Shown: positions 1 to 64,000, counted from the first letter of the stretch. The stretch: DNA of 64,000 nucleotides from Hyphomonadaceae bacterium (GCA_041398245.1 JAWKVC010000013.1:4104-68103); one strand, 5' to 3'. A program made the numbers and translations. Notes: generated by a model from the sequence alone, not told the origin.

Positions 1-126
1 TCCCTGATCGTTTCTGTTTTCTTCTTTCTGGATCGCACAAGGCGGTTGCAAGGGCTAGCGTCGCGCCGCGTGTTGCGACAATAGAATGCAGGCGACGCCG
101 CACTGCGGCATCCGCGGGGACGAACG

Positions 127-633
127 GTGGGCAAGGTCACGATCATCGACGCAGGCGAAGCGCATCTCGCGGGCATCACCGCGATCTTCAACCATGCCGT
201 ACGCGAGACCTTCTCGATCTGGTCGGAGACGGAAACCACGACGGAGCAAAGGCGCAGCTGGATGACTGCCCGCAGGCATGCGGGCTTTCCTGTGCTCGTG
301 GCGGTTGAGCCCGAACACCCCGAGACCGTGCTTGGCTATGGCAGTTTCGGCATATTCCGGGACTTTCCCGGCTATGTGAAGACGGTGGAGCATTCGGTCT
401 ACGTCGCGCCCGGTGTGCAGCGGCGTGGCATCGGCCGGGCCATCCTCGCGGAGTTGATCGCGCGGGCCCGGGCGCTGCGCGTCGAAACCATGATCGGCGG
501 GATCGACTCGGCCAACGCCGCCTCCATCGCGCTGCATCAGGCGGCAGGCTTCGAGATCCAGGGCACGCTGAAGGGCGTCGGCCGGAAGTTTGGCCGCAAG
601 CTCGATCTCGTCTTCATGGTGAAGACGCTCTAG
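127..633 (+). CDS. GNAT family N-acetyltransferase (phosphinothricin/amino-acid acetyltransferase-like)
   Basis: 168-aa ORF with GTG start. VYVAPGVQRRGIGRAILAELI fits the GNAT acetyl-CoA pocket (Q/R-x-x-G-x-G/A). Its TAG stop lies in a CTAG (630-633) shared with the convergent gene. Confidence 0.85.
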   Translation: MGKVTIIDAGEAHLAGITAIFNHAVRETFSIWSETETTTEQRRSWMTARRHAGFPVLVAVEPEHPETVLGYGSFGIFRDFPGYVKTVEHSVYVAPGVQRRGIGRAILAELIARARALRVETMIGGIDSANAASIALHQAAGFEIQGTLKGVGRKFGRKLDLVFMVKTL

Positions 634-1575
634 CCCGCCAGAAGCTGAACCAGCATCAGGGTCGCAGGAATGAGTGGCGAGATGAGCGGCGTGGTCAGCA
701 TTATGATGTTGGCCATCAGCCGCGCATCACCTCCAAGCGCTACGAGCAGGATGTAGGACGAGGTCGCCACCGGCGCCGCCACGCAGATCATGGCGATCTG
801 CAGCGCCATCACCGCCCAGACCGAAGACGTTTGCCAGCCCGAAAGTGACCGCGGGCATGACGCCAAAACCGCAACATCCACACGCCGGCGGCCAGCGGCC
901 ATTTCTTCCCGCATGGCGCGGAAATCCGGCACTTGGCGTAACGCAGATAAGACCAAGCGAAATCGTCGCGTCGCCCAGCAAGGTTGAGCGCCTGCGACCA
1001 GCTGGACGTACGCTGCCGCGCCCAACTGGATCAGCACAATCGCCAGCAGCGTCGACAGGATCAGCGGGTTTGTGGCGATCAACGAACGGCGCGCTGCTCG
1101 AACAGCCAGCCCATCGATCCTGCCGCGCGCGAGCACCAGAACGCTGAGCACATTGTTGATCAGCACCAGCACGGCGGCCCACCGCCGCTTCAGACCAATT
1201 CCCTGCTCTCCGAACAACCCCAGAAATGACGCCCAGCGCGACATAGCGTTCCAGCGAAGACCGGCCTGGAAGACGCTGGAGAATTGCGGGCCCATTGCTC
1301 GCCAGCACCGGACGCCAGCGTGATCAGCGCCCCCATCCCGATCACCGTGCCGGCCAAGAACCTGTCCCAGCACCAGGCATAGTCCCCGGCGAACGAGCCT
1401 CCATGATGCTCATGAACATCAGTGGCGGGAAGAGAACGAAGTAGGTAAGCCGTTCCGGCGCACGACCCCAGCCCTCGGCCTGAAGCGAGTTCAGCGCCGC
1501 AATACGGCAGCCCAGAGCGATCAGCGTAAAGACGGGACAGTCGAAGAGCCGTCGAGCTGGCGACGCTACAGCGAG
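630..1575 (-). pseudogene. AEC (auxin efflux carrier-type) family permease, multiply frameshifted
   Basis: Pieces of one AEC-like permease lie in three minus-strand frames: FDCPVFTLIALG, ERLTYFVLFPPLMFMSI, FAGDYAWCWDRFLAGTVIGMGALI, PQFSSVFQAGLRWN...LINNVLSVLVLAR, LLGDATISLGLICV, MPAVTFGLANVFGL. The C-terminus AAPVATSSYILLVALGGDARLMANIIMLTTPLISPL looks intact. At least five frame changes are needed to join them, and the start is not identifiable. Confidence 0.7.
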
Positions 1576-1660
1576 TCAGCGCTGCAAATCGAGCCGACCG
1601 GACGCGGTCAAGCGCCGTTAACCAAATCGGCGGCAGACTCATGGAGGAGTCCCGTCTGCC

Positions 1661-3132
1661 ATGCAGGCCTTTGATCTCATTGTCATTGGGTCCGGCCCGG
1701 CAGGCAGGCGCGCGGCCGTGCAGGCTGCGAAGCTCGAAATCCGTGTTGGTGATCGAAAAGAGGGCGTCGCGTCGGCGTAACGATCTGCGTCCACACCGGC
1801 ACAATCCCGTCCAAGACGCTGCGCGGAAGCGTACTCAATCTTTCCGGGTGGCGCGAGCGAGCTTCTATGGCCGCGCCCACCGCAACAAGCAGACAATCAC
1901 GACCGAAGACCTGCGCCACCGCCTCTCGATCACACTCGACCACGAAGTCGAGGTGCTGGAGCGCCAGTTCGCCCGAAACGGCGTCAGCTGGGTGCGTGGC
2001 GCGGCGCGCTTCATCGATGATCCGCTGCACATCGCGGGTGAATGCGGGAAACCGGCGAACAGCGCTTCACAGCGCAACGCTTCATCATCGCGGTCGGCAC
2101 GGAACCATACCGCCCGGCGCACATTCCGTTCGATGGCGACGCCATCCCCCTCGGCCAGACGAAATCTCGATCCAGGCCGCCTGCCACCCCATGCCGCTGA
2201 ACATGTCGGCGGCAGCGTCATCGGCATCAGGTATGCGACGATCTTCTCTGCGCTCGATGTGAAGGTGACGGTGATCGATCCGGCCGAGCGCATCCTGTCC
2301 TTCGTACGACCGCGAGCTGCGTGGACGAGTTTGTCCACGAGCTGCGCGACCAGGGCGTCAGCCTGCGCCTGGAAAGCAGGTCAAGCGCGTGGCCGCCGCA
2401 CCGGACGCCTGCCTGATCGGAGCACGGATGTTGTACGCCAGATCTGGAGCGAGATGGTGCTGTTCGCCGCCGGACGCAAAGGCGCGACGGATGCTAGAGC
2501 TTGAGAATTGCGGGTTGGCCACGGATGAGCGTGGGCGCATCGCGGTAGACCAAACCATTTCCGTACCAAGCAGCCGCATGATCTTTGCCGTGGGCGACGT
2601 CGTTGGCTTCCCCAGTCTCGCCTCGACCTCGATGGAGCAGGGCCGCATCGCTGCCTGCCACGCCTTCGCAGCGCCCTCGCAGGCGCCGCCCGAATTCTTC
2701 CCTTATGGAATCTACTCCGTGCCCGAGATGTCGATCATCGGCATGACGGAGGAGCAGGTCCGTAGCAAGGCGATCCCCTACGAGTGCGGCATCGCCCGCT
2801 TCCGTGAGACAGCGCGCGGCCACATCATGGGCCTCAACTCGGGTTTCATGAAGATGATCTTCGCACAGGAGACGCGCCGGCTTCTGGGCGTGCACATTGT
2901 GGGTGAAGGCGCGACAGAGCTGATCCACATCGGACAGGCGGTGCTGAATCTCGGCGGCACGCTCGACTACTTCGTTGAGAACACATTCAACTATCCAACG
3001 CTGGCCGAGGCCTACAAGATCGCCGCGCTGGACGCCTGGAACCGCATGCCACGCCGACAGCCCAGCGTTGCTGTTCAGGAAGACGCCATGGCGGCCCTTG
3101 AGCGCTTCGCAAAGGCGGCGCGCGGCGGCTGA
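1661..3132 (+). pseudogene. sthA: Soluble pyridine nucleotide transhydrogenase (SthA/UdhA-like flavoprotein disulfide reductase family), N-terminal two thirds shredded by frameshifts
   Basis: ATG at 1661 gives MQAFDLIVIGSGPAGRRAAVQAAKL (FAD GxGxxG). Later pieces are scattered over all three frames up to about 2495: KSVLVIEKR, CVHTGTIPSKTLRGSVLNLSGWRER, ITTEDLRHRLSITLDHEVEVLERQFARNGVSWVRGAARF, RFIIAVGTEPYRPAHIPFDGDAI, GGSVIGIRYATIFSALDVKVTVIDPAERILSF, DEFVHELRDQGVSLRL, MVLFAAGRKGATDA (at least seven shifts). From about 2495 to the stop at 3132 one frame is uninterrupted (LENCGLATDERGRIAVD, AVGDVVGFPSLASTSMEQGR, HIVGEGATELIHIGQAV, NYPTLAEAYKIAALDA). Confidence 0.8.
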
Positions 3133-3133
3133 A

Positions 3134-3493
3134 CTATTTCACCAGCTTGGTATCGCAGTCCTGGATGATCAGGGCATAGGCGCCGCCATCACGCGGCATC
3201 TCTGCCCTGAACGGCGCTTCGCACTGTTCCATCTGCAGTTCGACCAGAGCCGGCGCTTCGCCTAGCTTGACGGTGATGAACCAGCTCACGCCGGGCGGAT
3301 TGAGATGCCCGTAGCCGTCCCACTCAACCCGGCCATCAACCGTCAGCTTGAGCTGGCGGCCAGCATAGTTGCCAAGGACTTCGATCTTGGTCAGCGTCGG
3401 CACAACTGGCGGCCGATCCGGGGTCTGCGCCATCGCCGCGCCAGCAAGCGCAACCAGCGCAGCGCCCATGACAACAGCCCTAGCCATTCGCAT
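3134..3493 (-). CDS. Small secreted hypothetical protein
   Basis: Probable start at [23 protein letters not shown] (signal peptide), immediately after the fbp stop. No family recognised. The longer 147-aa ORF would overlap fbp. Confidence 0.55.
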
Positions 3494-4466
3494 GCAGTCC
3501 CTCCAGCCGCTCGACCTCTTCCTTCGAGCCGAGCATGACAGAGACCCGCTGATGAAGGCCAGCGGGAATGACATCAAGGATGGCCTGCTTGCCGTCGAAC
3601 GCCTTGCCGCCCGCCTGCTCGCACAGCATCGACATCGGGTTCGCTTCGTACATCAGGCGCAGCTTGCCGGGCTTGTTCGGCTCGCGCTTGTCCCACGGAT
3701 ACATGAAGACGCCGCCGCGGCTGAGGATGCGGTGAACATCCGCCACCATTGAAGCGATCCAGCGCATGTTGAAGTTCTTGGCGCGGGGGCCGGTCTCGCC
3801 CGCGAGGCATTCGTCGACATAGGCACGCACGGGATCGGCCCAGTGGCGCATGTTCGACATGTTGATCGAGAATTCCTTGGTCTTCGCCGGAACCTGGATG
3901 TTCGTTCCGGTCTGCACCCACTGGCCCGTGGGCGGGTCCATCGTGAAGGCGACAACGCCCGAGCCCAGCGTCAGCACCAGCGTGGTTTGCGGACCATAGA
4001 CGCAATAGCCGGCGGCCACCTGATTGCGTCCCGTCTGCAGGAAGGGCGCAGCGCCCTCGCCGCCTTTCGCTGGCAGCACGGAGAAGATGGTGCCGATTGA
4101 AACATTCACGTCGATATTGGACGAGCCGTCGAGGGGGTCGAACAATAGTAGATAGGGGGCGCCGGCCGTCATGGGCCTCGCGTCTTCCTCTTCCTCGGAA
4201 GCCGCGCCGGCGACAACGCCCGACGCCTTGGCCATCGCCATCATCTCGTCATTGGCCAGTACGTCGAGCTGCTTCTGCTCCTCGCCCTGCACGTTGCCCG
4301 TTCCCGCCGAGCCCAGCACATCCGCCAGGGCGCCACGCGAGACGAGATAGGAAATGGTGCGGCAGGAATCCGAGATGGCTTCCATCAGGATGGCAAGCTC
4401 GCGCGGAGCGGGATTTCCGTCTCCTTTCGGGTCAGCGAGAAATTCGCGAAGCGTGCGCGCCGTCAT
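3480..4466 (-). CDS. fbp: Fructose-1,6-bisphosphatase class I
   Basis: 328 aa. [24 protein letters not shown] and [21 protein letters not shown] are FBPase class 1 signatures. Confidence 0.95.
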
Positions 4467-4542
4467 GTCGTGTCCCTGCTCAACCGATTCCGTCCGGCCT
4501 GCTTAGCCGGACGGAGCCGCGATGCACAGAGCGGACCTCGTA

Positions 4543-4722
4543 TCAGCCCGCCACGGCGCCGTTTCCGGCGATGATTTCGCCGGCGAACACCGTCGGCACG
4601 ACATCTATCTTCGCGGTATCGGGACCCAGCTCCATGGGTTTCGGCTCTTCTTTCGGCGGATCGCCGCACGCCGCCAGCGCAAGCGCCGCGCAACCGCCAA
4701 GCAGCCCCAGGAACCGCTTCAT
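4543..4722 (-). CDS. Small lipoprotein, hypothetical
   Basis: MKRFLGLLGGCAALALAACG has a lipobox (LAAC). GGAGGAA Shine-Dalgarno lies just upstream of the tandem ATGs at 4720-4725. Confidence 0.5.
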   Translation of the reverse strand: MKRFLGLLGGCAALALAACGDPPKEEPKPMELGPDTAKIDVVPTVFAGEIIAGNGAVAG

Positions 4723-4889
4723 CATTTCCTCCGGACTCAATTGCTCGTCGGCACCCTAACGAGCGGGGAAGCCCCAACGCCAGAAGAAATTAACCAGACG
4801 CGCGATACGATTCGGCGTGGAGTACCTTTCGGATGAAAGCGCTCGCCGCGCCGATCCGACACGCGCATGCTGCATGAAGGCAGGCGAAG

Positions 4890-5174
4890 ATGATCAGGTG
4901 TCCGTTCTGTTCAGCTAGTCTTTCTCGTAACGCGATTGCGTGCCCCGAGTGCAACGCGCGCCGCGGCTTCGAGATGTTTGGTCCGACGCCCGATCGCCCC
5001 ATCATCGCCTGGCTGAAGGGCCTGTTGCTGCCGGTGGTCGCCGTGCTGGCCTGCGCAGTCGGCTTCGTCTACAAGCCGTCGCCGATCTGGTTTGCCGCGG
5101 CCGGGTTCGGACTTTTTGTCGCCGCCCTCGGTGTTCGAAGACTGCTCGAAGGCTCGCGCTGGTTCCATTATTGA
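4890..5174 (+). CDS. Zinc-ribbon membrane protein, hypothetical
   Basis: 94 aa. N-terminal CPFC...CPEC zinc ribbon followed by two hydrophobic helices. Confidence 0.55.
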   Translation: MIRCPFCSASLSRNAIACPECNARRGFEMFGPTPDRPIIAWLKGLLLPVVAVLACAVGFVYKPSPIWFAAAGFGLFVAALGVRRLLEGSRWFHY

Positions 5175-5229
5175 CCGGTTTGCGGCGCCGCAACGGCATG
5201 CTGCCATGCGCGGCAAGCTGTGCTAGATA

Positions 5230-6183
5230 TTGGTCATGCCAGCAGTTTCACGTGTCGATCCGAAGACCATTTTCACGCCCGAGGAATGGGCCAGCGTTTC
5301 CAGGCAATCCGCCTGGGTCGGACCTGTGCTTGTGCTCAGCGCATGGGCCGTGATCATCGGCGCCGGGGCCCTCTTCATCCTGTGGCCCAACCCGTTGACC
5401 TATGTAGTCGCCGTCATGCTGATCGGCACGCGCCAGCTTGGCCTTGCGATCCTTGAGCACGAAGCCGCGCATGGCACGCTGCATCCGAATGTGAAGTTCA
5501 ACGACTGGATGGCGGAGTGGCTGTGCGGCGGCCCGGTCGGCGGCAGCCTCAAGCGCTATCGCCCCTACCATCTGACTCACCACAAATACACCGAGCAGCC
5601 GGAAGACCCTGACCTTGTCCTGTCCAGGCCGTTCCCGGTCACCCGGGCGTCGCTGTGGCGCAAGTTTGTCCGCGACCTCACCGGCCAGACCTTCTTCAAA
5701 CAGCGCATCCGGCCAACCATCGACCGGCTGATGGGCAAGAAGCGCAAGCCGCCGCGTGTCCCCGACAGGCCCTGGCTGCGCTTCTGGATTGCACAGGCGG
5801 TGATCTTCGGCGCCACAACAGCACTGGGTTACTGGTGGGCGTGGCTTGCTCTCTGGATCGTGCCGATGGCGACATGGTTCCCGTTGGTGACGCGCCTGCG
5901 CTCCATGGCCGAACATGCCATGGTCAACACGCAGGAAGACCCCTTCACGCACGCCCGGACGACGCTCGCCAATCCGCTGGAACGGATCTTCATCGCGCCA
6001 TTCTGGGTGCACTATCACTGCGAGCATCACTGCTTCATGTATGTGCCGTGCTACAATCTGGAGCGTACGCACAAGCTGCTCGTGAAGAAGGGCCTTGGAT
6101 CGCGCATGCGCATCACGAAAGGCTATGTCGAGGTGCTGCGGCGCTGCGGGTCCAAAGCCAGCGCAGCGCCCGCCGCCGCATAA
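5230..6183 (+). CDS. Membrane fatty acid desaturase family protein
   Basis: Three histidine boxes (HEAAHG, HLTHHKY, HYHCEHH) with N-terminal TM helices. TAATG stop/start overlap with the downstream TetR gene. Confidence 0.9.
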   Translation: MVMPAVSRVDPKTIFTPEEWASVSRQSAWVGPVLVLSAWAVIIGAGALFILWPNPLTYVVAVMLIGTRQLGLAILEHEAAHGTLHPNVKFNDWMAEWLCGGPVGGSLKRYRPYHLTHHKYTEQPEDPDLVLSRPFPVTRASLWRKFVRDLTGQTFFKQRIRPTIDRLMGKKRKPPRVPDRPWLRFWIAQAVIFGATTALGYWWAWLALWIVPMATWFPLVTRLRSMAEHAMVNTQEDPFTHARTTLANPLERIFIAPFWVHYHCEHHCFMYVPCYNLERTHKLLVKKGLGSRMRITKGYVEVLRRCGSKASAAPAAA

Positions 6184-6812
6184 TGGCCCGCGCCAAAGCG
6201 ATCAAGCAAACGCGTCCTTATGGCGAAGAAACGCACGCCCTGATTCTTGAGGCGGCGGCGAAGCTGTTTGCAACGCGTGGGCTTCATACGGTGTCAATGC
6301 AGGACATCGCGGAGGCCGCCAACGTTTCGCGCGCCACCGTCTTCAACCAGTTCGGATCGAAGCAGCTGGTGCTTGATGCCATCACGGCCCGCTCACTCGA
6401 GGCCTATTGCGAGTTGTTGCGCGCGGCTCTCGCAGACAAACGCGCCTCGACACCCACCCTGCTCCGCCGTCTGTTCTCGCAGATGGGCAAGGGGATCGAG
6501 ACCAACCAGAGCCTCTATCGCGAAGTCTTCTCGGAGATCCGCAAGATATCGATGGGGCTGGATGGCGAGGGCGCTTCGCCAGCGCTCCGGCGCACAGCAT
6601 TCGAGATCCTTACCGCGATTTTCGAGCGGGGACGGGAACGCGGCGACATATCACACGACCAATCCCCCGAAGTGCTGGCGACGGCGTTCGACAGCCTGCT
6701 GTCAGGGGCGGTCGTCCAGTGGCTTCACGACCGTCGGAGAGGCAGCCTCCCCGCCCTGCTGGGTTCTCTCATCAACGTCTTCCTCGACGGCGCCGCGCGA
6801 CCACCGCGCTAG
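6183..6812 (+). CDS. TetR/AcrR family transcriptional regulator
   Basis: N-terminal HTH ILEAAAKLFATRGLHTVSMQDIAEAANVSRATVFNQFGSK. Translationally coupled to the desaturase. Confidence 0.9.
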   Translation: MARAKAIKQTRPYGEETHALILEAAAKLFATRGLHTVSMQDIAEAANVSRATVFNQFGSKQLVLDAITARSLEAYCELLRAALADKRASTPTLLRRLFSQMGKGIETNQSLYREVFSEIRKISMGLDGEGASPALRRTAFEILTAIFERGRERGDISHDQSPEVLATAFDSLLSGAVVQWLHDRRRGSLPALLGSLINVFLDGAARPPR

Positions 6813-6927
6813 CTTCACGGCGAAGTTATCGCCGCCATGATGGTCCTCCTTGCTCGCACCCAAGATTTAGACTGTAGTCCATTTTATCCAGCACACTCCA
6901 GTGGTTGGAACCGGGAAGAAACGCCTG

Positions 6928-9036
6928 ATGATAGGACGTCCTGTCCGGAAAGGGAGGCAGGCCGGGCCGTCGGCCTGCCTCCTGATTCCGGCCCTCCTCG
7001 CTTTCTTGTCATTGCCCGCGCCCGCTCAGGCGCAGGACCGGCCAACGTCCGCGACGCAGAGCTATTCGCAGGACTATTTCACGCCGTTCAATCCGGTGAC
7101 GGCAGAAGACATGATCAAGCGCGTGCCCGGCTTCTCGCTGAACGCCGGCGAGGACCGGCGCGGCTTTGCCGGCGCAGCCGGAAACGTGCTCATCAACGGC
7201 GAACGCCCAAGTTCGAAGACCTCGCTGAGCGAACAACTTTCCCGCATCTCCGCGCGCGATGTTCTGCGCATCGATATCTATGCCGGCGGCGGCGAAGGCA
7301 CCGACGTCAGCGGACAGACCATGGTCGCGGATGTGCGCCTGCGTCCGCGCGAGGCCGGAGCGACGAACACATTCGTCGTCCAGGCCAGCCAGCTCGATCC
7401 CTCAGGCAGCATCAATCCGCTTATTGTGCTGACAAGCGGCTTCAAGGTCGGCGACATCAATTTCAATGCCGCCCTGCAAGCTCAGCCCTCCCGCCGCGGG
7501 CGGATCGAGTACCAAAAGGAAACGCGCGATGGCGCCGGAGCGCTCGTCTCCGAAGGCGAGGAATTCCTGCAGGGAAGCTACTGGGAATACAAGCTGAGCG
7601 GACGCGCGAGCTGGAAAGCCAGCGAGAACGACTCGTTCAATCTGAACCTGCAGGCGACGCCCTCACGCGACGGACGCCACACCTTCTCGGAAACATACAA
7701 TCCTTCAGGCGCGCTGACGCAGATCGACGACAGCAAGGTGACCGGCGACGACGCCTGGGCGCTGGAGGCTGGCGGCGACTGGGAGCACAAGCTGTCGCCC
7801 GACACCTCGTTCAAGCTGATCGGCCTCGCCAGCGGCCGCCACACCGGCTCGTCCGAACGGTACTCAACGCAGTACATTGCCGGAGGCTTCCGGAACACAT
7901 TCATCGAGCGAGCGGCAGACAGCGGCGAATACGTTGCGCGCGGCGTGATGTCGTGGAAGCCGGTGAAGGAACACGCCATCGACTGGGGCGGAGAAGTCGC
8001 CTTCAACTATCTCGACAGCGCCCTCGATATCGAAGTGCAGACACCGCTTGCGATCATCGATGCAACCCCACCGATCGCGAATACGCGCGTTGAGGAAACC
8101 CGCGCTGAGGCCTTCATCAGCGACGTCTGGCAATTTGCCGAGGTCCTGCGCATTGAAGCCGGCCTGACGGTCGAAACCTCGACCATCAAGCAGACCGGAG
8201 ACGGCGCGCAGGAGCGTGACTTCACCTATCTGAAGCCGCGGCTCGGCGCGACATGGTCAGTCGATGGCGCCAACCAGCTGCGTTTCCTGCTGGAGCGCGA
8301 TGTCAGCCAGCTGGATTTCTCCGAATTCGCCAGCGCGGTGTCGCTGTTCGACGGCACGGTTGACCTCGGCAATCCCGACCTTGAACCCGAGCGCACCTGG
8401 CGGACGCAACTGGAATGGGAACACAGGTTTGGCCCCAAAGGCGTTGTCACGCTCTCGGCGTTCCATGACGATGTGGAAGCTGTTCAGGACCAGATTCCGA
8501 TCGCCGGCCTGTTCGACGGGCCCGGCAATCTCGGCGACGGACAGCGGACCGGTCTGCGCCTCGATGCCACAGCGCCGCTGGATGCGATCGGGCTTTCGGG
8601 CGGAGAGCTGCGCCTCAAGGGGATGGCGCAGGATACACGCGTCACCGATCCGGTAACCGGCGAAAAACGTCGCTTCTCGGACGAAGGGGACTGGAGCTAC
8701 TCCATCGACTTCCGCCAGTCCCTGCCTGATCTCAAATTGGCCTGGGGCGCGCTCTACGAACGGGCGGACGAGGTCGATCAGTACCGGCTTCGCGAACTGC
8801 GCACCACGGGGTGGGACGAGGCCAATCTGGACCTCTATGTCGAAACGACAGCCTTCGAGGGCCTGCTTGTTCGCTTTACCGTGGCGGACATCTTCCGGCC
8901 GCTGGAAGTGCGAGAGCGCCGGTTCTTCACGCCCGACCGGGGGACAGCGGCCCCACCCTCTTCGATCGAGACGCGCGCGGCCGCCGGCGGCTACGGCACG
9001 CGATCCTACGGCATTCGCGTATCAGGACGGTTCTAG
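6928..9036 (+). CDS. TonB-dependent receptor
   Basis: Signal peptide ending LPAPAQA, plug motifs (GAAGNVLINGERPSSK, LRIDIY), long beta-barrel region and terminal ...IRVSGRF. The start could be 6901 or 6928. Confidence 0.9.
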   Translation: MIGRPVRKGRQAGPSACLLIPALLAFLSLPAPAQAQDRPTSATQSYSQDYFTPFNPVTAEDMIKRVPGFSLNAGEDRRGFAGAAGNVLINGERPSSKTSLSEQLSRISARDVLRIDIYAGGGEGTDVSGQTMVADVRLRPREAGATNTFVVQASQLDPSGSINPLIVLTSGFKVGDINFNAALQAQPSRRGRIEYQKETRDGAGALVSEGEEFLQGSYWEYKLSGRASWKASENDSFNLNLQATPSRDGRHTFSETYNPSGALTQIDDSKVTGDDAWALEAGGDWEHKLSPDTSFKLIGLASGRHTGSSERYSTQYIAGGFRNTFIERAADSGEYVARGVMSWKPVKEHAIDWGGEVAFNYLDSALDIEVQTPLAIIDATPPIANTRVEETRAEAFISDVWQFAEVLRIEAGLTVETSTIKQTGDGAQERDFTYLKPRLGATWSVDGANQLRFLLERDVSQLDFSEFASAVSLFDGTVDLGNPDLEPERTWRTQLEWEHRFGPKGVVTLSAFHDDVEAVQDQIPIAGLFDGPGNLGDGQRTGLRLDATAPLDAIGLSGGELRLKGMAQDTRVTDPVTGEKRRFSDEGDWSYSIDFRQSLPDLKLAWGALYERADEVDQYRLRELRTTGWDEANLDLYVETTAFEGLLVRFTVADIFRPLEVRERRFFTPDRGTAAPPSSIETRAAAGGYGTRSYGIRVSGRF

Positions 9037-9055
9037 AACTCAGCCGGCTACGACA

Positions 9056-9081
9056 AGGGCCGGACCTTGCGGCCCGGCCCT
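9056..9081. terminator. GC-rich hairpin between convergent genes
   Basis: AGGGCCGG...CCGGCCCT 8-bp stem (alternative GGGCCG/CGGCCC with 7-nt loop). No clear T-tract. Confidence 0.4.
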
Positions 9082-9103
9082 GCACATACGCGCCGAAGCG
9101 CAA

Positions 9104-9637
9104 TCAGAACGTGAAAAGACCCGACACGCCGAACGAGTCGAACTCGCCGTCATCCGGTTCGTACCGTGTGTATTCGAGCCGCAGCTTCGTGAAAGGGATG
9201 AAGCTCAGCATGACGCCGCCGCCATAGGCGAGACCTGACCCGTCCTCCGCCGCTGAGCCGAAGCCACTCGCCGACGCGCTGACGGAAAGATTGGCATAGC
9301 CGGCGCGCGCAAAGATATCGCCGACAGCAGGGATGGGCAGCACGCCAACGGCAAAGACACCAAACTCATTGTCGAGACCGACATCCACCGTCGATCCCAG
9401 CACATCGAAGCTCTCGTCCTGCACGCCGATCGAGAACTCGCCTTCGATGCCGAAGATCGGGCTGGACTTGTAACCGATGCGGCCCATGAGGGCACCAAGA
9501 TTGATATCGCCCGCGCTGCCGCCATCGGCCTGGAATACGGTGTAGCCCACGCCTCCATAAAGTTGAGCGGATGCAGCGGGAGCCAGAAGCGCGGCGGCGC
9601 CCATGCCGGCGGCCATAGCCAGAAGTCTGCTTTTCAT
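9104..9637 (-). CDS. Small outer-membrane beta-barrel protein (OmpA-like/porin family)
   Basis: Start at MKSRLLAMAAGMGAAALLAPAASA (signal peptide), alternating beta-strand pattern, C-terminal ...GVSGLFTF. The upstream part of the 341-aa ORF is Arg-rich non-coding-looking read-through. Confidence 0.8.
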   Translation of the reverse strand: MKSRLLAMAAGMGAAALLAPAASAQLYGGVGYTVFQADGGSAGDINLGALMGRIGYKSSPIFGIEGEFSIGVQDESFDVLGSTVDVGLDNEFGVFAVGVLPIPAVGDIFARAGYANLSVSASASGFGSAAEDGSGLAYGGGVMLSFIPFTKLRLEYTRYEPDDGEFDSFGVSGLFTF

Positions 9638-9717
9638 GTGCAGTCCCCAACAAGACGCCGCCCGTTGCGGCGCGCCGATCCTGCAGACAATCGCCACCGC
9701 CCGCAAGCGTGGCGCGA

Positions 9718-10998
9718 TCAGTGTGATGCAGCGCGCAGCGCTGTAACGACGTCTGCGGCTGCCTCTACGACAGCTTCTGGATTGTCGCGCTGGATGTAAT
9801 GGCTGGCGCCGGGAACGAACCGATGCCAGGATTGTTGCGACAGCGCAGCCATTTCTGTGTGCATCTCTTCCCAGATCTTCCGCATGTTGGCGCGATCTTC
9901 GGCCGTGAAGTCCGTCGGCATATCGCGCTCGTAATCCGTCCGTGTAAGGACGACGAGCGGCATGTCGCCATAGGAGCGATGCGAAGCAGTCAGCTGCTGC
10001 GTTGATGCGCCAGGCATCTGTTCGATTTCTGAAAGCGTCGCCTCCATGGCGTCGGGATCGTTGCCGCCGCATTGTTGCGCCAGCGGATCGTTGGGCGGGG
10101 CTGGCGCCACGCGCAGACGATTGACGCAATCAAGCTCGGCCTGCGCACTCGACTGCGCCGCCTGCAATTCTGCAAGCTTGGGGATCGCCGCATTGAAACG
10201 TTCGAGCTGCCCGTCGCCAGACGGATCGATGAGCACCATGCCGCCGACCTTGTCCGGAAAGGTGTTGGCGAACAGCCGCACATGATAGCTGCCGAGCGAA
10301 TGGCCGATCAGCACATAGGGCGGCGGAAGCTTTGCTGCGGTCAGCATTCCGTCCATGTCGGCGACAACGGCGGCCGCATTGCGCGGCATTGGCCCCGGAT
10401 CGCTGAGGCCGCGACCGGCGCGATCATAGGCGCAGACGCGCGTTTGCGCCTTGTCAGCGATGGCGACGGCGATAGCGCCCCAGTCCTTCTTCACCGTTCC
10501 TCCGGCCCCGTAGTCGAGCACGACCACAGGCGAGCCTTCTCCGGTGCAGACCATATGCATGCGCCGCCCGTCGGGAAGCACAACAAACTGGCCGCCTGTC
10601 TCTACAATCGCTTCGGCGCGTGGCGTGAGGACAACCTCCGCCGCCTCTGAACCCGGCTCGCTCCAGCGGCCGCGCCACTCGCTGTCTGGCTGCAGGCTGG
10701 CCGTGTACGAGACGCCCAGCGCCGGGGCGATGAAGCGCACATCGCCATCAGCTTGATCAGGCGGCAGAACGCGAAGAGCGACCGCGCTGCCGTCCGCCAG
10801 CACCAGCCTGCCGGCCTTCGCATGTTCGGTGTCATGCATATTCACGCCGAGATAGCGCGCACCGAAGGCGGGGTCGGAAAGCGCGAACCACTCGTCGCTG
10901 TAAGCCTCAGGCCGCACAGGCGCCTGATCGGCGGCCGGATTGCTGCAGGCGGAAAGACCCAGGCACCCCGCCAAACCCGCAACGACCAACCGGTTCAT
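9718..10998 (-). CDS. Alpha/beta hydrolase lipoprotein
   Basis: Lipobox LAGCLGLSAC at MNRLVVAG, nucleophile elbow GHSLGS, conserved Asp/His region near the C-terminus (GASHYIQRD). Confidence 0.85.
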   Translation of the reverse strand: MNRLVVAGLAGCLGLSACSNPAADQAPVRPEAYSDEWFALSDPAFGARYLGVNMHDTEHAKAGRLVLADGSAVALRVLPPDQADGDVRFIAPALGVSYTASLQPDSEWRGRWSEPGSEAAEVVLTPRAEAIVETGGQFVVLPDGRRMHMVCTGEGSPVVVLDYGAGGTVKKDWGAIAVAIADKAQTRVCAYDRAGRGLSDPGPMPRNAAAVVADMDGMLTAAKLPPPYVLIGHSLGSYHVRLFANTFPDKVGGMVLIDPSGDGQLERFNAAIPKLAELQAAQSSAQAELDCVNRLRVAPAPPNDPLAQQCGGNDPDAMEATLSEIEQMPGASTQQLTASHRSYGDMPLVVLTRTDYERDMPTDFTAEDRANMRKIWEEMHTEMAALSQQSWHRFVPGASHYIQRDNPEAVVEAAADVVTALRAASH

Positions 10999-11097
10999 GC
11001 CGTCCCCTCCAATATCCGCGACTGCTGACAGATCATTATCAGCAGCCTCCGGCAATGCCGTTTGAACGCGAGCCCGGGCTGCCTTACCTATGCGGCC

Positions 11098-13155
11098 ATG
11101 GAATCGCGCGACCCCGCTGACAACGCCGATCCGCCGGAAGATCCCGCCGAAGACCTTGAACACGAGGCCGAGGACACGCTTCCGCCGGAGACCGAGATGG
11201 AACCCGAGGAAATCTCCTCCGGGATCGATCTCAATGCGCCCGAGGCCGGCAGGAAGCGGCGCATGTCCGGCCCCGATGTCATCCGCGATCAGGTGACACG
11301 CCTGCCGGGCAAGCCGGGCGTCTATCGCATGTATGGCGAGACCGGCGAGCTTCTCTATGTCGGCAAGGCGCGCAATCTCAAGGCGCGCGTTTCGAGCTAC
11401 GCCAAGATCGGCGGACAGACCCAACGCATCGCGCGGATGATCTCGCTCACACGCGCTATGGAATTCGTGGTCACGGCCAGCGAGACCGAGGCGCTGCTTC
11501 TCGAAGCCAACCTCATCAAGAAGCTGAAGCCACGCTTCAACATCATCCTGCGTGACGACAAGAGCTTCCCGCACATCCTGATCCGCGAAGACCATGAAGC
11601 GCCGCAGGCGCTGAAGCATCGCGGCGCCAAGCGCATCAAGGGGCGATATTTCGGCCCGTTCGCATCAGCAGGCGCCGTCGACCAGACGCTGGATACGCTG
11701 CAGAAGGCCTTCCTGCTGCGCACCTGCACCGACAATATCTACTCGACGCGGTCCCGCCCCTGCATGCTGCACCAGATGGGACGCTGCTCAGCGCCGTGCG
11801 TCGGTCTGATCCCGCTCGATGAATACCGCGACCTTGTGCGCGAAGCGGAACGCTTTCTCGATGGCGACGCCGAAACGCTGCTGGAACAGCTCGCGGCACA
11901 GATGGAGCGCGCGGCGTCGAACATGGATTATGAGCGCGCCGCCCGACTACGCGACCGCATCCGCGCCCTCTCCGCCGTGCGCCAGAGCCAGAGCGTCAAT
12001 CCGGATGGCCTCGTCGAAGCGGACGTGTTCGCGATCCACTCGGAGGCCGGCCAGTCCGCCGTGCAGGCCTTCTTCTTCCGCGCCGGCCAGAACTGGGGCG
12101 CGACGGTCTGGTATCCCAAGCACGATCGCGATGACACGTCCGAACAGGTGCTGACCGCCTTCATAGCGCAATTCTACGACGACAAGCCCGTGCCGAAGCT
12201 GCTCCTTCTCAGCCACGAGATCGAGGAAGAGGAACTGATGACCGAAGCGCTCGAGCTGAAGGCCGGGCACAAGGTCGAAATCCGCACGCCGAAGCGCGGC
12301 GAGAAGCGGGGGATTGTCGGACAGGCCCTTCTCAACGCGCGCGAGGCGCTGGGCCGCAAGCTGGCCGAAACGCAGAGCCAGCAGAAAATCCTCGCCGCCG
12401 TGCAGAAGGTGTTCGATCTGGCCGAACCGCCCCGGCGCATCGAGGTCTACGACAACTCCCACATCATGGGCACGAACATGGTGGGCGGCATGGTCGTGGC
12501 GGGGCCGGAGGGGTTTGAGAAGACGAGCTATCGCAAGTTCAACATCAAGGACGACGACATCGAACCCGGCGACGACTACGGCATGATGCGCGAGGTGATG
12601 CGCCGCCGCTTCTCGCGCCTGAAGAAGGAGTGGGAGGAAGCCAACACGTCCGCTTCCGACAATCCGGAGGAAACGTCTGAGCGCCGCAGGCCAGACGCCT
12701 GGCCGGATCTCGTCCTGATCGACGGCGGTCTCGGCCAGCTTGGCGCAGCGAAGGAGGCCATCGAAGCGGTCGGCTTCGCGCCCGGAGAGCTCAATCTCGT
12801 CGCCATCGCCAAGGGGCCGGATCGCAACGCCGGACGCGAGCAGTTCTTCCGCCCCGGCCGCGCGCCGTTCCAGCTGCCGCCAAACGATCCGGCGCTCTAC
12901 TATCTCCAGCGCCTGCGCGATGAAGCACACCGGTGGGCCATCGGCGCGCACCGCGCCAAACGCTCCGCAGCCATCACCGGACAGAACCCGCTGGATGAGA
13001 TTCCCGGCGTCGGCCAGCGGCGCAAGAAGGCCCTGCTCCATCGCTTCGGCTCGGCCCGGGGCGTAAGCCGCGCAACGGTTGCCGATCTCCAGACGGTTGA
13101 AGGCGTCAACGCGGCGCTGGCCCAGCGCATTTACGATCACTTCCACGGGGGCTGA
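11098..13155 (+). CDS. uvrC: Excinuclease ABC subunit C
   Basis: GIY-YIG (GVYRMYGE..LLYVGKARNLKARV), UVR domain (YERAARLRDRIRAL), endonuclease domain (IEVYDNSHIMG) and C-terminal HhH (IPGVGQRRKKALLHRFGS). It has an acidic N-terminal extension, and the start is uncertain (11062, 11098 or later). Confidence 0.95.
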   Translation: MESRDPADNADPPEDPAEDLEHEAEDTLPPETEMEPEEISSGIDLNAPEAGRKRRMSGPDVIRDQVTRLPGKPGVYRMYGETGELLYVGKARNLKARVSSYAKIGGQTQRIARMISLTRAMEFVVTASETEALLLEANLIKKLKPRFNIILRDDKSFPHILIREDHEAPQALKHRGAKRIKGRYFGPFASAGAVDQTLDTLQKAFLLRTCTDNIYSTRSRPCMLHQMGRCSAPCVGLIPLDEYRDLVREAERFLDGDAETLLEQLAAQMERAASNMDYERAARLRDRIRALSAVRQSQSVNPDGLVEADVFAIHSEAGQSAVQAFFFRAGQNWGATVWYPKHDRDDTSEQVLTAFIAQFYDDKPVPKLLLLSHEIEEEELMTEALELKAGHKVEIRTPKRGEKRGIVGQALLNAREALGRKLAETQSQQKILAAVQKVFDLAEPPRRIEVYDNSHIMGTNMVGGMVVAGPEGFEKTSYRKFNIKDDDIEPGDDYGMMREVMRRRFSRLKKEWEEANTSASDNPEETSERRRPDAWPDLVLIDGGLGQLGAAKEAIEAVGFAPGELNLVAIAKGPDRNAGREQFFRPGRAPFQLPPNDPALYYLQRLRDEAHRWAIGAHRAKRSAAITGQNPLDEIPGVGQRRKKALLHRFGSARGVSRATVADLQTVEGVNAALAQRIYDHFHGG

Positions 13156-13162
13156 CCACTGC

Positions 13163-13182
13163 GGTTCCCGCTTTCGGGAACC
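13163..13182 (+). terminator. Hairpin downstream of uvrC
   Basis: GGTTCCCG-CTTT-CGGGAACC, perfect 8-bp stem. No T-tract. Confidence 0.4.
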
Positions 13183-13258
13183 CGCATCGCCTGCCACATT
13201 CAGGTCCGATTCATCGGCAATCCATAGCCTTCAAGCGTTCGCAATCAGGTGGGGACAC

Positions 13259-13909
13259 ATGCGTCACGTCAGCAGTCTTGCCCCGGCCGCCTGTCTTGCC
13301 GCCCTCCTTTTCACGACGCTGCCCGCCGCGGCGCAGACGGGGTCCAGCGCCGCCAGCGCCAACGCCACGCGCGTCATCCCGATCCAGCCGCCCCAGTCAG
13401 ATCCGGAGCCGCGCTCCGGCGCCTACGCGATGCTGGTCGATTTCTCGCGCGGCTTCGTCACGGCGCAGACGCAGTACAGCGCCAACGTGATCTCCGACAC
13501 GTTCGCGGCGGCGCTGCAGCGGTCGCGCGACGCGGTGCGTGAGAACTCCCAGCCGATCCCCGAAGCCGTACGCAAGGGCCTGCTCCCCTTCTTCACCGAG
13601 GAAATGCTGAGCGGCGTTCGCTACACCATCGGCGACACCAGCCAGACCGGTCTCGCCGGTTTTGCGATCCGCAATGGAAATGCCGCCGCGGTCACGCTGA
13701 TCGACACGATCGTCTTCAAGGACGAGAAGTACGTGAACAGCCTTGCCCTGTGGGCGCACGAAATGCACCACATCGAGCAGTATCGCGACTGGGGCGTTGC
13801 CGGCTTTGCCGCGCGCTATGCCTTCGGCTGGAAGGATGTCGAGGCGGAAGCCTCCGCCCGGGCAAAGGACTTCGTCACCTGGTATCGCGCGCACGCGGGC
13901 GGCCAATAG
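13259..13909 (+). CDS. Secreted DUF4157-like putative zinc-metalloprotein
   Basis: Signal peptide MRHVSSLAPAACLAALLFTTLPAAAQ. LSGVRYTIGD...AAAVTLIDTIVFKDEKY...LWAHEMHHIEQY follows the DUF4157 pattern ending in an HExxH-like motif. Confidence 0.6.
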   Translation: MRHVSSLAPAACLAALLFTTLPAAAQTGSSAASANATRVIPIQPPQSDPEPRSGAYAMLVDFSRGFVTAQTQYSANVISDTFAAALQRSRDAVRENSQPIPEAVRKGLLPFFTEEMLSGVRYTIGDTSQTGLAGFAIRNGNAAAVTLIDTIVFKDEKYVNSLALWAHEMHHIEQYRDWGVAGFAARYAFGWKDVEAEASARAKDFVTWYRAHAGGQ

Positions 13910-13968
13910 GCTTTCGCTTTCACTGAAATTGGCGGATTGTCTCTCCCTACGGGGAGAGAAACATATCC

Positions 13969-15000
13969 ATGGCCGAAGCGATCATCGAACCCGATCTTCC
14001 GATCATCGACCCGCACCATCACCTGTGGGACCGGCGGCCCGTGATGCACCTGATCCCGCCGCCCAAGCATCCGTTCGAACACATCAGCTATCGCAAGGGC
14101 CATTACCTGCTCGACCAGCTGCTGGAAGACACAGGCTCGGGCCACAACATCGTCGCCACGGTCTATCTCGAATGCCGTTCAATGTATCGCGCCGAAGGCC
14201 CGGCCGAGATGAAGCCGGTCGGCGAGACGGAGTTCGTCAACGGCGTCGCCGCCATGGCGGCCAGTGGACTCTACGGCAAGACGCTGGCCTGCGCCGGCAT
14301 TGTCAGCCACTCAGAACTGCTGCTCGGCGCGGACGTCGGCCGCGTGCTCGATGCGCATATGGCGGCAAGTCCGCGCTTCAAGGGAATCCGCCGCTCGACC
14401 TCGTATGACGCCGACCCTGATGTGCTGGGCCCGCTCAACCGCAATCCGCCCGGCGTGATGATGGAGCCGAAATTCCGCGAGGGCTTTGCCGAGCTCGGCA
14501 AGCGCGGACTTTCCTACGACGCCTGGCTGCTGGAGCCGCAGCTGCCGGAAGTGATCGACCTTGCGCGGCAATTCCCGGACACGCCCATCGTACTCGACCA
14601 TGTCGGCACGCCGCTGGGCTATGCCGGCTACACGGGCAAACTGCCCGAACGGTTCAATATCTGGCGCGAGAACATCCACGAGCTGGCGAAGAGTCCGAAT
14701 GTGCATGTGAAGCTGGGCGGGCTCGCCATGCCGTTCTGCAACTTCCCCTCCATGCTCTCCGAGGCGCGGGCGCCATCGGAACAACTGGCGAAGGAATGGG
14801 CCCCCTATGTCGAAACCTGCATCGAGGCGTTCGGCGCCAAGCGAGCAATGTTCGAAAGCAACTTCCCGGTCGATGAAGTCAGCTGCGATTATCCGACGCT
14901 GTGGAACGCGCTGAAGCTGATCGCGAAGGGCGCCAGCGCGGAAGAGAAGCACGAACTGTTCTATGGCGCGGCCAACAGGTTCTACAAGCTGGGGTTGTAG
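13969..15000 (+). CDS. Amidohydrolase-2 family (TIM-barrel metal-dependent hydrolase)
   Basis: IIDPHHHLWD at the N-terminus, VLDHVGTP and FESNFPVD motifs typical of PF04909-type hydrolases. Confidence 0.85.
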   Translation: MAEAIIEPDLPIIDPHHHLWDRRPVMHLIPPPKHPFEHISYRKGHYLLDQLLEDTGSGHNIVATVYLECRSMYRAEGPAEMKPVGETEFVNGVAAMAASGLYGKTLACAGIVSHSELLLGADVGRVLDAHMAASPRFKGIRRSTSYDADPDVLGPLNRNPPGVMMEPKFREGFAELGKRGLSYDAWLLEPQLPEVIDLARQFPDTPIVLDHVGTPLGYAGYTGKLPERFNIWRENIHELAKSPNVHVKLGGLAMPFCNFPSMLSEARAPSEQLAKEWAPYVETCIEAFGAKRAMFESNFPVDEVSCDYPTLWNALKLIAKGASAEEKHELFYGAANRFYKLGL

Positions 15001-15002
15001 CG

Positions 15003-16170
15003 ATGAATTTCGAACTCGCTGAAGAACACAGGATGCTGCAGGATCTCGTCGCACGCTTCGTGCGCGAGAACCTGATCCCGCTCGAACAGAAAGTCCTGGA
15101 GCGTGACGCGCACGGACAGGGCGCCTATCTTTCTCACGAGGAACGCGATCGTATCGACGCTGCCTCGCGCGACATGGGCCTCTGGGGGCTTGATGCGCCG
15201 GAGGATGTCGGCGGCGCCGATCTACCGACCGTGGCGATGATTGGCGTCAACATCGAGATGGGGAAGACCTGCGTTCCCTATCACCTGCCGCCGGACTCGC
15301 CCAACCTGCGCATGCTGATGGCGACCGTGAACGAGGACCAGCGCGAGCGTTATCTCGCGCCCTATGTCCAGAAGGGCACGGTCTCGGCCATCGGCATTTC
15401 CGAGCCCGGCGCAGGCGCCGACCCCGCCTCAATGATCACCCGCGCCGTGCGCGAGGGCGATGAGTGGGTCATCAACGGCCGCAAGATCTGGATCAGCCGT
15501 GCGCAGGAAGCCGACTTCACCATCTCATGGCCGTCACCGATAAGCACAAAGGCGCGCGCGGCGGCATCAGCGCGTTTCTGGTCGATCGCCTGGAACGCCC
15601 GGCTTCAACGTGCTGCGGCGCATTCCCATGCTGGGCGGGCAATTCACATACGAGGTCGCGCTCGAAAACTGCCGCGTGCCGGCCGCGAACCTGCTGGGCG
15701 TCGAGGGCCAGGGCTTTGCACCGATGCAGGTGCGTCTCTCAACGCGACGACTGCAGATGGCCTCATGGTCCATCGGCATGGCGCATCGCGCGCTTGACAT
15801 GATGATCGACTACGCGCCGCAGCGCGTGGTGTTCGGCGAACCACTGGCCAACCGGCAAGCGATCCAGTGGTGGATCGCGGACGCCTACACAAAGATCACG
15901 GCCGCGACGCTGATGACCTATGAGACGGCGTGGAAGCTGGACCGACAAGCCGATGTGCGCACCGAAATCTCCGCCGTGAAAGCCTTCGCGACAGAGATGG
16001 CGTACGAGGTGCTCGATCACGCCATGCAGATGTATGGCGCGATGGGCGTCACCAAGGAGCTGCCGCTGTCGCTGATGCAGGCGCAGATGCGCACCATGCG
16101 CATCTACGACGGCCCCACCGAGGTGCATAAGTGGGTCGTCGCACGGAACCTGCTCGGGCTGACGCGATAG
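15003..16170 (+). pseudogene. Acyl-CoA dehydrogenase with two frameshifts
   Basis: The N-terminal 173 aa are in one frame (ISEPGAGADPASMITRAVREGDEWVINGRKIWISRAQEADFTI). MAVTDKHKGARGGISAFLVDR follows in a second frame (shift near 15522-15527). GTPGFNVLRRIPMLGG...GPTEVHKWVVARNLLGL follows in a third (shift near 15590). Both shifts look like single-base losses. Confidence 0.8.
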
Positions 16171-16203
16171 GAGGCAGCGCGTGGGCCGCCCCCTCGTCTA
16201 TCG

Positions 16204-16974
16204 TCATGCAGCCTGACGTACGCCGTTGGCATAGGCGTTGGCGACAATGCCGGTCAGCTGCCGGGTAAAGTTGTGCGCGACCGGCAGGTGTGCCGAAAGA
16301 ACAGCCCGCGGCTCAAGCGCTTCGACTGCAGCAAGCTTCCGGCGTAGCGCCGCAACATCATGATCGCCTAGCCACGGCGCATCGATGGCCGACCAGTTCG
16401 TCATCCCGCCCGCCAGCGTACGCTCATCGACGTCCGAAAGCCGGTCGATCGGACCGGGCAGAACCGCGCCGAAACTGTCAGCGGAGAACAGCGCGCGGTC
16501 TGTTTCGTCATAGAAGCCCATGGTTTCCGGCGCGTCGTAGTAGACGGGGCGCATGGCCGTCAGCTTCCGTCCGGCGATGTCGATGCTCTCACCGGGCTGC
16601 ATCAGATGAACCCGCGGCAGCTGGATATTGACGAGACCCAGCTTGGCCACTCCGAGGAAGTTGGTGATCACAGTTGCATTGGGCGCACGCTCCAGAACGC
16701 GCGTCAGATTGCCGATATGGTCCCAGTCCATGTGGCTGAGCCAGATCCAGCGCAGCGCGGCCGGATCGACGACGGATTCGAGCCCGGCGACGAACGCGTC
16801 GCCAAACGCGCCAACGCCGGTGTCGACCAGCACGGGCTCGGGCCCTTTCAGCACGAAGGCGTTGATCGGTATCGCGCCAAGGTCGCCTACCGGCGCCCAT
16901 GCCGGCAGGACGCTCCAGTCGCCATGCGCGGCTTCAGCGGATTTCAGGATTGGCGTTTCGAGAGCGGAGGTCAT
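16204..16974 (-). CDS. MBL-fold metallo-hydrolase
   Basis: 256 aa from MTSALETP. Beta-lactamase fold with variant metal motif WLSHMDWDHIGN. Divergent from a TetR gene. Confidence 0.8.
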   Translation of the reverse strand: MTSALETPILKSAEAAHGDWSVLPAWAPVGDLGAIPINAFVLKGPEPVLVDTGVGAFGDAFVAGLESVVDPAALRWIWLSHMDWDHIGNLTRVLERAPNATVITNFLGVAKLGLVNIQLPRVHLMQPGESIDIAGRKLTAMRPVYYDAPETMGFYDETDRALFSADSFGAVLPGPIDRLSDVDERTLAGGMTNWSAIDAPWLGDHDVAALRRKLAAVEALEPRAVLSAHLPVAHNFTRQLTGIVANAYANGVRQAA

Positions 16975-17011
16975 GGGAATGTTCCCTTGTTTTTGTTTTT
17001 CTTGTTGTTTT

Positions 17012-17033
17012 CGGTGAACATACCTGTTCACCG
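17012..17033. promoter_or_regulatory. Perfect 9-4-9 inverted repeat, candidate TetR operator
   Basis: CGGTGAACA-TACC-TGTTCACCG lies in the 122-bp divergent intergenic region. The half-site GGTGAACA recurs at 17075-17082, just upstream of the TetR start. Confidence 0.5.
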
Positions 17034-17096
17034 GATATGCAGATGCGCCGTCGCGCCGCAATTGTCAAGAATTGGGTGAACAGTTATGTTTATCCA

Positions 17097-17696
17097 ATGT
17101 CGAAGAAACGCTCCTACACACTGAAGCAACGCGCCGAGTCTCAGGACGCGACGCGCCAGCGCATCGTCGAGGCGGCGATGCAGCTGCACGGCGAAATCGG
17201 CCCGCGCGCCACATCAGTCTGTGCAATTGCTGACCGCGCCGGCGTCCAGCGCCTCACCGTCTATCGGCACTTCCCCACGGATGCGGATGTCTTCGCAGCC
17301 TGCTCTGCCCACTTTCTCGAGCTGAATCCGCCGCCTGATCCGGCGCAGTGGCAGACGCAGCAGGATCCGCTTGAGCGTACGCGCGTCGCCCTCGCCGCCT
17401 TCTATGCCTATTACGCACGAACGGCGTACATGTGGGGGCGCGTGCTGGCCGACGAAGCGGCCGTTCCCGCACTGGCGGGGCCGGTCGGCGGCTACCGCCA
17501 GATGATCATCGATCTGGCTTGCGATCTTGCCGGCGCCTTCAAGGCCGGCCGGCGCAAGCGCCAACTCGCTGCTACGCTGGAACACGCCCTGTTCTTCCCG
17601 ACATGGGCCGATCTCGACAGCCGCGGCCTCAGCGATCGCGACAAGGTCTCGCTGGTTCTGTCCTGGGTCTCTGGCGCGCTCGGCAATCCGGATTGA
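17097..17696 (+). CDS. TetR family transcriptional regulator
   Basis: HTH IVEAAMQLHGEIGPRATSVCAIADRAGVQRLTVYRHFP. Confidence 0.85.
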   Translation: MSKKRSYTLKQRAESQDATRQRIVEAAMQLHGEIGPRATSVCAIADRAGVQRLTVYRHFPTDADVFAACSAHFLELNPPPDPAQWQTQQDPLERTRVALAAFYAYYARTAYMWGRVLADEAAVPALAGPVGGYRQMIIDLACDLAGAFKAGRRKRQLAATLEHALFFPTWADLDSRGLSDRDKVSLVLSWVSGALGNPD

Positions 17697-17763
17697 TCAG
17701 TGCTTGTTGCTCCTGATCCGGCGGGCATAGACTGTTCGGAAAATCAGATCCGGGAGGGGCATA

Positions 17764-18573
17764 TTGAGCCAGACAATCTTTATCACCGGCGCATCGACGG
17801 GCCTTGGCCGCGCGACCGCGAAGTTGTTTGCGGCGAAAGGCTGGAAAGTGATCGCGACAATGCGCGATCCTTCCAGGGAGATCGAACTCCAGACCATTCC
17901 CGGCGTCACGGTCCTGCCGCTTGACGTCACCAACCTTGCGCAGATCAAGGACACAGTGGCAAAGGCTCTGGCGCTTGGCCCCGTGGATGTCATCTTCAAC
18001 AATGCGGGCTATGGCCTCGCCGGCGCGTTCGAGGGCGCAAGCGACGAGCAGCTGCAGACCCAGCTCAACACCAACCTGCTTGGGGTCATGCGGGTGACGC
18101 AGGCATTCTTGCCTGCCTTGCGCGAACAGAAGAGCGGCACAATCCTCACGACAACATCGATTGGCGGGCTGGCGACGTTTCCGTTCAACTCCGTCTACCA
18201 TGCGACCAAATGGGCGCTGGAGGGCTGGAGTGAGAGTCTCGCCTATGAACTCGCGCCGTTCGGCATCCGTGTGCGGACGCTGGCGCCTGGCGGCATCTCA
18301 ACCGACTTCGGCAGCCGCTCGCTCGTCTTCACACCCCACCCGGCTTACATGGGCGGTATCGAGCGCACCATGCGCACCTTCATGGACCCGGAGCGCCGCA
18401 AGCTTGGTTCAACCGCCGAGCAGATCGCCGAGGAAGCCTATGCTGCGGTCACTGACACCAGCGATCGGGTCACCTTCGTCGCCGGCAACGATGCACGCGC
18501 AACCTACGCCCAGCGGCTTTCCGGCGGAATCGATGCATTCCGAAAGGCGATCCGCGAACGGTTTCTGGGGTGA
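17764..18573 (+). CDS. SDR family oxidoreductase
   Basis: TGASTGLGRATA (TGxxxGxG), NNAG and YHATK (YxxxK). Confidence 0.9.
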   Translation: MSQTIFITGASTGLGRATAKLFAAKGWKVIATMRDPSREIELQTIPGVTVLPLDVTNLAQIKDTVAKALALGPVDVIFNNAGYGLAGAFEGASDEQLQTQLNTNLLGVMRVTQAFLPALREQKSGTILTTTSIGGLATFPFNSVYHATKWALEGWSESLAYELAPFGIRVRTLAPGGISTDFGSRSLVFTPHPAYMGGIERTMRTFMDPERRKLGSTAEQIAEEAYAAVTDTSDRVTFVAGNDARATYAQRLSGGIDAFRKAIRERFLG

Positions 18574-19358
18574 GCGACATGACCAACCGCATCGGCGACG
18601 TGATTATCGCGCGCGACGGCTTCGTGGCGCGCGTCACCATCGACAAGCCGCCGATCAATGCCGTCAGCGTCGATCTGATGCGCGATCTGGCCGACGCGCT
18701 TGAAGTGCTGGATCAGGACGGGACGACCCGCGCCGTCGTGCTGGCGACGACCGGCAAGGTGTTCTGCTCCGGCGCGGATCTTTCCAATCGCACGAGCGAG
18801 GGGCCGATCCCGCAACGGTCGATCAATCCGCTATACGATCAGGCCGTGCGCCTGTTCTCGACGGAGCTGCCGATCGTCGCCGCAGTGCAGGGCGCAGCCA
18901 TCGGCGCGGGGCTCGGGCTCGCAATGGTGGCCGACTTCCGCGTGGCGGCGCCCGAGGCGCGCTTCGCCGCCAACTTCGCCAAGCTTGGCTTCCATCCGGG
19001 CTTTGGCCTCACCCATACGCTGCCACGTCTTATTGGGCCACAGAACGCCGCACGCATGTTCCTCACCGGTGCGCGCTTCGACGCGGAGACCGCGAACCGC
19101 ATGGGCCTCGCCGATGAGGTTGTTCCGCTCGATCAGCTCCTGCCCCGCGCACATGCGCTTGCTGGATCGATTGCGGAGAATGCGCCGCTGGCCGTGCGCT
19201 CCACCCGCAAGACCTTGCGCAGCGATCTCGCCGCCGCCGTGCGCGCGGCGACCGATCACGAATTCTCCGAACAGCAATGGCTGATGAAGACCGACGACTT
19301 CAGGGAAGGCGTGAAGGCCGTCACCGAACGCCGGCCGGGGAATTTCAAGGGCAGCTAG
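18570..19358 (+). CDS. Enoyl-CoA hydratase/isomerase (crotonase) family
   Basis: VVLATTGKVFCSGADL, AAVQGAAIGAGLGLAMVADFRV, DFREGVKAVTERRPGNFKG. GTGA overlap with the SDR gene. Confidence 0.9.
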   Translation: MSDMTNRIGDVIIARDGFVARVTIDKPPINAVSVDLMRDLADALEVLDQDGTTRAVVLATTGKVFCSGADLSNRTSEGPIPQRSINPLYDQAVRLFSTELPIVAAVQGAAIGAGLGLAMVADFRVAAPEARFAANFAKLGFHPGFGLTHTLPRLIGPQNAARMFLTGARFDAETANRMGLADEVVPLDQLLPRAHALAGSIAENAPLAVRSTRKTLRSDLAAAVRAATDHEFSEQQWLMKTDDFREGVKAVTERRPGNFKGS

Positions 19359-20008
19359 TTGAGCGCCTCAATGCCGCCCGTGAACACCTTCACGGCGCGA
19401 TCCACGGCCTCGCGGATATCCTGCTCGCTGGCGACATAGGACGGCACGCCGAGCGCCCGCAGCTGGATACGCGCCCGCACCAGATCAAGGAAAACAGACG
19501 CCGCGACCTCAAAGTTGGAAATCCGGATCTCACCGGCGGTCGCCCGGTCCTCCAGGTATATCGCCAACGCCTTGCGCACGCCCTCGGTCACCCGCTTGTT
19601 CCAGGCCTCGGCCATTTCCGGGAATTTCTTGGCCTGCGACACCATGAGCCGATGAACGTCGATCGACTGCGGGCTGGCGTGCAAAGTGAGGAAGTGCTCC
19701 CCGATCCGGCGCAGACCCTGATTGAGGGGCGCATGGGCCGCCAGCTCCACCTGCATCTGCTGGGTCACGGCCTGCACGCGGGCGTCGATCATGGCCTCGA
19801 ACAGCCCCTTTTTCCCGCCAAACTGTGCGTAAAGCGTCGACAGCGAGCCCCCGGCGCGGCGAACAATCTCGGCCATATTGGCCTGCTCGTAACCGAACTC
19901 GAGGAACACATCCCTGGCGGCCTTGAGGAAGGCGACCCGCCTTAGTTCGGCACGCCCGGTTTCTGGCTCCTGGGCGGGCAGGGTTTCGGCTGAATCGGAG
20001 TCTGACAT
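19355..20008 (-). CDS. TetR/AcrR family transcriptional regulator
   Basis: HTH FLEFGYEQANMAEIVRRAGGSLSTLYAQFGGKKGLF. Divergent from the efflux pair. Its stop shares CTAG (19355-19358) with the convergent crotonase gene. Confidence 0.9.
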   Translation of the reverse strand: MSDSDSAETLPAQEPETGRAELRRVAFLKAARDVFLEFGYEQANMAEIVRRAGGSLSTLYAQFGGKKGLFEAMIDARVQAVTQQMQVELAAHAPLNQGLRRIGEHFLTLHASPQSIDVHRLMVSQAKKFPEMAEAWNKRVTEGVRKALAIYLEDRATAGEIRISNFEVAASVFLDLVRARIQLRALGVPSYVASEQDIREAVDRAVKVFTGGIEALN

Positions 20009-20077
20009 CCGTTTAGAGATACTCCCAATTGAGCCATCTTGATACTCGGATTGCTGCCTCTACATTTCAACCCTAAC

Positions 20078-20091
20078 GTAACCGGTGTTAC
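20078..20091. promoter_or_regulatory. Short inverted repeat, possible TetR operator upstream of efflux genes
   Basis: GTAAC-CGGT-GTTAC in the 136-bp divergent intergenic region. Weak on its own. Confidence 0.3.
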
Positions 20092-20144
20092 ATATAGATC
20101 GCTCGCCAGCGGGCTCTTCCTCCCAGCCCTGACAGGACAACCAG

Positions 20145-21287
20145 ATGGCCCTCAAGACGGTCAAGATCGAGCCGGGTGACTCCCCGGCCCCCGCGCCCGA
20201 CGGCGCGGCGCCTGCCAGCCCCGAACCGGCCGCCGCAGGCGCCGGCAAGTCCGGCCTTCGCAAGAAGATCCTTATCGGCGTCGCCGCGGTTGTCGCCGTG
20301 GGTCTCGCCTGGATGGGCGGCGACTGGTTCCTGAACGGCCGCTTCCATATCTCGACCGAGAACGCGCAGGTGCGCGCCGACATCGCGCGCGTCGCCGGCA
20401 AGGTCGAAGGCTATGTCACCAAGGTCCATGTCGACGAGAACCAACATGTGAAAGCTGGCGACCTGCTGGTCGAACTCGAGAGCGCGGACTTCTCCACGCG
20501 CGTCGCGCAGGCGAAAGCCGAACTCGCGCAGGCCGAAGCCGACGCCGCACAGGCCGGCGCCCGCATCGCCGCGCAGCGCGACCAGCTCGCCGAGGCGCAG
20601 GCCGCGCGCGAGGCCGCCACCGCCTCCGCTGACCTTTCCAGCTCCGAAGAAAAGCGTCTCTCCGAACTGGCCGACAAGGGCTGGTATCCGAAGGCCAAGG
20701 TCGAACAGGCCGAAGCGACGCGCCGCACGGCCGATGCCCAGCTGGTGCAGGCGCAGGCCACCGTCACGGCGCAGCGCAGCCAGCTTGCCAGCACGCAGGC
20801 CGCCGCCGAGTCCGCCGCCGCGCGTGTCGAGGCTGCGCGCGCCAAACTCGCCGCCGCCGAACTCGATCTCAGCCGCACCCAGATCCGCGCGCCTATCGAT
20901 GGCGTCGTCACCAACAAGGAAGTGATTGAGGGCCAACTGCTGTCGCCCGGCCGTCAGGCTATGGCGATTGTCGCTTCCAACGACATGTGGGTGATCGCGA
21001 ACTTCAAGGAGACGCAGATCGCCGACATGAAAGCCGGCCAGTGCGCCGACATCCATGTCGACGCCTATCCCAACCTGCATGTCCGCGGCAAAGTCGACAG
21101 CATCGCGCCGAGCACAGGCGCGACGTTCAGCCTGGTTCCGCAGGATACGGCGACCGGCAATTTCACCAAGATCGTGCAGCGCGTTCCGGTGAAGATCCTG
21201 CTGGATGAATCGTCGATCGCGGCTGGCGTCCTGCGCGCCGGTCTTCAGGTGACCGCCACGGTCTCCACCAAGCCTGACTGCGAGTAA
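20145..21287 (+). CDS. HlyD/EmrA-type membrane fusion protein
   Basis: One N-terminal TM helix, biotinyl-lipoyl-like segment (VKAGDLLVELE), long Ala/Gln-rich coiled coil and a beta-barrel domain. Confidence 0.9.
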   Translation: MALKTVKIEPGDSPAPAPDGAAPASPEPAAAGAGKSGLRKKILIGVAAVVAVGLAWMGGDWFLNGRFHISTENAQVRADIARVAGKVEGYVTKVHVDENQHVKAGDLLVELESADFSTRVAQAKAELAQAEADAAQAGARIAAQRDQLAEAQAAREAATASADLSSSEEKRLSELADKGWYPKAKVEQAEATRRTADAQLVQAQATVTAQRSQLASTQAAAESAAARVEAARAKLAAAELDLSRTQIRAPIDGVVTNKEVIEGQLLSPGRQAMAIVASNDMWVIANFKETQIADMKAGQCADIHVDAYPNLHVRGKVDSIAPSTGATFSLVPQDTATGNFTKIVQRVPVKILLDESSIAAGVLRAGLQVTATVSTKPDCE

Positions 21288-21293
21288 GCACCC

Positions 21294-22904
21294 GTGAGCG
21301 GGGCTGCCGCCACCTCCGCGCCGCTCGGCGGCCCGACGCTTGCTCACGTGCCGCCCAAACCCGGCACGCGCGAGGCCTTGCTGCTGAACATCGGCTTCTT
21401 CGCCATGGTCATCGGCATGTTCATGGCGATCCTGGACATCCAGATCGTCGCCGCCTCCATCGCGCAGATCCAGGCCGGCGTCTCGGCCTCCGCCGAGGAA
21501 GTCGCCTGGATCCAGACCAGTTACCTAATCGCCGAAGTCATCGGCATCCCGCTGTCGGGCCTGCTTAACCGCGCACTGTCGATGCGCCGCCTGTTCGTGT
21601 TCTCGGCCGCGGGCTTCACCATGGCCAGCGTGATGTGTGCGCTGGCATGGGACCTTCCCAGCCTGATCGTCTTCCGCAGCATTCAGGGTTTCGTCGGCGC
21701 GGCGATGATCCCGACCACCATGGCGGCCGCCTTCACCCTCTTCGGCCCCAACCGTTCGATGTTGCAGCAGGTCGCCATCGGCATGGTCGCGACGCTGGCG
21801 CCGTCGATCGGCCCGACGCTGGGCGGCTGGCTGACCGAGAACATGAGCTGGCACTGGCTCTTCCTCGTGAACGTCATTCCGGGGATCATCGCGTCTGTGC
21901 TCGTCTGGAACCTGACGCCGAAACAGCCGACCCAGCTCAACCTCATCAAGAACATCGACATCATCGGTCTCGGCGCCATGGCGGTGTTCCTGGGCTCGTT
22001 CGAGTACGTGTTCGAGGAGGGCCCCAGCGCCGGCTGGCTCGAGGACGAGCATCTCGTGATGTGGATGTTCCTGTGTTCGCTGGCCGGGATCGTCTTCTTC
22101 TGGCGCGCCTTCAGGCGAGCCAACCCCGTCGTCGATCTCACGATCTTCAAGGACCGCAACTTCGCTGCGGGCTCCATCGTCGCCGTAATCGTCGGCTTCG
22201 GCCTGTTCGGTTCGGTCTACCTGCTGCCGCTCTTCCTTGGGGCGGCGCGCGGCTACAACGCCCTTCAGATCGGCCAGATCATGAGCATTGGCGGCTTCGC
22301 CATGTTCCTTGCCGGTCCGCTGTCCGGCGCGCTGATCCGGCGGATCGATCCACGGATGGTGCTGGCCACCGGTCTGGTGCTGGCCTCGGTCGGGCTCTAC
22401 TGGAACAGCTTCCTCACCGCGAACTCTTCCTTCGAAGAACTGTTCTGGCCTCAGGCCCTGCGCGGGGCTGGCCTCATCATGTCGATGGTGCCCTGCAACT
22501 ACATGGCGCTCGGCACGTTGCCGCCGCCAAAGCTGCCCAACGCCACGGGCCTCTTCACAGTCTGCCGCAACCTTGGCGGCGCCGTGGGCCTCGCGGGCCT
22601 CAACACCATGCGGCTCAACTACACCAACCTGCACAACCAGGAGATCTCGGCCGGCCTCGATCCGACGCGACCCGAGGTACAATCCTTCCTAATGCAGGCG
22701 GAGGCGAGCCTGCGCGCCGCCGACGTGGCCGATCCGCGCGCCGCGGCAATCGCGCAACTTGTGCGCCGGATGCAGCTTGAATCCACCGTCATGACCTTCA
22801 ACAACCTGTTCCTGGTCATGTCGATGTGCTTCGCAGCAATGCTGCTGCTGGTGCCAATCCTGCGGCGTCCTCCACCCATGGGACAGGCACCCGCCGCGCA
22901 CTGA
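21294..22904 (+). CDS. MFS transporter, DHA2 (EmrB/QacA-like, 14-TM) family
   Basis: 536 aa, multiple TM helices, and a typical DHA2 N-terminus (FMAILDIQIVAASI, LSGLLNRALSMRRLF). Confidence 0.9.
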   Translation: MSGAAATSAPLGGPTLAHVPPKPGTREALLLNIGFFAMVIGMFMAILDIQIVAASIAQIQAGVSASAEEVAWIQTSYLIAEVIGIPLSGLLNRALSMRRLFVFSAAGFTMASVMCALAWDLPSLIVFRSIQGFVGAAMIPTTMAAAFTLFGPNRSMLQQVAIGMVATLAPSIGPTLGGWLTENMSWHWLFLVNVIPGIIASVLVWNLTPKQPTQLNLIKNIDIIGLGAMAVFLGSFEYVFEEGPSAGWLEDEHLVMWMFLCSLAGIVFFWRAFRRANPVVDLTIFKDRNFAAGSIVAVIVGFGLFGSVYLLPLFLGAARGYNALQIGQIMSIGGFAMFLAGPLSGALIRRIDPRMVLATGLVLASVGLYWNSFLTANSSFEELFWPQALRGAGLIMSMVPCNYMALGTLPPPKLPNATGLFTVCRNLGGAVGLAGLNTMRLNYTNLHNQEISAGLDPTRPEVQSFLMQAEASLRAADVADPRAAAIAQLVRRMQLESTVMTFNNLFLVMSMCFAAMLLLVPILRRPPPMGQAPAAH

Positions 22905-22913
22905 GGCGCCGCA

Positions 22914-23729
22914 TCAGGCGAGGTGGAGATATTCCGGATCGAAGGCCGCGATCTGCTTCAGCCTGTCCGGCTCGCGCACCTCAATGGCGCCCTTGCGATA
23001 GAAGGCGATGCCCTCCTCCGCGAGTTTGCGGAAGGTACGGTTCACGTGGATCACGCTGATGCCGAGCATGTCGGCGAAGTCTTCCTGATTGAGCGGCAGT
23101 TCGATCGTGCGCCCGCGCATCTGCCCGATCGCCGTCAGCCGCGCCTCGATCTCGCACAGCGAATGAGCCAGCTTCTCGAAACTGTCGCGGCGGCCAAGCG
23201 ACACGACGCGCTCGGCAAGGATTGATTCTTCCAGCGCCGCCGTCCAACCGATCGCCGCAGCAAGCGCCGGATAACGTTCGAACAGATCAGCGCTCTGAGG
23301 CGGTTCGACCCGGATCAGATTGACCGGCGTTCGCGCCGACAGGTCAAAACTCGATGTTCCGAACAGCAGGCTGTCCGTACACAGCATGTCACCCGGCAAC
23401 GAGTATCCAACAATCTGGCGCCGTCCCGACGCAAGTCCGCGCGAACGCAGCACCCAGCCGTGTTCGACAATATAGAGCTGCGGGCAGCGATGATTCTCGA
23501 TCGTGATCGACCGGCCGCCTGACATCTCGATCCGGTCGCGCGCCAGCGCGCGCAGGTCCTTGCGCAGACTGGCCGAGAGGACATCAAGGCCGGGCATGCG
23601 CCGGCAGACGAGGTCCAGCGCCCGCTGCAGGACGAGATCGGGGTTGAGCATCGGGGCCGGATCCGTCATCAGACCCTGCGCCGAACCGCGCGGCCGCATG
23701 TGCGCTTGGTGTGGGGAGGCATCAGTCAC
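22914..23729 (-). CDS. Crp/Fnr family transcriptional regulator
   Basis: cNMP-binding-like beta-roll followed by HTH QEDFADMLGISVIHVNRTFRKLAEEG. The start may be internal. Confidence 0.85.
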   Translation of the reverse strand: MTDASPHQAHMRPRGSAQGLMTDPAPMLNPDLVLQRALDLVCRRMPGLDVLSASLRKDLRALARDRIEMSGGRSITIENHRCPQLYIVEHGWVLRSRGLASGRRQIVGYSLPGDMLCTDSLLFGTSSFDLSARTPVNLIRVEPPQSADLFERYPALAAAIGWTAALEESILAERVVSLGRRDSFEKLAHSLCEIEARLTAIGQMRGRTIELPLNQEDFADMLGISVIHVNRTFRKLAEEGIAFYRKGAIEVREPDRLKQIAAFDPEYLHLA

Positions 23730-23958
23730 CTTCAGCTCAAGTCCCTCCCGTGTGGCCTAAAACCAGCCAACGCGACTTTGCTCAGGTTAGTTCCGTGAAA
23801 AAATCCTCAGATATCCGGGGTCTTACCGATCTGTAGGGCTCATGGCGCTTCAGTGGTCGAACGGCGCTCCATGCGAGACTTCACGCTGGTCGCGGCGGCG
23901 GCTGAATTCCGCTAGCGTCACCGGGCTCTGCGATTCCGCTCTTCCGGGGAATGTCCGT

Positions 23959-24651
23959 ATGCTTCGTCCTGCGTTGCTTGCTTGTACAACATTGCTGGCG
24001 CTTGCAGCCTGCGAGCGCGTTACAGCGCCGGAAACCGCGACGGCCGAAACGTCGGAAGCGTCCGCCAAAATCGCTGAGACAGGTCGCAAGTTCTTTGGCC
24101 GCGAAGCCTTCACCATCGTGATGCAGCAGACCGGCCGCGAGGAAGGCACGCTGACGCTTCATTATCGCGACTGGGGCCGCCGCAGCGCTGAGATCGCGAA
24201 ACTTACCAATACGGAAACAGGCGAAGTGATCGACACGCGCTCCTTCACGGATGGCGCCGTCAACGTCACCATCGATAACCTGACCGGCAAGGTCCAGGTG
24301 TTCGAGAACCCCTACTACCATCCCACAGCCGACGACGAGCCGTCGACGCCGGATGATGGCTTCGGCGCGGCGGCGATGGAGCGGCTGGGCGGAGAGAAGA
24401 CTGGCGAATCGGCGTCCATCGCCGGCCAAACCTGCGACTACTGGAATGCGCTTGGCGCGAAGATGTGCGTCGCCCCGTGGGGCGCAACGCTGCACTCGAC
24501 CATGGGCATCGGCGATACCGTGGCTGACCGGAAAGCGGTCGAGGTCAGGCTGGGCGATGGCGGACCGGATTCGGCGTTCGTCTATGTGCCGCCGGCCGAT
24601 GGCGCAGCCAGCGCCCCCGCGCCCACAACGGCCCCCGCTACAAGCCAATGA
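23959..24651 (+). CDS. Hypothetical lipoprotein
   Basis: MLRPALLACTTLLALAACE lipobox. No family recognised. Confidence 0.55.
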   Translation: MLRPALLACTTLLALAACERVTAPETATAETSEASAKIAETGRKFFGREAFTIVMQQTGREEGTLTLHYRDWGRRSAEIAKLTNTETGEVIDTRSFTDGAVNVTIDNLTGKVQVFENPYYHPTADDEPSTPDDGFGAAAMERLGGEKTGESASIAGQTCDYWNALGAKMCVAPWGATLHSTMGIGDTVADRKAVEVRLGDGGPDSAFVYVPPADGAASAPAPTTAPATSQ

Positions 24652-24801
24652 CGGCTGGCCGCAGGCCCTTGCGCGGGCCCGTTGCGACCCTACCTCTTGC
24701 CTTGGATCAAGGTCGCTGCCTGACGGAGCGGCATTGATGAAGGAGACGCCGTTTTCGGGTCTCCCGGACGTGTCTGCGACTGCTTATCACAAGGGTCAAA
24801 C

Positions 24802-27414
24802 ATGGACTTCGAACGCTATACCGAGCGCGCCCGCGCAGCCGTTCAGAGCGCCCAGACGAGCGCGCTTGCCAGCGGCCACCCCCAACTACTGCCAGAACAC
24901 CTTCTCAAGGCGATGTTCGCTGACCGCGACCGTCTTGCGCTCAATCTCATCCGCGCCGCAGGCGGCAATCCCGAACAGGCGCAGGCCAATATCGACAAGC
25001 TTCTTGCGGCCCAGCCGAAAAGCACCGGCGGCTCGCAGCCCGGTCTCAGCCAGGATCTCGCCCGCCTGTTCCAGCTCGCCGAGCAGGACGCCACCGACGC
25101 AGGCGACGACTATGTCACGACCGAACGCCTCCTGCTTTCGGCCACCAAGCTCAAGAACAAGACGGCTGACGCGCTGTCATCTGCTGGCGTGACCACCAGC
25201 GCCCTCGTCAAGGCCATTGCCGAGCTGCGCAAGGGCCGCACGGCGGACACAGCGACGTCCGAAGAAAAATACGAAGCCCTGAAGAAATACTCGCGCGACC
25301 TCACCGGCGAGGCCCGCAAGGGCAAGCTCGATCCGGTGATCGGGCGCGACGAGGAGATCCGCCGCTGCATCCAGGTTCTCTCCCGCCGCACCAAGAACAA
25401 CCCGGTGCTGATCGGCGAACCGGGCGTCGGCAAGACAGCCATCGCCGAGGGCCTTGCCCTGCGTATCGTCAACGGCGACGTGCCCGAAAGCCTCAAGGAC
25501 AAGCAGCTGCTCGCGCTCGACATGGGCGCGCTGATCGCCGGCGCGAAATTCCGCGGCGAGTTTGAAGAGCGCCTGAAGTCAGTCCTGCAGGAAGTGCAGC
25601 AGGCCGAAGGCCAGATCATCCTCTTCATCGACGAGATGCACACGCTGGTCGGCGCCGGAAAGGCCGATGGCGCGATGGATGCGTCCAACCTGTTGAAGCC
25701 CGCCCTCGCGCGCGGCGAGCTGCACTGCGTCGGCGCGACCACGCTCGATGAATACCGCAAGCACGTCGAGAAGGACGCCGCCCTCGCCCGCCGCTTCCAG
25801 CCCGTCTTTGTTGGCGAGCCGAGTGTCGAAGACACCATCTCCATCCTGCGTGGTCTCAAGGAGAAATACGAAGTTCACCACGGCATCCGCATTTCGGACG
25901 CCGCCATCGTCGCCGCCGCGACGCTGTCGAACCGCTACATCACCGACCGCTTCCTGCCGGACAAGGCCATCGACCTGATGGATGAGGCCGCTGCGCGCCT
26001 GCGCATGGCGGTCGAATCCAAGCCGGAAGAACTCGACGAAATCGATCGCCGCCTGATGCAGATGCGCATCGAGGTTGAGGCGCTGAAGAAGGAAAAGGAT
26101 GAGGCCTCGAAAGAGCGCCTGAAGCGCCGCGAAGCCGAGATCAAGGAACTGCAGGCCAAGTCGGACGAGATCACCGCCGCCTGGCAGGCCGAGAAGGGCC
26201 GCCTCGCCGGCGCGACCGGCGCGAAGGAGCGGCTCGACCGCGCCCGTGCCGATCTTGCCGACGCGCAACGCCGCGCCGACTGGGCCCGCGCCGGCGAGCT
26301 GCAGTACGGCGAAATCCCCGCGCTCGAAAAGCTGATCGCCGACGCCGAAGGCAAGTCCACGGAAGAAGCCGGCGCCCCGCTGGTCAAGGAGGAGGTGGAC
26401 GCCGAAGCCATCGCCGCCGTCGTCTCACGCTGGACGGGCATCCCCGTCGACAAGATGATGGAAGGCGAGCGCGAGAAGCTGCTCCACATGGAAGACAACC
26501 TGCGCAAGCGCGTTGTCGGCCAGGACGAGGCGCTCGAGATCGTTGCGAACGCAGTCCGCCGCGCCCGCGCCGGCCTGCAGGACCCCAACCGCCCCATCGG
26601 CTCCTTCATCTTTGTCGGCCCCACGGGGGTCGGCAAGACGGAGCTGACCAAGGCGCTCGCCGAATTCCTGTTTGACGATGAGACCGCGGTCCTCCGCCTC
26701 GACATGTCGGAATACATGGAGAAGCACGCCGTCTCCCGCATGATCGGTGCGCCTCCCGGCTATGTCGGCTATGAGGAAGGCGGCGCGCTCACCGAAGCCG
26801 TCCGCCGCCGCCCCTATCAGGTGATCCTGTTCGACGAGATCGAGAAGGCGCACCCGGACGTGTTCAACACGCTGTTGCAGGTGCTCGACGATGGCCGCCT
26901 CACCGATGGCCAAGGCCGCACGGTGAACTTCAACAACACCGTTATCATCATGACGTCCAACCTCGGCGCGCACGCACTGGCGGAAGACAAGTCGGAAGGC
27001 GAGATATCGGGCCCGGCGCGTGATGCCGTGATGGAAGCGATCCGCTCGCACTTCCGGCCGGAATTCCTGAACCGCATCGACGAGATCGTATTCTTCAAGC
27101 GGCTTGGCCGCGCCGAGATCGACCGCATAGTCGGCGTGCAGCTCAAGCGTCTGGAGAAGATCCTCTCCGACCGCCGCATCACGATCAGCCTCACGGATGA
27201 CGCGATGCACTGGCTGGCCGAGCGCGGCTATGATCCGGTCTATGGCGCACGCCCGTTGAAGCGCGTGATCCAGAAGGAGCTGCAGGACCCGCTGGCCCGC
27301 CGCATCCTCGAAGGCCGCATCAAGGATGGCGACGATGTCAATGTTACGGTGGATGGCTCCACCCTCGCCCTCAACGGCTCTCCCGCCGAGATGAAGCGCG
27401 GCGGCCTGAACTGA
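24802..27414 (+). CDS. clpB: ATP-dependent chaperone ClpB
   Basis: 870 aa. Clp N-domain, two AAA+ modules ([16 protein letters not shown]), and a long middle coiled coil between them. Confidence 0.97.
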
Positions 27415-27643
27415 TAGCCTGCTTGCGGCTGGCGGTGTCCGCGCTGTCAGCCGTTCCTCGCGCCTCAAGCGAACTCGCATATTCACGCGACGTCAGGTCG
27501 TGTCGCATTAGCGTCACACATGCCGACGAACTTGTTTCTGTACGGAGGTAATCGCCGCGTTGCATTGCATGGCGTCGGAGTTGGCGCGAGCGTCGAGACA
27601 CAAACATCAAGCCCCCATTTGAGAGGGCGACAGGGAGTGTCTC

Positions 27644-30127
27644 ATGAGACTCAGAACTCTTAAGTCCGCAATTCTTGCGGGCGTTGCTGCAACTCCGCTG
27701 CTGTTCGCACAGGCGATTGCCCAGCAGGGAACAGCCGGTGGAGACGTTGTCGTCGTCACCGGCACGCGCGTCGCCGATCGCACGGCGCTCGACACGGCTG
27801 TGGCCGTCGACGTCATCGGCTCCGACTCACTTGAGCAGGGCGGCATCACCGAGGTGAACCAGGCTCTGGCCGTGGCCCTGCCCTCTTTCAACTTCCCGCG
27901 TCCCGCGCTCAATGACGGTACGGACACGGTCCGCCCGGCGGCGCTGCGCGGTCTCGCCCCCGACCAGACGCTTGTGCTGCTGAACTCGAAGCGCCGTCAC
28001 TCGGCCGCACTGGTCAACGTCAACGGCTCGATCGGTCGGGGCGCATCCGCCGTCGACATGAACACGATCCCGACGTCTGCGATTGCGGCGGTCGAGGTCC
28101 TGCGCGATGGCGCATCGGCGCAGTATGGATCCGACGCAATCGCGGGCGTCATCAACGTCCGTCTGCGTGAAGCCGCCGTCGGCGGCGGCGCCTCCGTCTC
28201 ACTCGGCATGCGTGTATCCGAATACACTGTGCCGGTTACGCCGCCCGCGGCTGGCCTTCCCATCACCGTAGGATCCGAGATTTCGCGCGACGTCCGCGAT
28301 GGTCAGGTCTTCACGCTCAATGCATGGAAAGGCCTCGCACTTGGCGAAGAAGGCTTCCTCACGCTGTCGGGTGAAGTGAAGCTGCAGAAGCGCTCGGAGC
28401 GCGATGGCTATGACACGCGGCAGAATTACCCGCTGATCGGCAGCGCCTTTGATCCCCGCGAAGCGTCGTTCGATCGCTTCAACGCCTGGACCGGCGAGCC
28501 ACAGATCGACCAGTACACGGTGTTCGCCAACACCGGCTACAACTGGTCCAACGGCATGGAGACCTATGGCTGGGCCAGCTACCAGTATCGCGACTCGGTT
28601 TCCGCAGGCTTCTATCGTCGGGCGCAGGATGCGCGGAACGTTATCCAGATCTATCCCAATGGCTTCCTGCCAAAGATCAATCCGATCGTTGAGGATGGCT
28701 CCGCCGCAGGCGGCGTCAGGTTCGGCCTCGGCGACTGGGATATGGATGCCTCGCTGGTCTACGGCTCCAACAAGATGGACTTCACCATCATCGACACACT
28801 GAACCGGTCTCTGGGACCAGCCTCGAAGACGACTTTCAGCGCTGGCGGCTTCCAGTACCAGCAGCTGGTCGCTAACCTGTCGGGCGTGCGCACCTACGAT
28901 GTCGGCCTTGCCTCGCCGCTCAACGTCGCAGCAGGCATCGAGGCGCGGAAGGAGTTCTATGAGATCTTCGCCGGCGAACCTGACAGCTATCGCAATGGCG
29001 GTGTGCTCCTGAACGGCGCACCTACGGCCTCCGGCTCGCAGGTTTTCCCGGGCTTCCGTCCAGCCAACGAAGTCGATGAAAACCGCACCGCAGTCGGCGT
29101 ATTTGTCGATCTCGAAGCCAACCTGACGGACAACCTGCTGGTCTCCGCCGCCCTGCGTGGCGAGTCCTATTCGGACTTCGGCGAGACGGCGACCGGCAAG
29201 CTGGCTGCACGCTACGACTTCAACGAAGCCTTCGGCATCCGCGCGTCGGTGCAGAACGGCTTCCGCGCGCCTTCGCTGCAGCAGCAGTACTTTGCAACCA
29301 CGTCGACGAACTTCATCGGCGGCGTTCCGTTCGACATCACGACCTTCCCGGTCACGGACCCAATCGCAATGGCGCTGGGCGCGAAGCCGTTGGAGGCCGA
29401 AGAGTCGCTCAACTACTCGCTGGGCGCTGTGCTCCAGATGGGCGACTTCAATGTCACCGTCGATGCCTATCGCATTGACGTCGACAACCGCATCGTTCTC
29501 TCGGAGAACCTGACCGCACAGAACGTCCGCGACTACCTGGCGACACAGGGCTTCGTGGGTGCCGGTGGCGGACGCTTCTTCATCAACGGCGTCGATACGG
29601 AAACGCAGGGTCTAGACCTTGTCGCCAATTACTCCATGCCGGAGACGGGGATAGGCAAGTTCGACTTCACCTTCGGCCTCAACCTTTCCGACACGGATGT
29701 GACGGCGGTGCCTGAAATTCCGGTCCTGTCGGCGCTTCCGCCGCCAGCGCCGGTCCTGTTCGGACGCGCTAACACGATGACGTTCGAGAAGGGCACGCCG
29801 GCCGACAAGGAGACGCTGTCTGTCGACTGGTCGTACGGCATGTTCGGCGCGACTATCCGCGCGATCAGCTATGGCAAGGTGATCCAGCCGGACAACAACC
29901 CGGTCTTCGATCACGAGCTGGCGCGCAAGACGGTGCTGGATATCGAGGGACGCTTCTACGCCTCCGACAGCCTCACCCTGTCGATAGGCGCCGACAACGT
30001 CTTCGACGAATATCCCGATGCGTTCCCCATCAACCTCAATACGACGGGTAACACGCCATTCTCGAACTATTCACCGTTCGGATATTCGGGTCGCTTCGTC
30101 TACGCAAAGGCCGCGGTGGAATTCTAG
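27644..30127 (+). CDS. TonB-dependent receptor
   Basis: Signal peptide, TonB-box-like DVVVVTGTR, plug (LRGLAPDQTLVLLNSKRR, EVLRDGASAQYGSDAIAGVINV) and terminal ...YAKAAVEF. Confidence 0.92.
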   Translation: MRLRTLKSAILAGVAATPLLFAQAIAQQGTAGGDVVVVTGTRVADRTALDTAVAVDVIGSDSLEQGGITEVNQALAVALPSFNFPRPALNDGTDTVRPAALRGLAPDQTLVLLNSKRRHSAALVNVNGSIGRGASAVDMNTIPTSAIAAVEVLRDGASAQYGSDAIAGVINVRLREAAVGGGASVSLGMRVSEYTVPVTPPAAGLPITVGSEISRDVRDGQVFTLNAWKGLALGEEGFLTLSGEVKLQKRSERDGYDTRQNYPLIGSAFDPREASFDRFNAWTGEPQIDQYTVFANTGYNWSNGMETYGWASYQYRDSVSAGFYRRAQDARNVIQIYPNGFLPKINPIVEDGSAAGGVRFGLGDWDMDASLVYGSNKMDFTIIDTLNRSLGPASKTTFSAGGFQYQQLVANLSGVRTYDVGLASPLNVAAGIEARKEFYEIFAGEPDSYRNGGVLLNGAPTASGSQVFPGFRPANEVDENRTAVGVFVDLEANLTDNLLVSAALRGESYSDFGETATGKLAARYDFNEAFGIRASVQNGFRAPSLQQQYFATTSTNFIGGVPFDITTFPVTDPIAMALGAKPLEAEESLNYSLGAVLQMGDFNVTVDAYRIDVDNRIVLSENLTAQNVRDYLATQGFVGAGGGRFFINGVDTETQGLDLVANYSMPETGIGKFDFTFGLNLSDTDVTAVPEIPVLSALPPPAPVLFGRANTMTFEKGTPADKETLSVDWSYGMFGATIRAISYGKVIQPDNNPVFDHELARKTVLDIEGRFYASDSLTLSIGADNVFDEYPDAFPINLNTTGNTPFSNYSPFGYSGRFVYAKAAVEF

Positions 30128-30153
30128 TTCACCCTGGCCTTGACCACATCAAC

Positions 30154-30182
30154 AACGCGCCGGGGCCTCGCCCCGGCGCGTT
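30154..30182 (+). terminator. Rho-independent-type terminator after the receptor gene
   Basis: AACGCGCCGGGGC-CTC-GCCCCGGCGCGTT, perfect 13-bp stem, followed by CTGTTT. Confidence 0.6.
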
Positions 30183-30201
30183 CTGTTTGCGGCCAACACA
30201 A

Positions 30202-30229
30202 AACCCGCCCCGGATGACCGGGACGGGTT
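30202..30229 (-). terminator. Hairpin downstream of the minus-strand TonB_C-like gene
   Basis: AACCCGCCCCGG-ATGA-CCGGGACGGGTT, 12-bp stem with one mismatch. Confidence 0.45.
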
Positions 30230-30257
30230 CCTGTTGATTGGCAAGAGGCTGAAGAGC

Positions 30258-30908
30258 CTAGGTGCCTTTCGGCTTGGTCAGGTTGATCGGCAGCGACAGG
30301 TTCGGCCAGTCGGTCGGCTGCCCATCCTTCTCGCCGGGCGTGTACTTCATCCGCTCGACCGCCGCAGTGATCAGCGGATCATACGCCGCCGGGTCGCAGT
30401 TGGGCTGGATGTCCTTTGGCTTGCCATCGACGCCAACCGTGAACTTCACCTTGCAGGCGCCTTCCTGGTTCACTTCGGCGATCGCCTTGGTGATGTCACG
30501 CGGCACGATGCCATCCTGCAGCACCGGCGACTTCTCGCCACGCGGATCGACGGTTGGAGCCGCGGACGTCCCGTACTTGAAGCGCTCGCGCATCGGCAGC
30601 GAGTCGAAGAATTCTCCCTCAAGGATCTCCGGCTGCCACTTTGCGGAGCGCATGGTCGCTTCGATGTAGGGCGCCATTTCGGGGTGCGTGCAGTCGATCG
30701 ACAGGTCGGCCAGTTCGCCAGCCGCAGACACCGTGAAGTCCGCCGTGCACATGCCATCGAGCCGCAAGGTCGTGTTCGCCTCGCGGATCGCGGTCGGGTC
30801 GTATTCGGAAATGCGCTTCGCCGGGCGGTCCGGCAGATCGGTTTTTTGAGCAAAAGCTGGCGCGGCGACACCCACCGACAGGGCGACCGCGCAAATCCAT
30901 GCCTTCAT
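30258..30908 (-). CDS. Secreted protein with two TonB C-terminal-like domains
   Basis: Signal peptide MKAWICAVALSVGVAAPAFA. Two segments follow the TonB_C pattern: GMCTADFTVSAAGELADLSIDC...ATMRSAKWQP and GACKVKFTVGVDGKPKDIQPNC...AAVERMKYTPGEKDGQP. It has no TM anchor or Pro-rich linker. Confidence 0.65.
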   Translation of the reverse strand: MKAWICAVALSVGVAAPAFAQKTDLPDRPAKRISEYDPTAIREANTTLRLDGMCTADFTVSAAGELADLSIDCTHPEMAPYIEATMRSAKWQPEILEGEFFDSLPMRERFKYGTSAAPTVDPRGEKSPVLQDGIVPRDITKAIAEVNQEGACKVKFTVGVDGKPKDIQPNCDPAAYDPLITAAVERMKYTPGEKDGQPTDWPNLSLPINLTKPKGT

Positions 30909-31040
30909 AGCAATCCTCCCAGGAGGGCCGGACGTGCCCAGGACTGGCCGCCGGCGTCATCGTGCGCGGACTATACAACCCTTCGGGTCAGCCCCTAGGG
31001 GAAAAAGGCGCCCAAAACTGCGGCCGGACGCCCGCCTTCG

Positions 31041-31060
31041 CGCTCACGCGGGCGTGAGCG
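31041..31060. promoter_or_regulatory. 20-bp near-perfect palindrome in divergent intergenic region
   Basis: CGCTCACGC-GG-GCGTGAGCG upstream of the 3-hydroxybutyryl-CoA dehydrogenase gene. Function unknown. Confidence 0.3.
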
Positions 31061-31192
31061 GCTGACAATGTCTGGTGCGGAAACGCCACACCGGAAGGCT
31101 TCTTTTCTCTCTCTTGTGCATGTGCGAATAGCTGGGACTCGCGAGCCGTGGTTCGCGTGTTAGCGTCGCGTGGATTTCAGGACAGGCTTCTC

Positions 31193-32071
31193 ATGACCGG
31201 CATTCGAAGCATCGGAGTGATCGGCGCAGGGCAGATGGGCAATGGCATTGCCCACGTCTGCGCGCTCGCCGGATTTGACGTGCTATTGAATGATGTTTCG
31301 CCCGAGCGGCTCGACGCCGGCATCAAGACGATCGAGCGCAACCTGGAGCGCCAGGTCCACCGCGAGATGATCACGGAGGATGCGCGCACCGCCGCGCTTC
31401 GCCGCATCAAGCCGGCTTCCAGCCTCGACGCCTTCAGCGACGTCGACTTCGCCATCGAGGCTGCGACCGAGAAGGAAGTCGTCAAACGCGCCATCTTCGA
31501 CGAGCTGTGTCCGCGCATGCGCAAGGACGCGATCGTCGCCACGAATACCTCGTCCATCTCGATCACGCGCCTCGGCGCCGCGACGGACCGGCCCGAGCGT
31601 TTCATCGGCCTGCACTTCATGAATCCAGTGCCGCTGATGAAGCTGGTGGAGGTCATCCGCGGTCTCGCCACCGACCAGCAAACCTATGACAGCGCCGTCC
31701 ACATCGTCGAACGCCTCGGCAAGCATGTCACCAACGCCGAGGACTTCCCGGCCTTCATCGTCAACCGCGTGCTGATGCCCATGATCAACGAAGCGGTCTA
31801 CACGCTCTACGAAGGCGTCGGCACGGTTGAATCGATCGACACCGCCATGAAGCTCGGCGCCAACCATCCGATGGGCCCGCTGGAGCTGGCGGACTTTATC
31901 GGTCTCGATACCTGCCTCTCGATCATGCAGGTGCTGCATGACGGTCTCGCCGACACCAAATACCGTCCCTGCCCGCTGCTGGTGAAATACGTCGAAGCCG
32001 GCTGGGTTGGAAAGAAAGCCGGCCGCGGCTTCTACGACTATCGCGGCGACGTACCCGTTCCGACACGCTGA
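31193..32071 (+). CDS. hbd: 3-hydroxybutyryl-CoA dehydrogenase
   Basis: GVIGAGQMGNGIAHV Rossmann motif. 3-hydroxyacyl-CoA dehydrogenase N and C domains (GLHFMNPVPLMKLVEVI, HPMGPLELADFIGLD). Confidence 0.9.
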   Translation: MTGIRSIGVIGAGQMGNGIAHVCALAGFDVLLNDVSPERLDAGIKTIERNLERQVHREMITEDARTAALRRIKPASSLDAFSDVDFAIEAATEKEVVKRAIFDELCPRMRKDAIVATNTSSISITRLGAATDRPERFIGLHFMNPVPLMKLVEVIRGLATDQQTYDSAVHIVERLGKHVTNAEDFPAFIVNRVLMPMINEAVYTLYEGVGTVESIDTAMKLGANHPMGPLELADFIGLDTCLSIMQVLHDGLADTKYRPCPLLVKYVEAGWVGKKAGRGFYDYRGDVPVPTR

Positions 32072-32107
32072 TCGAAAAGGACCCGGTCGGACCGGGGAAA
32101 GACCTGC

Positions 32108-32794
32108 ATGGCCGTCGTCCTGATCACCGGCGCTAACCGCGGCATCGGCCTCGCGCTGGCAAAGGCCTACGCCGGGCGGCGCGACAAGGTGATCGCCTGC
32201 ATCCGCGCGACGTCCGATCGCGAAGCGCTCGACGCAGCCGTCGCCAATGCATCGAAATGGATCGACGTTGTCGAGATGGACGTGGCCGACCCGGCCCAGA
32301 TCGGGCGCGTGCGCCGCCAGCTCGAAGCCGAGCCGATCGACGTGCTGATCAACAACGCCGGCATCGGCGGACCCGACCGCCAGTCAGCGACCGACATGGA
32401 TTTCGATGGGCTCGAGGAAGCCTTCGCCGTCAACACCATGGCGCCGCTTCGGATCGCAAACGCCTTCCTGCCGAATGTGAAAGCCGCGCGCGGCAAGATC
32501 ATCACGCTGTCGAGCCAGATGGGCGCAACCGGAGCCTCGGCCGACAACCTCGCCTATCGCGTTTCGAAACAGGCGGTGAACCGTCTGATGCGCGGCCTCG
32601 CCACCGAGCTGAAGCCGCAGGGCGTGCCCGTGCTGATCGTGCACCCGGGCTGGGTGAAGACTGAAATGGGCGGCGACGGTGCGCAACTCTCACCGGAAGA
32701 AAGCGCAGCAAACCTCGTGAAGCTGATCGACAAGTTCGACCTCGCCTCCTCCGGCAAGTTCCTCGCCTGGAACGGCAAGGAACTGGCCTGGTAA
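32108..32794 (+). CDS. SDR family oxidoreductase
   Basis: ITGANRGIGLALA, NNAG, YRVSKQA. Confidence 0.85.
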   Translation: MAVVLITGANRGIGLALAKAYAGRRDKVIACIRATSDREALDAAVANASKWIDVVEMDVADPAQIGRVRRQLEAEPIDVLINNAGIGGPDRQSATDMDFDGLEEAFAVNTMAPLRIANAFLPNVKAARGKIITLSSQMGATGASADNLAYRVSKQAVNRLMRGLATELKPQGVPVLIVHPGWVKTEMGGDGAQLSPEESAANLVKLIDKFDLASSGKFLAWNGKELAW

Positions 32795-32985
32795 TCCTAC
32801 CGACAGTGCATTGAGAAGACGCACGCAGACAGCGTCTCCCTCTCGGTCTCTCCCCCGCCCGAAGGCTTTACCGTAAGGAAAGCCGACCGCGCGCCCACCT
32901 GATTGACCGCTTGCTTCAGTATGCAAGATTGCGCCGCGATAGAGTTGGGGGATTGAGCAGCGACAGGCCGGGAAACAGAAGCGAC

Positions 32986-35074
32986 ATGATCTTGAAATCC
33001 GGGTGGCGCGTTGCGTCCGTCTTCGCAGCCTTGGCCGCCATGATCGCGGCCTGCTCCGTCATGCCGCAGGAGAACAATGATGAGCGCAGTCCTGCGCCAA
33101 TCGCGGATGTTCAGCCCCCCACGGACGGTTGGCCCACGAATGGCGGCGACGCATTCAACCGTCGCTATTCGCCGCTGGACCAGATCAATCGTGATAATGT
33201 CGGCGGCCTGAAAGCCGTCTGGCGCGCCCGTCTCGATGGCTCTGGCGTCGGGCCGCAATACTCCGGCGAAGCGCAGCCGATCATCTCCGACGGCGTGGTC
33301 TACATCGTCACCGGCGCCGACGACGTCTTCGCCATCGATGTCGAGACCGGCAAACGCCTCTGGAAGTACGAGGCCAACCTCGCCAAGGAGATCGATGTCA
33401 TCTGCTGCGGCTGGACAAGTCGCGGGCTGGGTCTCGGCGACGGCAAGATCTTCGTTGGCCAGCTCAACGGCAAACTCGTCGCGCTCGACAAGAAGACCGG
33501 CAAGATCGTCTGGGAAGTACAGGCCGAACGCTGGCAGGACGGCTACTCGATCACCTCGGCGCCGCTCTATTACGATGGTCTCGTCATCACCGGCTTTGCC
33601 GGCGCGGAGTTCGCGACGCGGGGCCGCGTGAAAGCCTACGACGCCAAGACCGGCGAGCATGTCTGGACTTTCTACACCATACCGGAGCCCGGCCAGCCCG
33701 GCTCCGAATCCTGGCCGAAAGGCTATGAAGGCTGGGACCGTGGCGGCGCAACCGTGTGGAACACGCCGGCGGTCGATCCCGAGCTTGGCCTCATCTATTT
33801 CGCGACCGGCAATGCCGGCCCGGACCTCAACGGCGCAGTCCGCGCGGGCGACAACCTCTACGCCTCCTCGATTGTCGCGATTGAAGCGAAGACCGGCAAA
33901 TACCGCTGGCACTTCCAGGCCGTGCGCCACGACATCTGGGACTACGACCTGCCGACGCCGGTCATCCTGTTCAATGCGGAGATTGACGGAAAGATGCGCC
34001 GCGGCCTCGCGGGCACGGGCAAGACCGGCTGGGTCTATCTGCTCGATCGCGAAACCGGCGAACCATTGATCGGCATCGAGGATCGTCCGGTCCCGCAGGA
34101 GCCGGAACAGGCGACCGCCGCGACCCAGCCGTTCCCCATTGGCGACTCCTACGTCCCGCAGGAACTCGACATTGCGCCGGAAGGATACACGCTGATCAAC
34201 AACGGCAGGATCTTCACGCCGTTCGGCAGCGGCGCGCCGGTTCCGATCAAGCCATCCCATCTCGGCGGCGCCAACTGGCCGCCCAGCTCGCTCGATCCCA
34301 AAACAAACCTCTACTATGTCTGCGCCCGTGACGGCACGAGCGTCCTGCGCGGCGCCGATCGAGACTTCGAAGTGCCCGATGCAGGCGACGGCTATATCGG
34401 CGGTGAATTCGGCATGTCGCCCGTGCCGGCCACTGGCATCTTCGCAGCGCTCGACGTCACGACCAACCGCCTCGTCTGGCGCCAGCGTTGGCCGGACATC
34501 TGCTACTCGGGCTCGACCGTCACCGGCGGGGGGCTGGTTTTTGTCGGCCGCAATGACGGCCGCCTTGTCGCACTGGATTCCAGCAACGGCGCCAAGCTCT
34601 GGGAATTCCAGACGGGAGCCGGTATGAACTCCACCGCCAGCGTCTTCGAATACAAGGGCCGCCAGTACGTTGCCGCCTAGTCAGCCGGCAACCTCTTCGC
34701 GCGCTCGGCCAAGGGCGACAGCCTCTGGCTGTTTGCGCTCGACGGTACGCTGGGTCCTGCCAGAACCGGCATCGACGGCCACACGCACCCGCTCGCACGG
34801 CAGCCAGCGACGGCTCGCATCGAGCACCGGCGAAGTTGCGGATCTGGCGCTTGGCGAAGAGGTCTACCGCACCACCTGCCAGCTCTGTCACGGCGCAACC
34901 GGCCAGGGTAATAATGGCGGACCCGCCTTTTCCGCAGGCCTCACACCGGAGGGCGTCGCCACGATCGCCCGCGATGGCCGCAACGCAATGCCGGCGTTCG
35001 GCGCGCAATTGTCCGCCAAGGACATTGTTTCGGTCGGCGCCTTTGTGGCCCAGCAGTTCAGCGGAGCAAGATGA
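32986..35074 (+). pseudogene. PQQ-dependent quinohaemoprotein alcohol dehydrogenase-like gene, interrupted by an in-frame TAG and a frameshift
   Basis: Lipoprotein-type signal (AAMIAACS). Eight-bladed PQQ propeller motifs, vicinal Cys-Cys (33403-33408) and WDYD (DYD at 33940-33948). TAG at 34678-34680 cuts ...YKGRQYVAA*SAGNLFARSAKGDSLWLFALDG. The C-terminal cytochrome c domain (EEVYRTTCQLCHG...AMPAFG) continues in another frame after a shift between about 34745 and 34815. Confidence 0.8.
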
Positions 35075-35084
35075 GCAGCGGCGG

Positions 35085-35840
35085 CTAGTTCAGGTCGCGC
35101 ATCGCCTCCGTCAGCGTCGGGCCGATCTCGTCATGGATGACAAGATCGGCGATCTCGTCCAGCGGCGTCGGCTCGCGGTTGACGATCACAAGCCGCGCGC
35201 CATTTCGCTTGGCCTTGGCCGGGAACAGCGCCGCCGGCGTCACCACGAGCGAGGAGCCCAGCACAAGGAACAGATCCGACAGGTGCGTCTCTTCCTCGGC
35301 GCGGATCATCGGCGCTTCCGGCATCTGCTGACCGAACGAAATGGTCGCCGTCTTCAACAGCCCGCCGCACGCCTTGCACGTCGGTATCGCGCCCATGTCC
35401 ATGAAGACGGGGCGCAGCTCGTCCAGCTCATGCCGCAGGTCGCACGCGAGGCATTTCGCGTAGCTGGCGTTGCCGTGCAGCTCGATCACCTGTCCTTCCG
35501 GCACGCCGGAAGCCTGGTGCAGATTGTCCACATTCTGCGTGATCACGCTTGATGCGCGTCCGCTCGCGATCAGGCGTGAAACGGCGTAGTGGCCGGCATT
35601 GGGTTGCTTGCCGACCCAGCCAGCCGCGCCGCTGAACACGCGCGTCCACGCCTCGCGGCGGCGAGCCTCGCTGCTCACGAAATCCTGGAAGTAGATCGGC
35701 TTCATCTTGGTCCAGACGCCGCCCGGCGAGCGGAAATCCGGAATGCCGGACTCCGTCGATATGCCGGCCCCGGTGAACACGACGATGCGCGTCGCCATGC
35801 CGAGCTGGTCGCCAAGTATTTGCGCGGCTGGACCTGCCAT
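35085..35840 (-). CDS. cobB: NAD-dependent protein deacylase, Sir2 family (CobB-type)
   Basis: From MAGPAAQILGDQLGMATRIVVFTGAGISTESGIPDFR. Catalytic VIELHGN and zinc ribbon CLAC...CKAC. Confidence 0.9.
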   Translation of the reverse strand: MAGPAAQILGDQLGMATRIVVFTGAGISTESGIPDFRSPGGVWTKMKPIYFQDFVSSEARRREAWTRVFSGAAGWVGKQPNAGHYAVSRLIASGRASSVITQNVDNLHQASGVPEGQVIELHGNASYAKCLACDLRHELDELRPVFMDMGAIPTCKACGGLLKTATISFGQQMPEAPMIRAEEETHLSDLFLVLGSSLVVTPAALFPAKAKRNGARLVIVNREPTPLDEIADLVIHDEIGPTLTEAMRDLN

Positions 35841-35995
35841 CCGGCGACCATGCGCAAAACGAAGGGCATGGCAAGCGTCGCCCGACGCATTCGGCGCGTG
35901 TGCGCCGGATATATGGACAAGGCTGACGCCCGCGCCTAGCGTGCGACCAGTCCGCTGCGGCGTTCTCTGGCGGCGGACCGGGGACAAGCAACGTC

Positions 35996-36640
35996 ATGTC
36001 TAGGACACTCAGGATGGCTGTGGTCGCCCTCTTCATGGCGGCGACTTCCGGCCTTGCGCCTGGCGGCCTCGCGCAACCTGCGACGCCGGATTTCGGCGAC
36101 GATGACAGCACCTGGTCGAACGATGGCGAATGCGACGACAAGCGCTTTGCCGGGCCAGGCATGACCAACACGCCCCTGCTCGATGAAGATGTCCTCCACG
36201 ACGCTACGGACTGCCGCGACGCGTGGCGGGCGGGCGACCTCCATCTCGCCACCGATGTCACATTCGACAATGACGACATGCCCAACTTCGGCGACGATGA
36301 CAGCGACTGGGCGTTCGATGACGAATGCGATGACAAGCGCTTTGTCGGCCCCGGCATGACTGACACGCCCCTTCTGGACGAGGATGTCGGTCACGACGCC
36401 ACCGACTGCCGTAACGGCTGGGAAGCCGGCGAGCTGCGCTTTATCGGCGGCGACGCCCGCCGCGGCGACATGCCGGACTTCGGCGACGACGACGGCGAAT
36501 GGTCATTCGACGACGAGTGCGATGATCCGCGTTTCGTCGGCCCCGGCATGACCGATACACCCCTGTTGCGCGAGGACATGTACCATGACGCAACGGACTG
36601 CCGCTCGGCGTGGCTCGAAGGCGAGATCGAACTCCGCTAG
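35996..36640 (+). CDS. Secreted acidic protein with three tandem two-Cys repeats
   Basis: Signal peptide MSRTLRMAVVALFMAATSGLAPGGLAQ, then three copies of P-[DN]-F-G-D-D-D-x-x-W-x-x-D-x-E-C-D-D-x-R-F-x-G-P-G-M-T-x-T-P-L-L-x-E-D-x-x-H-D-A-T-D-C-R. Confidence 0.7.
   Translation: MSRTLRMAVVALFMAATSGLAPGGLAQPATPDFGDDDSTWSNDGECDDKRFAGPGMTNTPLLDEDVLHDATDCRDAWRAGDLHLATDVTFDNDDMPNFGDDDSDWAFDDECDDKRFVGPGMTDTPLLDEDVGHDATDCRNGWEAGELRFIGGDARRGDMPDFGDDDGEWSFDDECDDPRFVGPGMTDTPLLREDMYHDATDCRSAWLEGEIELR
36086..36637 (+). repeat. Three tandem coding repeats of 192-195 bp (64-65 codons)
   Basis: Units at about 36086-36280, 36281-36472 and 36473-36637. The protein motif is conserved while many third-codon positions differ between units. 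Confidence 0.8.
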
Positions 36641-36804
36641 CCCGCGCGCGGATTCTCCAAGCGATTCAACGTCCACGCCATCAGCGCAAAACTGATTCGC
36701 TTTCTGTGGATTTCTGCGCCACAGTTATTCACACGAGGTGAGAAAAAGCTGCCCCACAAGAAGGGCGCTTGTTTGTTGTGGGGACTATCGGGGGTGACCG
36801 CGCC

Positions 36805-37041
36805 ATGACGACGTTTGGCGACCTTATCAATACTCACAGGCTTATCCTCTGCTGCTGTGATGACTGCGGCAGTGAAACGCCGATGGACCCCAGCCTGTCC
36901 GTGCGACGTTTCGGGCGCGCAGCCGATGTCGACATTCTGAGGGAGGATGCGGCCTGCCCGGTCTGCGGCTCCGCCGATGTGGAGTTTCACACCCATTCGC
37001 CTGCGTCCTCGACGCATGAGAGACGCGCAACGCCCGGCTAG
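36805..37041 (+). CDS. Small zinc-ribbon hypothetical protein
   Basis: MTTFGDLINTHRLILCCCDDCG...CPVCGS (CxxC...CxxC), 78 aa. Coding status is uncertain. Confidence 0.4.
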   Translation: MTTFGDLINTHRLILCCCDDCGSETPMDPSLSVRRFGRAADVDILREDAACPVCGSADVEFHTHSPASSTHERRATPG

Positions 37042-37121
37042 GCGCGCTTGCACGGCTGTTGGCGCGGTCCTATCCCTCAACGGCACGACGACAAGACAAC
37101 AAACAGGGCGAGGAAACGCGC

Positions 37122-37920
37122 ATGGCCGACCTTCTTGAATCCATCGAGGACGGCGTCGCCGTTCTTACGCTCAACCGTCCCGAAGCCCGCAACGCCCTGT
37201 CCCAGCCCATGCTGGCTGGCCTGCTCGAAGCGCTGCCGCGTCTGGCCGCCGACCCGAATGTCGGCGCGGTTGTCATCACAGGCGCCGGCGGCGCAACCTA
37301 CTGCGCAGGCGGCGATGTGAAGACTTCGCCGCCAATGAGGGCGGCGCGAACCATGGCCGCTCGCGGAGCAGGCCGCCTACGCGCTGCGCCAGAGCATGGA
37401 AGTCTCGCGCTGGCTGCACGACATGCCGAAGATCACCATCGCCGCCATCCCCGGCGCAGCAGCTGGCGCCGGCCTTTCCATCGCGCTGGCATGCGACTTC
37501 CGCATCGCCGCCAGGACCGCGAAGATCACGACGGCCTTTGCAAAAGTCGGCCTGTCGGGGGATTTCGGCGGCACCTATTTCCTGTCGCAACTCGTCGGCG
37601 TCGCGAAAGCCAAGGAGCTCTACCTCCTGTCCGATGTGATCCTGGGCGAGGAAGCCGAGCGTCTCGGCATCGTCAATCGCGCCGTTGATCCGGCTGACCT
37701 GACCAGCGAGACCATGGCGTTGGCGAAGCGCTTCGCCGATGGCCCGCGCATCACGCTCGGCCTCATGAAGAAGAACCTCAACACGGCCGAACGCGGCGAT
37801 CTCGCGCTCTCCTTCGACACCGAGGCGCTGAACCACTCCCGCACGGCCCAGACAGCTGACCATGCCGAGGCAGCCAAGGCCTTCGTCGAGAAGCGCGCGC
37901 CGGTGTTCAAGGGACGCTGA
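37122..37920 (+). pseudogene. Enoyl-CoA hydratase/isomerase family gene with two frameshifts
   Basis: MADLLESIEDGVAVLTLNRPEARNAL...VVITGAGGATYCAGGDVK is in one frame and FAANEGGA in a second (one base missing near 37322). PLAEQAAYALRQSMEVSRWLHDMPKITIAAIPGAAAGAGLSIALACDFRIA...FVEKRAPVFKGR is in a third (shift near 37346-37350). Confidence 0.75.
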
Positions 37921-37929
37921 CGCCGCCAC

Positions 37930-38825
<896 letters not shown>

Positions 38826-38829
<4 letters not shown>

Positions 38830-39644
38830 TCGCCAACGCGCTCGGCGCCGAGCTCTACAAACTGTCGCGCAACACCTGGTCGCTGTTCTGGGCGTTCGGC
38901 TTCATGCCCGTGTTCGCGCTGGCGAGCGGCCTGCTGGAACAGGCCTACACGCATTTCACCGCCGGCGATCTCATCCCCTACGCCTCGCCCCTGTGGGAGA
39001 GTTTCAGCGGATTCGCCACTTTCTCTGTCTCGATCTTCCAGATCTGCGGCATCGCAGGCGCCGCCATCATCTTTGCGGGCGAATATCGCTGGGAGACATG
39101 GCGCGCGATGCTTACGCGCAATGATCGTCTTCCGGTCATGCTGGCGAAGCTTCTCACCTTCGCGCTCGCGATCACCGTTTCGCTTGTCCTGTGCGCGCTG
39201 GCCCGCTTCATCGTCGGCCTGGTCGATGCCGCCCTCACACATGACGCAAGCTGGCCGCGCGCGGACGCCGGCGGCATTGCCCTTGGCCACCTCCTCGCCT
39301 TTACGGCGACCTTCATGCAGATGATGGTGACCGCCAGTTTCGTCATGCTTGTTTCGGTCATCACACGGACCATGACGGCCGGCATCGTCGCGACGCTTCT
39401 TGTCCTCTTCGCCTGCGAGATCGCGTCGATCCGCGGCAATGCCGGCGGCGATCCCATCTGGGTGCTGTTCCCCAACATCGCGGCCGAAGGCATCCGTCAG
39501 GCCGGCCGCGCGACCATGGGCGACCCCGACACCCTGTTGTCAGCGTTTGCCATGCCGGGCGCGGCGGCGCTGGTCATGTGGTTCGTTCTGCTAACGACGG
39601 CTGCCTTGACCCTGTTTCTGCGGCAAGATCTTTCGCGGGAATAG
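38826..39644 (+). CDS. ABC-2 type transporter permease
   Basis: 272 aa, about six TM helices. ATGA overlap with the ATPase gene. Confidence 0.75.
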
Positions 39645-39726
39645 CAGGCGCCTTTCACGGTGGCGATTAACCGGACATCGCGCTATGCGGTGCGCAAACA
39701 GACCCGGCGTGGTGAGGAAACCAGCA

Positions 39727-41143
39727 ATGTCAAAACGTCTGGCCGCTCTTTGCGGGATTGTTCTTGCGATCGCGATGGCAGCGCCCGCGTCCGCGCAGAT
39801 CATCCTTGGCGGAGAACCCGTGACGACGCCGGGCGAACCCGCGCCAGTTGCGCTGACCTTCCCTGTCGATGCCGACGCCGCCGGCTACAGCCCGGTCAGC
39901 GTCGCCGCACCCGCCTTCTCTGGCGCCAGCGAAGCTGAGGCGGACCTCGCCGCAAAGATCGCCGGGGTCGTGCGCGATGATCTGGCCTCCATCGGCATCT
40001 TCACCGCGCCCGACAGCGCCGCCATCTCGACCTTCTCCGCCGACATCGCCGCCCTTCCCGGCTGGATGGACTGGATCGGCGCCGGCGTCGGCGCGCTGGT
40101 CGTCGGCAAGACCATCATCGGCGCGGACGACTCGCTCACCGTCCAGTTCCGCCTCTACGACATCGCCGCCCGCAAACAGGTCGTCGGCTCGCAGTATCGC
40201 CTGCCTGCAACCGACCAGTGGCGCCGCGCCGCGCACAAGGTGGCTGATGAAGTGCTGGTCGCGCTTGTCGGCGGCAAGGGCGGGTTCGACAGCCGGATCG
40301 CCTATGTCGCCGATACTGGCGCCACGCCTTCGCCCAGGCGTCGTCACCGCGAACGCCGCCGAACGGGAAACGCTTCTGCCCAACGCCGCCGGGCTCGAAG
40401 CGCCGCGCGTTGCACCGGACAATTCGGGCCTTGTCTATTCAGCCAACGCGCCGGTTCCCGGCAAGCCGAACCAGGCGCAACGCACAACGATCCTCTACGA
40501 TCTCGCTTCGGGTCAGCGCCAGCCGCTGACCACGCAGAGCCAGCCGAACGCCGACACGCGCTATTCCGCTGACAGCGCGTCGCTGGTCTACAGCCGCAAG
40601 CAGGGCGCCAACACCGACATCTACAAGATGTCCCTCGCCACACGCGCTGAAACGCGCCTGACAGACGACAAGGCCGTCGACGAACAGCCCGCCCTGTCGC
40701 CGGACGGAACGCGCTTCGCCTTCGTGTCCGATCGCGGCGCCGGTCAGGGCGTCTATGTCGCCCGCGTCGATGGCGCGCCGCTCCGTTGCGCCGATGGCAG
40801 CGAAGCAAAGGCCTGCAAGCTCACCACAACAACGGGCGATCACGAAGGCCCGGTCTGGTCGCCGCGCGGGGACTGGATCGCCTATGCACGCGTTGTCGGC
40901 GAAGACGCCGCCATCCATCTGGTGCGCCCCGACGGATCAGAAACGCGCGCGCTCACCACGCCCGGCAAGAACGTCCTCGATCTGCACCCCACCTGGTCGC
41001 CCGAAGGCCGCCGCATCGCGTTCTATCGCGTCGCCGGCTCGAACTCGGCGCTGCATGTCGTGCCGCTTTCCGGCGGCGCGCCGCGCAAGCTCGGCCTCTC
41101 CGGCGACTCCTACGAACCCGACTGGGGCCCCAAGCTTCCCTGA
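39727..41143 (+). pseudogene. TolB-like periplasmic beta-propeller protein with one frameshift
   Basis: Signal peptide MSKRLAALCGIVLAIAMAAPASAQ, then a TolB N-domain-like region up to GGFDSRIAYVADTG. The frame changes near 40320-40335. The propeller repeats continue to the stop (PRVAPDNSGLVYSA, PALSPDGTRFAFVSDR, PVWSPRGDWIAYAR, PTWSPEGRRIAFYR). It is not in a tolQRA-pal context. Confidence 0.75.
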
Positions 41144-41220
41144 TCCGGCTTGCACTTGACCGAGAGCAAGTACTGTTGATCTTCGGTGCGCCAGTCTGGC
41201 TGTATCGAGGAGACCGACCC

Positions 41221-41592
41221 ATGCGCATGTCCCACGCCATTCTTGCCGCCCTGGCGCTAACGGCGTGCACGACTGAACCGCCCGGCCCGCTGCAGATGGG
41301 CGATCCCGAGGTCGGCCATCAGGTCGCCAAGGATCTGTGCTCGGATTGTCATGCGGTCGAGCGCACGGGCGACAGCCGCAATCCCGCCGCGCCGCCGCTA
41401 CGCACCGTGCTGGCCGGCTATCCGCCGGAATGGCTGGCGACCGACCTGCACGACGGCCGCACCATCGCGCTGCGCAAGATGCCGACCTTCCACTTCGGCG
41501 AAGGCCATGAGTACGACCTCGTCGCCTATCTCATCCAGATCCAGGATGTGCCGGCGCCCCGCCCCAATCTCGGGCCGCAGGGTCAGCCCTGA
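41221..41592 (+). CDS. Mono-haem cytochrome c lipoprotein
   Basis: Lipobox ALALTAC, haem motif CSDCH, and a downstream Met (RKMPTF) as candidate axial ligand. Confidence 0.7.
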   Translation: MRMSHAILAALALTACTTEPPGPLQMGDPEVGHQVAKDLCSDCHAVERTGDSRNPAAPPLRTVLAGYPPEWLATDLHDGRTIALRKMPTFHFGEGHEYDLVAYLIQIQDVPAPRPNLGPQGQP

Positions 41593-41602
41593 GACTCACC
41601 GG

Positions 41603-41956
41603 CTAGAACAGTCCGTGATTTGAATCGCCTGCATCCGGCCCTCCTGGGGAGGCGCCCATCGCAGACGATTGCGATGCCGGCGCTGCAAACGGGTCGACAG
41701 TGCGCGGCGGCGGGGCCAGCGACCGCCCGCTCTCGGCAATATCCTGCAACCGCGCATCGATGCTGCAGAGCATGTAGGTGACGCTGCCGAACATGATGGT
41801 CATGCCGCCCGGCGTCAGCGCGCCGATCCACGTCGACACCATGTCCTGGAAGCTGGAGTAGTAGCTGTTCTCGAGAAGCTGCGGGATGACCAGAATGATC
41901 ATCGCAATGCCGAGACCAACGAAGCAGGCGGCGACGATCCCGAGAAACACCCTCAT
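41603..41956 (-). CDS. Hypothetical membrane protein
   Basis: Two hydrophobic helices and a low-complexity C-terminus. No family recognised. Confidence 0.5.
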   Translation of the reverse strand: MRVFLGIVAACFVGLGIAMIILVIPQLLENSYYSSFQDMVSTWIGALTPGGMTIMFGSVTYMLCSIDARLQDIAESGRSLAPPPRTVDPFAAPASQSSAMGASPGGPDAGDSNHGLF

Positions 41957-41974
41957 TTGAAGTCCCCCTCGAAC

Positions 41975-41992
41975 GTCCTGTCCGGACAGGAC
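41975..41992. promoter_or_regulatory. Perfect 18-bp palindrome
   Basis: GTCCTGTCCGGACAGGAC, 19 bp upstream of the start of the minus-strand membrane protein gene. Confidence 0.35.
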
Positions 41993-42206
41993 AAGCCTAA
42001 CAGCGGCCAGCCGCGGGACAATCAGGACTGGAATTCGCTATTCGCCCTGAACTATAACGATGATCAGCTTCCCGTCGCGTCCGTGAGAACGGTTCGCAAC
42101 GACATTGGCTCTCCGAGCCGGAACTCGCGCAAGCGTGTAGCGCTGCGGGCGAAATTGGCCTGAGCGTTCGCTCACCTGTCATTGGCGTTCACCAACTCCC
42201 GCGTTA

Positions 42207-42219
42207 TTGAATCATTCAA
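42207..42219. promoter_or_regulatory. 13-bp palindrome upstream of the IorAB-like genes
   Basis: TTGAAT-C-ATTCAA, about 100 bp upstream of 42316. It contains one GANTC site. Confidence 0.3.
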
Positions 42220-42315
42220 GGCGCGCCCGGCATCGCATGGGCGTGTGCGTCGCGGGTTAGAAAAAGGGCGGAGGAGCCGGGACATCATTCCTGGAACACG
42301 CCCGCGGAGCTCCAA

Positions 42316-42798
42316 ATGGCAACCTACACAATCAACGTGAACGGAAAGACCGAGACGGTAGAAGCCGATCCGGCCATGCCCCTTCTCTGGGTGTTGCGGG
42401 ACAAGCTGGACCTGAAAGGCACCAAGTTCGGCTGCGGCATCGCCATGTGCGGCGCCTGCACCGTGCATCTCGACGGCAAGGTGACGCGCGCTTGCGTAAC
42501 GCCGGTTTCAGCGGTCGGCGCACAGCGTGTCACGACCATCGAGGCGATCGGCGAAACCAAAGCCGGACAGGCGGTCCAGAAAGCCTGGCTCGACGTGGAC
42601 GTCATGCAGTGCGGCTACTGCCAGGCTGGTCAGGTGATGGCCGCCACTGCCCTGCTGAGCGCCAACCCGGCCCCGTCCGACAAGGACATCGACACGGCCA
42701 TGCAGGGCAATCTCTGCCGCTGCGGCACCTACAAGCGCATCCGCGAGGCGATCAAGACCGCCGCGGGCGTCGACACCAAAGACATGCGGGAGGTCTGA
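42316..42798 (+). CDS. (2Fe-2S)-binding small subunit of an aldehyde oxidase/isoquinoline 1-oxidoreductase-type enzyme (IorA-like)
   Basis: Plant-type and second [2Fe-2S] motifs [11 protein letters not shown] and CGYCQAG...CRCGTY. Confidence 0.92.
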
Positions 42799-42801
42799 TC
42801 C

Positions 42802-45060
42802 ATGGCTGACGGCAACATCGTAACCTCGCGCCGCTTCTTCCTCTTCGCCTCCGCTGCGGGCGGCGGCCTCGTGCTCTCCGGCTGCATGACCCCGCCGGAC
42901 ACGACGGATGGCGCTCCAACCGTCGCCGCCGATCCGGCCAAGCCGCCGGCCCCGGTCGTCGACATGAACAACTTCGTCGCGATCTCGCCTGACGGCACGA
43001 TCCGCATCATGGCGAAGAACCCGGAGATCGGTCAGGGCATCAAGACCATGCTGCCCATGCTGGTCGCGGAAGAACTCGACGCCGACTGGAACAAGGTCGT
43101 CATCGAACAGGGCGACGCGGATGCGGCCCGCTACGGCATGCAGATCGCCGGCGGCTCGTTCGCCACGCCGATGCACTGGGAGCCCCAGCGCCAGGTTGGC
43201 GCCGGCGCCCGCGCCATGCTCATCGCCGCCGCCGCAGCGCGGCTGGAGAAGCCGGTTGAGGAATTCACGACCGAGCCCTCCATGGTTGTCCACGCGGCTT
43301 CCGGAACGAAGATACCCTACGGCGATCTCGTCGCCGACGCTGCGAAACTGCCGGCGCCGGACGTCAAGACGCTGAAGATGAAGGATCCCAAGAACTACCG
43401 CCTCATCGGCAAGCCGATGCGCAACTGGGATTCCCCGAAGATCGTCCGCGGCGAGCCCATCTTCGGCATCGACCAGAAGGTCGACGGCATGAAGTACGCG
43501 AACTTCGTGAAGTGCCCGGCGTTCGGCGGCAAGGTCGTTTCGGCCAACACAGCCGAGATCAAGGCCATGCCCGGCATCGTCGACTGCTTCGTCGTGAAGG
43601 CGGCGGGCGACGACATGCCGACCAAGATGGGTCTGCTGGATGGCGTCGCCATCATCGCCGACGACTGGTGGACGGCGAAGGAAGCGGGGAACAAGCTGAA
43701 GGTGGAGTGGGACGAAGGCGACGTCTCGACCCAGTCGACCACGCAGTTCAACGCCAAGGCGATGGAACTGGCGAAAGGCGCTCCGGCGTCCAACCTGTCC
43801 AAATCCGGCGATGCGGCGGCGGCGCTCAAGGGCGCAGCCAAGACGGTCCAGGGGTCCTATATCTATCCCTTCCTCGTGCACGCCCCGCTGGAGCCGATGA
43901 ACTGCACGGCGCACGCGAAGGCCGACGGCACGGTGGAAATCTGGGCGCCAACCCAGCGCCCCGATGGCGGTCTCAGCCTCGTGGCGTCCGCGCTCGGCGT
44001 CGAGAAGAGCAAGGTCACCTGCCACATGATCCGCTGCGGCGGCGGCTTCGGCCGGCGTCTCGACAGCGACTTCATGGTGGAAGCGGCCGCGATCTCGAAG
44101 CAGGCCGGCAACATCCCGATCAAGCTGGTGTGGACGCGTGAGCAGGACATGGCTCACGACCCCTACCGTCCGGGCGGCTATCACAACTTCAAGGCCGGCC
44201 TCGACGCCAACGGCAACATGGTTGCGATGACCAACCACTTCGTCACCTTCGGCCGCCCGAACGGGTCGGGTCAGATGACGGTGCTCGGCAACGCCCAGAT
44301 GCCGCCGCAGGAATTCCCTGCCGGCTTCGTTCCGAACCACAGCTACGACCAGTCGATGATGCACGGCGAAATGCCGACCGGTCCGCTGCGCGCGCCGGTG
44401 TCCAACGCGGTCTGCTTCGCCTTCCAGTCCTTCGTGGACGAAGTTGCGCACGCCGCCGGCAAGGACCCGCTGCAATACCGCATCGACCTCCTGTCATCGC
44501 CGCAACCGGGTCTGGCTGCGCCGGGCCCGCGCTCGATGGATCCGAAGCGGATGATCGGCGTGCTTGAAGTCGTGCGTCAGCGGTCCGGCTGGGCCAGCCG
44601 CACATCGTTGCCAAAAGGCACGGGCATGGGCGTCGCCTTCTACTTCTCGCACCAGGGCTATTTCGCCCAGGTCGCCAAGGTGAAGGTCGAGCAGAACGGC
44701 GCATGGCGCGTGTTGAAAGTGTGGTCGGTCGGCGACGTCGGCGCCCACATCATCAACCCGCTCAATGCTCACAACCAGGTCGAAGGCTCGATCGTCGACG
44801 GCATCTCCGAGATGCACCAGAAGATCTCGTTCGACAAAGGCCGCACCGTGGAATCCAACTTCCACAACATGCCGCTGCTGCGCATGGACTACGCGCCGCA
44901 GATCGACGCGCACTTCCACCTCACCGACAACTCGCCGACGGGCTTGGGCGAACCGGCCCTGCCGCCGGTGCTGCCGGCTGTGGCCAACGCCCTCTTCGCG
45001 GCGTCGGGCAAGCGCATCCGCACCCTGCCTGTCGCCCAGTCCGAGCTGCGCTGGACCTGA
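42802..45060 (+). CDS. Molybdopterin-binding large subunit (IorB-like, xanthine dehydrogenase family)
   Basis: Tat-like leader SRRFFLFASAAGGGLVLSGC. Aldehyde oxidase/xanthine dehydrogenase a/b hammerhead and Moco domains (GGGFGRRL, PTGLGEPALPPVLPAVANA). Confidence 0.92.
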   Translation: MADGNIVTSRRFFLFASAAGGGLVLSGCMTPPDTTDGAPTVAADPAKPPAPVVDMNNFVAISPDGTIRIMAKNPEIGQGIKTMLPMLVAEELDADWNKVVIEQGDADAARYGMQIAGGSFATPMHWEPQRQVGAGARAMLIAAAAARLEKPVEEFTTEPSMVVHAASGTKIPYGDLVADAAKLPAPDVKTLKMKDPKNYRLIGKPMRNWDSPKIVRGEPIFGIDQKVDGMKYANFVKCPAFGGKVVSANTAEIKAMPGIVDCFVVKAAGDDMPTKMGLLDGVAIIADDWWTAKEAGNKLKVEWDEGDVSTQSTTQFNAKAMELAKGAPASNLSKSGDAAAALKGAAKTVQGSYIYPFLVHAPLEPMNCTAHAKADGTVEIWAPTQRPDGGLSLVASALGVEKSKVTCHMIRCGGGFGRRLDSDFMVEAAAISKQAGNIPIKLVWTREQDMAHDPYRPGGYHNFKAGLDANGNMVAMTNHFVTFGRPNGSGQMTVLGNAQMPPQEFPAGFVPNHSYDQSMMHGEMPTGPLRAPVSNAVCFAFQSFVDEVAHAAGKDPLQYRIDLLSSPQPGLAAPGPRSMDPKRMIGVLEVVRQRSGWASRTSLPKGTGMGVAFYFSHQGYFAQVAKVKVEQNGAWRVLKVWSVGDVGAHIINPLNAHNQVEGSIVDGISEMHQKISFDKGRTVESNFHNMPLLRMDYAPQIDAHFHLTDNSPTGLGEPALPPVLPAVANALFAASGKRIRTLPVAQSELRWT

Positions 45061-45089
45061 TCCGGCCCGTCAGCAAGGCAGTCGAATCG

Positions 45090-45125
45090 CGGCCCGGAAC
45101 TTCGGTTCCGGGCCGTTTCGTTTCT
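45090..45125 (+). terminator. Rho-independent terminator after the IorB-like gene
   Basis: CGGCCCGGAAC-TTCG-GTTCCGGGCCG, perfect 11-bp stem, followed by TTTCGTTTC. Confidence 0.65.
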
Positions 45126-45256
45126 GGACGAACTTTCCGCAAGGGTAAGCCCGGCCATTATCGACAATCGCCAAGCCCCAGCGCTTTCGCTTCTCCGGAT
45201 AGCAGAGTTGTGACCTTTCGGGCCCCTCTTTCGGCCTCCAGAGGCTACAGTCCGCA

Positions 45257-45285
45257 TTGACGGTATTTTGGGCAGAATGGATATT
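45257..45285 (+). promoter_or_regulatory. Candidate sigma-70-type promoter
   Basis: TTGACG-N17-GATATT in an AT-richer stretch, 60 bp upstream of the 45345 start. Confidence 0.35.
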
Positions 45286-45344
45286 GAAATCAGAATTACA
45301 TCCGTAAAGGACGCGCCCGGTAAACGGGCTGAGGGAGAGCTGGA

Positions 45345-47312
45345 ATGAAGCGCATTCTGATGACGACCGCCGTGGCCGCCGCCATCGCTGTCGCTGGCGT
45401 AAGCACGGTGATCGCCGCACCGGCGCCGACGACCGGCGGAGCGCCGGAGCGTGTCGGCAACTTCCAGCTGACGGACACGACCCGTCTTGCGCACGAGTTG
45501 TTCTACTTCAAGTACGCCCCGGCCATCGTGATCATGTCGCAGACGAATGGCGGCAAGGTTTCGCGCGAAGGCGCGGCCCAGCTGGCCAAGCTCCAGTCCG
45601 CCTACAAGGACAAGGGCGTCCTCTTCTACATGATGAACTCCACCCTCGGCCAATCGCGCGAGGATACGGCGAAGGAAGCCAAGGCGCAGAAATTCGCCAT
45701 GCCGGTCCTGATGGACGAACTGCAGCTCGTCGGCGAGGAGCTCGGCGTCCAGCGTGAGGGCGAGGTCTTCGTGATCGAGCCGAAGTCGGGCTTCAAGGTC
45801 GCCTATCACGGCCCCGTCTCGCAGACCGGCAAGGCGATCGACTCCGTGCTCGCCGGCAAGGCCGTCGCCAACGCGCGTGTCGAAGTGAAGGCCGGCAAGG
45901 AGATCGCCTTCCCCGAGCGCGGCAAGGCGGCTGAGCACGCCAACATCTCCTACACCAACGACATCGCGCCGATCATCCAGGCCAAGTGCGTGGCCTGCCA
46001 CCAGGAAGGCGGCATCGCCCCCTTCAAGTTCGACAGCTATGAAGTGGTGAAGTCGTTCGCGCCGATGGTCACCGAGTCGGTGATGGCCGATCGCATGCCA
46101 CCCTACTTCGCCGATCCGCATATCGGCACGTTCCAGAACGACCACGGCCTCACCGCCGAACAGAACAAGACGCTGATCCACTGGCTCCGCGCCGGGGCCC
46201 CGCGCGGCGAAGGCGCCGACGTGCTGAAGGAAACCGCCAGCAAGGCGCCGGAATGGCCCACCAGCCTCGGCCAGCCGGATGTCGTCGTTACGCTGCCGGC
46301 GTTCGACGTTCCCAACACGGGCACGGTCGAATACCAGCGCATGCAGATCGACAACCCGTTCAAGCAGGACACCTGGCTGCGCGCCATCGCGATCAAGCCG
46401 GGCGACCGCACGGTGCTGCACCACGTCACGTCGAACCACTCGCCGGATCGCAACGCCGCGCCGGCGAAAATCCCGGGCGGCTCGGTCGGCTCCTACACGC
46501 CGGGCGCGGAACCGCAGGTGATCGCGGCTGGCGCAGGCGCGCCGGTCCCGGCTGGCGGCAAGCTGTCCTTCTCGATGCACTACACGACAACCGGCAAGGC
46601 CGCGACCGACCAGACCCAGATCGGCTACTACACGCTGAAGACGGCGCCGGAATTCATCAAACGCTCGGCGGTCATCTCCGACTTCGCGCTGAAGATTCCG
46701 AAGGGCGAAGCCCGCCACACCGAGATCGCGTATCTCGAATTCCCGGCCGACGCCTATCTCTACACGCTCTATCCGCACGCCCACTATCGCGGCTGGTCGG
46801 TCGAGCTGACCTCCAAGACGCCGGACGGCAAGGAAGAGATCCTGCTGTCGCTGCCGAAGTACGACTTCAACTGGCAGCGCGACTATGACCCGGTGGAGCC
46901 GATCCTCGTGAAGGCCGGCACCAAGCTGATCGCCAAGTGGGTCTACGACAACTCCGAACACAACAAGGCCAACCCCGATCCGACGATCAACGTGACCTGG
47001 GGCGAGCAGTCGTGGGAAGAGATGATGTACTTCCGCGTCAACTATCGGTGGGCCGACGAGACGACGTCGAACATCCGCAACGACCTCCAGGGCAAGCTGA
47101 TGGCGTCGCGCACGATGGGCGCGCTCGACAACAACGCCGATGGCAAGGTCCAGATCGAGGAGCTGACGGGCACCATGGCGTCCGTGAAGGCCCGCTTCGC
47201 GGATCTCGACCTCAACAAGGATGGCGGTCTCGACAATGCCGAGCTTGCCGCCGGCAACGTCTCGCGGGCCAGCGCCACGCGCGATCAGCGCGATGCGGAC
47301 ATCGACCTCTAG
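45345..47312 (+). CDS. Periplasmic multidomain protein: redoxin-like / cytochrome c / copper type II monooxygenase-like / EF-hand pair
   Basis: Signal peptide, then an AhpC/redoxin-like region without Cys (aa about 35-160). CVACH haem motif (C215, C218, H219) with RMPP. HH359-360, H412, H478-x-H480 and M560/M561 follow the PHM/DBH spacing. EF loops are DNNADGKVQIEE (595-606) and DLNKDGGLDNAE (622-633). Confidence 0.85.
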   Translation: MKRILMTTAVAAAIAVAGVSTVIAAPAPTTGGAPERVGNFQLTDTTRLAHELFYFKYAPAIVIMSQTNGGKVSREGAAQLAKLQSAYKDKGVLFYMMNSTLGQSREDTAKEAKAQKFAMPVLMDELQLVGEELGVQREGEVFVIEPKSGFKVAYHGPVSQTGKAIDSVLAGKAVANARVEVKAGKEIAFPERGKAAEHANISYTNDIAPIIQAKCVACHQEGGIAPFKFDSYEVVKSFAPMVTESVMADRMPPYFADPHIGTFQNDHGLTAEQNKTLIHWLRAGAPRGEGADVLKETASKAPEWPTSLGQPDVVVTLPAFDVPNTGTVEYQRMQIDNPFKQDTWLRAIAIKPGDRTVLHHVTSNHSPDRNAAPAKIPGGSVGSYTPGAEPQVIAAGAGAPVPAGGKLSFSMHYTTTGKAATDQTQIGYYTLKTAPEFIKRSAVISDFALKIPKGEARHTEIAYLEFPADAYLYTLYPHAHYRGWSVELTSKTPDGKEEILLSLPKYDFNWQRDYDPVEPILVKAGTKLIAKWVYDNSEHNKANPDPTINVTWGEQSWEEMMYFRVNYRWADETTSNIRNDLQGKLMASRTMGALDNNADGKVQIEELTGTMASVKARFADLDLNKDGGLDNAELAAGNVSRASATRDQRDADIDL

Positions 47313-47335
47313 TCGACGCATCCATCACCAACAGG

Positions 47336-47368
47336 AAGGCCCGCTCTCAGGAGCGGGCCTTTTCTTTT
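47336..47368 (+). terminator. Rho-independent terminator
   Basis: AAGGCCCGCTC-TCAG-GAGCGGGCCTT, perfect 11-bp stem, followed by TTCTTTTC. Confidence 0.7.
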
Positions 47369-47798
47369 CGGGCCTGTCGATCGCACACCGCCACCGGATT
47401 CGGCCGGATAGCGCGGGTGCTACGAAGAAGCTCTGAAATCAATTCAGGGCGTTACCAACATCCCGCTGTATGACACCCGCATTCTCATCCCCGCCCCTGA
47501 AACCTCGCGCATAATGCATGCATCGTCTCCGCGCGGAGGGCATCTGCAGTGACCTGTGGAGCGGGGCGATGCGGCCGGAGCAATCCGCCGCGGGGACGCG
47601 GGATTTCCGCACCCGGACTTCGGACCACATCCACGGACTTCCATAGCGGAGCGATCCGCGTCCCCGGCCCTCCACCTTTCCGGGCCCATGAAGACAGCGC
47701 CACGCAGGGCAACGGGCCCATGCGAATGTGCTGTTGCGCTCGCGGCCACGGAACCCCACATTCCCTTCACGCATTTCCTGTTGCGGGAGACCGCTGCG

Positions 47799-47963
47799 AT
47801 GAAAGCCATTCTCTATCTGGTGCTCGGGATCATCCTGCTCGGCATGGTGCTGGGTCTGGTCTTCAAGCTGATCGGACTTGCGATCTCCGCCGCCGTGGTC
47901 CTCGTGATCGCCTATGTTGTCTGGCGCATGCTGGGCGGGCGCGGACCCGAGCGTTTGCGGTAG
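47799..47963 (+). CDS. Small membrane protein, hypothetical
   Basis: 54 aa, MKAILYLVLGIILLGMVLGLVFKLIGLAISAAVVLVIAYVVW (two TM helices). The upstream part of the long ORF is not protein-like. Confidence 0.45.
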   Translation: MKAILYLVLGIILLGMVLGLVFKLIGLAISAAVVLVIAYVVWRMLGGRGPERLR

Positions 47964-47972
47964 TGCGGGCGG

Positions 47973-48389
47973 CTACTTGCCCTGCGCGCCGGCGCGATTG
48001 ATGGCGACCTCATCCAGCATGGCCTGCTCGCGCGCCTGACGCTCCGTCTCCTCGCGCACGCGGCCCTGCTCGATCAGCTGTTCTAACTTCGACTTCTCGA
48101 TATAGGCGGCCGACAGCCGCTCGCGGATTTCCGCCAGCTCGGCCTCCTTGGCGCGAACGACGACGCCGATCTCGTCCACCTGCCAGCGCACGCGCAGGCG
48201 ATAGGCCGGCAGCGTGGCGGCATAGTCCGGATTGGCGGCAGCCGCGGCGATCTCCGCCTGCTCGCGCGCGCGTATGCCGGCGATCTTCTGCTGCAGCTCG
48301 TCCACCTCCCGCGCGGCCCGGGCCGCCTCGATCCCCAGCTCGTCAAGCTTGCGCTGCGCGATCTTGAGAAGGGTGTGGAGCGATTTCAT
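47973..48389 (-). CDS. fliJ: Flagellar export chaperone FliJ
   Basis: 138-aa all-coiled-coil protein, Glu/Arg/Ala rich. Its start overlaps the fliI stop (ATGA). Confidence 0.75.
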   Translation of the reverse strand: MKSLHTLLKIAQRKLDELGIEAARAAREVDELQQKIAGIRAREQAEIAAAAANPDYAATLPAYRLRVRWQVDEIGVVVRAKEAELAEIRERLSAAYIEKSKLEQLIEQGRVREETERQAREQAMLDEVAINRAGAQGK

Positions 48390-49747
48390 CTAACCGCCTT
48401 CTTCTGGCTGGCGGCCGGCGCCGGCGGCGTCAGCACGGCAAGAAGCTTCTCATAGGCCTCGTCAGGCGTTGTCACTTCCTGCACCTCCTGGCTCAGGAAG
48501 GTCTCGATCTGCGGCCACAGGCGCACGGCCTCATCCACTTCCGGGTCCGCGCCCTTGGCGTAGGCCCCGATGCGAACGAGCTCTTCCATGTTGGAATAGA
48601 GCGCGATCAGCTTGCGCGCCTTGCGGGCGATATCGCGCTCCTGCGGCGTCTGCAGCATCTGCTGAAGGCGCGAGATCGACTTCAGCACATCGACCGCCGG
48701 GAAGCGCCCTCGCTCGGCGATCTGGCGCGACAGCGTGATGTGCCCATCAAGAATGCCGCGCACGGCGTCGGAAATCGGTTCGTTGTGATCATCGCCATCG
48801 ACCAGCACCGTGAACAGACCGGTGATGTGGCCCTGCGGCTGGCCGTCCTCCACCGTCACGCCCGGCCCCGCCCGCTCGAGCAGTTTGGGCAATTCGGCAA
48901 AGACCGACGGCGTGTAGCCGCGCGTCGTCGGCGGCTCGCCGGCGGCAAGGCCGATCTCGCGCTGGGCCATGGCGAAGCGCGTGACGCTATCGAGGAAGCA
49001 GACCACCTGCTTGCCCTCGTCGCGGAAGTGTTCGGCGACAGCCAGCGTCAGCCACGCCGCACGGCGGCGCTTGGGCGCGGGCTCGTCCGATGTCGCCGTG
49101 ACGATGACGGACTTGGCCAGCCCCGCCTCGCCCAGCGTGTCCTCGATGAATTCACGAACCTCGCGGCCGCGTTCGCCGATCAGACCAATGACGATGACAT
49201 CCGCTTCCGCCCCGCGCGCCAGCATCGACATGATGGTCGACTTGCCGACGCCCGATCCGGCGAAGACGCCCAGTCTCTGCCCGCGCGCGCACGGCGCAAA
49301 CACGTCGATCGCCTTGACGCCCAGACCCATCTTCTCGTCGACCCGCGCGCGCGCCTGCGCATTGGGGGCGATGGCGCGGACCGGCCGCGCCCGCAGGCCG
49401 GGGCGCAGCGGCCCCTTGTCGTCCAGCGGTTCGGCGAATGCATCCATCACCCGTCCCAGCCAGGCGTCGGACGGACGCACGCTGTCGAGGCCGGAAGCAA
49501 AGATGACGGGCGCGCCCGGGGCCAGCCCGTCCAGCGGATCGCTTGCCAGAAGGATGGCGCGGTCGCCCTCGAAGCCCACGAGTTCGCCGCGCGGACCGTT
49601 CTCGGACCCGAAACGAACGAATGCCCCCAGGCGAAGGGCGGAGGCAGGCCCGGCCGCCTCGATCCGCAGGCCCTCAAGCGCCGTCACCCGGCCTTCATGG
49701 GTCAGGGGGTCCAGCGCCTTGATATCGCGGATGGCCGAAGCCAGCAT
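48386..49747 (-). CDS. fliI: Flagellum-specific ATP synthase FliI
   Basis: 453 aa. Walker A GSGVGKST. F1/T3SS ATPase fold motifs (VIGLIGERGREV, LDSVTRFAMAQREI). Confidence 0.95.
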   Translation of the reverse strand: MLASAIRDIKALDPLTHEGRVTALEGLRIEAAGPASALRLGAFVRFGSENGPRGELVGFEGDRAILLASDPLDGLAPGAPVIFASGLDSVRPSDAWLGRVMDAFAEPLDDKGPLRPGLRARPVRAIAPNAQARARVDEKMGLGVKAIDVFAPCARGQRLGVFAGSGVGKSTIMSMLARGAEADVIVIGLIGERGREVREFIEDTLGEAGLAKSVIVTATSDEPAPKRRRAAWLTLAVAEHFRDEGKQVVCFLDSVTRFAMAQREIGLAAGEPPTTRGYTPSVFAELPKLLERAGPGVTVEDGQPQGHITGLFTVLVDGDDHNEPISDAVRGILDGHITLSRQIAERGRFPAVDVLKSISRLQQMLQTPQERDIARKARKLIALYSNMEELVRIGAYAKGADPEVDEAVRLWPQIETFLSQEVQEVTTPDEAYEKLLAVLTPPAPAASQKKAVR

Positions 49748-49811
49748 GGGTTACGCCTGCCGTGAAATTGGGAGGGGAACCCTCGCTTTCGTGATCTGGC
49801 CGCAGTGTCGG

Positions 49812-49827
49812 TTGATTTGGCGTTAAC
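49812..49827. promoter_or_regulatory. Candidate CtrA box (one mismatch to TTAA-N7-TTAAC)
   Basis: TTGA-TTTGGCG-TTAAC in the ctrA/fliI divergent intergenic region, 65 bp from the fliI start. The flanking TTAACCAC resembles the TTAACCAT half-site. Confidence 0.35.
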
Positions 49828-49997
49828 CACGCAAACCCCAAAAGAATCAGCGATTTTGGACTCTTGGCGGCCGGCAGAATCACAGTAACAAGTCTGAATC
49901 GGTTCCGCCGTCGTTAAGTAATCCGTTAACCTCTAGAGTGCCTAATGCGGTGGTTAATTACTCCGCCGCAAGGCAACCGCGATTCGGGAGAGACGTA

Positions 49998-50711
49998 ATG
50001 CGGGTCTTGTTGATCGAGGATGACGAGCAGGTCGCTCGCAGCATCGAACTGATGCTGAAAGCCGCCGGTTTCAACATCTTCACGACCGACCTTGGGGAAG
50101 ACGGTGTCGACCTCGGCAAGGTCTACGAATACGACCTTATCATCCTGGACCTCGGTCTGCCGGATATCTCAGGCTATGAAGTCCTGAAACAGCTCCGCAT
50201 GTCGCGCGTGAACACGCCCGTGCTGATCCTGTCGGCGAACCCCGATATCGAAGCGAAGGTGAAGACGCTCGGCTATGGCGCCGACGACTATCTCACCAAG
50301 CCGTTCAACAAGGACGAGCTGATCGCCCGTATCACCGCGATTGTCCGCCGTTCGAAAGGCCACGCCGAGAGCGTGATCCGCACCGGCGACATCATCGTGA
50401 ACCTGGACGCCAAGACCGTCGAAGTGAACAACAACCGTGTTCACCTCACCGGCAAGGAATACCAGATGTTCGAGCTGCTCTCCCTGCGCAAGGGAACGAC
50501 GCTCACCAAGGAAATGTTCCTCAACCACCTCTACGGTGGCATGGACGAACCGGAACTCAAGATCATCGACGTCTTCATCTGCAAGCTTCGCAAGAAGCTG
50601 GCGCAGGCGACGGGCGGTGATCACTTCATCGAAACCGTCTGGGGGCGCGGCTACGTTCTTCGCGATCCGGACCCGAGGGTTGCGGCAGCGGTCGCGGACC
50701 AAGCTGCCTGA
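49998..50711 (+). CDS. ctrA: Cell-cycle response regulator CtrA
   Basis: MRVLLIEDD..., receiver Asp in [60 protein letters not shown]...[14 protein letters not shown] is nearly identical to the Caulobacter CtrA C-terminal domain as I remember it. Confidence 0.93.
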
Positions 50712-50743
50712 TCGCTGCCAACCCCGGGCTGACCAACACAAGA

Positions 50744-50778
50744 AGGGGCGGTGCTTCGGCGCCGCCCTTTCGCTTTTT
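50744..50778. terminator. Bidirectional-looking terminator between ctrA and the convergent gene
   Basis: GGGCGGTGC-TTCG-GCGCCGCCC (9 bp, one G-U), followed by TTTCGCTTTTT. Confidence 0.65.
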
Positions 50779-50798
50779 GGCGATCAGTGCTTCCGGAG

Positions 50799-51281
50799 TT
50801 ACGCAGCCTGTCCTGCGATCTCGTCCGGCGTCACGGCGACATCCGTCTTGTGTCCGAAGCCCTTTGCGTAATCGAGGATCGACAGCACTTTTGGCGTGAT
50901 GCGGATCACGGCCATTTCCGACATGTCCACCGACGACATCTGCTTTGCGATTTCCGGCCCGAAGCGCTGCATCATCAGCTGGCTGACATGCGCCAGCTCC
51001 TGCGGGTCGGTCACGATCGTCGCCTCGCCCGCCAGCGACAGGGACCGGATCTGGTCCCAGGTGTGATAGGGCGCGTCGGCCGTGACAGACACGCGCGGAT
51101 CGCGCGCGATGTTCGTCGCTTTCTGGCTCTTGCTCCACGTACCGAAATACAGCTTCAGCCCGTCGCTGACGAAGCTGACGGTTGTCGCCTGCGGCCAGCC
51201 ATCGGGCCGGTTGGTCGCAACAGTGATGTCGACTGACTTCTCAAGGATATCGAGCGCCAGTTTCAGGTCTTCCTGCGTCAT
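50799..51281 (-). CDS. Pyridoxamine 5'-phosphate oxidase-like (general stress protein 26-type) FMN-binding split-barrel protein
   Basis: VDITVATNRPDGWPQATTVSFVSDGLKLYFGTWSKSQKATNIARDPRVS. Start at MTQEDL or 24 nt upstream. Confidence 0.75.
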   Translation of the reverse strand: MTQEDLKLALDILEKSVDITVATNRPDGWPQATTVSFVSDGLKLYFGTWSKSQKATNIARDPRVSVTADAPYHTWDQIRSLSLAGEATIVTDPQELAHVSQLMMQRFGPEIAKQMSSVDMSEMAVIRITPKVLSILDYAKGFGHKTDVAVTPDEIAGQAA

Positions 51282-51395
51282 GACTCTGCTCCTGCGTCCC
51301 GCCACGGGCAGGCTTGCACGGCGCTACGGGCGTGCTCTGATCTGCATCAACGGACAGGCCGCGCCGGCGAAGGCGGCCATGGTGGAGACACTCGC

Positions 51396-51944
51396 ATGGA
51401 TCTGCGCGAAAGGCTGGCGCAAGACCTTCTCGGCTCGCCCTACACGGCGCTGACAAGTCAGAAGAAAAGCGTGATCGACCTGATCGCTGACCAGAAGCCG
51501 ACCGGGCTTGGCCCGCTCGGCCATACGGATGAGCGTGACTACTGGCAGAAGCTGGCCGACAAGGTCGCCAGCATCGGCGGCTCCTGGGGCTTCATCTTCG
51601 GCTTTGGCGTCACCCTGCTCGTCTGGGTTGTCACAAATCTGGCGCTCGGCGCCAGCCGCGCCTTTGACCCCTACCCCTTCATCTTCCTCAACCTGCTCCT
51701 GTCGATGATCGCGGCGATTCAGGCCCCGATCATCATGATGAGCCAGAACCGGCAGGCGGCCATCGATCGCGCAGCCGCGGAGCACGACTATGTCGTGAAC
51801 CTGCGGGCCGAGCTTGAGATCATGCTGCTGCACGACAAGCTGGATGCCCTGCGCGAGCGCGACATCCTCGCGCGCACAGACGCCATCAGCGCGCAGCTGA
51901 AACAGCTCTGCGATGACGTGGCGGCGCTCAAGGCCGGGACCTAG
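51396..51944 (+). CDS. DUF1003 domain membrane protein
   Basis: FDPYPFIFLNLLLSMIAAIQAPIIMMSQNRQ is the DUF1003 core. Confidence 0.8.
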   Translation: MDLRERLAQDLLGSPYTALTSQKKSVIDLIADQKPTGLGPLGHTDERDYWQKLADKVASIGGSWGFIFGFGVTLLVWVVTNLALGASRAFDPYPFIFLNLLLSMIAAIQAPIIMMSQNRQAAIDRAAAEHDYVVNLRAELEIMLLHDKLDALRERDILARTDAISAQLKQLCDDVAALKAGT

Positions 51945-52038
51945 GCTCCTCACTTCCAAAAAATCCCCGGGCTTTCATGCCAAGGACCCTTTACATTTGC
52001 CGGAAGACATGCAAAGTTACCTTGTCATTTAATCAAGG

Positions 52039-52476
52039 GTGCTTTTCATGACCTGGAAGCGGCTTCCTCCGTGGGCTCTTCTGCTTGTTGGAGTCGGGCC
52101 GATCGCCATTGTGCTGACGCTGAGCGATGCTTTGCCCAAGCCGGTGATGCTGCCGTTGGCGATGGCCTGCCTTCTCTGGGCCGGCGCGATGGCGACGCTG
52201 CACTGGAAGCGGCTCGACGAGGCCGCCAAGGCGGCGCACCGCTGGGCTTGGTACTGGGGCAGCAGTCTCGGCCTCGCCTTGGCCCTGCTGTTCGCAGCTT
52301 TTGCGTTCACGTCGCCGTCGGCGCTGTCCTTCGCGCAAGGCTGGGTCGATGCGAATGTGGAGCAGGGGCGGCCCGCGACAGCCATCTGGCTGTTCCTGGG
52401 CGTCATGGCGACGGGCGTGGCGCAGGGCCTCGGCTTCATCGTCGCCTACATTTACTGGTGGCTGGCGAAGCGTTGA
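52039..52476 (+). CDS. Hypothetical membrane protein (4 TM)
   Basis: Hydrophobic helices throughout. It lies directly upstream of the small XRE regulator, a common pairing. Confidence 0.55.
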   Translation: MLFMTWKRLPPWALLLVGVGPIAIVLTLSDALPKPVMLPLAMACLLWAGAMATLHWKRLDEAAKAAHRWAWYWGSSLGLALALLFAAFAFTSPSALSFAQGWVDANVEQGRPATAIWLFLGVMATGVAQGLGFIVAYIYWWLAKR

Positions 52477-52483
52477 GGCTGCG

Positions 52484-52678
52484 ATGAGGAACCGCATCAA
52501 GGTCCTGCGCGCCGAGCGCAACTGGACTCAGGCCGATCTCGCGCAGAAGCTCAACGTGTCGCGCAACTCGGTCAACGCCATCGAGACAGGGAAGTACGAT
52601 CCGTCCCTGCCCCTCGCTTTCCGGATCGCGGAAACATTCGATCTGCGGATCGAGGACATCTTCCAGAACAAGGAGTGA
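52484..52678 (+). CDS. Small XRE-family HTH transcriptional regulator
   Basis: 64 aa, LRAERNWTQADLAQKLNVSRNSVNAIETGKYDPSLPLAFRIA. Confidence 0.85.
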   Translation: MRNRIKVLRAERNWTQADLAQKLNVSRNSVNAIETGKYDPSLPLAFRIAETFDLRIEDIFQNKE

Positions 52679-52681
52679 GTT

Positions 52682-53122
52682 ATGCGTCTCTTCGGGAGCA
52701 ATCGCTGCAAGCCGGACCGTGACGGTATGACGGCCATCTATGCCGCCATCGCCGCCTCAATCCTGATGTGGTCCGGCGCCGCCGAGCGCCCCGCCCTCGG
52801 CCAGGTCGCGAGCACCTCCGCAGCCGACGCCAGCTCGCTGGCGGGCGACTGGGCCGGCGCGCTGGATGTGCAGGGCATTCAGCTGCGGCTTGTTCTCCAC
52901 GTCGCAACGAAGGACGGGACAACGACGGCGACGCTGGACTCGCTCGATCAGGACGCGACCGGCATTCCTGTCTCCGCGATTATGCGGACCGGAGATCAGA
53001 TGTCGTTCGAGATCGCCGCGATCGCCGGCAGCTTCAAGGGTGACCTGTCCGCCGATGGAAAGACCGCGACGGGTCAATGGTCGCAGAACGGATACGATCT
53101 GCCGCTGACGATGAAGCGCTAG
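52682..53122 (+). CDS. Hypothetical secreted protein
   Basis: Hydrophobic N-terminus (start 52682 or 52727). GDWAGALDVQGIQLRLVLHV...ATGQWSQNG resembles the N-terminal domain found on some serine hydrolases. Confidence 0.5.
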   Translation: MRLFGSNRCKPDRDGMTAIYAAIAASILMWSGAAERPALGQVASTSAADASSLAGDWAGALDVQGIQLRLVLHVATKDGTTTATLDSLDQDATGIPVSAIMRTGDQMSFEIAAIAGSFKGDLSADGKTATGQWSQNGYDLPLTMKR

Positions 53123-53159
53123 CGCCGCATCGTCAGCACGGCCCGGGCGAAGCGCGACG

Positions 53160-54359
53160 CTACTTCGCCGTCCAAGCGGCCGCCTGCTTGCCCGCAATGC
53201 GCACGAGATCGCCCATCGAATGGTCGACATCGATCAGGTGCAGACCCCAGTTGAGATCCGGTCCGGTGGCGCGGATCACTTCGCCGCCCAGCTCGTCGGT
53301 GCGCGCGTCGGCCGGATTGGCGTTCACATGCATCTCGAGATAGGTGAACTCGCCCTTGTTGACGCATTTGGTGGAGACGAGGCCCGGCGTCTTCACGAAC
53401 GGCGTTGCGACCTGCGGCTCAGGCTTCGCCCAGGCCGGCTGTGTCGTGCCGCCGGAGCCATTGAGGAAGCCCTTCGCCAGCCAGTAGGAGTCCGGCGTTC
53501 CCTGCCCGCTGGCGAGGTTCGCCGGATTGTTGCAGGCGGCGACCTTGTCGCCATTGGTGCGTCCGAAGCGCGAGGTGGACGGCGGCGGATTGGTGTCGCG
53601 GAACGACGCATACGAGATCACGCAACCCGTCTGGTCCTCTGCACGGCACAGCGGAATCGAGGTGTAGGTTCCGCCGGTATCCTTGCCCGGCGGCACCATC
53701 ACGGCCGCGCCGAGAATGTAGGCGGAGACGAACTGCTTTTCGGCGGCCTTGCCTTCGATCTCGTTGGCGATCAGCCGCGCGATCACGCCAGCGCCCTGGC
53801 TGTGGCCGATCAGGATCACGCCGCGGCCGGCATTCTCGTTCGCCATGTACCAGTTCCAGGCGTCGACCACGTCATTGTAACCGCCAACGCCTTGCGGGAG
53901 CCGCTCGCCTTCCGGCTGCGGACCGCCCGAGGCCATGCGCAAGGCCGTCAACGTTGTCTGGCGATAGATCGGCGCGAACTGGCGGCACACAGAACCGAAG
54001 CGCGCGAACTGCAGTTTGACGTCGTCGATTTCCATGTTGTCGACGGTCCAGTCTGACGCCCACCCCTTGTCGAGCGACACGGTGGGATACACGAAGAAGC
54101 AATCGACCTTCGGATCAGTCGCAGCCTGATAACGCTCCACCGTTGTCTTGCCGTCGCCGGCGATGACTGTTGCGTCGAGATCGATCTTGCACTTGTCGTC
54201 CGCGAGCCCGGGGCGGCACAGCCACAGCGACGGGTTGCCATAGTCTGCATGCGCGACATCGACGGTGGGCAAGGGCTGAAGCTCAAGCGGCGGCGGCGCG
54301 CTTGTGCATCCCGCCGCAAGGGCCGTTGCAAGTGTAAGGCTCGCCAGGATTGCGCGCAT
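53160..54359 (-). CDS. DUF3089-like alpha/beta hydrolase lipoprotein
   Basis: Lipobox ALAAGC and nucleophile elbow GHSQGA. Confidence 0.75.
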   Translation of the reverse strand: MRAILASLTLATALAAGCTSAPPPLELQPLPTVDVAHADYGNPSLWLCRPGLADDKCKIDLDATVIAGDGKTTVERYQAATDPKVDCFFVYPTVSLDKGWASDWTVDNMEIDDVKLQFARFGSVCRQFAPIYRQTTLTALRMASGGPQPEGERLPQGVGGYNDVVDAWNWYMANENAGRGVILIGHSQGAGVIARLIANEIEGKAAEKQFVSAYILGAAVMVPPGKDTGGTYTSIPLCRAEDQTGCVISYASFRDTNPPPSTSRFGRTNGDKVAACNNPANLASGQGTPDSYWLAKGFLNGSGGTTQPAWAKPEPQVATPFVKTPGLVSTKCVNKGEFTYLEMHVNANPADARTDELGGEVIRATGPDLNWGLHLIDVDHSMGDLVRIAGKQAAAWTAK

Positions 54360-54482
54360 CGGTCTCTCCTCCCCTGATGGCGGTCATCGCCGCCTTGGAC
54401 CGGAGCTAAGTCCCAACTGCGCAGGGACGCAAGCACAAGCGCTTTCACGGCTGCGCGACGGTTGGAAACGCCTCGTCAGACC

Positions 54483-54521
54483 CCCAAAAGCAAGAGGCCC
54501 GGCTGTTTCCAGCCGGGCCTC
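54483..54521 (-). terminator. Rho-independent terminator ending the tonB-exbBDD-TPR operon
   Basis: GAGGCCCGGCTG-TTTC-CAGCCGGGCCTC, perfect 12-bp stem, followed on the minus strand by TTGCTTTTGGGGG. Confidence 0.65.
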
Positions 54522-54551
54522 GCATGTCTGTCGGCTTGTCGCCGCTGCGCC

Positions 54552-55814
54552 TTACATCTTGGCGATAGCGATCCACGACTTGGCCAGCCAGGCCGCGCCG
54601 TTTTCCGACTTGATCGACTGCCAGGTCTTGGTGGCGTCGGACTTCTTCTTCGCCTGGAACTGGGCGACGCCCATACGCAGCTTCACGAGATCTGTCTTGC
54701 CGGCGTCCATCTGACCCTTGTCGAGGGCCTTCTGGAAAATCTCGATGGCCTTGGTGGCGTTGCCGGAGGCCAGATAGGCCTCTGCGACATCAGCCAGCGC
54801 GTCTCCGCTGACACGCGTCGCCGCGTCGGCTTCGCTCTTGGCGAGTTCGCCGCCGAGGTCCGCCTGGGCGTCCTTCTTGACGGCTTCGAACAGGCTCTTG
54901 TTGCGGGCCGCTTCTTTGTCGCCCGCGCCGCCGAGCGCGCCGGACTTGAACAGCGGCTCCCAGATGTTGACGGCTTCGATGGCGAGACCGCGTTTGCGCG
55001 CCGCATCCGCCATCTCGTTCAGTTCGGTCGTCGACAGCTTCACGCCGGCCGCCTGCAAGGCGCGATAGACGTCGAGCAGTGCATCGTTGGAGCGGTAGTT
55101 CGCCTCCTTCTTGGTGCGCTCGATCAGCATGCGCCAATAGGTGTCCTGCTTCATCGACGGCGCGATGCGCTCAACCGTCTTGTAGAACTCGTCCATCTTG
55201 TTCTGGCCGGCGTACGCGTTCAGCAGGATGTTGTACTGCGCGGAGCCCGACGAGCCCTTGGCGATCGCCTGATTGATGAACTTTATGGCCTCGTTGTAGT
55301 TCTTGGCCTCGAGCTCCTTGCGCGCCACGAAGGCGAGCTGCTGACCGGTGCCGCCGTATTTCGAGATGTTGGCCTTGGTCTGGGCCAGCGCCTTGGCGCT
55401 CTGACCGGCCGACTCGTAACGGCCAGCAAGCATCTCGTCATAGTTGCGGACCAGCTGGGCCGGCAGGCCGCCTGTGCCCTTGGCCTTCTCGATCGCATCG
55501 ATGCAGGCCTTGTGATCATTCTGCCGCGTATCGCAGCGCGCGGACACGCGGATCTGCTCGACCGCGGCTTTCTGCTGCGTGGTTGTCGCGTGCGGCCAGG
55601 CGGCGTCCGCCTTCTGGATCGCTTCGGCGAACTTGCGCCCCTGCAGCGCAGCGTTCGCTGCGTTGAAGTTCTCAACGAACTCCTTCTTCGCCGTCACCTG
55701 CGCCGTCGCGGCCGGAGCCGTAGCGACGGTCACGCTGGCGAAGCCAAGCGCACCGAGGAGCCCGAGCCCAACGGCGGGCAGGCTGTTGCGCATGGTTTTG
55801 CCGAACGTCCGCAT
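54552..55814 (-). CDS. Tetratricopeptide-repeat periplasmic protein
   Basis: Start MRTFGK preceded by GGAGG. Signal peptide, then repeated Ala/Lys/Tyr-rich TPR-like helices. It is the last gene of the TonB system operon. Confidence 0.7.
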   Translation of the reverse strand: MRTFGKTMRNSLPAVGLGLLGALGFASVTVATAPAATAQVTAKKEFVENFNAANAALQGRKFAEAIQKADAAWPHATTTQQKAAVEQIRVSARCDTRQNDHKACIDAIEKAKGTGGLPAQLVRNYDEMLAGRYESAGQSAKALAQTKANISKYGGTGQQLAFVARKELEAKNYNEAIKFINQAIAKGSSGSAQYNILLNAYAGQNKMDEFYKTVERIAPSMKQDTYWRMLIERTKKEANYRSNDALLDVYRALQAAGVKLSTTELNEMADAARKRGLAIEAVNIWEPLFKSGALGGAGDKEAARNKSLFEAVKKDAQADLGGELAKSEADAATRVSGDALADVAEAYLASGNATKAIEIFQKALDKGQMDAGKTDLVKLRMGVAQFQAKKKSDATKTWQSIKSENGAAWLAKSWIAIAKM

Positions 55815-55959
55815 CTTCAATACCTCCACCTTTTCATTCCGATATAGTCCGCACAGTCTCGGCCTCAATCTGCTTTTCTCAGCTCCAACTGCGCAAGGAC
55901 GGCGCCTGTCCTGTGGGGAAAGGCGCCGCCTTTAGATAACCCGGCCAAATGAGGCGATA

Positions 55960-56379
55960 TCAAGTTCCCCCGATGACGCCCATCTTCTTAAGGCCGTTAC
56001 GCTGCACCGACGCCATGACGTGGGCCACAACGCCGTATTTTGCATCACGATCCGGCTCAATGTGGATCTCGGGCTGGATCGAGCGTTCCGCTTCGATCTT
56101 GAGATTCGCATCGAGCTGACTTCTGGAAACGGTCTCGCCCATCCACAGAATGGAACCGTTGAAGTCGATCATGATCCGGATCGGATCCGGGTTGTCTTCC
56201 GGCGGCGGCGGCGCATTCGGCGGCGGCGGAAGCGGCGTGTCGAGCTTCACCGCGTGCCGCTGCGGCGGCAGCGTCACGATCAGCATGATCAGCAGCACCA
56301 GCATCACGTCGATCAACGGCGTGGTGTTGATGTCCACCATCGGCTCGCCTTCAGCCTGTTCGCCGACTGCCATTGCCAT
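55960..56379 (-). CDS. exbD: Biopolymer transport protein ExbD/TolR
   Basis: INTTPLIDVMLVLLIMLIV TM segment plus a periplasmic domain. Confidence 0.9.
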   Translation of the reverse strand: MAMAVGEQAEGEPMVDINTTPLIDVMLVLLIMLIVTLPPQRHAVKLDTPLPPPPNAPPPPEDNPDPIRIMIDFNGSILWMGETVSRSQLDANLKIEAERSIQPEIHIEPDRDAKYGVVAHVMASVQRNGLKKMGVIGGT

Positions 56380-56422
56380 GAGGACTAACTCCCGTGGCCC
56401 GAAGGGCCCTAACTGATGCTAT

Positions 56423-56902
56423 CTACTTCCCGCCAGGTCCGGACAGACGTCCGGGAGGCGGAGCTTTCGTGATGAAGCCGATCTTCAGGATGCCGGACCG
56501 CTGCGCGACCTCAACGACCTCGCCGACCTTGTAGTATTCGGTCAGCAGGTCCCCGCGGATGTGCACTTCCGGCTGGGGATTTTCCCGAGCCACAACTGCA
56601 AGCCGCTGGGCCAGTTGGTCCTTGGTGATCTCGCTGGTGTTCCAGTAGATCGCGCCGCGGGTGTCGACGGCAAGGTTGATATTCTCCTTGCGCGGGATCA
56701 CCACGACGTTGCGCTCCTCCGGGAGGATCACTGGCACCGTGCCCACGGCGACGGGCACAGTGATCAGGAAGATGATCAGCATCACGAGCATGATGTCGAC
56801 CAGCGGCGTCGTATTGATCGTCGAGTTGATCGGCGACGAGTCTTCTTCCACCAGCGAAATGCCAGCCGGATTCCCGACAGAGCTTTCTTGATGTTCAGCC
56901 AT
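56423..56902 (-). CDS. exbD: Biopolymer transport protein ExbD/TolR (second copy)
   Basis: INTTPLVDIMLVMLIIFLI TM segment plus a periplasmic domain. Confidence 0.9.
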   Translation of the reverse strand: MAEHQESSVGNPAGISLVEEDSSPINSTINTTPLVDIMLVMLIIFLITVPVAVGTVPVILPEERNVVVIPRKENINLAVDTRGAIYWNTSEITKDQLAQRLAVVARENPQPEVHIRGDLLTEYYKVGEVVEVAQRSGILKIGFITKAPPPGRLSGPGGK

Positions 56903-56930
56903 GATCGGCTCTCCTCAAGCGCCCCAGGTC

Positions 56931-57821
56931 CTAGGCTTTCGCCGACGACGCCATCAGCTTGTCGACGTCGAACGAGAAGTGACGGGCAGCGTCGTAGATC
57001 ACTTTGTTGCGGCGGCCGAGCAGGTTGTAGAACACAACCGCGGGCACCGCGACGGCGAGACCGATGGCGGTCATGATCAGCGCTTCACCGACCGGACCGG
57101 CGACTTTCTCGATCGAGGCGTCGCCTTCGGCGGTGATGGTGATGAGCGCGTTCACGATGCCCCACACCGTGCCGAACAGACCGACGAACGGGCAGATGGA
57201 GCCGACGGTGCCAAGGAAGGCCATGCCGCCTTGCAGACGGTTGTTGACGCGCTCGAGCTCGATGCCGACCTGGTGAGCCATGCGGTCCGAGCGGCCGATG
57301 CGGGCGCCGAGACCGGCCTGCGCGCTGTTCGCCTGGGCGATGGCGCCTTCAGCAATGTTGCGGAACGCGCTGTTGCGGCCAAGGATGTCGAGGCCTTCGT
57401 CCAGCGTGTTGGCATCCCAGAAGGCGGGGATCTTCTTCATCTGGTTGCCCAGGATGAACTGGTCCACAGCCTTGGTGGCGGCGATGTAGATCGTGCCGGT
57501 GAACATGAAGATCATGATGATCAGCGTGCCGCGGGCAACAAAGTCGCCTTTGTTCCACACTTCCATAACCGAGAAGGCTTCGCCGACGCCCTTGCCTTTT
57601 TCTTCGCCCTCGGCGGCGGTTTCTTCGGCCGGAGCAGCGGCGTCGACAGCCGGCGTTTCCGGCGCAGCGACCGGTGCATCGTCCATCGGAAGGGTGGGAA
57701 TATCAGCCGGCTGGGCCACAGCGACCAGCGGCATGAACATCATTGCAGCAAGCGCGGCCAGCAGGATGCCGATTGGGTTGGCCCGCCGCTTCCGACCATC
57801 CCCGAGATACGCCGTTTTCAT
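56931..57821 (-). CDS. exbB: MotA/TolQ/ExbB proton channel protein (long form with N-terminal periplasmic extension)
   Basis: Signal-like N-terminus and Ala/Pro/Glu-rich extension. C-terminal ExbB core LGTVGSICPFVGLFGTVWGI...AGPVGEALIMTAIGLAVAVPAV. Confidence 0.9.
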   Translation of the reverse strand: MKTAYLGDGRKRRANPIGILLAALAAMMFMPLVAVAQPADIPTLPMDDAPVAAPETPAVDAAAPAEETAAEGEEKGKGVGEAFSVMEVWNKGDFVARGTLIIMIFMFTGTIYIAATKAVDQFILGNQMKKIPAFWDANTLDEGLDILGRNSAFRNIAEGAIAQANSAQAGLGARIGRSDRMAHQVGIELERVNNRLQGGMAFLGTVGSICPFVGLFGTVWGIVNALITITAEGDASIEKVAGPVGEALIMTAIGLAVAVPAVVFYNLLGRRNKVIYDAARHFSFDVDKLMASSAKA

Positions 57822-57958
57822 TACCGTCTTCTCCTCATTCGGGTTTGCCCCGAGACTACTTTTGGCAGAGCGAAGCTATCCCTTCGTCCTGCCTTCTCCA
57901 CAGACCTGTTGTGGTCGCTGACACCCGGCCACCCGACCGGAATCTCCCCGCGCCCGTC

Positions 57959-58633
57959 CTACTTTGGAAGCTGCCAGACAAGCGTCATGGTGTACGGCGG
58001 ATATTGCGGCGGACACCACGCGACTGCCTTGCCTTGCCCATCCTTGGCCGGCGTGAAACGCAACCGCGGGATACCCTTCACCGCGGCGTCATCGAGCGCA
58101 TCCACGCCGCTCGACTTGATAACCTGCACGTCAGACGCGCGGCCATCAGCGCTCATGCACATGGAGAGCGTCACTTCGCCTTCCTGCTTACGGCGGAGAG
58201 CGCTCTGCGGATAATCGTCTTGCAGCAGCTTTGCGAAGCCGCGCGCGTCAGCTTTCGGGCTGACAGCCGGACGCTGCGGCGGGGCCGGCTTGGCGGCGGG
58301 CGCTGGCGGCGGCGGCGGCGCCGGATTCGGCACAGCCTGAACTTGCTGGATCGCGTTCGGCTGCGGCGGCGGCGTCTCGAACACGAAGTCGGGCAGGATC
58401 ACCTGCGGCGGCGGCGGCGGAAGATCGATATCGACCGGCGGCGGCGGTGGCGGCTCGTCCTTGATCTCTTCAACTTCCTCGATCATCACCACTTCGGTTT
58501 CGACCGGGGGCTTGTGGTACATGGCGCCAAAGCCATTCGCGACAGCCACAGCCGTGCCGGCCAGCACCGCCACAGAAGTGGCCAGGCCCACGGCACGCGT
58601 TTGTGTGGTGTTCCGCTTTGTAGCGTAGTACAT
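57959..58633 (-). CDS. tonB: Energy transducer TonB
   Basis: TM anchor, Pro-rich spacer (PPPPPPVDIDLPPPPPQ...PPPPPAPAAKPAPP), and a C-terminal TonB domain (YPQSALRRKQEGEVTLSMCMSADGRASDVQVIKSSG...LRFTPA). The start could be 58633 or 58684. Confidence 0.88.
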   Translation of the reverse strand: MYYATKRNTTQTRAVGLATSVAVLAGTAVAVANGFGAMYHKPPVETEVVMIEEVEEIKDEPPPPPPVDIDLPPPPPQVILPDFVFETPPPQPNAIQQVQAVPNPAPPPPPAPAAKPAPPQRPAVSPKADARGFAKLLQDDYPQSALRRKQEGEVTLSMCMSADGRASDVQVIKSSGVDALDDAAVKGIPRLRFTPAKDGQGKAVAWCPPQYPPYTMTLVWQLPK

Positions 58634-58982
58634 GTCTCTCTCGCTCTCGACGCCCCAAGGTTCCTGCCCCAGCCTATTGGCCATCGGTGGCGGAACCGGA
58701 TTTTTATGCCTTCCTTTTGCCGCAAGCGCCAGACGGGCCGAACCGTTTTTTGCAGAACAGCCTTGTGCGTTGTCGTCGCATTTCTTGCAAAATGCGGCGA
58801 GCGGCCGGGGTCTTGGGAACGGCTATTTCTAGGCTTCTGCGCCACTCCGCCGGGGGGAGCCGGCGACCCTCTGTTGAGGCGCATATGCCCTGTACGTCAT
58901 CGTGCGTCAACGCAGCGGAACGTTCCGGTGTTCAACTTTCCGCGGGAAACTGCGGGGTGCGCCTGCGGCGCCCGATCTGCAA

Positions 58983-60455
58983 TCAATGATTCGCCTGGGG
59001 CGCGGCCCCGGACTCTCCCGGCCCGAGAACAGCTTCGATCGCGGGCTGATCTTCCTGCGGATCGGCAAGCAGGCCTTCCCATTTCGCAATCACAGCACAG
59101 GCGATTGAATTGCCGATAACATTTGTCGCCGTTCGCCCCATGTCCATGAAGGCATCGACGGCGAGCACCAGCGCGATCCACGCCGGATCCATTCCCATCG
59201 CCGGCAGCGTTGCGGAAATCACCACGAGCGAGGCGCGCGGCACGCCGGCAATGCCCTTCGATGTGACCATTAGCAGCAGCAGCATTCCGATCTGCTGTTC
59301 GAGGGTCAGCGGGATGCCCATGGCCTGCGCGATGAACATCACCGCGAAGGTGCAGTACATCATCGAGCCGTCGAGATTGAACGAGTAGCCGAGCGGCAGC
59401 ACGAAAGACACGACACGGTTGGCGATGCCATGCCGTTCCAGCTGCTCAAGCAGGCGCGGATACGCCGCCTCCGAACTCGCCGTCGCGAAGGCGAGCAGCC
59501 CCGGCGCGCGCACGTCCCAGATCAGCCTGAAGACGCGTGGCCCGAGGATCAGGAAACCCACCGCGATCAGGAGGCCCCACAGGATGAAGAGCGCGATGAA
59601 GAATGTGCCCACCAGGCGGCCATAGTCGGCGATGACGCCCAGCCCCTGCAGCGAGACGGTGTAGGCGAGCGCGCCGAACACGGCGAGCGGCGCGGCCGCC
59701 ATCACATAGCCGGTCACCTTGAGCATCAGAAACGCGACCTGCTCCATGATCTCGGTGACCCGCGCGGTCTTGTGGCCGAGCGCCTGCAGCGCCATGCCAA
59801 GGAACAGCGACACCACCACGATCTGCAGGATCTCGTTGCGCGCCATGGCGTCGGCGATCGAGGTCGGGAAGACGTGGGTAAGGAACTCGGACACCGAGAA
59901 TGTGCCGGTCGACACCGACGACACGTCGGCCACCGCGGTCTCCAGCGTGACCGGGAAGTTCACCCCCGGCTTCAGCAGGTTCACGAGGGTCAGGCCCAGC
60001 GCCAGCGAAGCGAGGGAGGCTGTGATGAACCATCCCATGGTTCGCGCGCCGATCCGCCCGACGGCCGCGCCGCCGCCCAGATGGGCGATCCCGACCGTCA
60101 GCGTCGTGAGCACGAGAGGGGCGACGATCATCTTGATTAGGCGCAGGAAAATATCCGACAGGATCTTGAAATAGCCCGCCATGTCGGTCTGGAATTTTGT
60201 CGGCGCCTTCTCGATTTCGGCCGCCGTCGCCTCGCCATTCTTGTTGCGGTCGGCCTGCGCGAAGGTGATGTCAGCCTCGGCGCGCGAGGCGTTGAACTCG
60301 GTCTCATTGAGGGCGCCGCTGCGGTCCGCGTCGTACGCTGCAATGCGCTGCTCAGCCGCCGCGACCCGGCCGCCGGAGTCGCCGTAAACCAGCGCGCCGA
60401 CAACAACCCCCAGGATCATCGCCACGATCAGGCCGATGAAAATCAAACGCTGCAT
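58983..60455 (-). CDS. Dicarboxylate/amino acid:cation symporter (DAACS, GltP/DctA-like) with EF-hand insertion
   Basis: DAACS core (IFLRLIKMIVAPLVLTTLTVGIA, GIAGVPRASLVVISA). A roughly 60-aa insertion after TM1 carries DADRSGALNETE and DRNKNGEATAAE. Confidence 0.9.
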   Translation of the reverse strand: MQRLIFIGLIVAMILGVVVGALVYGDSGGRVAAAEQRIAAYDADRSGALNETEFNASRAEADITFAQADRNKNGEATAAEIEKAPTKFQTDMAGYFKILSDIFLRLIKMIVAPLVLTTLTVGIAHLGGGAAVGRIGARTMGWFITASLASLALGLTLVNLLKPGVNFPVTLETAVADVSSVSTGTFSVSEFLTHVFPTSIADAMARNEILQIVVVSLFLGMALQALGHKTARVTEIMEQVAFLMLKVTGYVMAAAPLAVFGALAYTVSLQGLGVIADYGRLVGTFFIALFILWGLLIAVGFLILGPRVFRLIWDVRAPGLLAFATASSEAAYPRLLEQLERHGIANRVVSFVLPLGYSFNLDGSMMYCTFAVMFIAQAMGIPLTLEQQIGMLLLLMVTSKGIAGVPRASLVVISATLPAMGMDPAWIALVLAVDAFMDMGRTATNVIGNSIACAVIAKWEGLLADPQEDQPAIEAVLGPGESGAAPQANH

Positions 60456-60569
60456 GCAGTTGGCGCTCCCCGCGACAGGCCGGCGTGCATATCACGCCGT
60501 ATGGCGCTGGCCAGCCTTGGCGTGGCGGCAGGGGCCGGTGCACACTCGATTGCCCAATCCGAGGACACC

Positions 60570-61478
60570 ATGCCCGGCAGCCAGGACTTCGCCGCCGACC
60601 TACGCAACGCCAACCTCAAGGTCTGGCTGAACGGACGGCTCGTGCCGAAGGACGAGGCGAAGGTCTCGATCTTCGACGCAGGCTTCGTGCTGGGCGACGG
60701 CGTGTGGGAGGGGTTGCGCCTGCACAAGGGCGCCCTGCTCTTCCGCGATGCGCATCTTGACCGGCTCTATCGCGGCGCGGCGGATATCGCGCTGGATCTC
60801 GGCCTCACGCGCGAACAGATGATCGCGGCCCTCAATGAGACGCTGGCCGCCAACGGCATGACCGACGGCGCCCATCTGCGCCTGATGGCGACCCGGGGCG
60901 TCAAGGTGGCCGTGAACCAGGACCCGCGCAACGCTCTCGGCGCCGCCACCATCGTGATTGTCGCCGAATACAAACTGCCCAGCCCCGAGATCGTGACCAA
61001 AGGGCTCAACGTCATCACGAGCTCCATCCGCACGACGCCGGCCGACATGTTCGACATGCGGCTCAACTCGCATTCGCGCCTGCCGCTGATCCGCGCCCTG
61101 ATCGATGTGATCCCGACAGGCGGCGATGAGGCGTTGATGCTCGATCCGGCGGGTTTCGTGGCGAGCTGCAACGCAACCAACTTCTTCTGGGTCCGGGACG
61201 GCGAAGTGCGCACGAGCACAGGCGAATTCTGTTTCAACGGCGTCACGCGTGGCAATGTCATCCGGCTTTGCGACGCCAACGGCATCCCGATCCGCCTCGA
61301 TGATTTCCCGCTCAGCGATGTCCACGCCGCCGACGAGGCGTTCGTCACAGGCACATTCGGCGGGATCACGCCGGTGCGCGCGGTGGACGATCACGTGATG
61401 CCGGCGGGCACTCCAGGGCCTGTCACACAACGGCTGCGAGAACTTTATGAAGCGCTGAAGGATGCGGAGGCGCGATGA
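60570..61478 (+). CDS. Class IV (branched-chain/D-amino-acid) aminotransferase family protein
   Basis: VSIFDAGFVLGDGVWEGLRLHKGALLFRDAHLDRLYRGA and ...EAFVTGTFGGITPV match fold-type IV PLP enzymes. Confidence 0.88.
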   Translation: MPGSQDFAADLRNANLKVWLNGRLVPKDEAKVSIFDAGFVLGDGVWEGLRLHKGALLFRDAHLDRLYRGAADIALDLGLTREQMIAALNETLAANGMTDGAHLRLMATRGVKVAVNQDPRNALGAATIVIVAEYKLPSPEIVTKGLNVITSSIRTTPADMFDMRLNSHSRLPLIRALIDVIPTGGDEALMLDPAGFVASCNATNFFWVRDGEVRTSTGEFCFNGVTRGNVIRLCDANGIPIRLDDFPLSDVHAADEAFVTGTFGGITPVRAVDDHVMPAGTPGPVTQRLRELYEALKDAEAR

Positions 61479-62005
61479 GCAGATCGTTGTGCAATCTGAC
61501 GACGGCATTTGCCCTGAGCCTGATGCCCGGTTGCGCGAAATCGATTGACGCACACGTCGAGAGCATATCGCTCGAACATGCGCCTTCGGCCGACGTCTCG
61601 AGCCGCTCGTATCTCGGCCTTACGGAATCCTCTTCGCGGAACGCCGGCGAATACATCGTCGTCCAGTTGACGACATCGGTTGATCTAGCCAGCGAAGCGC
61701 ACAACCTCGATATCGACATGATCGGCTACAGCCTTCATCCATGCGGATCCGACGAAACATACGACGACGTCGGAGACGTTTTTCCGCTTGGAGGCGACCG
61801 GACGCGACATCGCTATGAGGTGCGTCTGCCGACGACATGGGCTCAACTGGGTTGGCGGAAGCCGACCGGCGAGCTGACCAGGGGGTGGCCCCCAGATGTG
61901 GCGAACGCCGGACTCTGCATGAAAATCGGCGGAGGAAATATGATGGGGATGCGTGTCGGGTCAGGCGAACTACGCGTCGACAAGGTCCGCGACTTGTTGA
62001 GATAG
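61475..62005 (+). CDS. Hypothetical lipoprotein
   Basis: Lipobox SLMPGC. ATGA overlap with the aminotransferase gene. No family recognised. Confidence 0.55.
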   Translation: MSRSLCNLTTAFALSLMPGCAKSIDAHVESISLEHAPSADVSSRSYLGLTESSSRNAGEYIVVQLTTSVDLASEAHNLDIDMIGYSLHPCGSDETYDDVGDVFPLGGDRTRHRYEVRLPTTWAQLGWRKPTGELTRGWPPDVANAGLCMKIGGGNMMGMRVGSGELRVDKVRDLLR

Positions 62006-62015
62006 ATATGCTCGA

Positions 62016-62750
62016 ATGACCTCCCCAATCCGCATCGCCATGTGGTCCGGGCCGCGCAACATCTCGACGGCGATGATGCGGTCCTTCGGCGCGCGCGCTG
62101 ACTGCCATGTCGTGGACGAGCCGTTCTACGCCGCTTTCCTTGCCGAAACCGGGATCGATCATCCCCTGCGCGCCGAAACGCTGGCGAGCCAGCCGAACGA
62201 CTGGCGCGATGTGGTTCCGCAACTGCTGGGCCCGACGCCGAACGGCGAGCCGGTGTTCTACCAGAAGCATATGACGCACCATATGCTGCCAGACTTCGGG
62301 CTCGACTGGATGAGTGCGTGCCGCAACGCGTTTCTCATCCGCGATCCAGTGCGCGTGCTCGCCTCCTACACGCAGAAGCGCGAGGAGGTGACGCTTGCCG
62401 ATATCGGCTTCGTGCAGCAGGCGGAGATCTTCGCGCGCGAGGCTGATCGCCTTGGGGCAGCGCCGCCGGTCATCGAGGGCGTTGATGTGCTGCGCGATCC
62501 GGCGGCGACGCTGTCGAAGCTGTGCGCAGCGCTCGATATTCCGTGGACGTCCGACATGCTGTCATGGCCCGCCGGCCGGCGCGACACCGACGGCGTCTGG
62601 GCGCCGGCCTGGTATGATGCGGTCGAAAAATCCACCGGCTTCGGGCCACCGCCGGAAGACAGGCCGGTGAAACTCGCGGATCATCTCCAGCGCATCGCGG
62701 ATGAGGCGCGGCCTCACTACGAAGCGCTGGCGACGTGGAAGATTGTCTGA
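62016..62750 (+). CDS. Sulfotransferase-like / BCAT-like-protein N-domain family protein
   Basis: MWSGPRNISTAMMRSF (P-loop-like 5'-PSB-type motif), FLIRDPVRVLASY and DGVWAPAWYDAVEKSTGF. The family call is from memory. Confidence 0.6.
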   Translation: MTSPIRIAMWSGPRNISTAMMRSFGARADCHVVDEPFYAAFLAETGIDHPLRAETLASQPNDWRDVVPQLLGPTPNGEPVFYQKHMTHHMLPDFGLDWMSACRNAFLIRDPVRVLASYTQKREEVTLADIGFVQQAEIFAREADRLGAAPPVIEGVDVLRDPAATLSKLCAALDIPWTSDMLSWPAGRRDTDGVWAPAWYDAVEKSTGFGPPPEDRPVKLADHLQRIADEARPHYEALATWKIV

Positions 62751-62759
62751 CCGCAGGCG

Positions 62760-63869
62760 TCAGCCCTCGTCGCGGTCACCCTTCTCGGAGATGTTGCGGC
62801 CTTCCCGGTCAGCGGCGCGGCCGCCTTCGAGAATGCCCAGCAGGCCGTGATTGCCCTCATGACAGGCGTATTCGTAGACGTTGTCGTCCACACGGTTGAG
62901 GCCGACCTCGCCTTTCCACACCTGCGTGTACAGCGCCGGATCATTGACCTCGAACTCGTAGAGGATCTGCGAATCCGAATAGCGCGTGAAGCGTTCGATC
63001 ACCTTGCCTGCGGGCGTCAGCAATGCCTGGCTGCCGCCTTCCGGATTCACGTTGATCGTCTCCACCACCAGCGTGTCGCCTTCCCACCAGCCGATCGAGT
63101 CCCCCAGCCACTGGTTGAGCACGGGCGGCTTGTGTTCGGCGTTCAGTGGAATGATGCGCGCGTCGTGCGCCATCTCGACAACGATCACGACATGATCGGG
63201 CGACTGAATGATCTGATAGTTGTTGTTGTAGAGCACGTTCATCATCGGCGGACCGCCCGTGCCGCCGAAGCCGACGATGCAACGCTCGCCCGCGCTGCGC
63301 TCTTCCGGATTGTCATAGCCGGTGCCGCGACCCCGCCCGCCGCGCAGCGACGGCATCAGCTTGCGCCCCTGCTCCGAAACCGGGATCTGCCCGTTCGGCG
63401 GGTCAACGATCCAGGACGTGCGCCACGTGCCTTTGACGTTGGCGTAGGTCGAACCCGGATCGATCCAGAACGAGTTGTAGCCGCGGCCCGAGGCGAGATC
63501 CTTTCCATCTAGAAGACCATCGCCGAGATTCTGGTTGTCGTCCGTCGCCTGACGGATGTTGGAAGGATTGGCCGCGCGCGCCTTCGCCTCTTCCTCGTCG
63601 GTCATCACCAGCGATTTCAGATTGGCCGGCCGCGACATGCGCGTGTTGGATGCGTTCGACCACACGCCCTGCAGGTCCGGCTGGCCGAAGGAGAGGCGCG
63701 GCGCAACAAAGCCCGCCGCAACCCGATCGCCCTCGCTGGCCGGTTTCTCGTTGGGCACAAAGACCCGCGCGCCGGTCTGGGCGGCGGCCTGCGCGGATGC
63801 GGCTCCGGCGCTCCCAACGACCAGCGCAACCGCCATCGCGGCCAGCGAAATGTGGCGCAACCTCAACAT
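62760..63869 (-). CDS. Conserved secreted hypothetical protein
   Basis: Signal peptide MLRLRHISLAAMAVALVVGSAGAASA. 369 aa with YEYACHEGNHG near the C-terminus. No named family recognised. Confidence 0.65.
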   Translation of the reverse strand: MLRLRHISLAAMAVALVVGSAGAASAQAAAQTGARVFVPNEKPASEGDRVAAGFVAPRLSFGQPDLQGVWSNASNTRMSRPANLKSLVMTDEEEAKARAANPSNIRQATDDNQNLGDGLLDGKDLASGRGYNSFWIDPGSTYANVKGTWRTSWIVDPPNGQIPVSEQGRKLMPSLRGGRGRGTGYDNPEERSAGERCIVGFGGTGGPPMMNVLYNNNYQIIQSPDHVVIVVEMAHDARIIPLNAEHKPPVLNQWLGDSIGWWEGDTLVVETINVNPEGGSQALLTPAGKVIERFTRYSDSQILYEFEVNDPALYTQVWKGEVGLNRVDDNVYEYACHEGNHGLLGILEGGRAADREGRNISEKGDRDEG

Positions 63870-64000
63870 GGACGTACCTCCCAGGCATCCTGCCGGCCTG
63901 TCGCCGGTCTCGGGCTCATTGGGACGGATTGTTGCCGAATCCTGGCGCTGGCCACAAGCGGGGCCGCGCGCGGCCCGTCCGGCCCTCGCGCCGATTTGAA

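Follow-up and report, generated by a model that had tools for sequence, protein, structure and literature searches.

A secreted four-module protein of a Hyphomonadaceae bacterium with a predicted PHM/DBH-like two-copper core, a haem c site and an EF-hand pair

What could a bacterial secreted protein do in which the copper ligands of PHM and DBH appear to be joined to a redoxin fold, a haem c site and two EF-hands? This question was raised by a gene in a stretch of 64,000 nucleotides (the window) from a Hyphomonadaceae bacterium (GCA_041398245.1, JAWKVC010000013.1:4104-68103), the product of which had been read, in a preliminary description made from the sequence, as a periplasmic protein with these four modules. 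A homologue search revealed full-length homologues of equal length (85-90% identity), the start of which coincides with that of our protein. An exact-match look-up of the 655-aa protein returned no database record. The coordinates of the gene, its modules and its surroundings are collected in Table 1.

Table 1. Features of the locus (positions counted from the first nucleotide of the window)
Feature	Position	Strand	Basis
IorA-like [2Fe-2S] subunit gene	42316-42798	+	Pfam
IorB-like molybdopterin subunit gene, with twin-arginine signal and lipobox (SRRFFL...LSGC)	42802-45060	+	Pfam, N-terminus
Intrinsic terminator (12-bp stem, T-rich tail) behind the IorB-like gene	45089-45126	+	Scan and fold
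Sigma-70-like promoter candidate, TTGACG-17-GATATT	45257-45285	+	9/12 positions match
Shine-Dalgarno-like GAGGGAGAG	45331-45339	+	Read from sequence; distance to the ATG 5 nt from its end, 7 nt from its GGAG core
Whole gene, secreted four-module protein, 655 aa	45345-47312	+	ATG start, TAG stop
Sec-type signal peptide, aa 1-24	45345-45416	+	Sequence features; helix 2-18, low pLDDT in the model
Thioredoxin-fold module (TlpA/ResA/AhpC-TSA-like; 3u5r/2ywi/2cvb subfamily), aa 35-200	45447-45944	+	Profile, Foldseek
Mono-haem c-type cytochrome module, aa 203-297	45951-46235	+	Invariant CxxCH and M251; predicted helical fold
N-terminal beta-sandwich, CuH subdomain, ~aa 305-435, ligands H359, H360, H412	46257-46649	+	Profile, Foldseek, conservation
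C-terminal beta-sandwich, CuM subdomain, ~aa 436-572, ligands H478, H480, M560	46650-47060	+	Profile, Foldseek, conservation
C-terminal EF-hand pair, aa 579-654	47079-47306	+	Pfam, DSSP, loop conservation
The gene's own intrinsic terminator, GC-rich 9-13 bp stem, TCAG loop, T run	~47334-47368	+	Sequence and fold

The N-terminus (MKRILMTTAVAAAIAVAGVSTVIA, followed by AP) shows, as read from the sequence, an n-region, an h-region and an AxA-like site as in Sec signals, in agreement with the signal peptide proposed before, and cleavage probably occurs after VIA. Both terminators that had been assigned to the flanks of the gene fold stably. The upstream one, with its stem at 45089-45116 and the T-rich tail behind it (-26.4 kcal/mol), stands between the IorB-like gene and the gene under study. 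The downstream one, GGCCCGCTC-TCAG-GAGCGGGCC-TTTTCTTTTC (-24.9 kcal/mol), is visible in the sequence, although the list of the terminator pattern scan did not contain it. The candidate promoter does exist, but we consider it weak, because only 9 of its 12 positions match and because the promoter scan found one site where 0.5 were expected in shuffles. An Rfam search of the window and of the 5′ leader returned no known RNA elements.

The preliminary description had noticed, in the second half of the protein, a series of His and Met residues in the order of the PHM and DBH copper ligands. The series was recomputed as HH at 359-360, H412, HAH at 478-480 and MM at 560-561, with spacings of 52, 66 and 80 aa, exactly as described. 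When a profile of the C-terminal region was compared with PDB sequences, DBH (E 2.2e-7) and PHM (E 4e-7) were found with their ligand columns aligned: H359 and H360 fell on the HH pair of DBH, H412 on PHM H172 (QVHYG), H478-x-H480 on PHM H242-x-H244, and M560 on M314, within a conserved 'EM'. The AlphaFold (AF2) model of the protein (pLDDT 92.7, pTM 0.89) gave PHM or DBH as its top 29 Foldseek matches, with E values from 3.7e-15 to 1e-11 and TM scores of 0.55-0.66 normalised to PHM over ~300 aligned columns. The proposed likeness to PHM and DBH was therefore borne out by the profile and by the predicted fold.

The combination of redoxin, cytochrome c and PHM-like core recurs in ~2,000 clusters at 50% identity, and conservation was scored in 135 diverse representatives (~30-65% identity). 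H359 and H480 were present in 135/135, H360, H412 and H478 in 133/135, and M560 in 132/135; together with the haem ligands described below, the ten predicted haem and copper ligands were conserved at 98-100%. This ligand pattern is conserved far beyond chance. Position 561 is F, L or M among the representatives, and since M561 is not conserved we assign the Met ligand to M560. The ligand series thus stands in all its residues and spacings, except that M561 drops out as a ligand. The residue directly before M560, E559, is invariant and corresponds to the E of PHM E313-M314, and the CuM subdomain has further near-invariant family residues (R482, W510-Q511, D535-N536-S537, N540 and N543-P-D-P546). 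The equivalent of PHM Q170 is Gln in 88 of the 135 representatives, which speaks for a PHM-like enzyme; its replacement by Ser in this protein counts against one.

In the single-sequence Pfam and NCBIfam scans, all matches of the protein were sub-threshold, with every module below its Pfam gathering cut-off, so that profiles were needed. PF03712 matched it with E 0.04 (13.8 bits, with a cut-off of 23), and 14 of 20 family members at E ≤ 0.01. PF01082, the CuH domain model, matched neither the protein nor any of the 20 family members. It is on profile and predicted-fold searches, not on the Pfam cut-offs, that homology to the PHM/DBH superfamily rests.

The PHM fold is common to PNGase F, which is not a copper protein, and EF-hands suggest metal responsiveness; hence a non-catalytic protein is conceivable, i.e., a metal-binding protein, a sensor or a PNGase F-like beta-sandwich whose His and Met residues serve copper buffering or Ca2+/Cu sensing. 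This is very improbable in our judgement. PHM and DBH head the Foldseek ranking, and there is no PNGase F among the 50 matches listed; the two distinct sites and the haem are strictly conserved over the ~2,000 clusters, which is unlike copper storage or buffering; and the protein has no regulatory output domain. The PNGase F-like, non-copper reading was rejected on the Foldseek ranking and the ligand conservation.

Ahead of the copper core lies the predicted cytochrome module. The single haem c site and the downstream Met that had been noted are CVACH (aa 215-219, nt 45987-46001) and M251 of RMPP (aa 250-253), and C215, C218, H219 and M251 were each found in 135/135 representatives. M251 would be the axial haem ligand. 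C215 and C218, the haem-attachment pair, are the only two Cys of the whole protein, which fits an extracytoplasmic haem protein. The AF2 model is all-helical across residues 203-297. The protein itself scored below the Pfam cut-offs for cytochromes (PccH, 14.9 bits vs 24.4; Cytochrome_CBB3, 13.2 bits vs 27), and one relative (P0130) was above that of Cytochrome_CBB3, with 37.1 bits. The cytochrome module alone, when compared with PDB sequences, gave no significance beyond the CxxCH motif. The PSCyt family, suggested in the preliminary description, found no support in the single-sequence Pfam and NCBIfam scans, in which no PSCyt model matched.

The N-terminal module belongs, by its profile, with 3u5r (E 2.3e-25) and ResA (E 5e-12), and Foldseek assigned a thioredoxin fold to the AF2 model with TM scores of 0.72-0.74, and of 0.72-0.86 normalised to the targets, so that the redoxin fold first proposed is well founded. 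The likeness to 3u5r, 2ywi and 2cvb (SMc02350 and relatives) includes the C-terminal extension (E 2e-25 to 1e-22, TM ~0.72, rmsd 2.4 Å); these are stand-alone PDB proteins that themselves lack an assigned function, whereas in our protein haem and copper domains follow the module on one polypeptide. Their cysteines, in N(R/H)CP(F/Y)V and IGCxIKW, are common to most family members, in which a single Cys in GNGCP (position 70) is paired with a distant Cys near 185. Here, Gly (G70) and Lys (K185) occupy the two positions. The stretch IVIMSQTNGGKVS, located at aa 61-73 of the 655-aa protein, had been described as a CxxC position without redox cysteines. The absence of redox cysteines was confirmed, but the motif from which the protein departs is the Cys70/Cys185 pair, not CxxC. 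In the alignment the pair co-varies and is kept in 81/135 representatives, both Cys are missing throughout the close clade (115 sequences), and the distant pair is the ancestral state, with the Cys-less state derived and recurrent.

Relatives bear the database names 'redoxin domain-containing protein' or 'peroxiredoxin', and the 81 representatives that keep the pair, in the manner of 3u5r, 2ywi and 2cvb, might suggest a thiol-dependent redoxin or peroxiredoxin, with the haem and copper modules accessory to thiol or peroxide chemistry of the N-domain. For this protein, that reading is already refuted by its sequence, which has no Cys outside CVACH, and the whole close clade is likewise devoid of the pair. 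The pair was lost ~20 times while all metal ligands stayed, whether the pair was present or not, so thiol chemistry is dispensable. Lacking any redox-active Cys, the protein is not a functional thiol redoxin, and we regard a thiol-based function as extremely improbable.

The C-terminal tail contains the two EF loops that had been reported, DNNADGKVQIEE (aa 595-606) and DLNKDGGLDNAE (aa 622-633). Both fit the canonical 12-residue pattern, with acidic or amide residues at positions 1, 3, 5 and 12, Gly at 6 and a hydrophobic residue at 8. In the AF2 model, DSSP placed helices at 579-594, 609-621 and 631-654, i.e., a helix-loop-helix-loop-helix arrangement. EF-hand_5 matched the protein with E 1.7e-5 (24.5 bits, with a cut-off of 25.9), and precomputed matches to PF13202 were present on many close homologues. 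Loop positions 1, 3, 5 and 12 were conserved in 112-115 of the 115 close homologues, and this points to strong constraint on the ligand positions. The tail is confined to one subclade, and by sequence comparison the four-module proteins make up a subclade within the three-module family. The cluster names of distant representatives were uninformative throughout. The statement that no bacterial enzyme with such a combination has been characterised agrees with a literature search over freely accessible full texts, which found no characterised bacterial member. With the fold match, the ligand conservation and this search, none of the outcomes named beforehand as refuting the first reading was obtained.

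The predicted copper core was then set against the known enzymes. With PHM (the PAM catalytic core; PDB 1PHM, 1OPM, 3MLL) it shares a core of two beta-sandwiches (TM up to 0.66 normalised to PHM; Foldseek E 3.7e-15), the order His-His...His and His-x-His...Met with similar spacing and aligned columns, the Glu before the Met ligand and, in most family members, the Gln equivalent to Q170. In contrast to PHM, our protein is bacterial and periplasmic, has ~14-15% identity to it, lacks its conserved disulfides, with no Cys beyond the haem motif, and has a redoxin fold, a cytochrome c and an EF-hand pair fused to the core; the electron donor is ascorbate in PHM and would be haem c here. The positions of PHM R240, N316 and Y318 are not conserved: 476 is variable (Y here), 562 is I, V, Y or F, and 564 is Y in 64/135 (R here). 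Because these clamp positions are not conserved and the disulfides are missing, the protein is not a PHM orthologue. With DBH, TBM and MOXD1 (PDB 4ZEL) it has the same core in common (DBH has the best profile E value, 2.2e-7, with the HH exact, and a Foldseek E of 1.7e-12), and DBH also has an extra N-terminal domain ahead of its core. In DOMON/cytochrome b561 proteins, such N-terminal domains are linked to electron supply. The N-terminal partner in our protein is, however, a c-type cytochrome with a thioredoxin fold instead of DOMON, and the protein is prokaryotic and without a dimerisation domain.

On balance, the protein is probably a copper monooxygenase of the periplasm that does not depend on ascorbate, is fed by its own haem c and belongs to the non-coupled binuclear superfamily (PHM, DBH and TBM), as the profiles and the model suggest. 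The monooxygenase activity itself, the haem c as electron donor in place of ascorbate and the regulation of the enzyme by Ca2+ are all putative. The redox pool of the periplasm would supply electrons one at a time to the fused haem c, which would transfer them to CuH, the subdomain of which follows directly after the haem domain in the sequence; the haem would thus do what ascorbate, or DOMON/cytochrome b561, does for the eukaryotic enzymes. O2 would be bound at CuM, and a C-H bond of some periplasmic substrate would be hydroxylated. In the clade of this protein the redoxin module may be a non-redox scaffold or docking domain, and the EF-hand pair may be a Ca2+-binding accessory, stabilising or regulatory, in the slot that other modules take in relatives. 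By analogy, cellobiose dehydrogenase cytochrome with LPMO, and cytochrome b561/DOMON with DBH-type enzymes, follow the same logic of feeding a mononuclear copper from a haem outside the cytoplasm; there is no homology, and our protein would differ in having haem c instead of haem b, another copper fold and a single polypeptide.

The substrate is probably not peptidyl-glycine, because the clamp that grips the peptide carboxylate in PHM is missing and an invariant pocket peculiar to the family (R482, WQ510-511, DNS535-537, NPDP543-546) is present. Since the substrate-binding residues of PHM are not conserved, the chemistry could differ as well. One form of this would be peroxygenase-type or other copper chemistry, in which CuM works with H2O2, or a polymer or protein side chain is the target, and the haem is a priming reductant, as with LPMOs. 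The conservation of the metal sites favours this account as much as the main one, the location is periplasmic or extracytoplasmic, and relatives carry modules (CBM48, Ig-like/He_PIG, alpha/beta-hydrolase) that recall polymer-active enzymes. These accessory modules are heterogeneous, however, and none is present in this protein, and the enzymes of the PHM family are established as O2-dependent. We therefore give such chemistry a low probability.

PHM, DBH and TBM belong to the textbook enzymes of eukaryotes, and the way in which electrons reach CuH and pass on to CuM is a matter of continuing debate. Open and closed conformers have been discussed in a review (PMC12164859). If the monooxygenase reading is right, a bacterial homologue that is soluble, free of disulfides and equipped with a covalent, spectroscopically visible haem donor would make this electron transfer easy to study. 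It would also show that the oxygen-activating PHM scaffold is widespread in bacteria, and would put right thousands of entries annotated as 'redoxin' or 'hypothetical'. If the substrate is found, a hydroxylation pathway new to the periplasm could come to light in heterotrophs that abound in soil, freshwater and the sea (e.g., Hyphomonadaceae, Phenylobacterium, Steroidobacter and Cellvibrionales-like Gammaproteobacteria).

The neighbourhood of the gene suggests where the electrons could come from. The adjacent IorAB-type Mo/[2Fe-2S] dehydrogenase lacks a cytochrome of its own: no gene for a cytochrome subunit was found near it, and the sole credible CxxCH between 36 and 52 kb is that of our protein. 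The Tat signal of IorB places the enzyme in the same compartment. Enzymes of the IorAB type are known to accept N-heteroaromatics and aldehydes. It would be the likely electron source, with the general cytochrome c pool as the alternative. The adjacency recurs in Alpha- and Gammaproteobacteria in two arrangements, and at two loci (L005 and L006) the Mo enzyme lies between two paralogues. Against this partnership, only ~10-12 of 81 family copies adjoin IorAB and ~85% lie elsewhere. An operon with IorAB at this locus was rejected, as a strong terminator separates the genes and flanking terminators of its own argue that the gene is not co-transcribed with IorAB; what we claim is conserved proximity only, and IorAB may be a redox partner.

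The same neighbourhood allows the protein to be seen as an electron-transfer or oxidase subunit, namely the missing cytochrome c subunit of IorAB or of other periplasmic dehydrogenases, which would reduce O2 to H2O2 or H2O at the coppers with no hydroxylation. The recurrent proximity, the absence of a further c-type haem motif close by, the PQQ quinohaemoprotein dehydrogenases near some copies and the non-conservation of the PHM substrate-binding residues would all agree with such a role. We nevertheless consider it unlikely: besides the ~85% of copies without neighbouring IorAB, the full PHM-type His3 and His2Met set, including the Met and the preceding Glu, is conserved and is a hallmark of substrate hydroxylation; two separated copper sites would be superfluous in a simple electron sink; and the invariant family pocket (R482, WQ, DNS, NPDP) suggests a defined substrate.

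The monooxygenase reading has a more specific form, which we consider doubtful. The family would be a bacterial branch of PHM/DBH, the first to be recognised, and a self-sufficient, ascorbate-independent periplasmic hydroxylase with its haem c fed by a partner dehydrogenase, here the cytochrome-less IorAB, and with Ca2+ at the EF-hand tail gating or stabilising the assembly. If so, water-dependent Mo hydroxylation and O2-dependent Cu hydroxylation would be redox-coupled in the periplasm, and the ~2,000 clusters would represent a large and so far unexplored stock of C-H oxidation chemistry outside the cytoplasm in aerobic environmental Proteobacteria. Other family copies adjoin a secreted protein family that lacks a known function. 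A stand-alone redoxin beside orthologues of the c2 partner was considered as a detached N-domain and rejected; it is of the classical WCGPC TlpA type, and its kinship with the N-terminal module is that of the general fold.

With the target protein alone as query, all Pfam matches were sub-threshold (EF-hand_5, 1.7e-5; AhpC-TSA, 2.7e-3; PccH/cytochrome c, ∼0.03; Cu2_monoox_C, 0.04). A word-indexed search yielded >1,248 homologues, and an exhaustive library of 50%-identity representatives gave 13,523 matches at E ≤ 1e-3 and 1,987 at E ≤ 1e-30. A profile of 87 diverse family members, searched against PDB sequences, gave matches for two modules: the N-terminal module retrieved the thioredoxin-like 3u5r, 2ywi and 2cvb (E 2e-25 to 1e-22), and also ResA, and the C-terminal region retrieved PHM (1.4e-7) and DBH (7e-6). 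The profile of the C-terminal region alone retrieved DBH (2.2e-7) and PHM (4e-7). In its alignment the family HH fell on the HH pair of DBH, with a one-residue offset against PHM in a low-confidence stretch, and the family segments 'qlHyt', 'pHmHyRG' and 'dEM' were paired with 'QVHYG' (H172), 'VHTHHLG' (H242, H244) and 'SDEMC' (M314) of PHM, respectively. The AlphaFold2 model computed from the 87-member alignment was confident (mean pLDDT 92.7, pTM 0.89). When it was compared with the PDB by Foldseek, the best 29 matches were all PHM or human DBH (E 3.7e-15 to ∼1e-11; ∼300 aligned columns; TM 0.55-0.66, normalised to PHM), followed by 3u5r, 2ywi, 2cvb and ResA for the N-domain. The rmsd was high (5-10 Å) despite the good TM, which would fit a differing hinge angle between the two subdomains. 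The PHM/DBH-like two-copper ligand set proposed in the preliminary description is borne out by these profile and fold matches, with the ligand columns aligned, and we regard the structural assignment, taken on its own, as highly probable.

The gene runs from ATG to TAG, with GAGGGAGAG before the ATG. A script reproduced every residue number of the motif set claimed earlier: the single CVACH haem-c site, whose C215 and C218 are the sole cysteines of the target; the copper-ligand series HH 359-360, H412, HAH 478-480 and MM 560-561; and two EF loops (residues 595-606 and 622-633). RMPP occupies residues 250-253 and IVIMSQTNGGKVS residues 61-73. The N-terminus, judged by eye without a predictor, resembles a Sec-type signal peptide, as had been proposed. 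Two strong hairpin and T-run elements bracket the gene, in agreement with the terminators assigned to it; the candidate promoter is present, but its consensus match is weak. No Rfam family matched the 5′ leader or the window.

Features of the target, of the window and of related loci
Sequence	Feature	Position	Strand	Remark
Window	TolB/PD40-like ORF	39869-41592	+	424 aa
Window	Alternative-frame ORF	40786-41592		CSDCH motif
Window	IorA-like [2Fe-2S] and IorB-like molybdopterin subunits	42316-45060		Upstream of target
Window	IorB-like molybdopterin subunit	42802-45060	+	N-terminal twin-arginine motif, then lipobox (SRRFFLFASAAGGGLVLSGC)
Window	Upstream terminator	45089-45116		Scan; fold -26.4 kcal/mol
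Window	Candidate promoter	45257-45285
Window	Target ORF	45345-47312	+	655 aa
Window	Downstream terminator	∼47334-47368		Read in sequence; fold -24.9 kcal/mol
Window	fliJ and fliI (export ATPase), flagellar	47973-49747	-	Immediately downstream of target, opposite strand
Window	CtrA-like OmpR-family response regulator	49938-50711	+	After fliJ/fliI
Window	Sodium:dicarboxylate symporter family protein	58983-60455	-
Window	c2	62760-63869	-	369-aa secreted protein, 15 kb from target
Target	Signal peptide	Residues 1-24		DSSP string of model
Target	Thioredoxin fold	Residues ∼35-200		DSSP string of model
Target	Helical cytochrome domain	Residues 203-297		DSSP string of model
Target	First beta-sandwich (CuH)	Residues ∼305-435		DSSP string of model
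Target	Second beta-sandwich (CuM)	Residues ∼436-572		DSSP string of model
Target	Helix-loop-helix-loop-helix tail	Residues 579-654		DSSP string of model
L001	PQQ-dependent quinohaemoprotein dehydrogenase	12527-14605	+
L003	PQQ-dependent quinohaemoprotein dehydrogenase	5184-7475	-
L005	Paralogues flanking IorA/IorB	1717-3648; 7116-9080	-; +
L006	Paralogues flanking IorA/IorB	1347-3776; 7116-9083	-; +
L084	Region related to window 3′ end	5799-8116
L086	Region related to window 3′ end	897-4042
L087	Region related to window 3′ end	679-3824

For the analysis of conservation, the query was aligned by MAFFT with 134 representatives that share 27-68% identity over the core. The His/Met ligands listed earlier are conserved in 132-135 of the 135 sequences: C215, C218, H219, M251, H359 and H480 in all, H360, H412 and H478 in 133 each, and M560 in 132. 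Since M561 varies (F, L or M), M560 is the ligand of the MM pair, which had been left as either residue. E559 is invariant, as is its counterpart E313 in PHM. Near-invariant, family-specific residues of the CuM subdomain are R482, W510-Q511, D535-N536-S537, N540 and N543-P-D-P546. The PHM positions that bind peptidyl-glycine are not conserved: that of R240 (family position 476) is variable, that of N316 (562) is hydrophobic, and that of Y318 (564) is Tyr in 64/135 and Arg in the target. A substrate other than that of PHM is therefore likely.

The redoxin module had been described as Cys-less, with the usual CxxC replaced. The target indeed lacks redox cysteines, but CxxC was not the ancestral state. 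A Cys occupies position 70 in 89/135 sequences, within a GNGCP motif, and a second family Cys lies near position 185 ('GC-I' motif), like in 3u5r, 2ywi and 2cvb. The two co-vary (both present in 81, both absent in 45, discordant in 9), with ∼20 state changes on a neighbour-joining tree, and both are absent throughout the close clade (115 sequences, ≥65% identity); all ten metal ligands are intact with or without the pair. The conserved function can therefore dispense with thiol chemistry. In the target, whose own sequence refutes a thiol-redoxin reading, the module can only serve a structural, docking or binding role. The EF-hand tail occurs in 19/134 representatives, mostly those nearest to the query (∼5 state changes on the tree), and the Ca-ligand positions of its loops are almost invariant in the close clade. 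Longer relatives carry other modules in its place (Ig-like/He_PIG, alpha/beta-hydrolase, a BlaR1-type anchor with CBM48, TPR, or a tandem duplication), and the tail is thus one among several interchangeable accessories.

The neighbours of the target family were clustered at 80 loci from one-genome-per-species contigs. Among the organisms represented are Hyphomonadaceae, Phenylobacterium, Steroidobacter, Povalibacter, Kordiimonas and Pseudomonadales/Cellvibrionales-like bacteria, and a single genome often has several paralogues. Two recurrent partners emerged, the IorAB pair of a molybdenum dehydrogenase and the secreted family c2. IorAB lies upstream on the same strand in Alphaproteobacteria (L004-L007, L017, L024), and downstream and convergent in Gammaproteobacteria (L063, L071, L078; L074, a short contig with the latter arrangement, entered only one of the counts). 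In the Hyphomonadaceae loci L005 and L006 a second target paralogue lies on the other side of the pair; the window holds the downstream copy only. Identity of the flanking paralogues to the query is 44-46% and 81% (values for L005, L005b and L006b). All IorAB-adjacent copies checked have the EF tail and 10/10 ligands. The twin-arginine signal and lipobox of the IorB-like subunit suggest a Tat-exported lipoprotein dehydrogenase, which would be periplasmic. No cytochrome subunit gene lies near the window's IorAB, and between 36 and 52 kb in the window the CVACH of the target has no credible companion as a c-type haem motif; this fits, and does not prove, that the target's haem domain receives the electrons of the Mo enzyme. 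The main alternative, in which the target would serve as an electron-accepting or oxidase subunit and oxygenate no substrate, we judge unlikely.

For the target, domain composition, fold, the conserved ligand set, extracytoplasmic targeting signals and recurrent neighbours are shown; a haem-fed periplasmic copper hydroxylase, whose steps are inferred, appears to us reasonably probable. Electrons from IorAB or the cytochrome c pool would enter at haem c (His219/Met251), which would take the place of ascorbate and reduce CuH on the subdomain next in sequence; CuM would then activate O2 for hydroxylation of a periplasmic substrate, and Ca2+ at the EF tail might be stabilising or regulatory. A peroxygenase-like or polymer-directed variant, as a sub-case, seems unlikely. 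The target is homologous to PHM, DBH and TBM and is predicted to work like them. It is an orthologue of none, because Pfam thresholds are unmet, disulfides and the PHM substrate clamp are absent, and its partners differ. In line with the earlier statement that no characterised bacterial enzyme of this combination is known, the searchable literature describes no bacterial member; one review treats PAM as eukaryotic and another covers animal enzymes only, with a bacterial member in neither. Relatives are named 'hypothetical', 'redoxin domain-containing', 'peroxiredoxin' or 'mono/diheme cytochrome c family' in databases. The fold assignment is solid for a very large, unstudied family, whose function is a prediction.

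The second partner, c2 (∼350 aa), is found no more than 3 kb from a gene of the target family in ∼17/81 cases and directly beside it in 8. It could serve the copper enzyme as a substrate carrier or partner. Cys197 of the window's c2 is invariant, and Cys336 lies in a YEYACHEGN motif. The protein has no match in Pfam, NCBIfam or PDB sequences, and its >8,000 homologues are all named 'hypothetical'. Its AF2 model is of moderate confidence (pLDDT 72.8), and the C-terminal beta-barrel bears a weak likeness to FABP/CRABP hydrophobic-ligand-binding barrels (E ∼1e-3, TM 0.45-0.5). In L084, L086 and L087 the gene orthologous to c2 of the window comes after a tandem c2 paralogue (68% identical) and a stand-alone WCGPC TlpA-type redoxin. 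Since the window stops 131 nt beyond its own c2, the same order of genes probably extends a little past its end.

The proximity of fliJ, fliI and the CtrA-like gene to the target is not conserved in the close relative L001. Of the PQQ dehydrogenases (PQQ and cytochrome c domain), one lies downstream of an orthologue at a distance of 2.5 kb, and the other is the divergent neighbour of a relative with 66% identity; they form no recurrent cluster among the 80 loci. The weak N-terminal EF-hand-like matches of the symporter (E 0.002-0.005, below cut-offs) are probably due to chance. The TolB/PD40-like ORF is shorter than in L001 (471 aa), and this ORF and the one overlapping it could reflect a frameshift or a spurious high-GC ORF.
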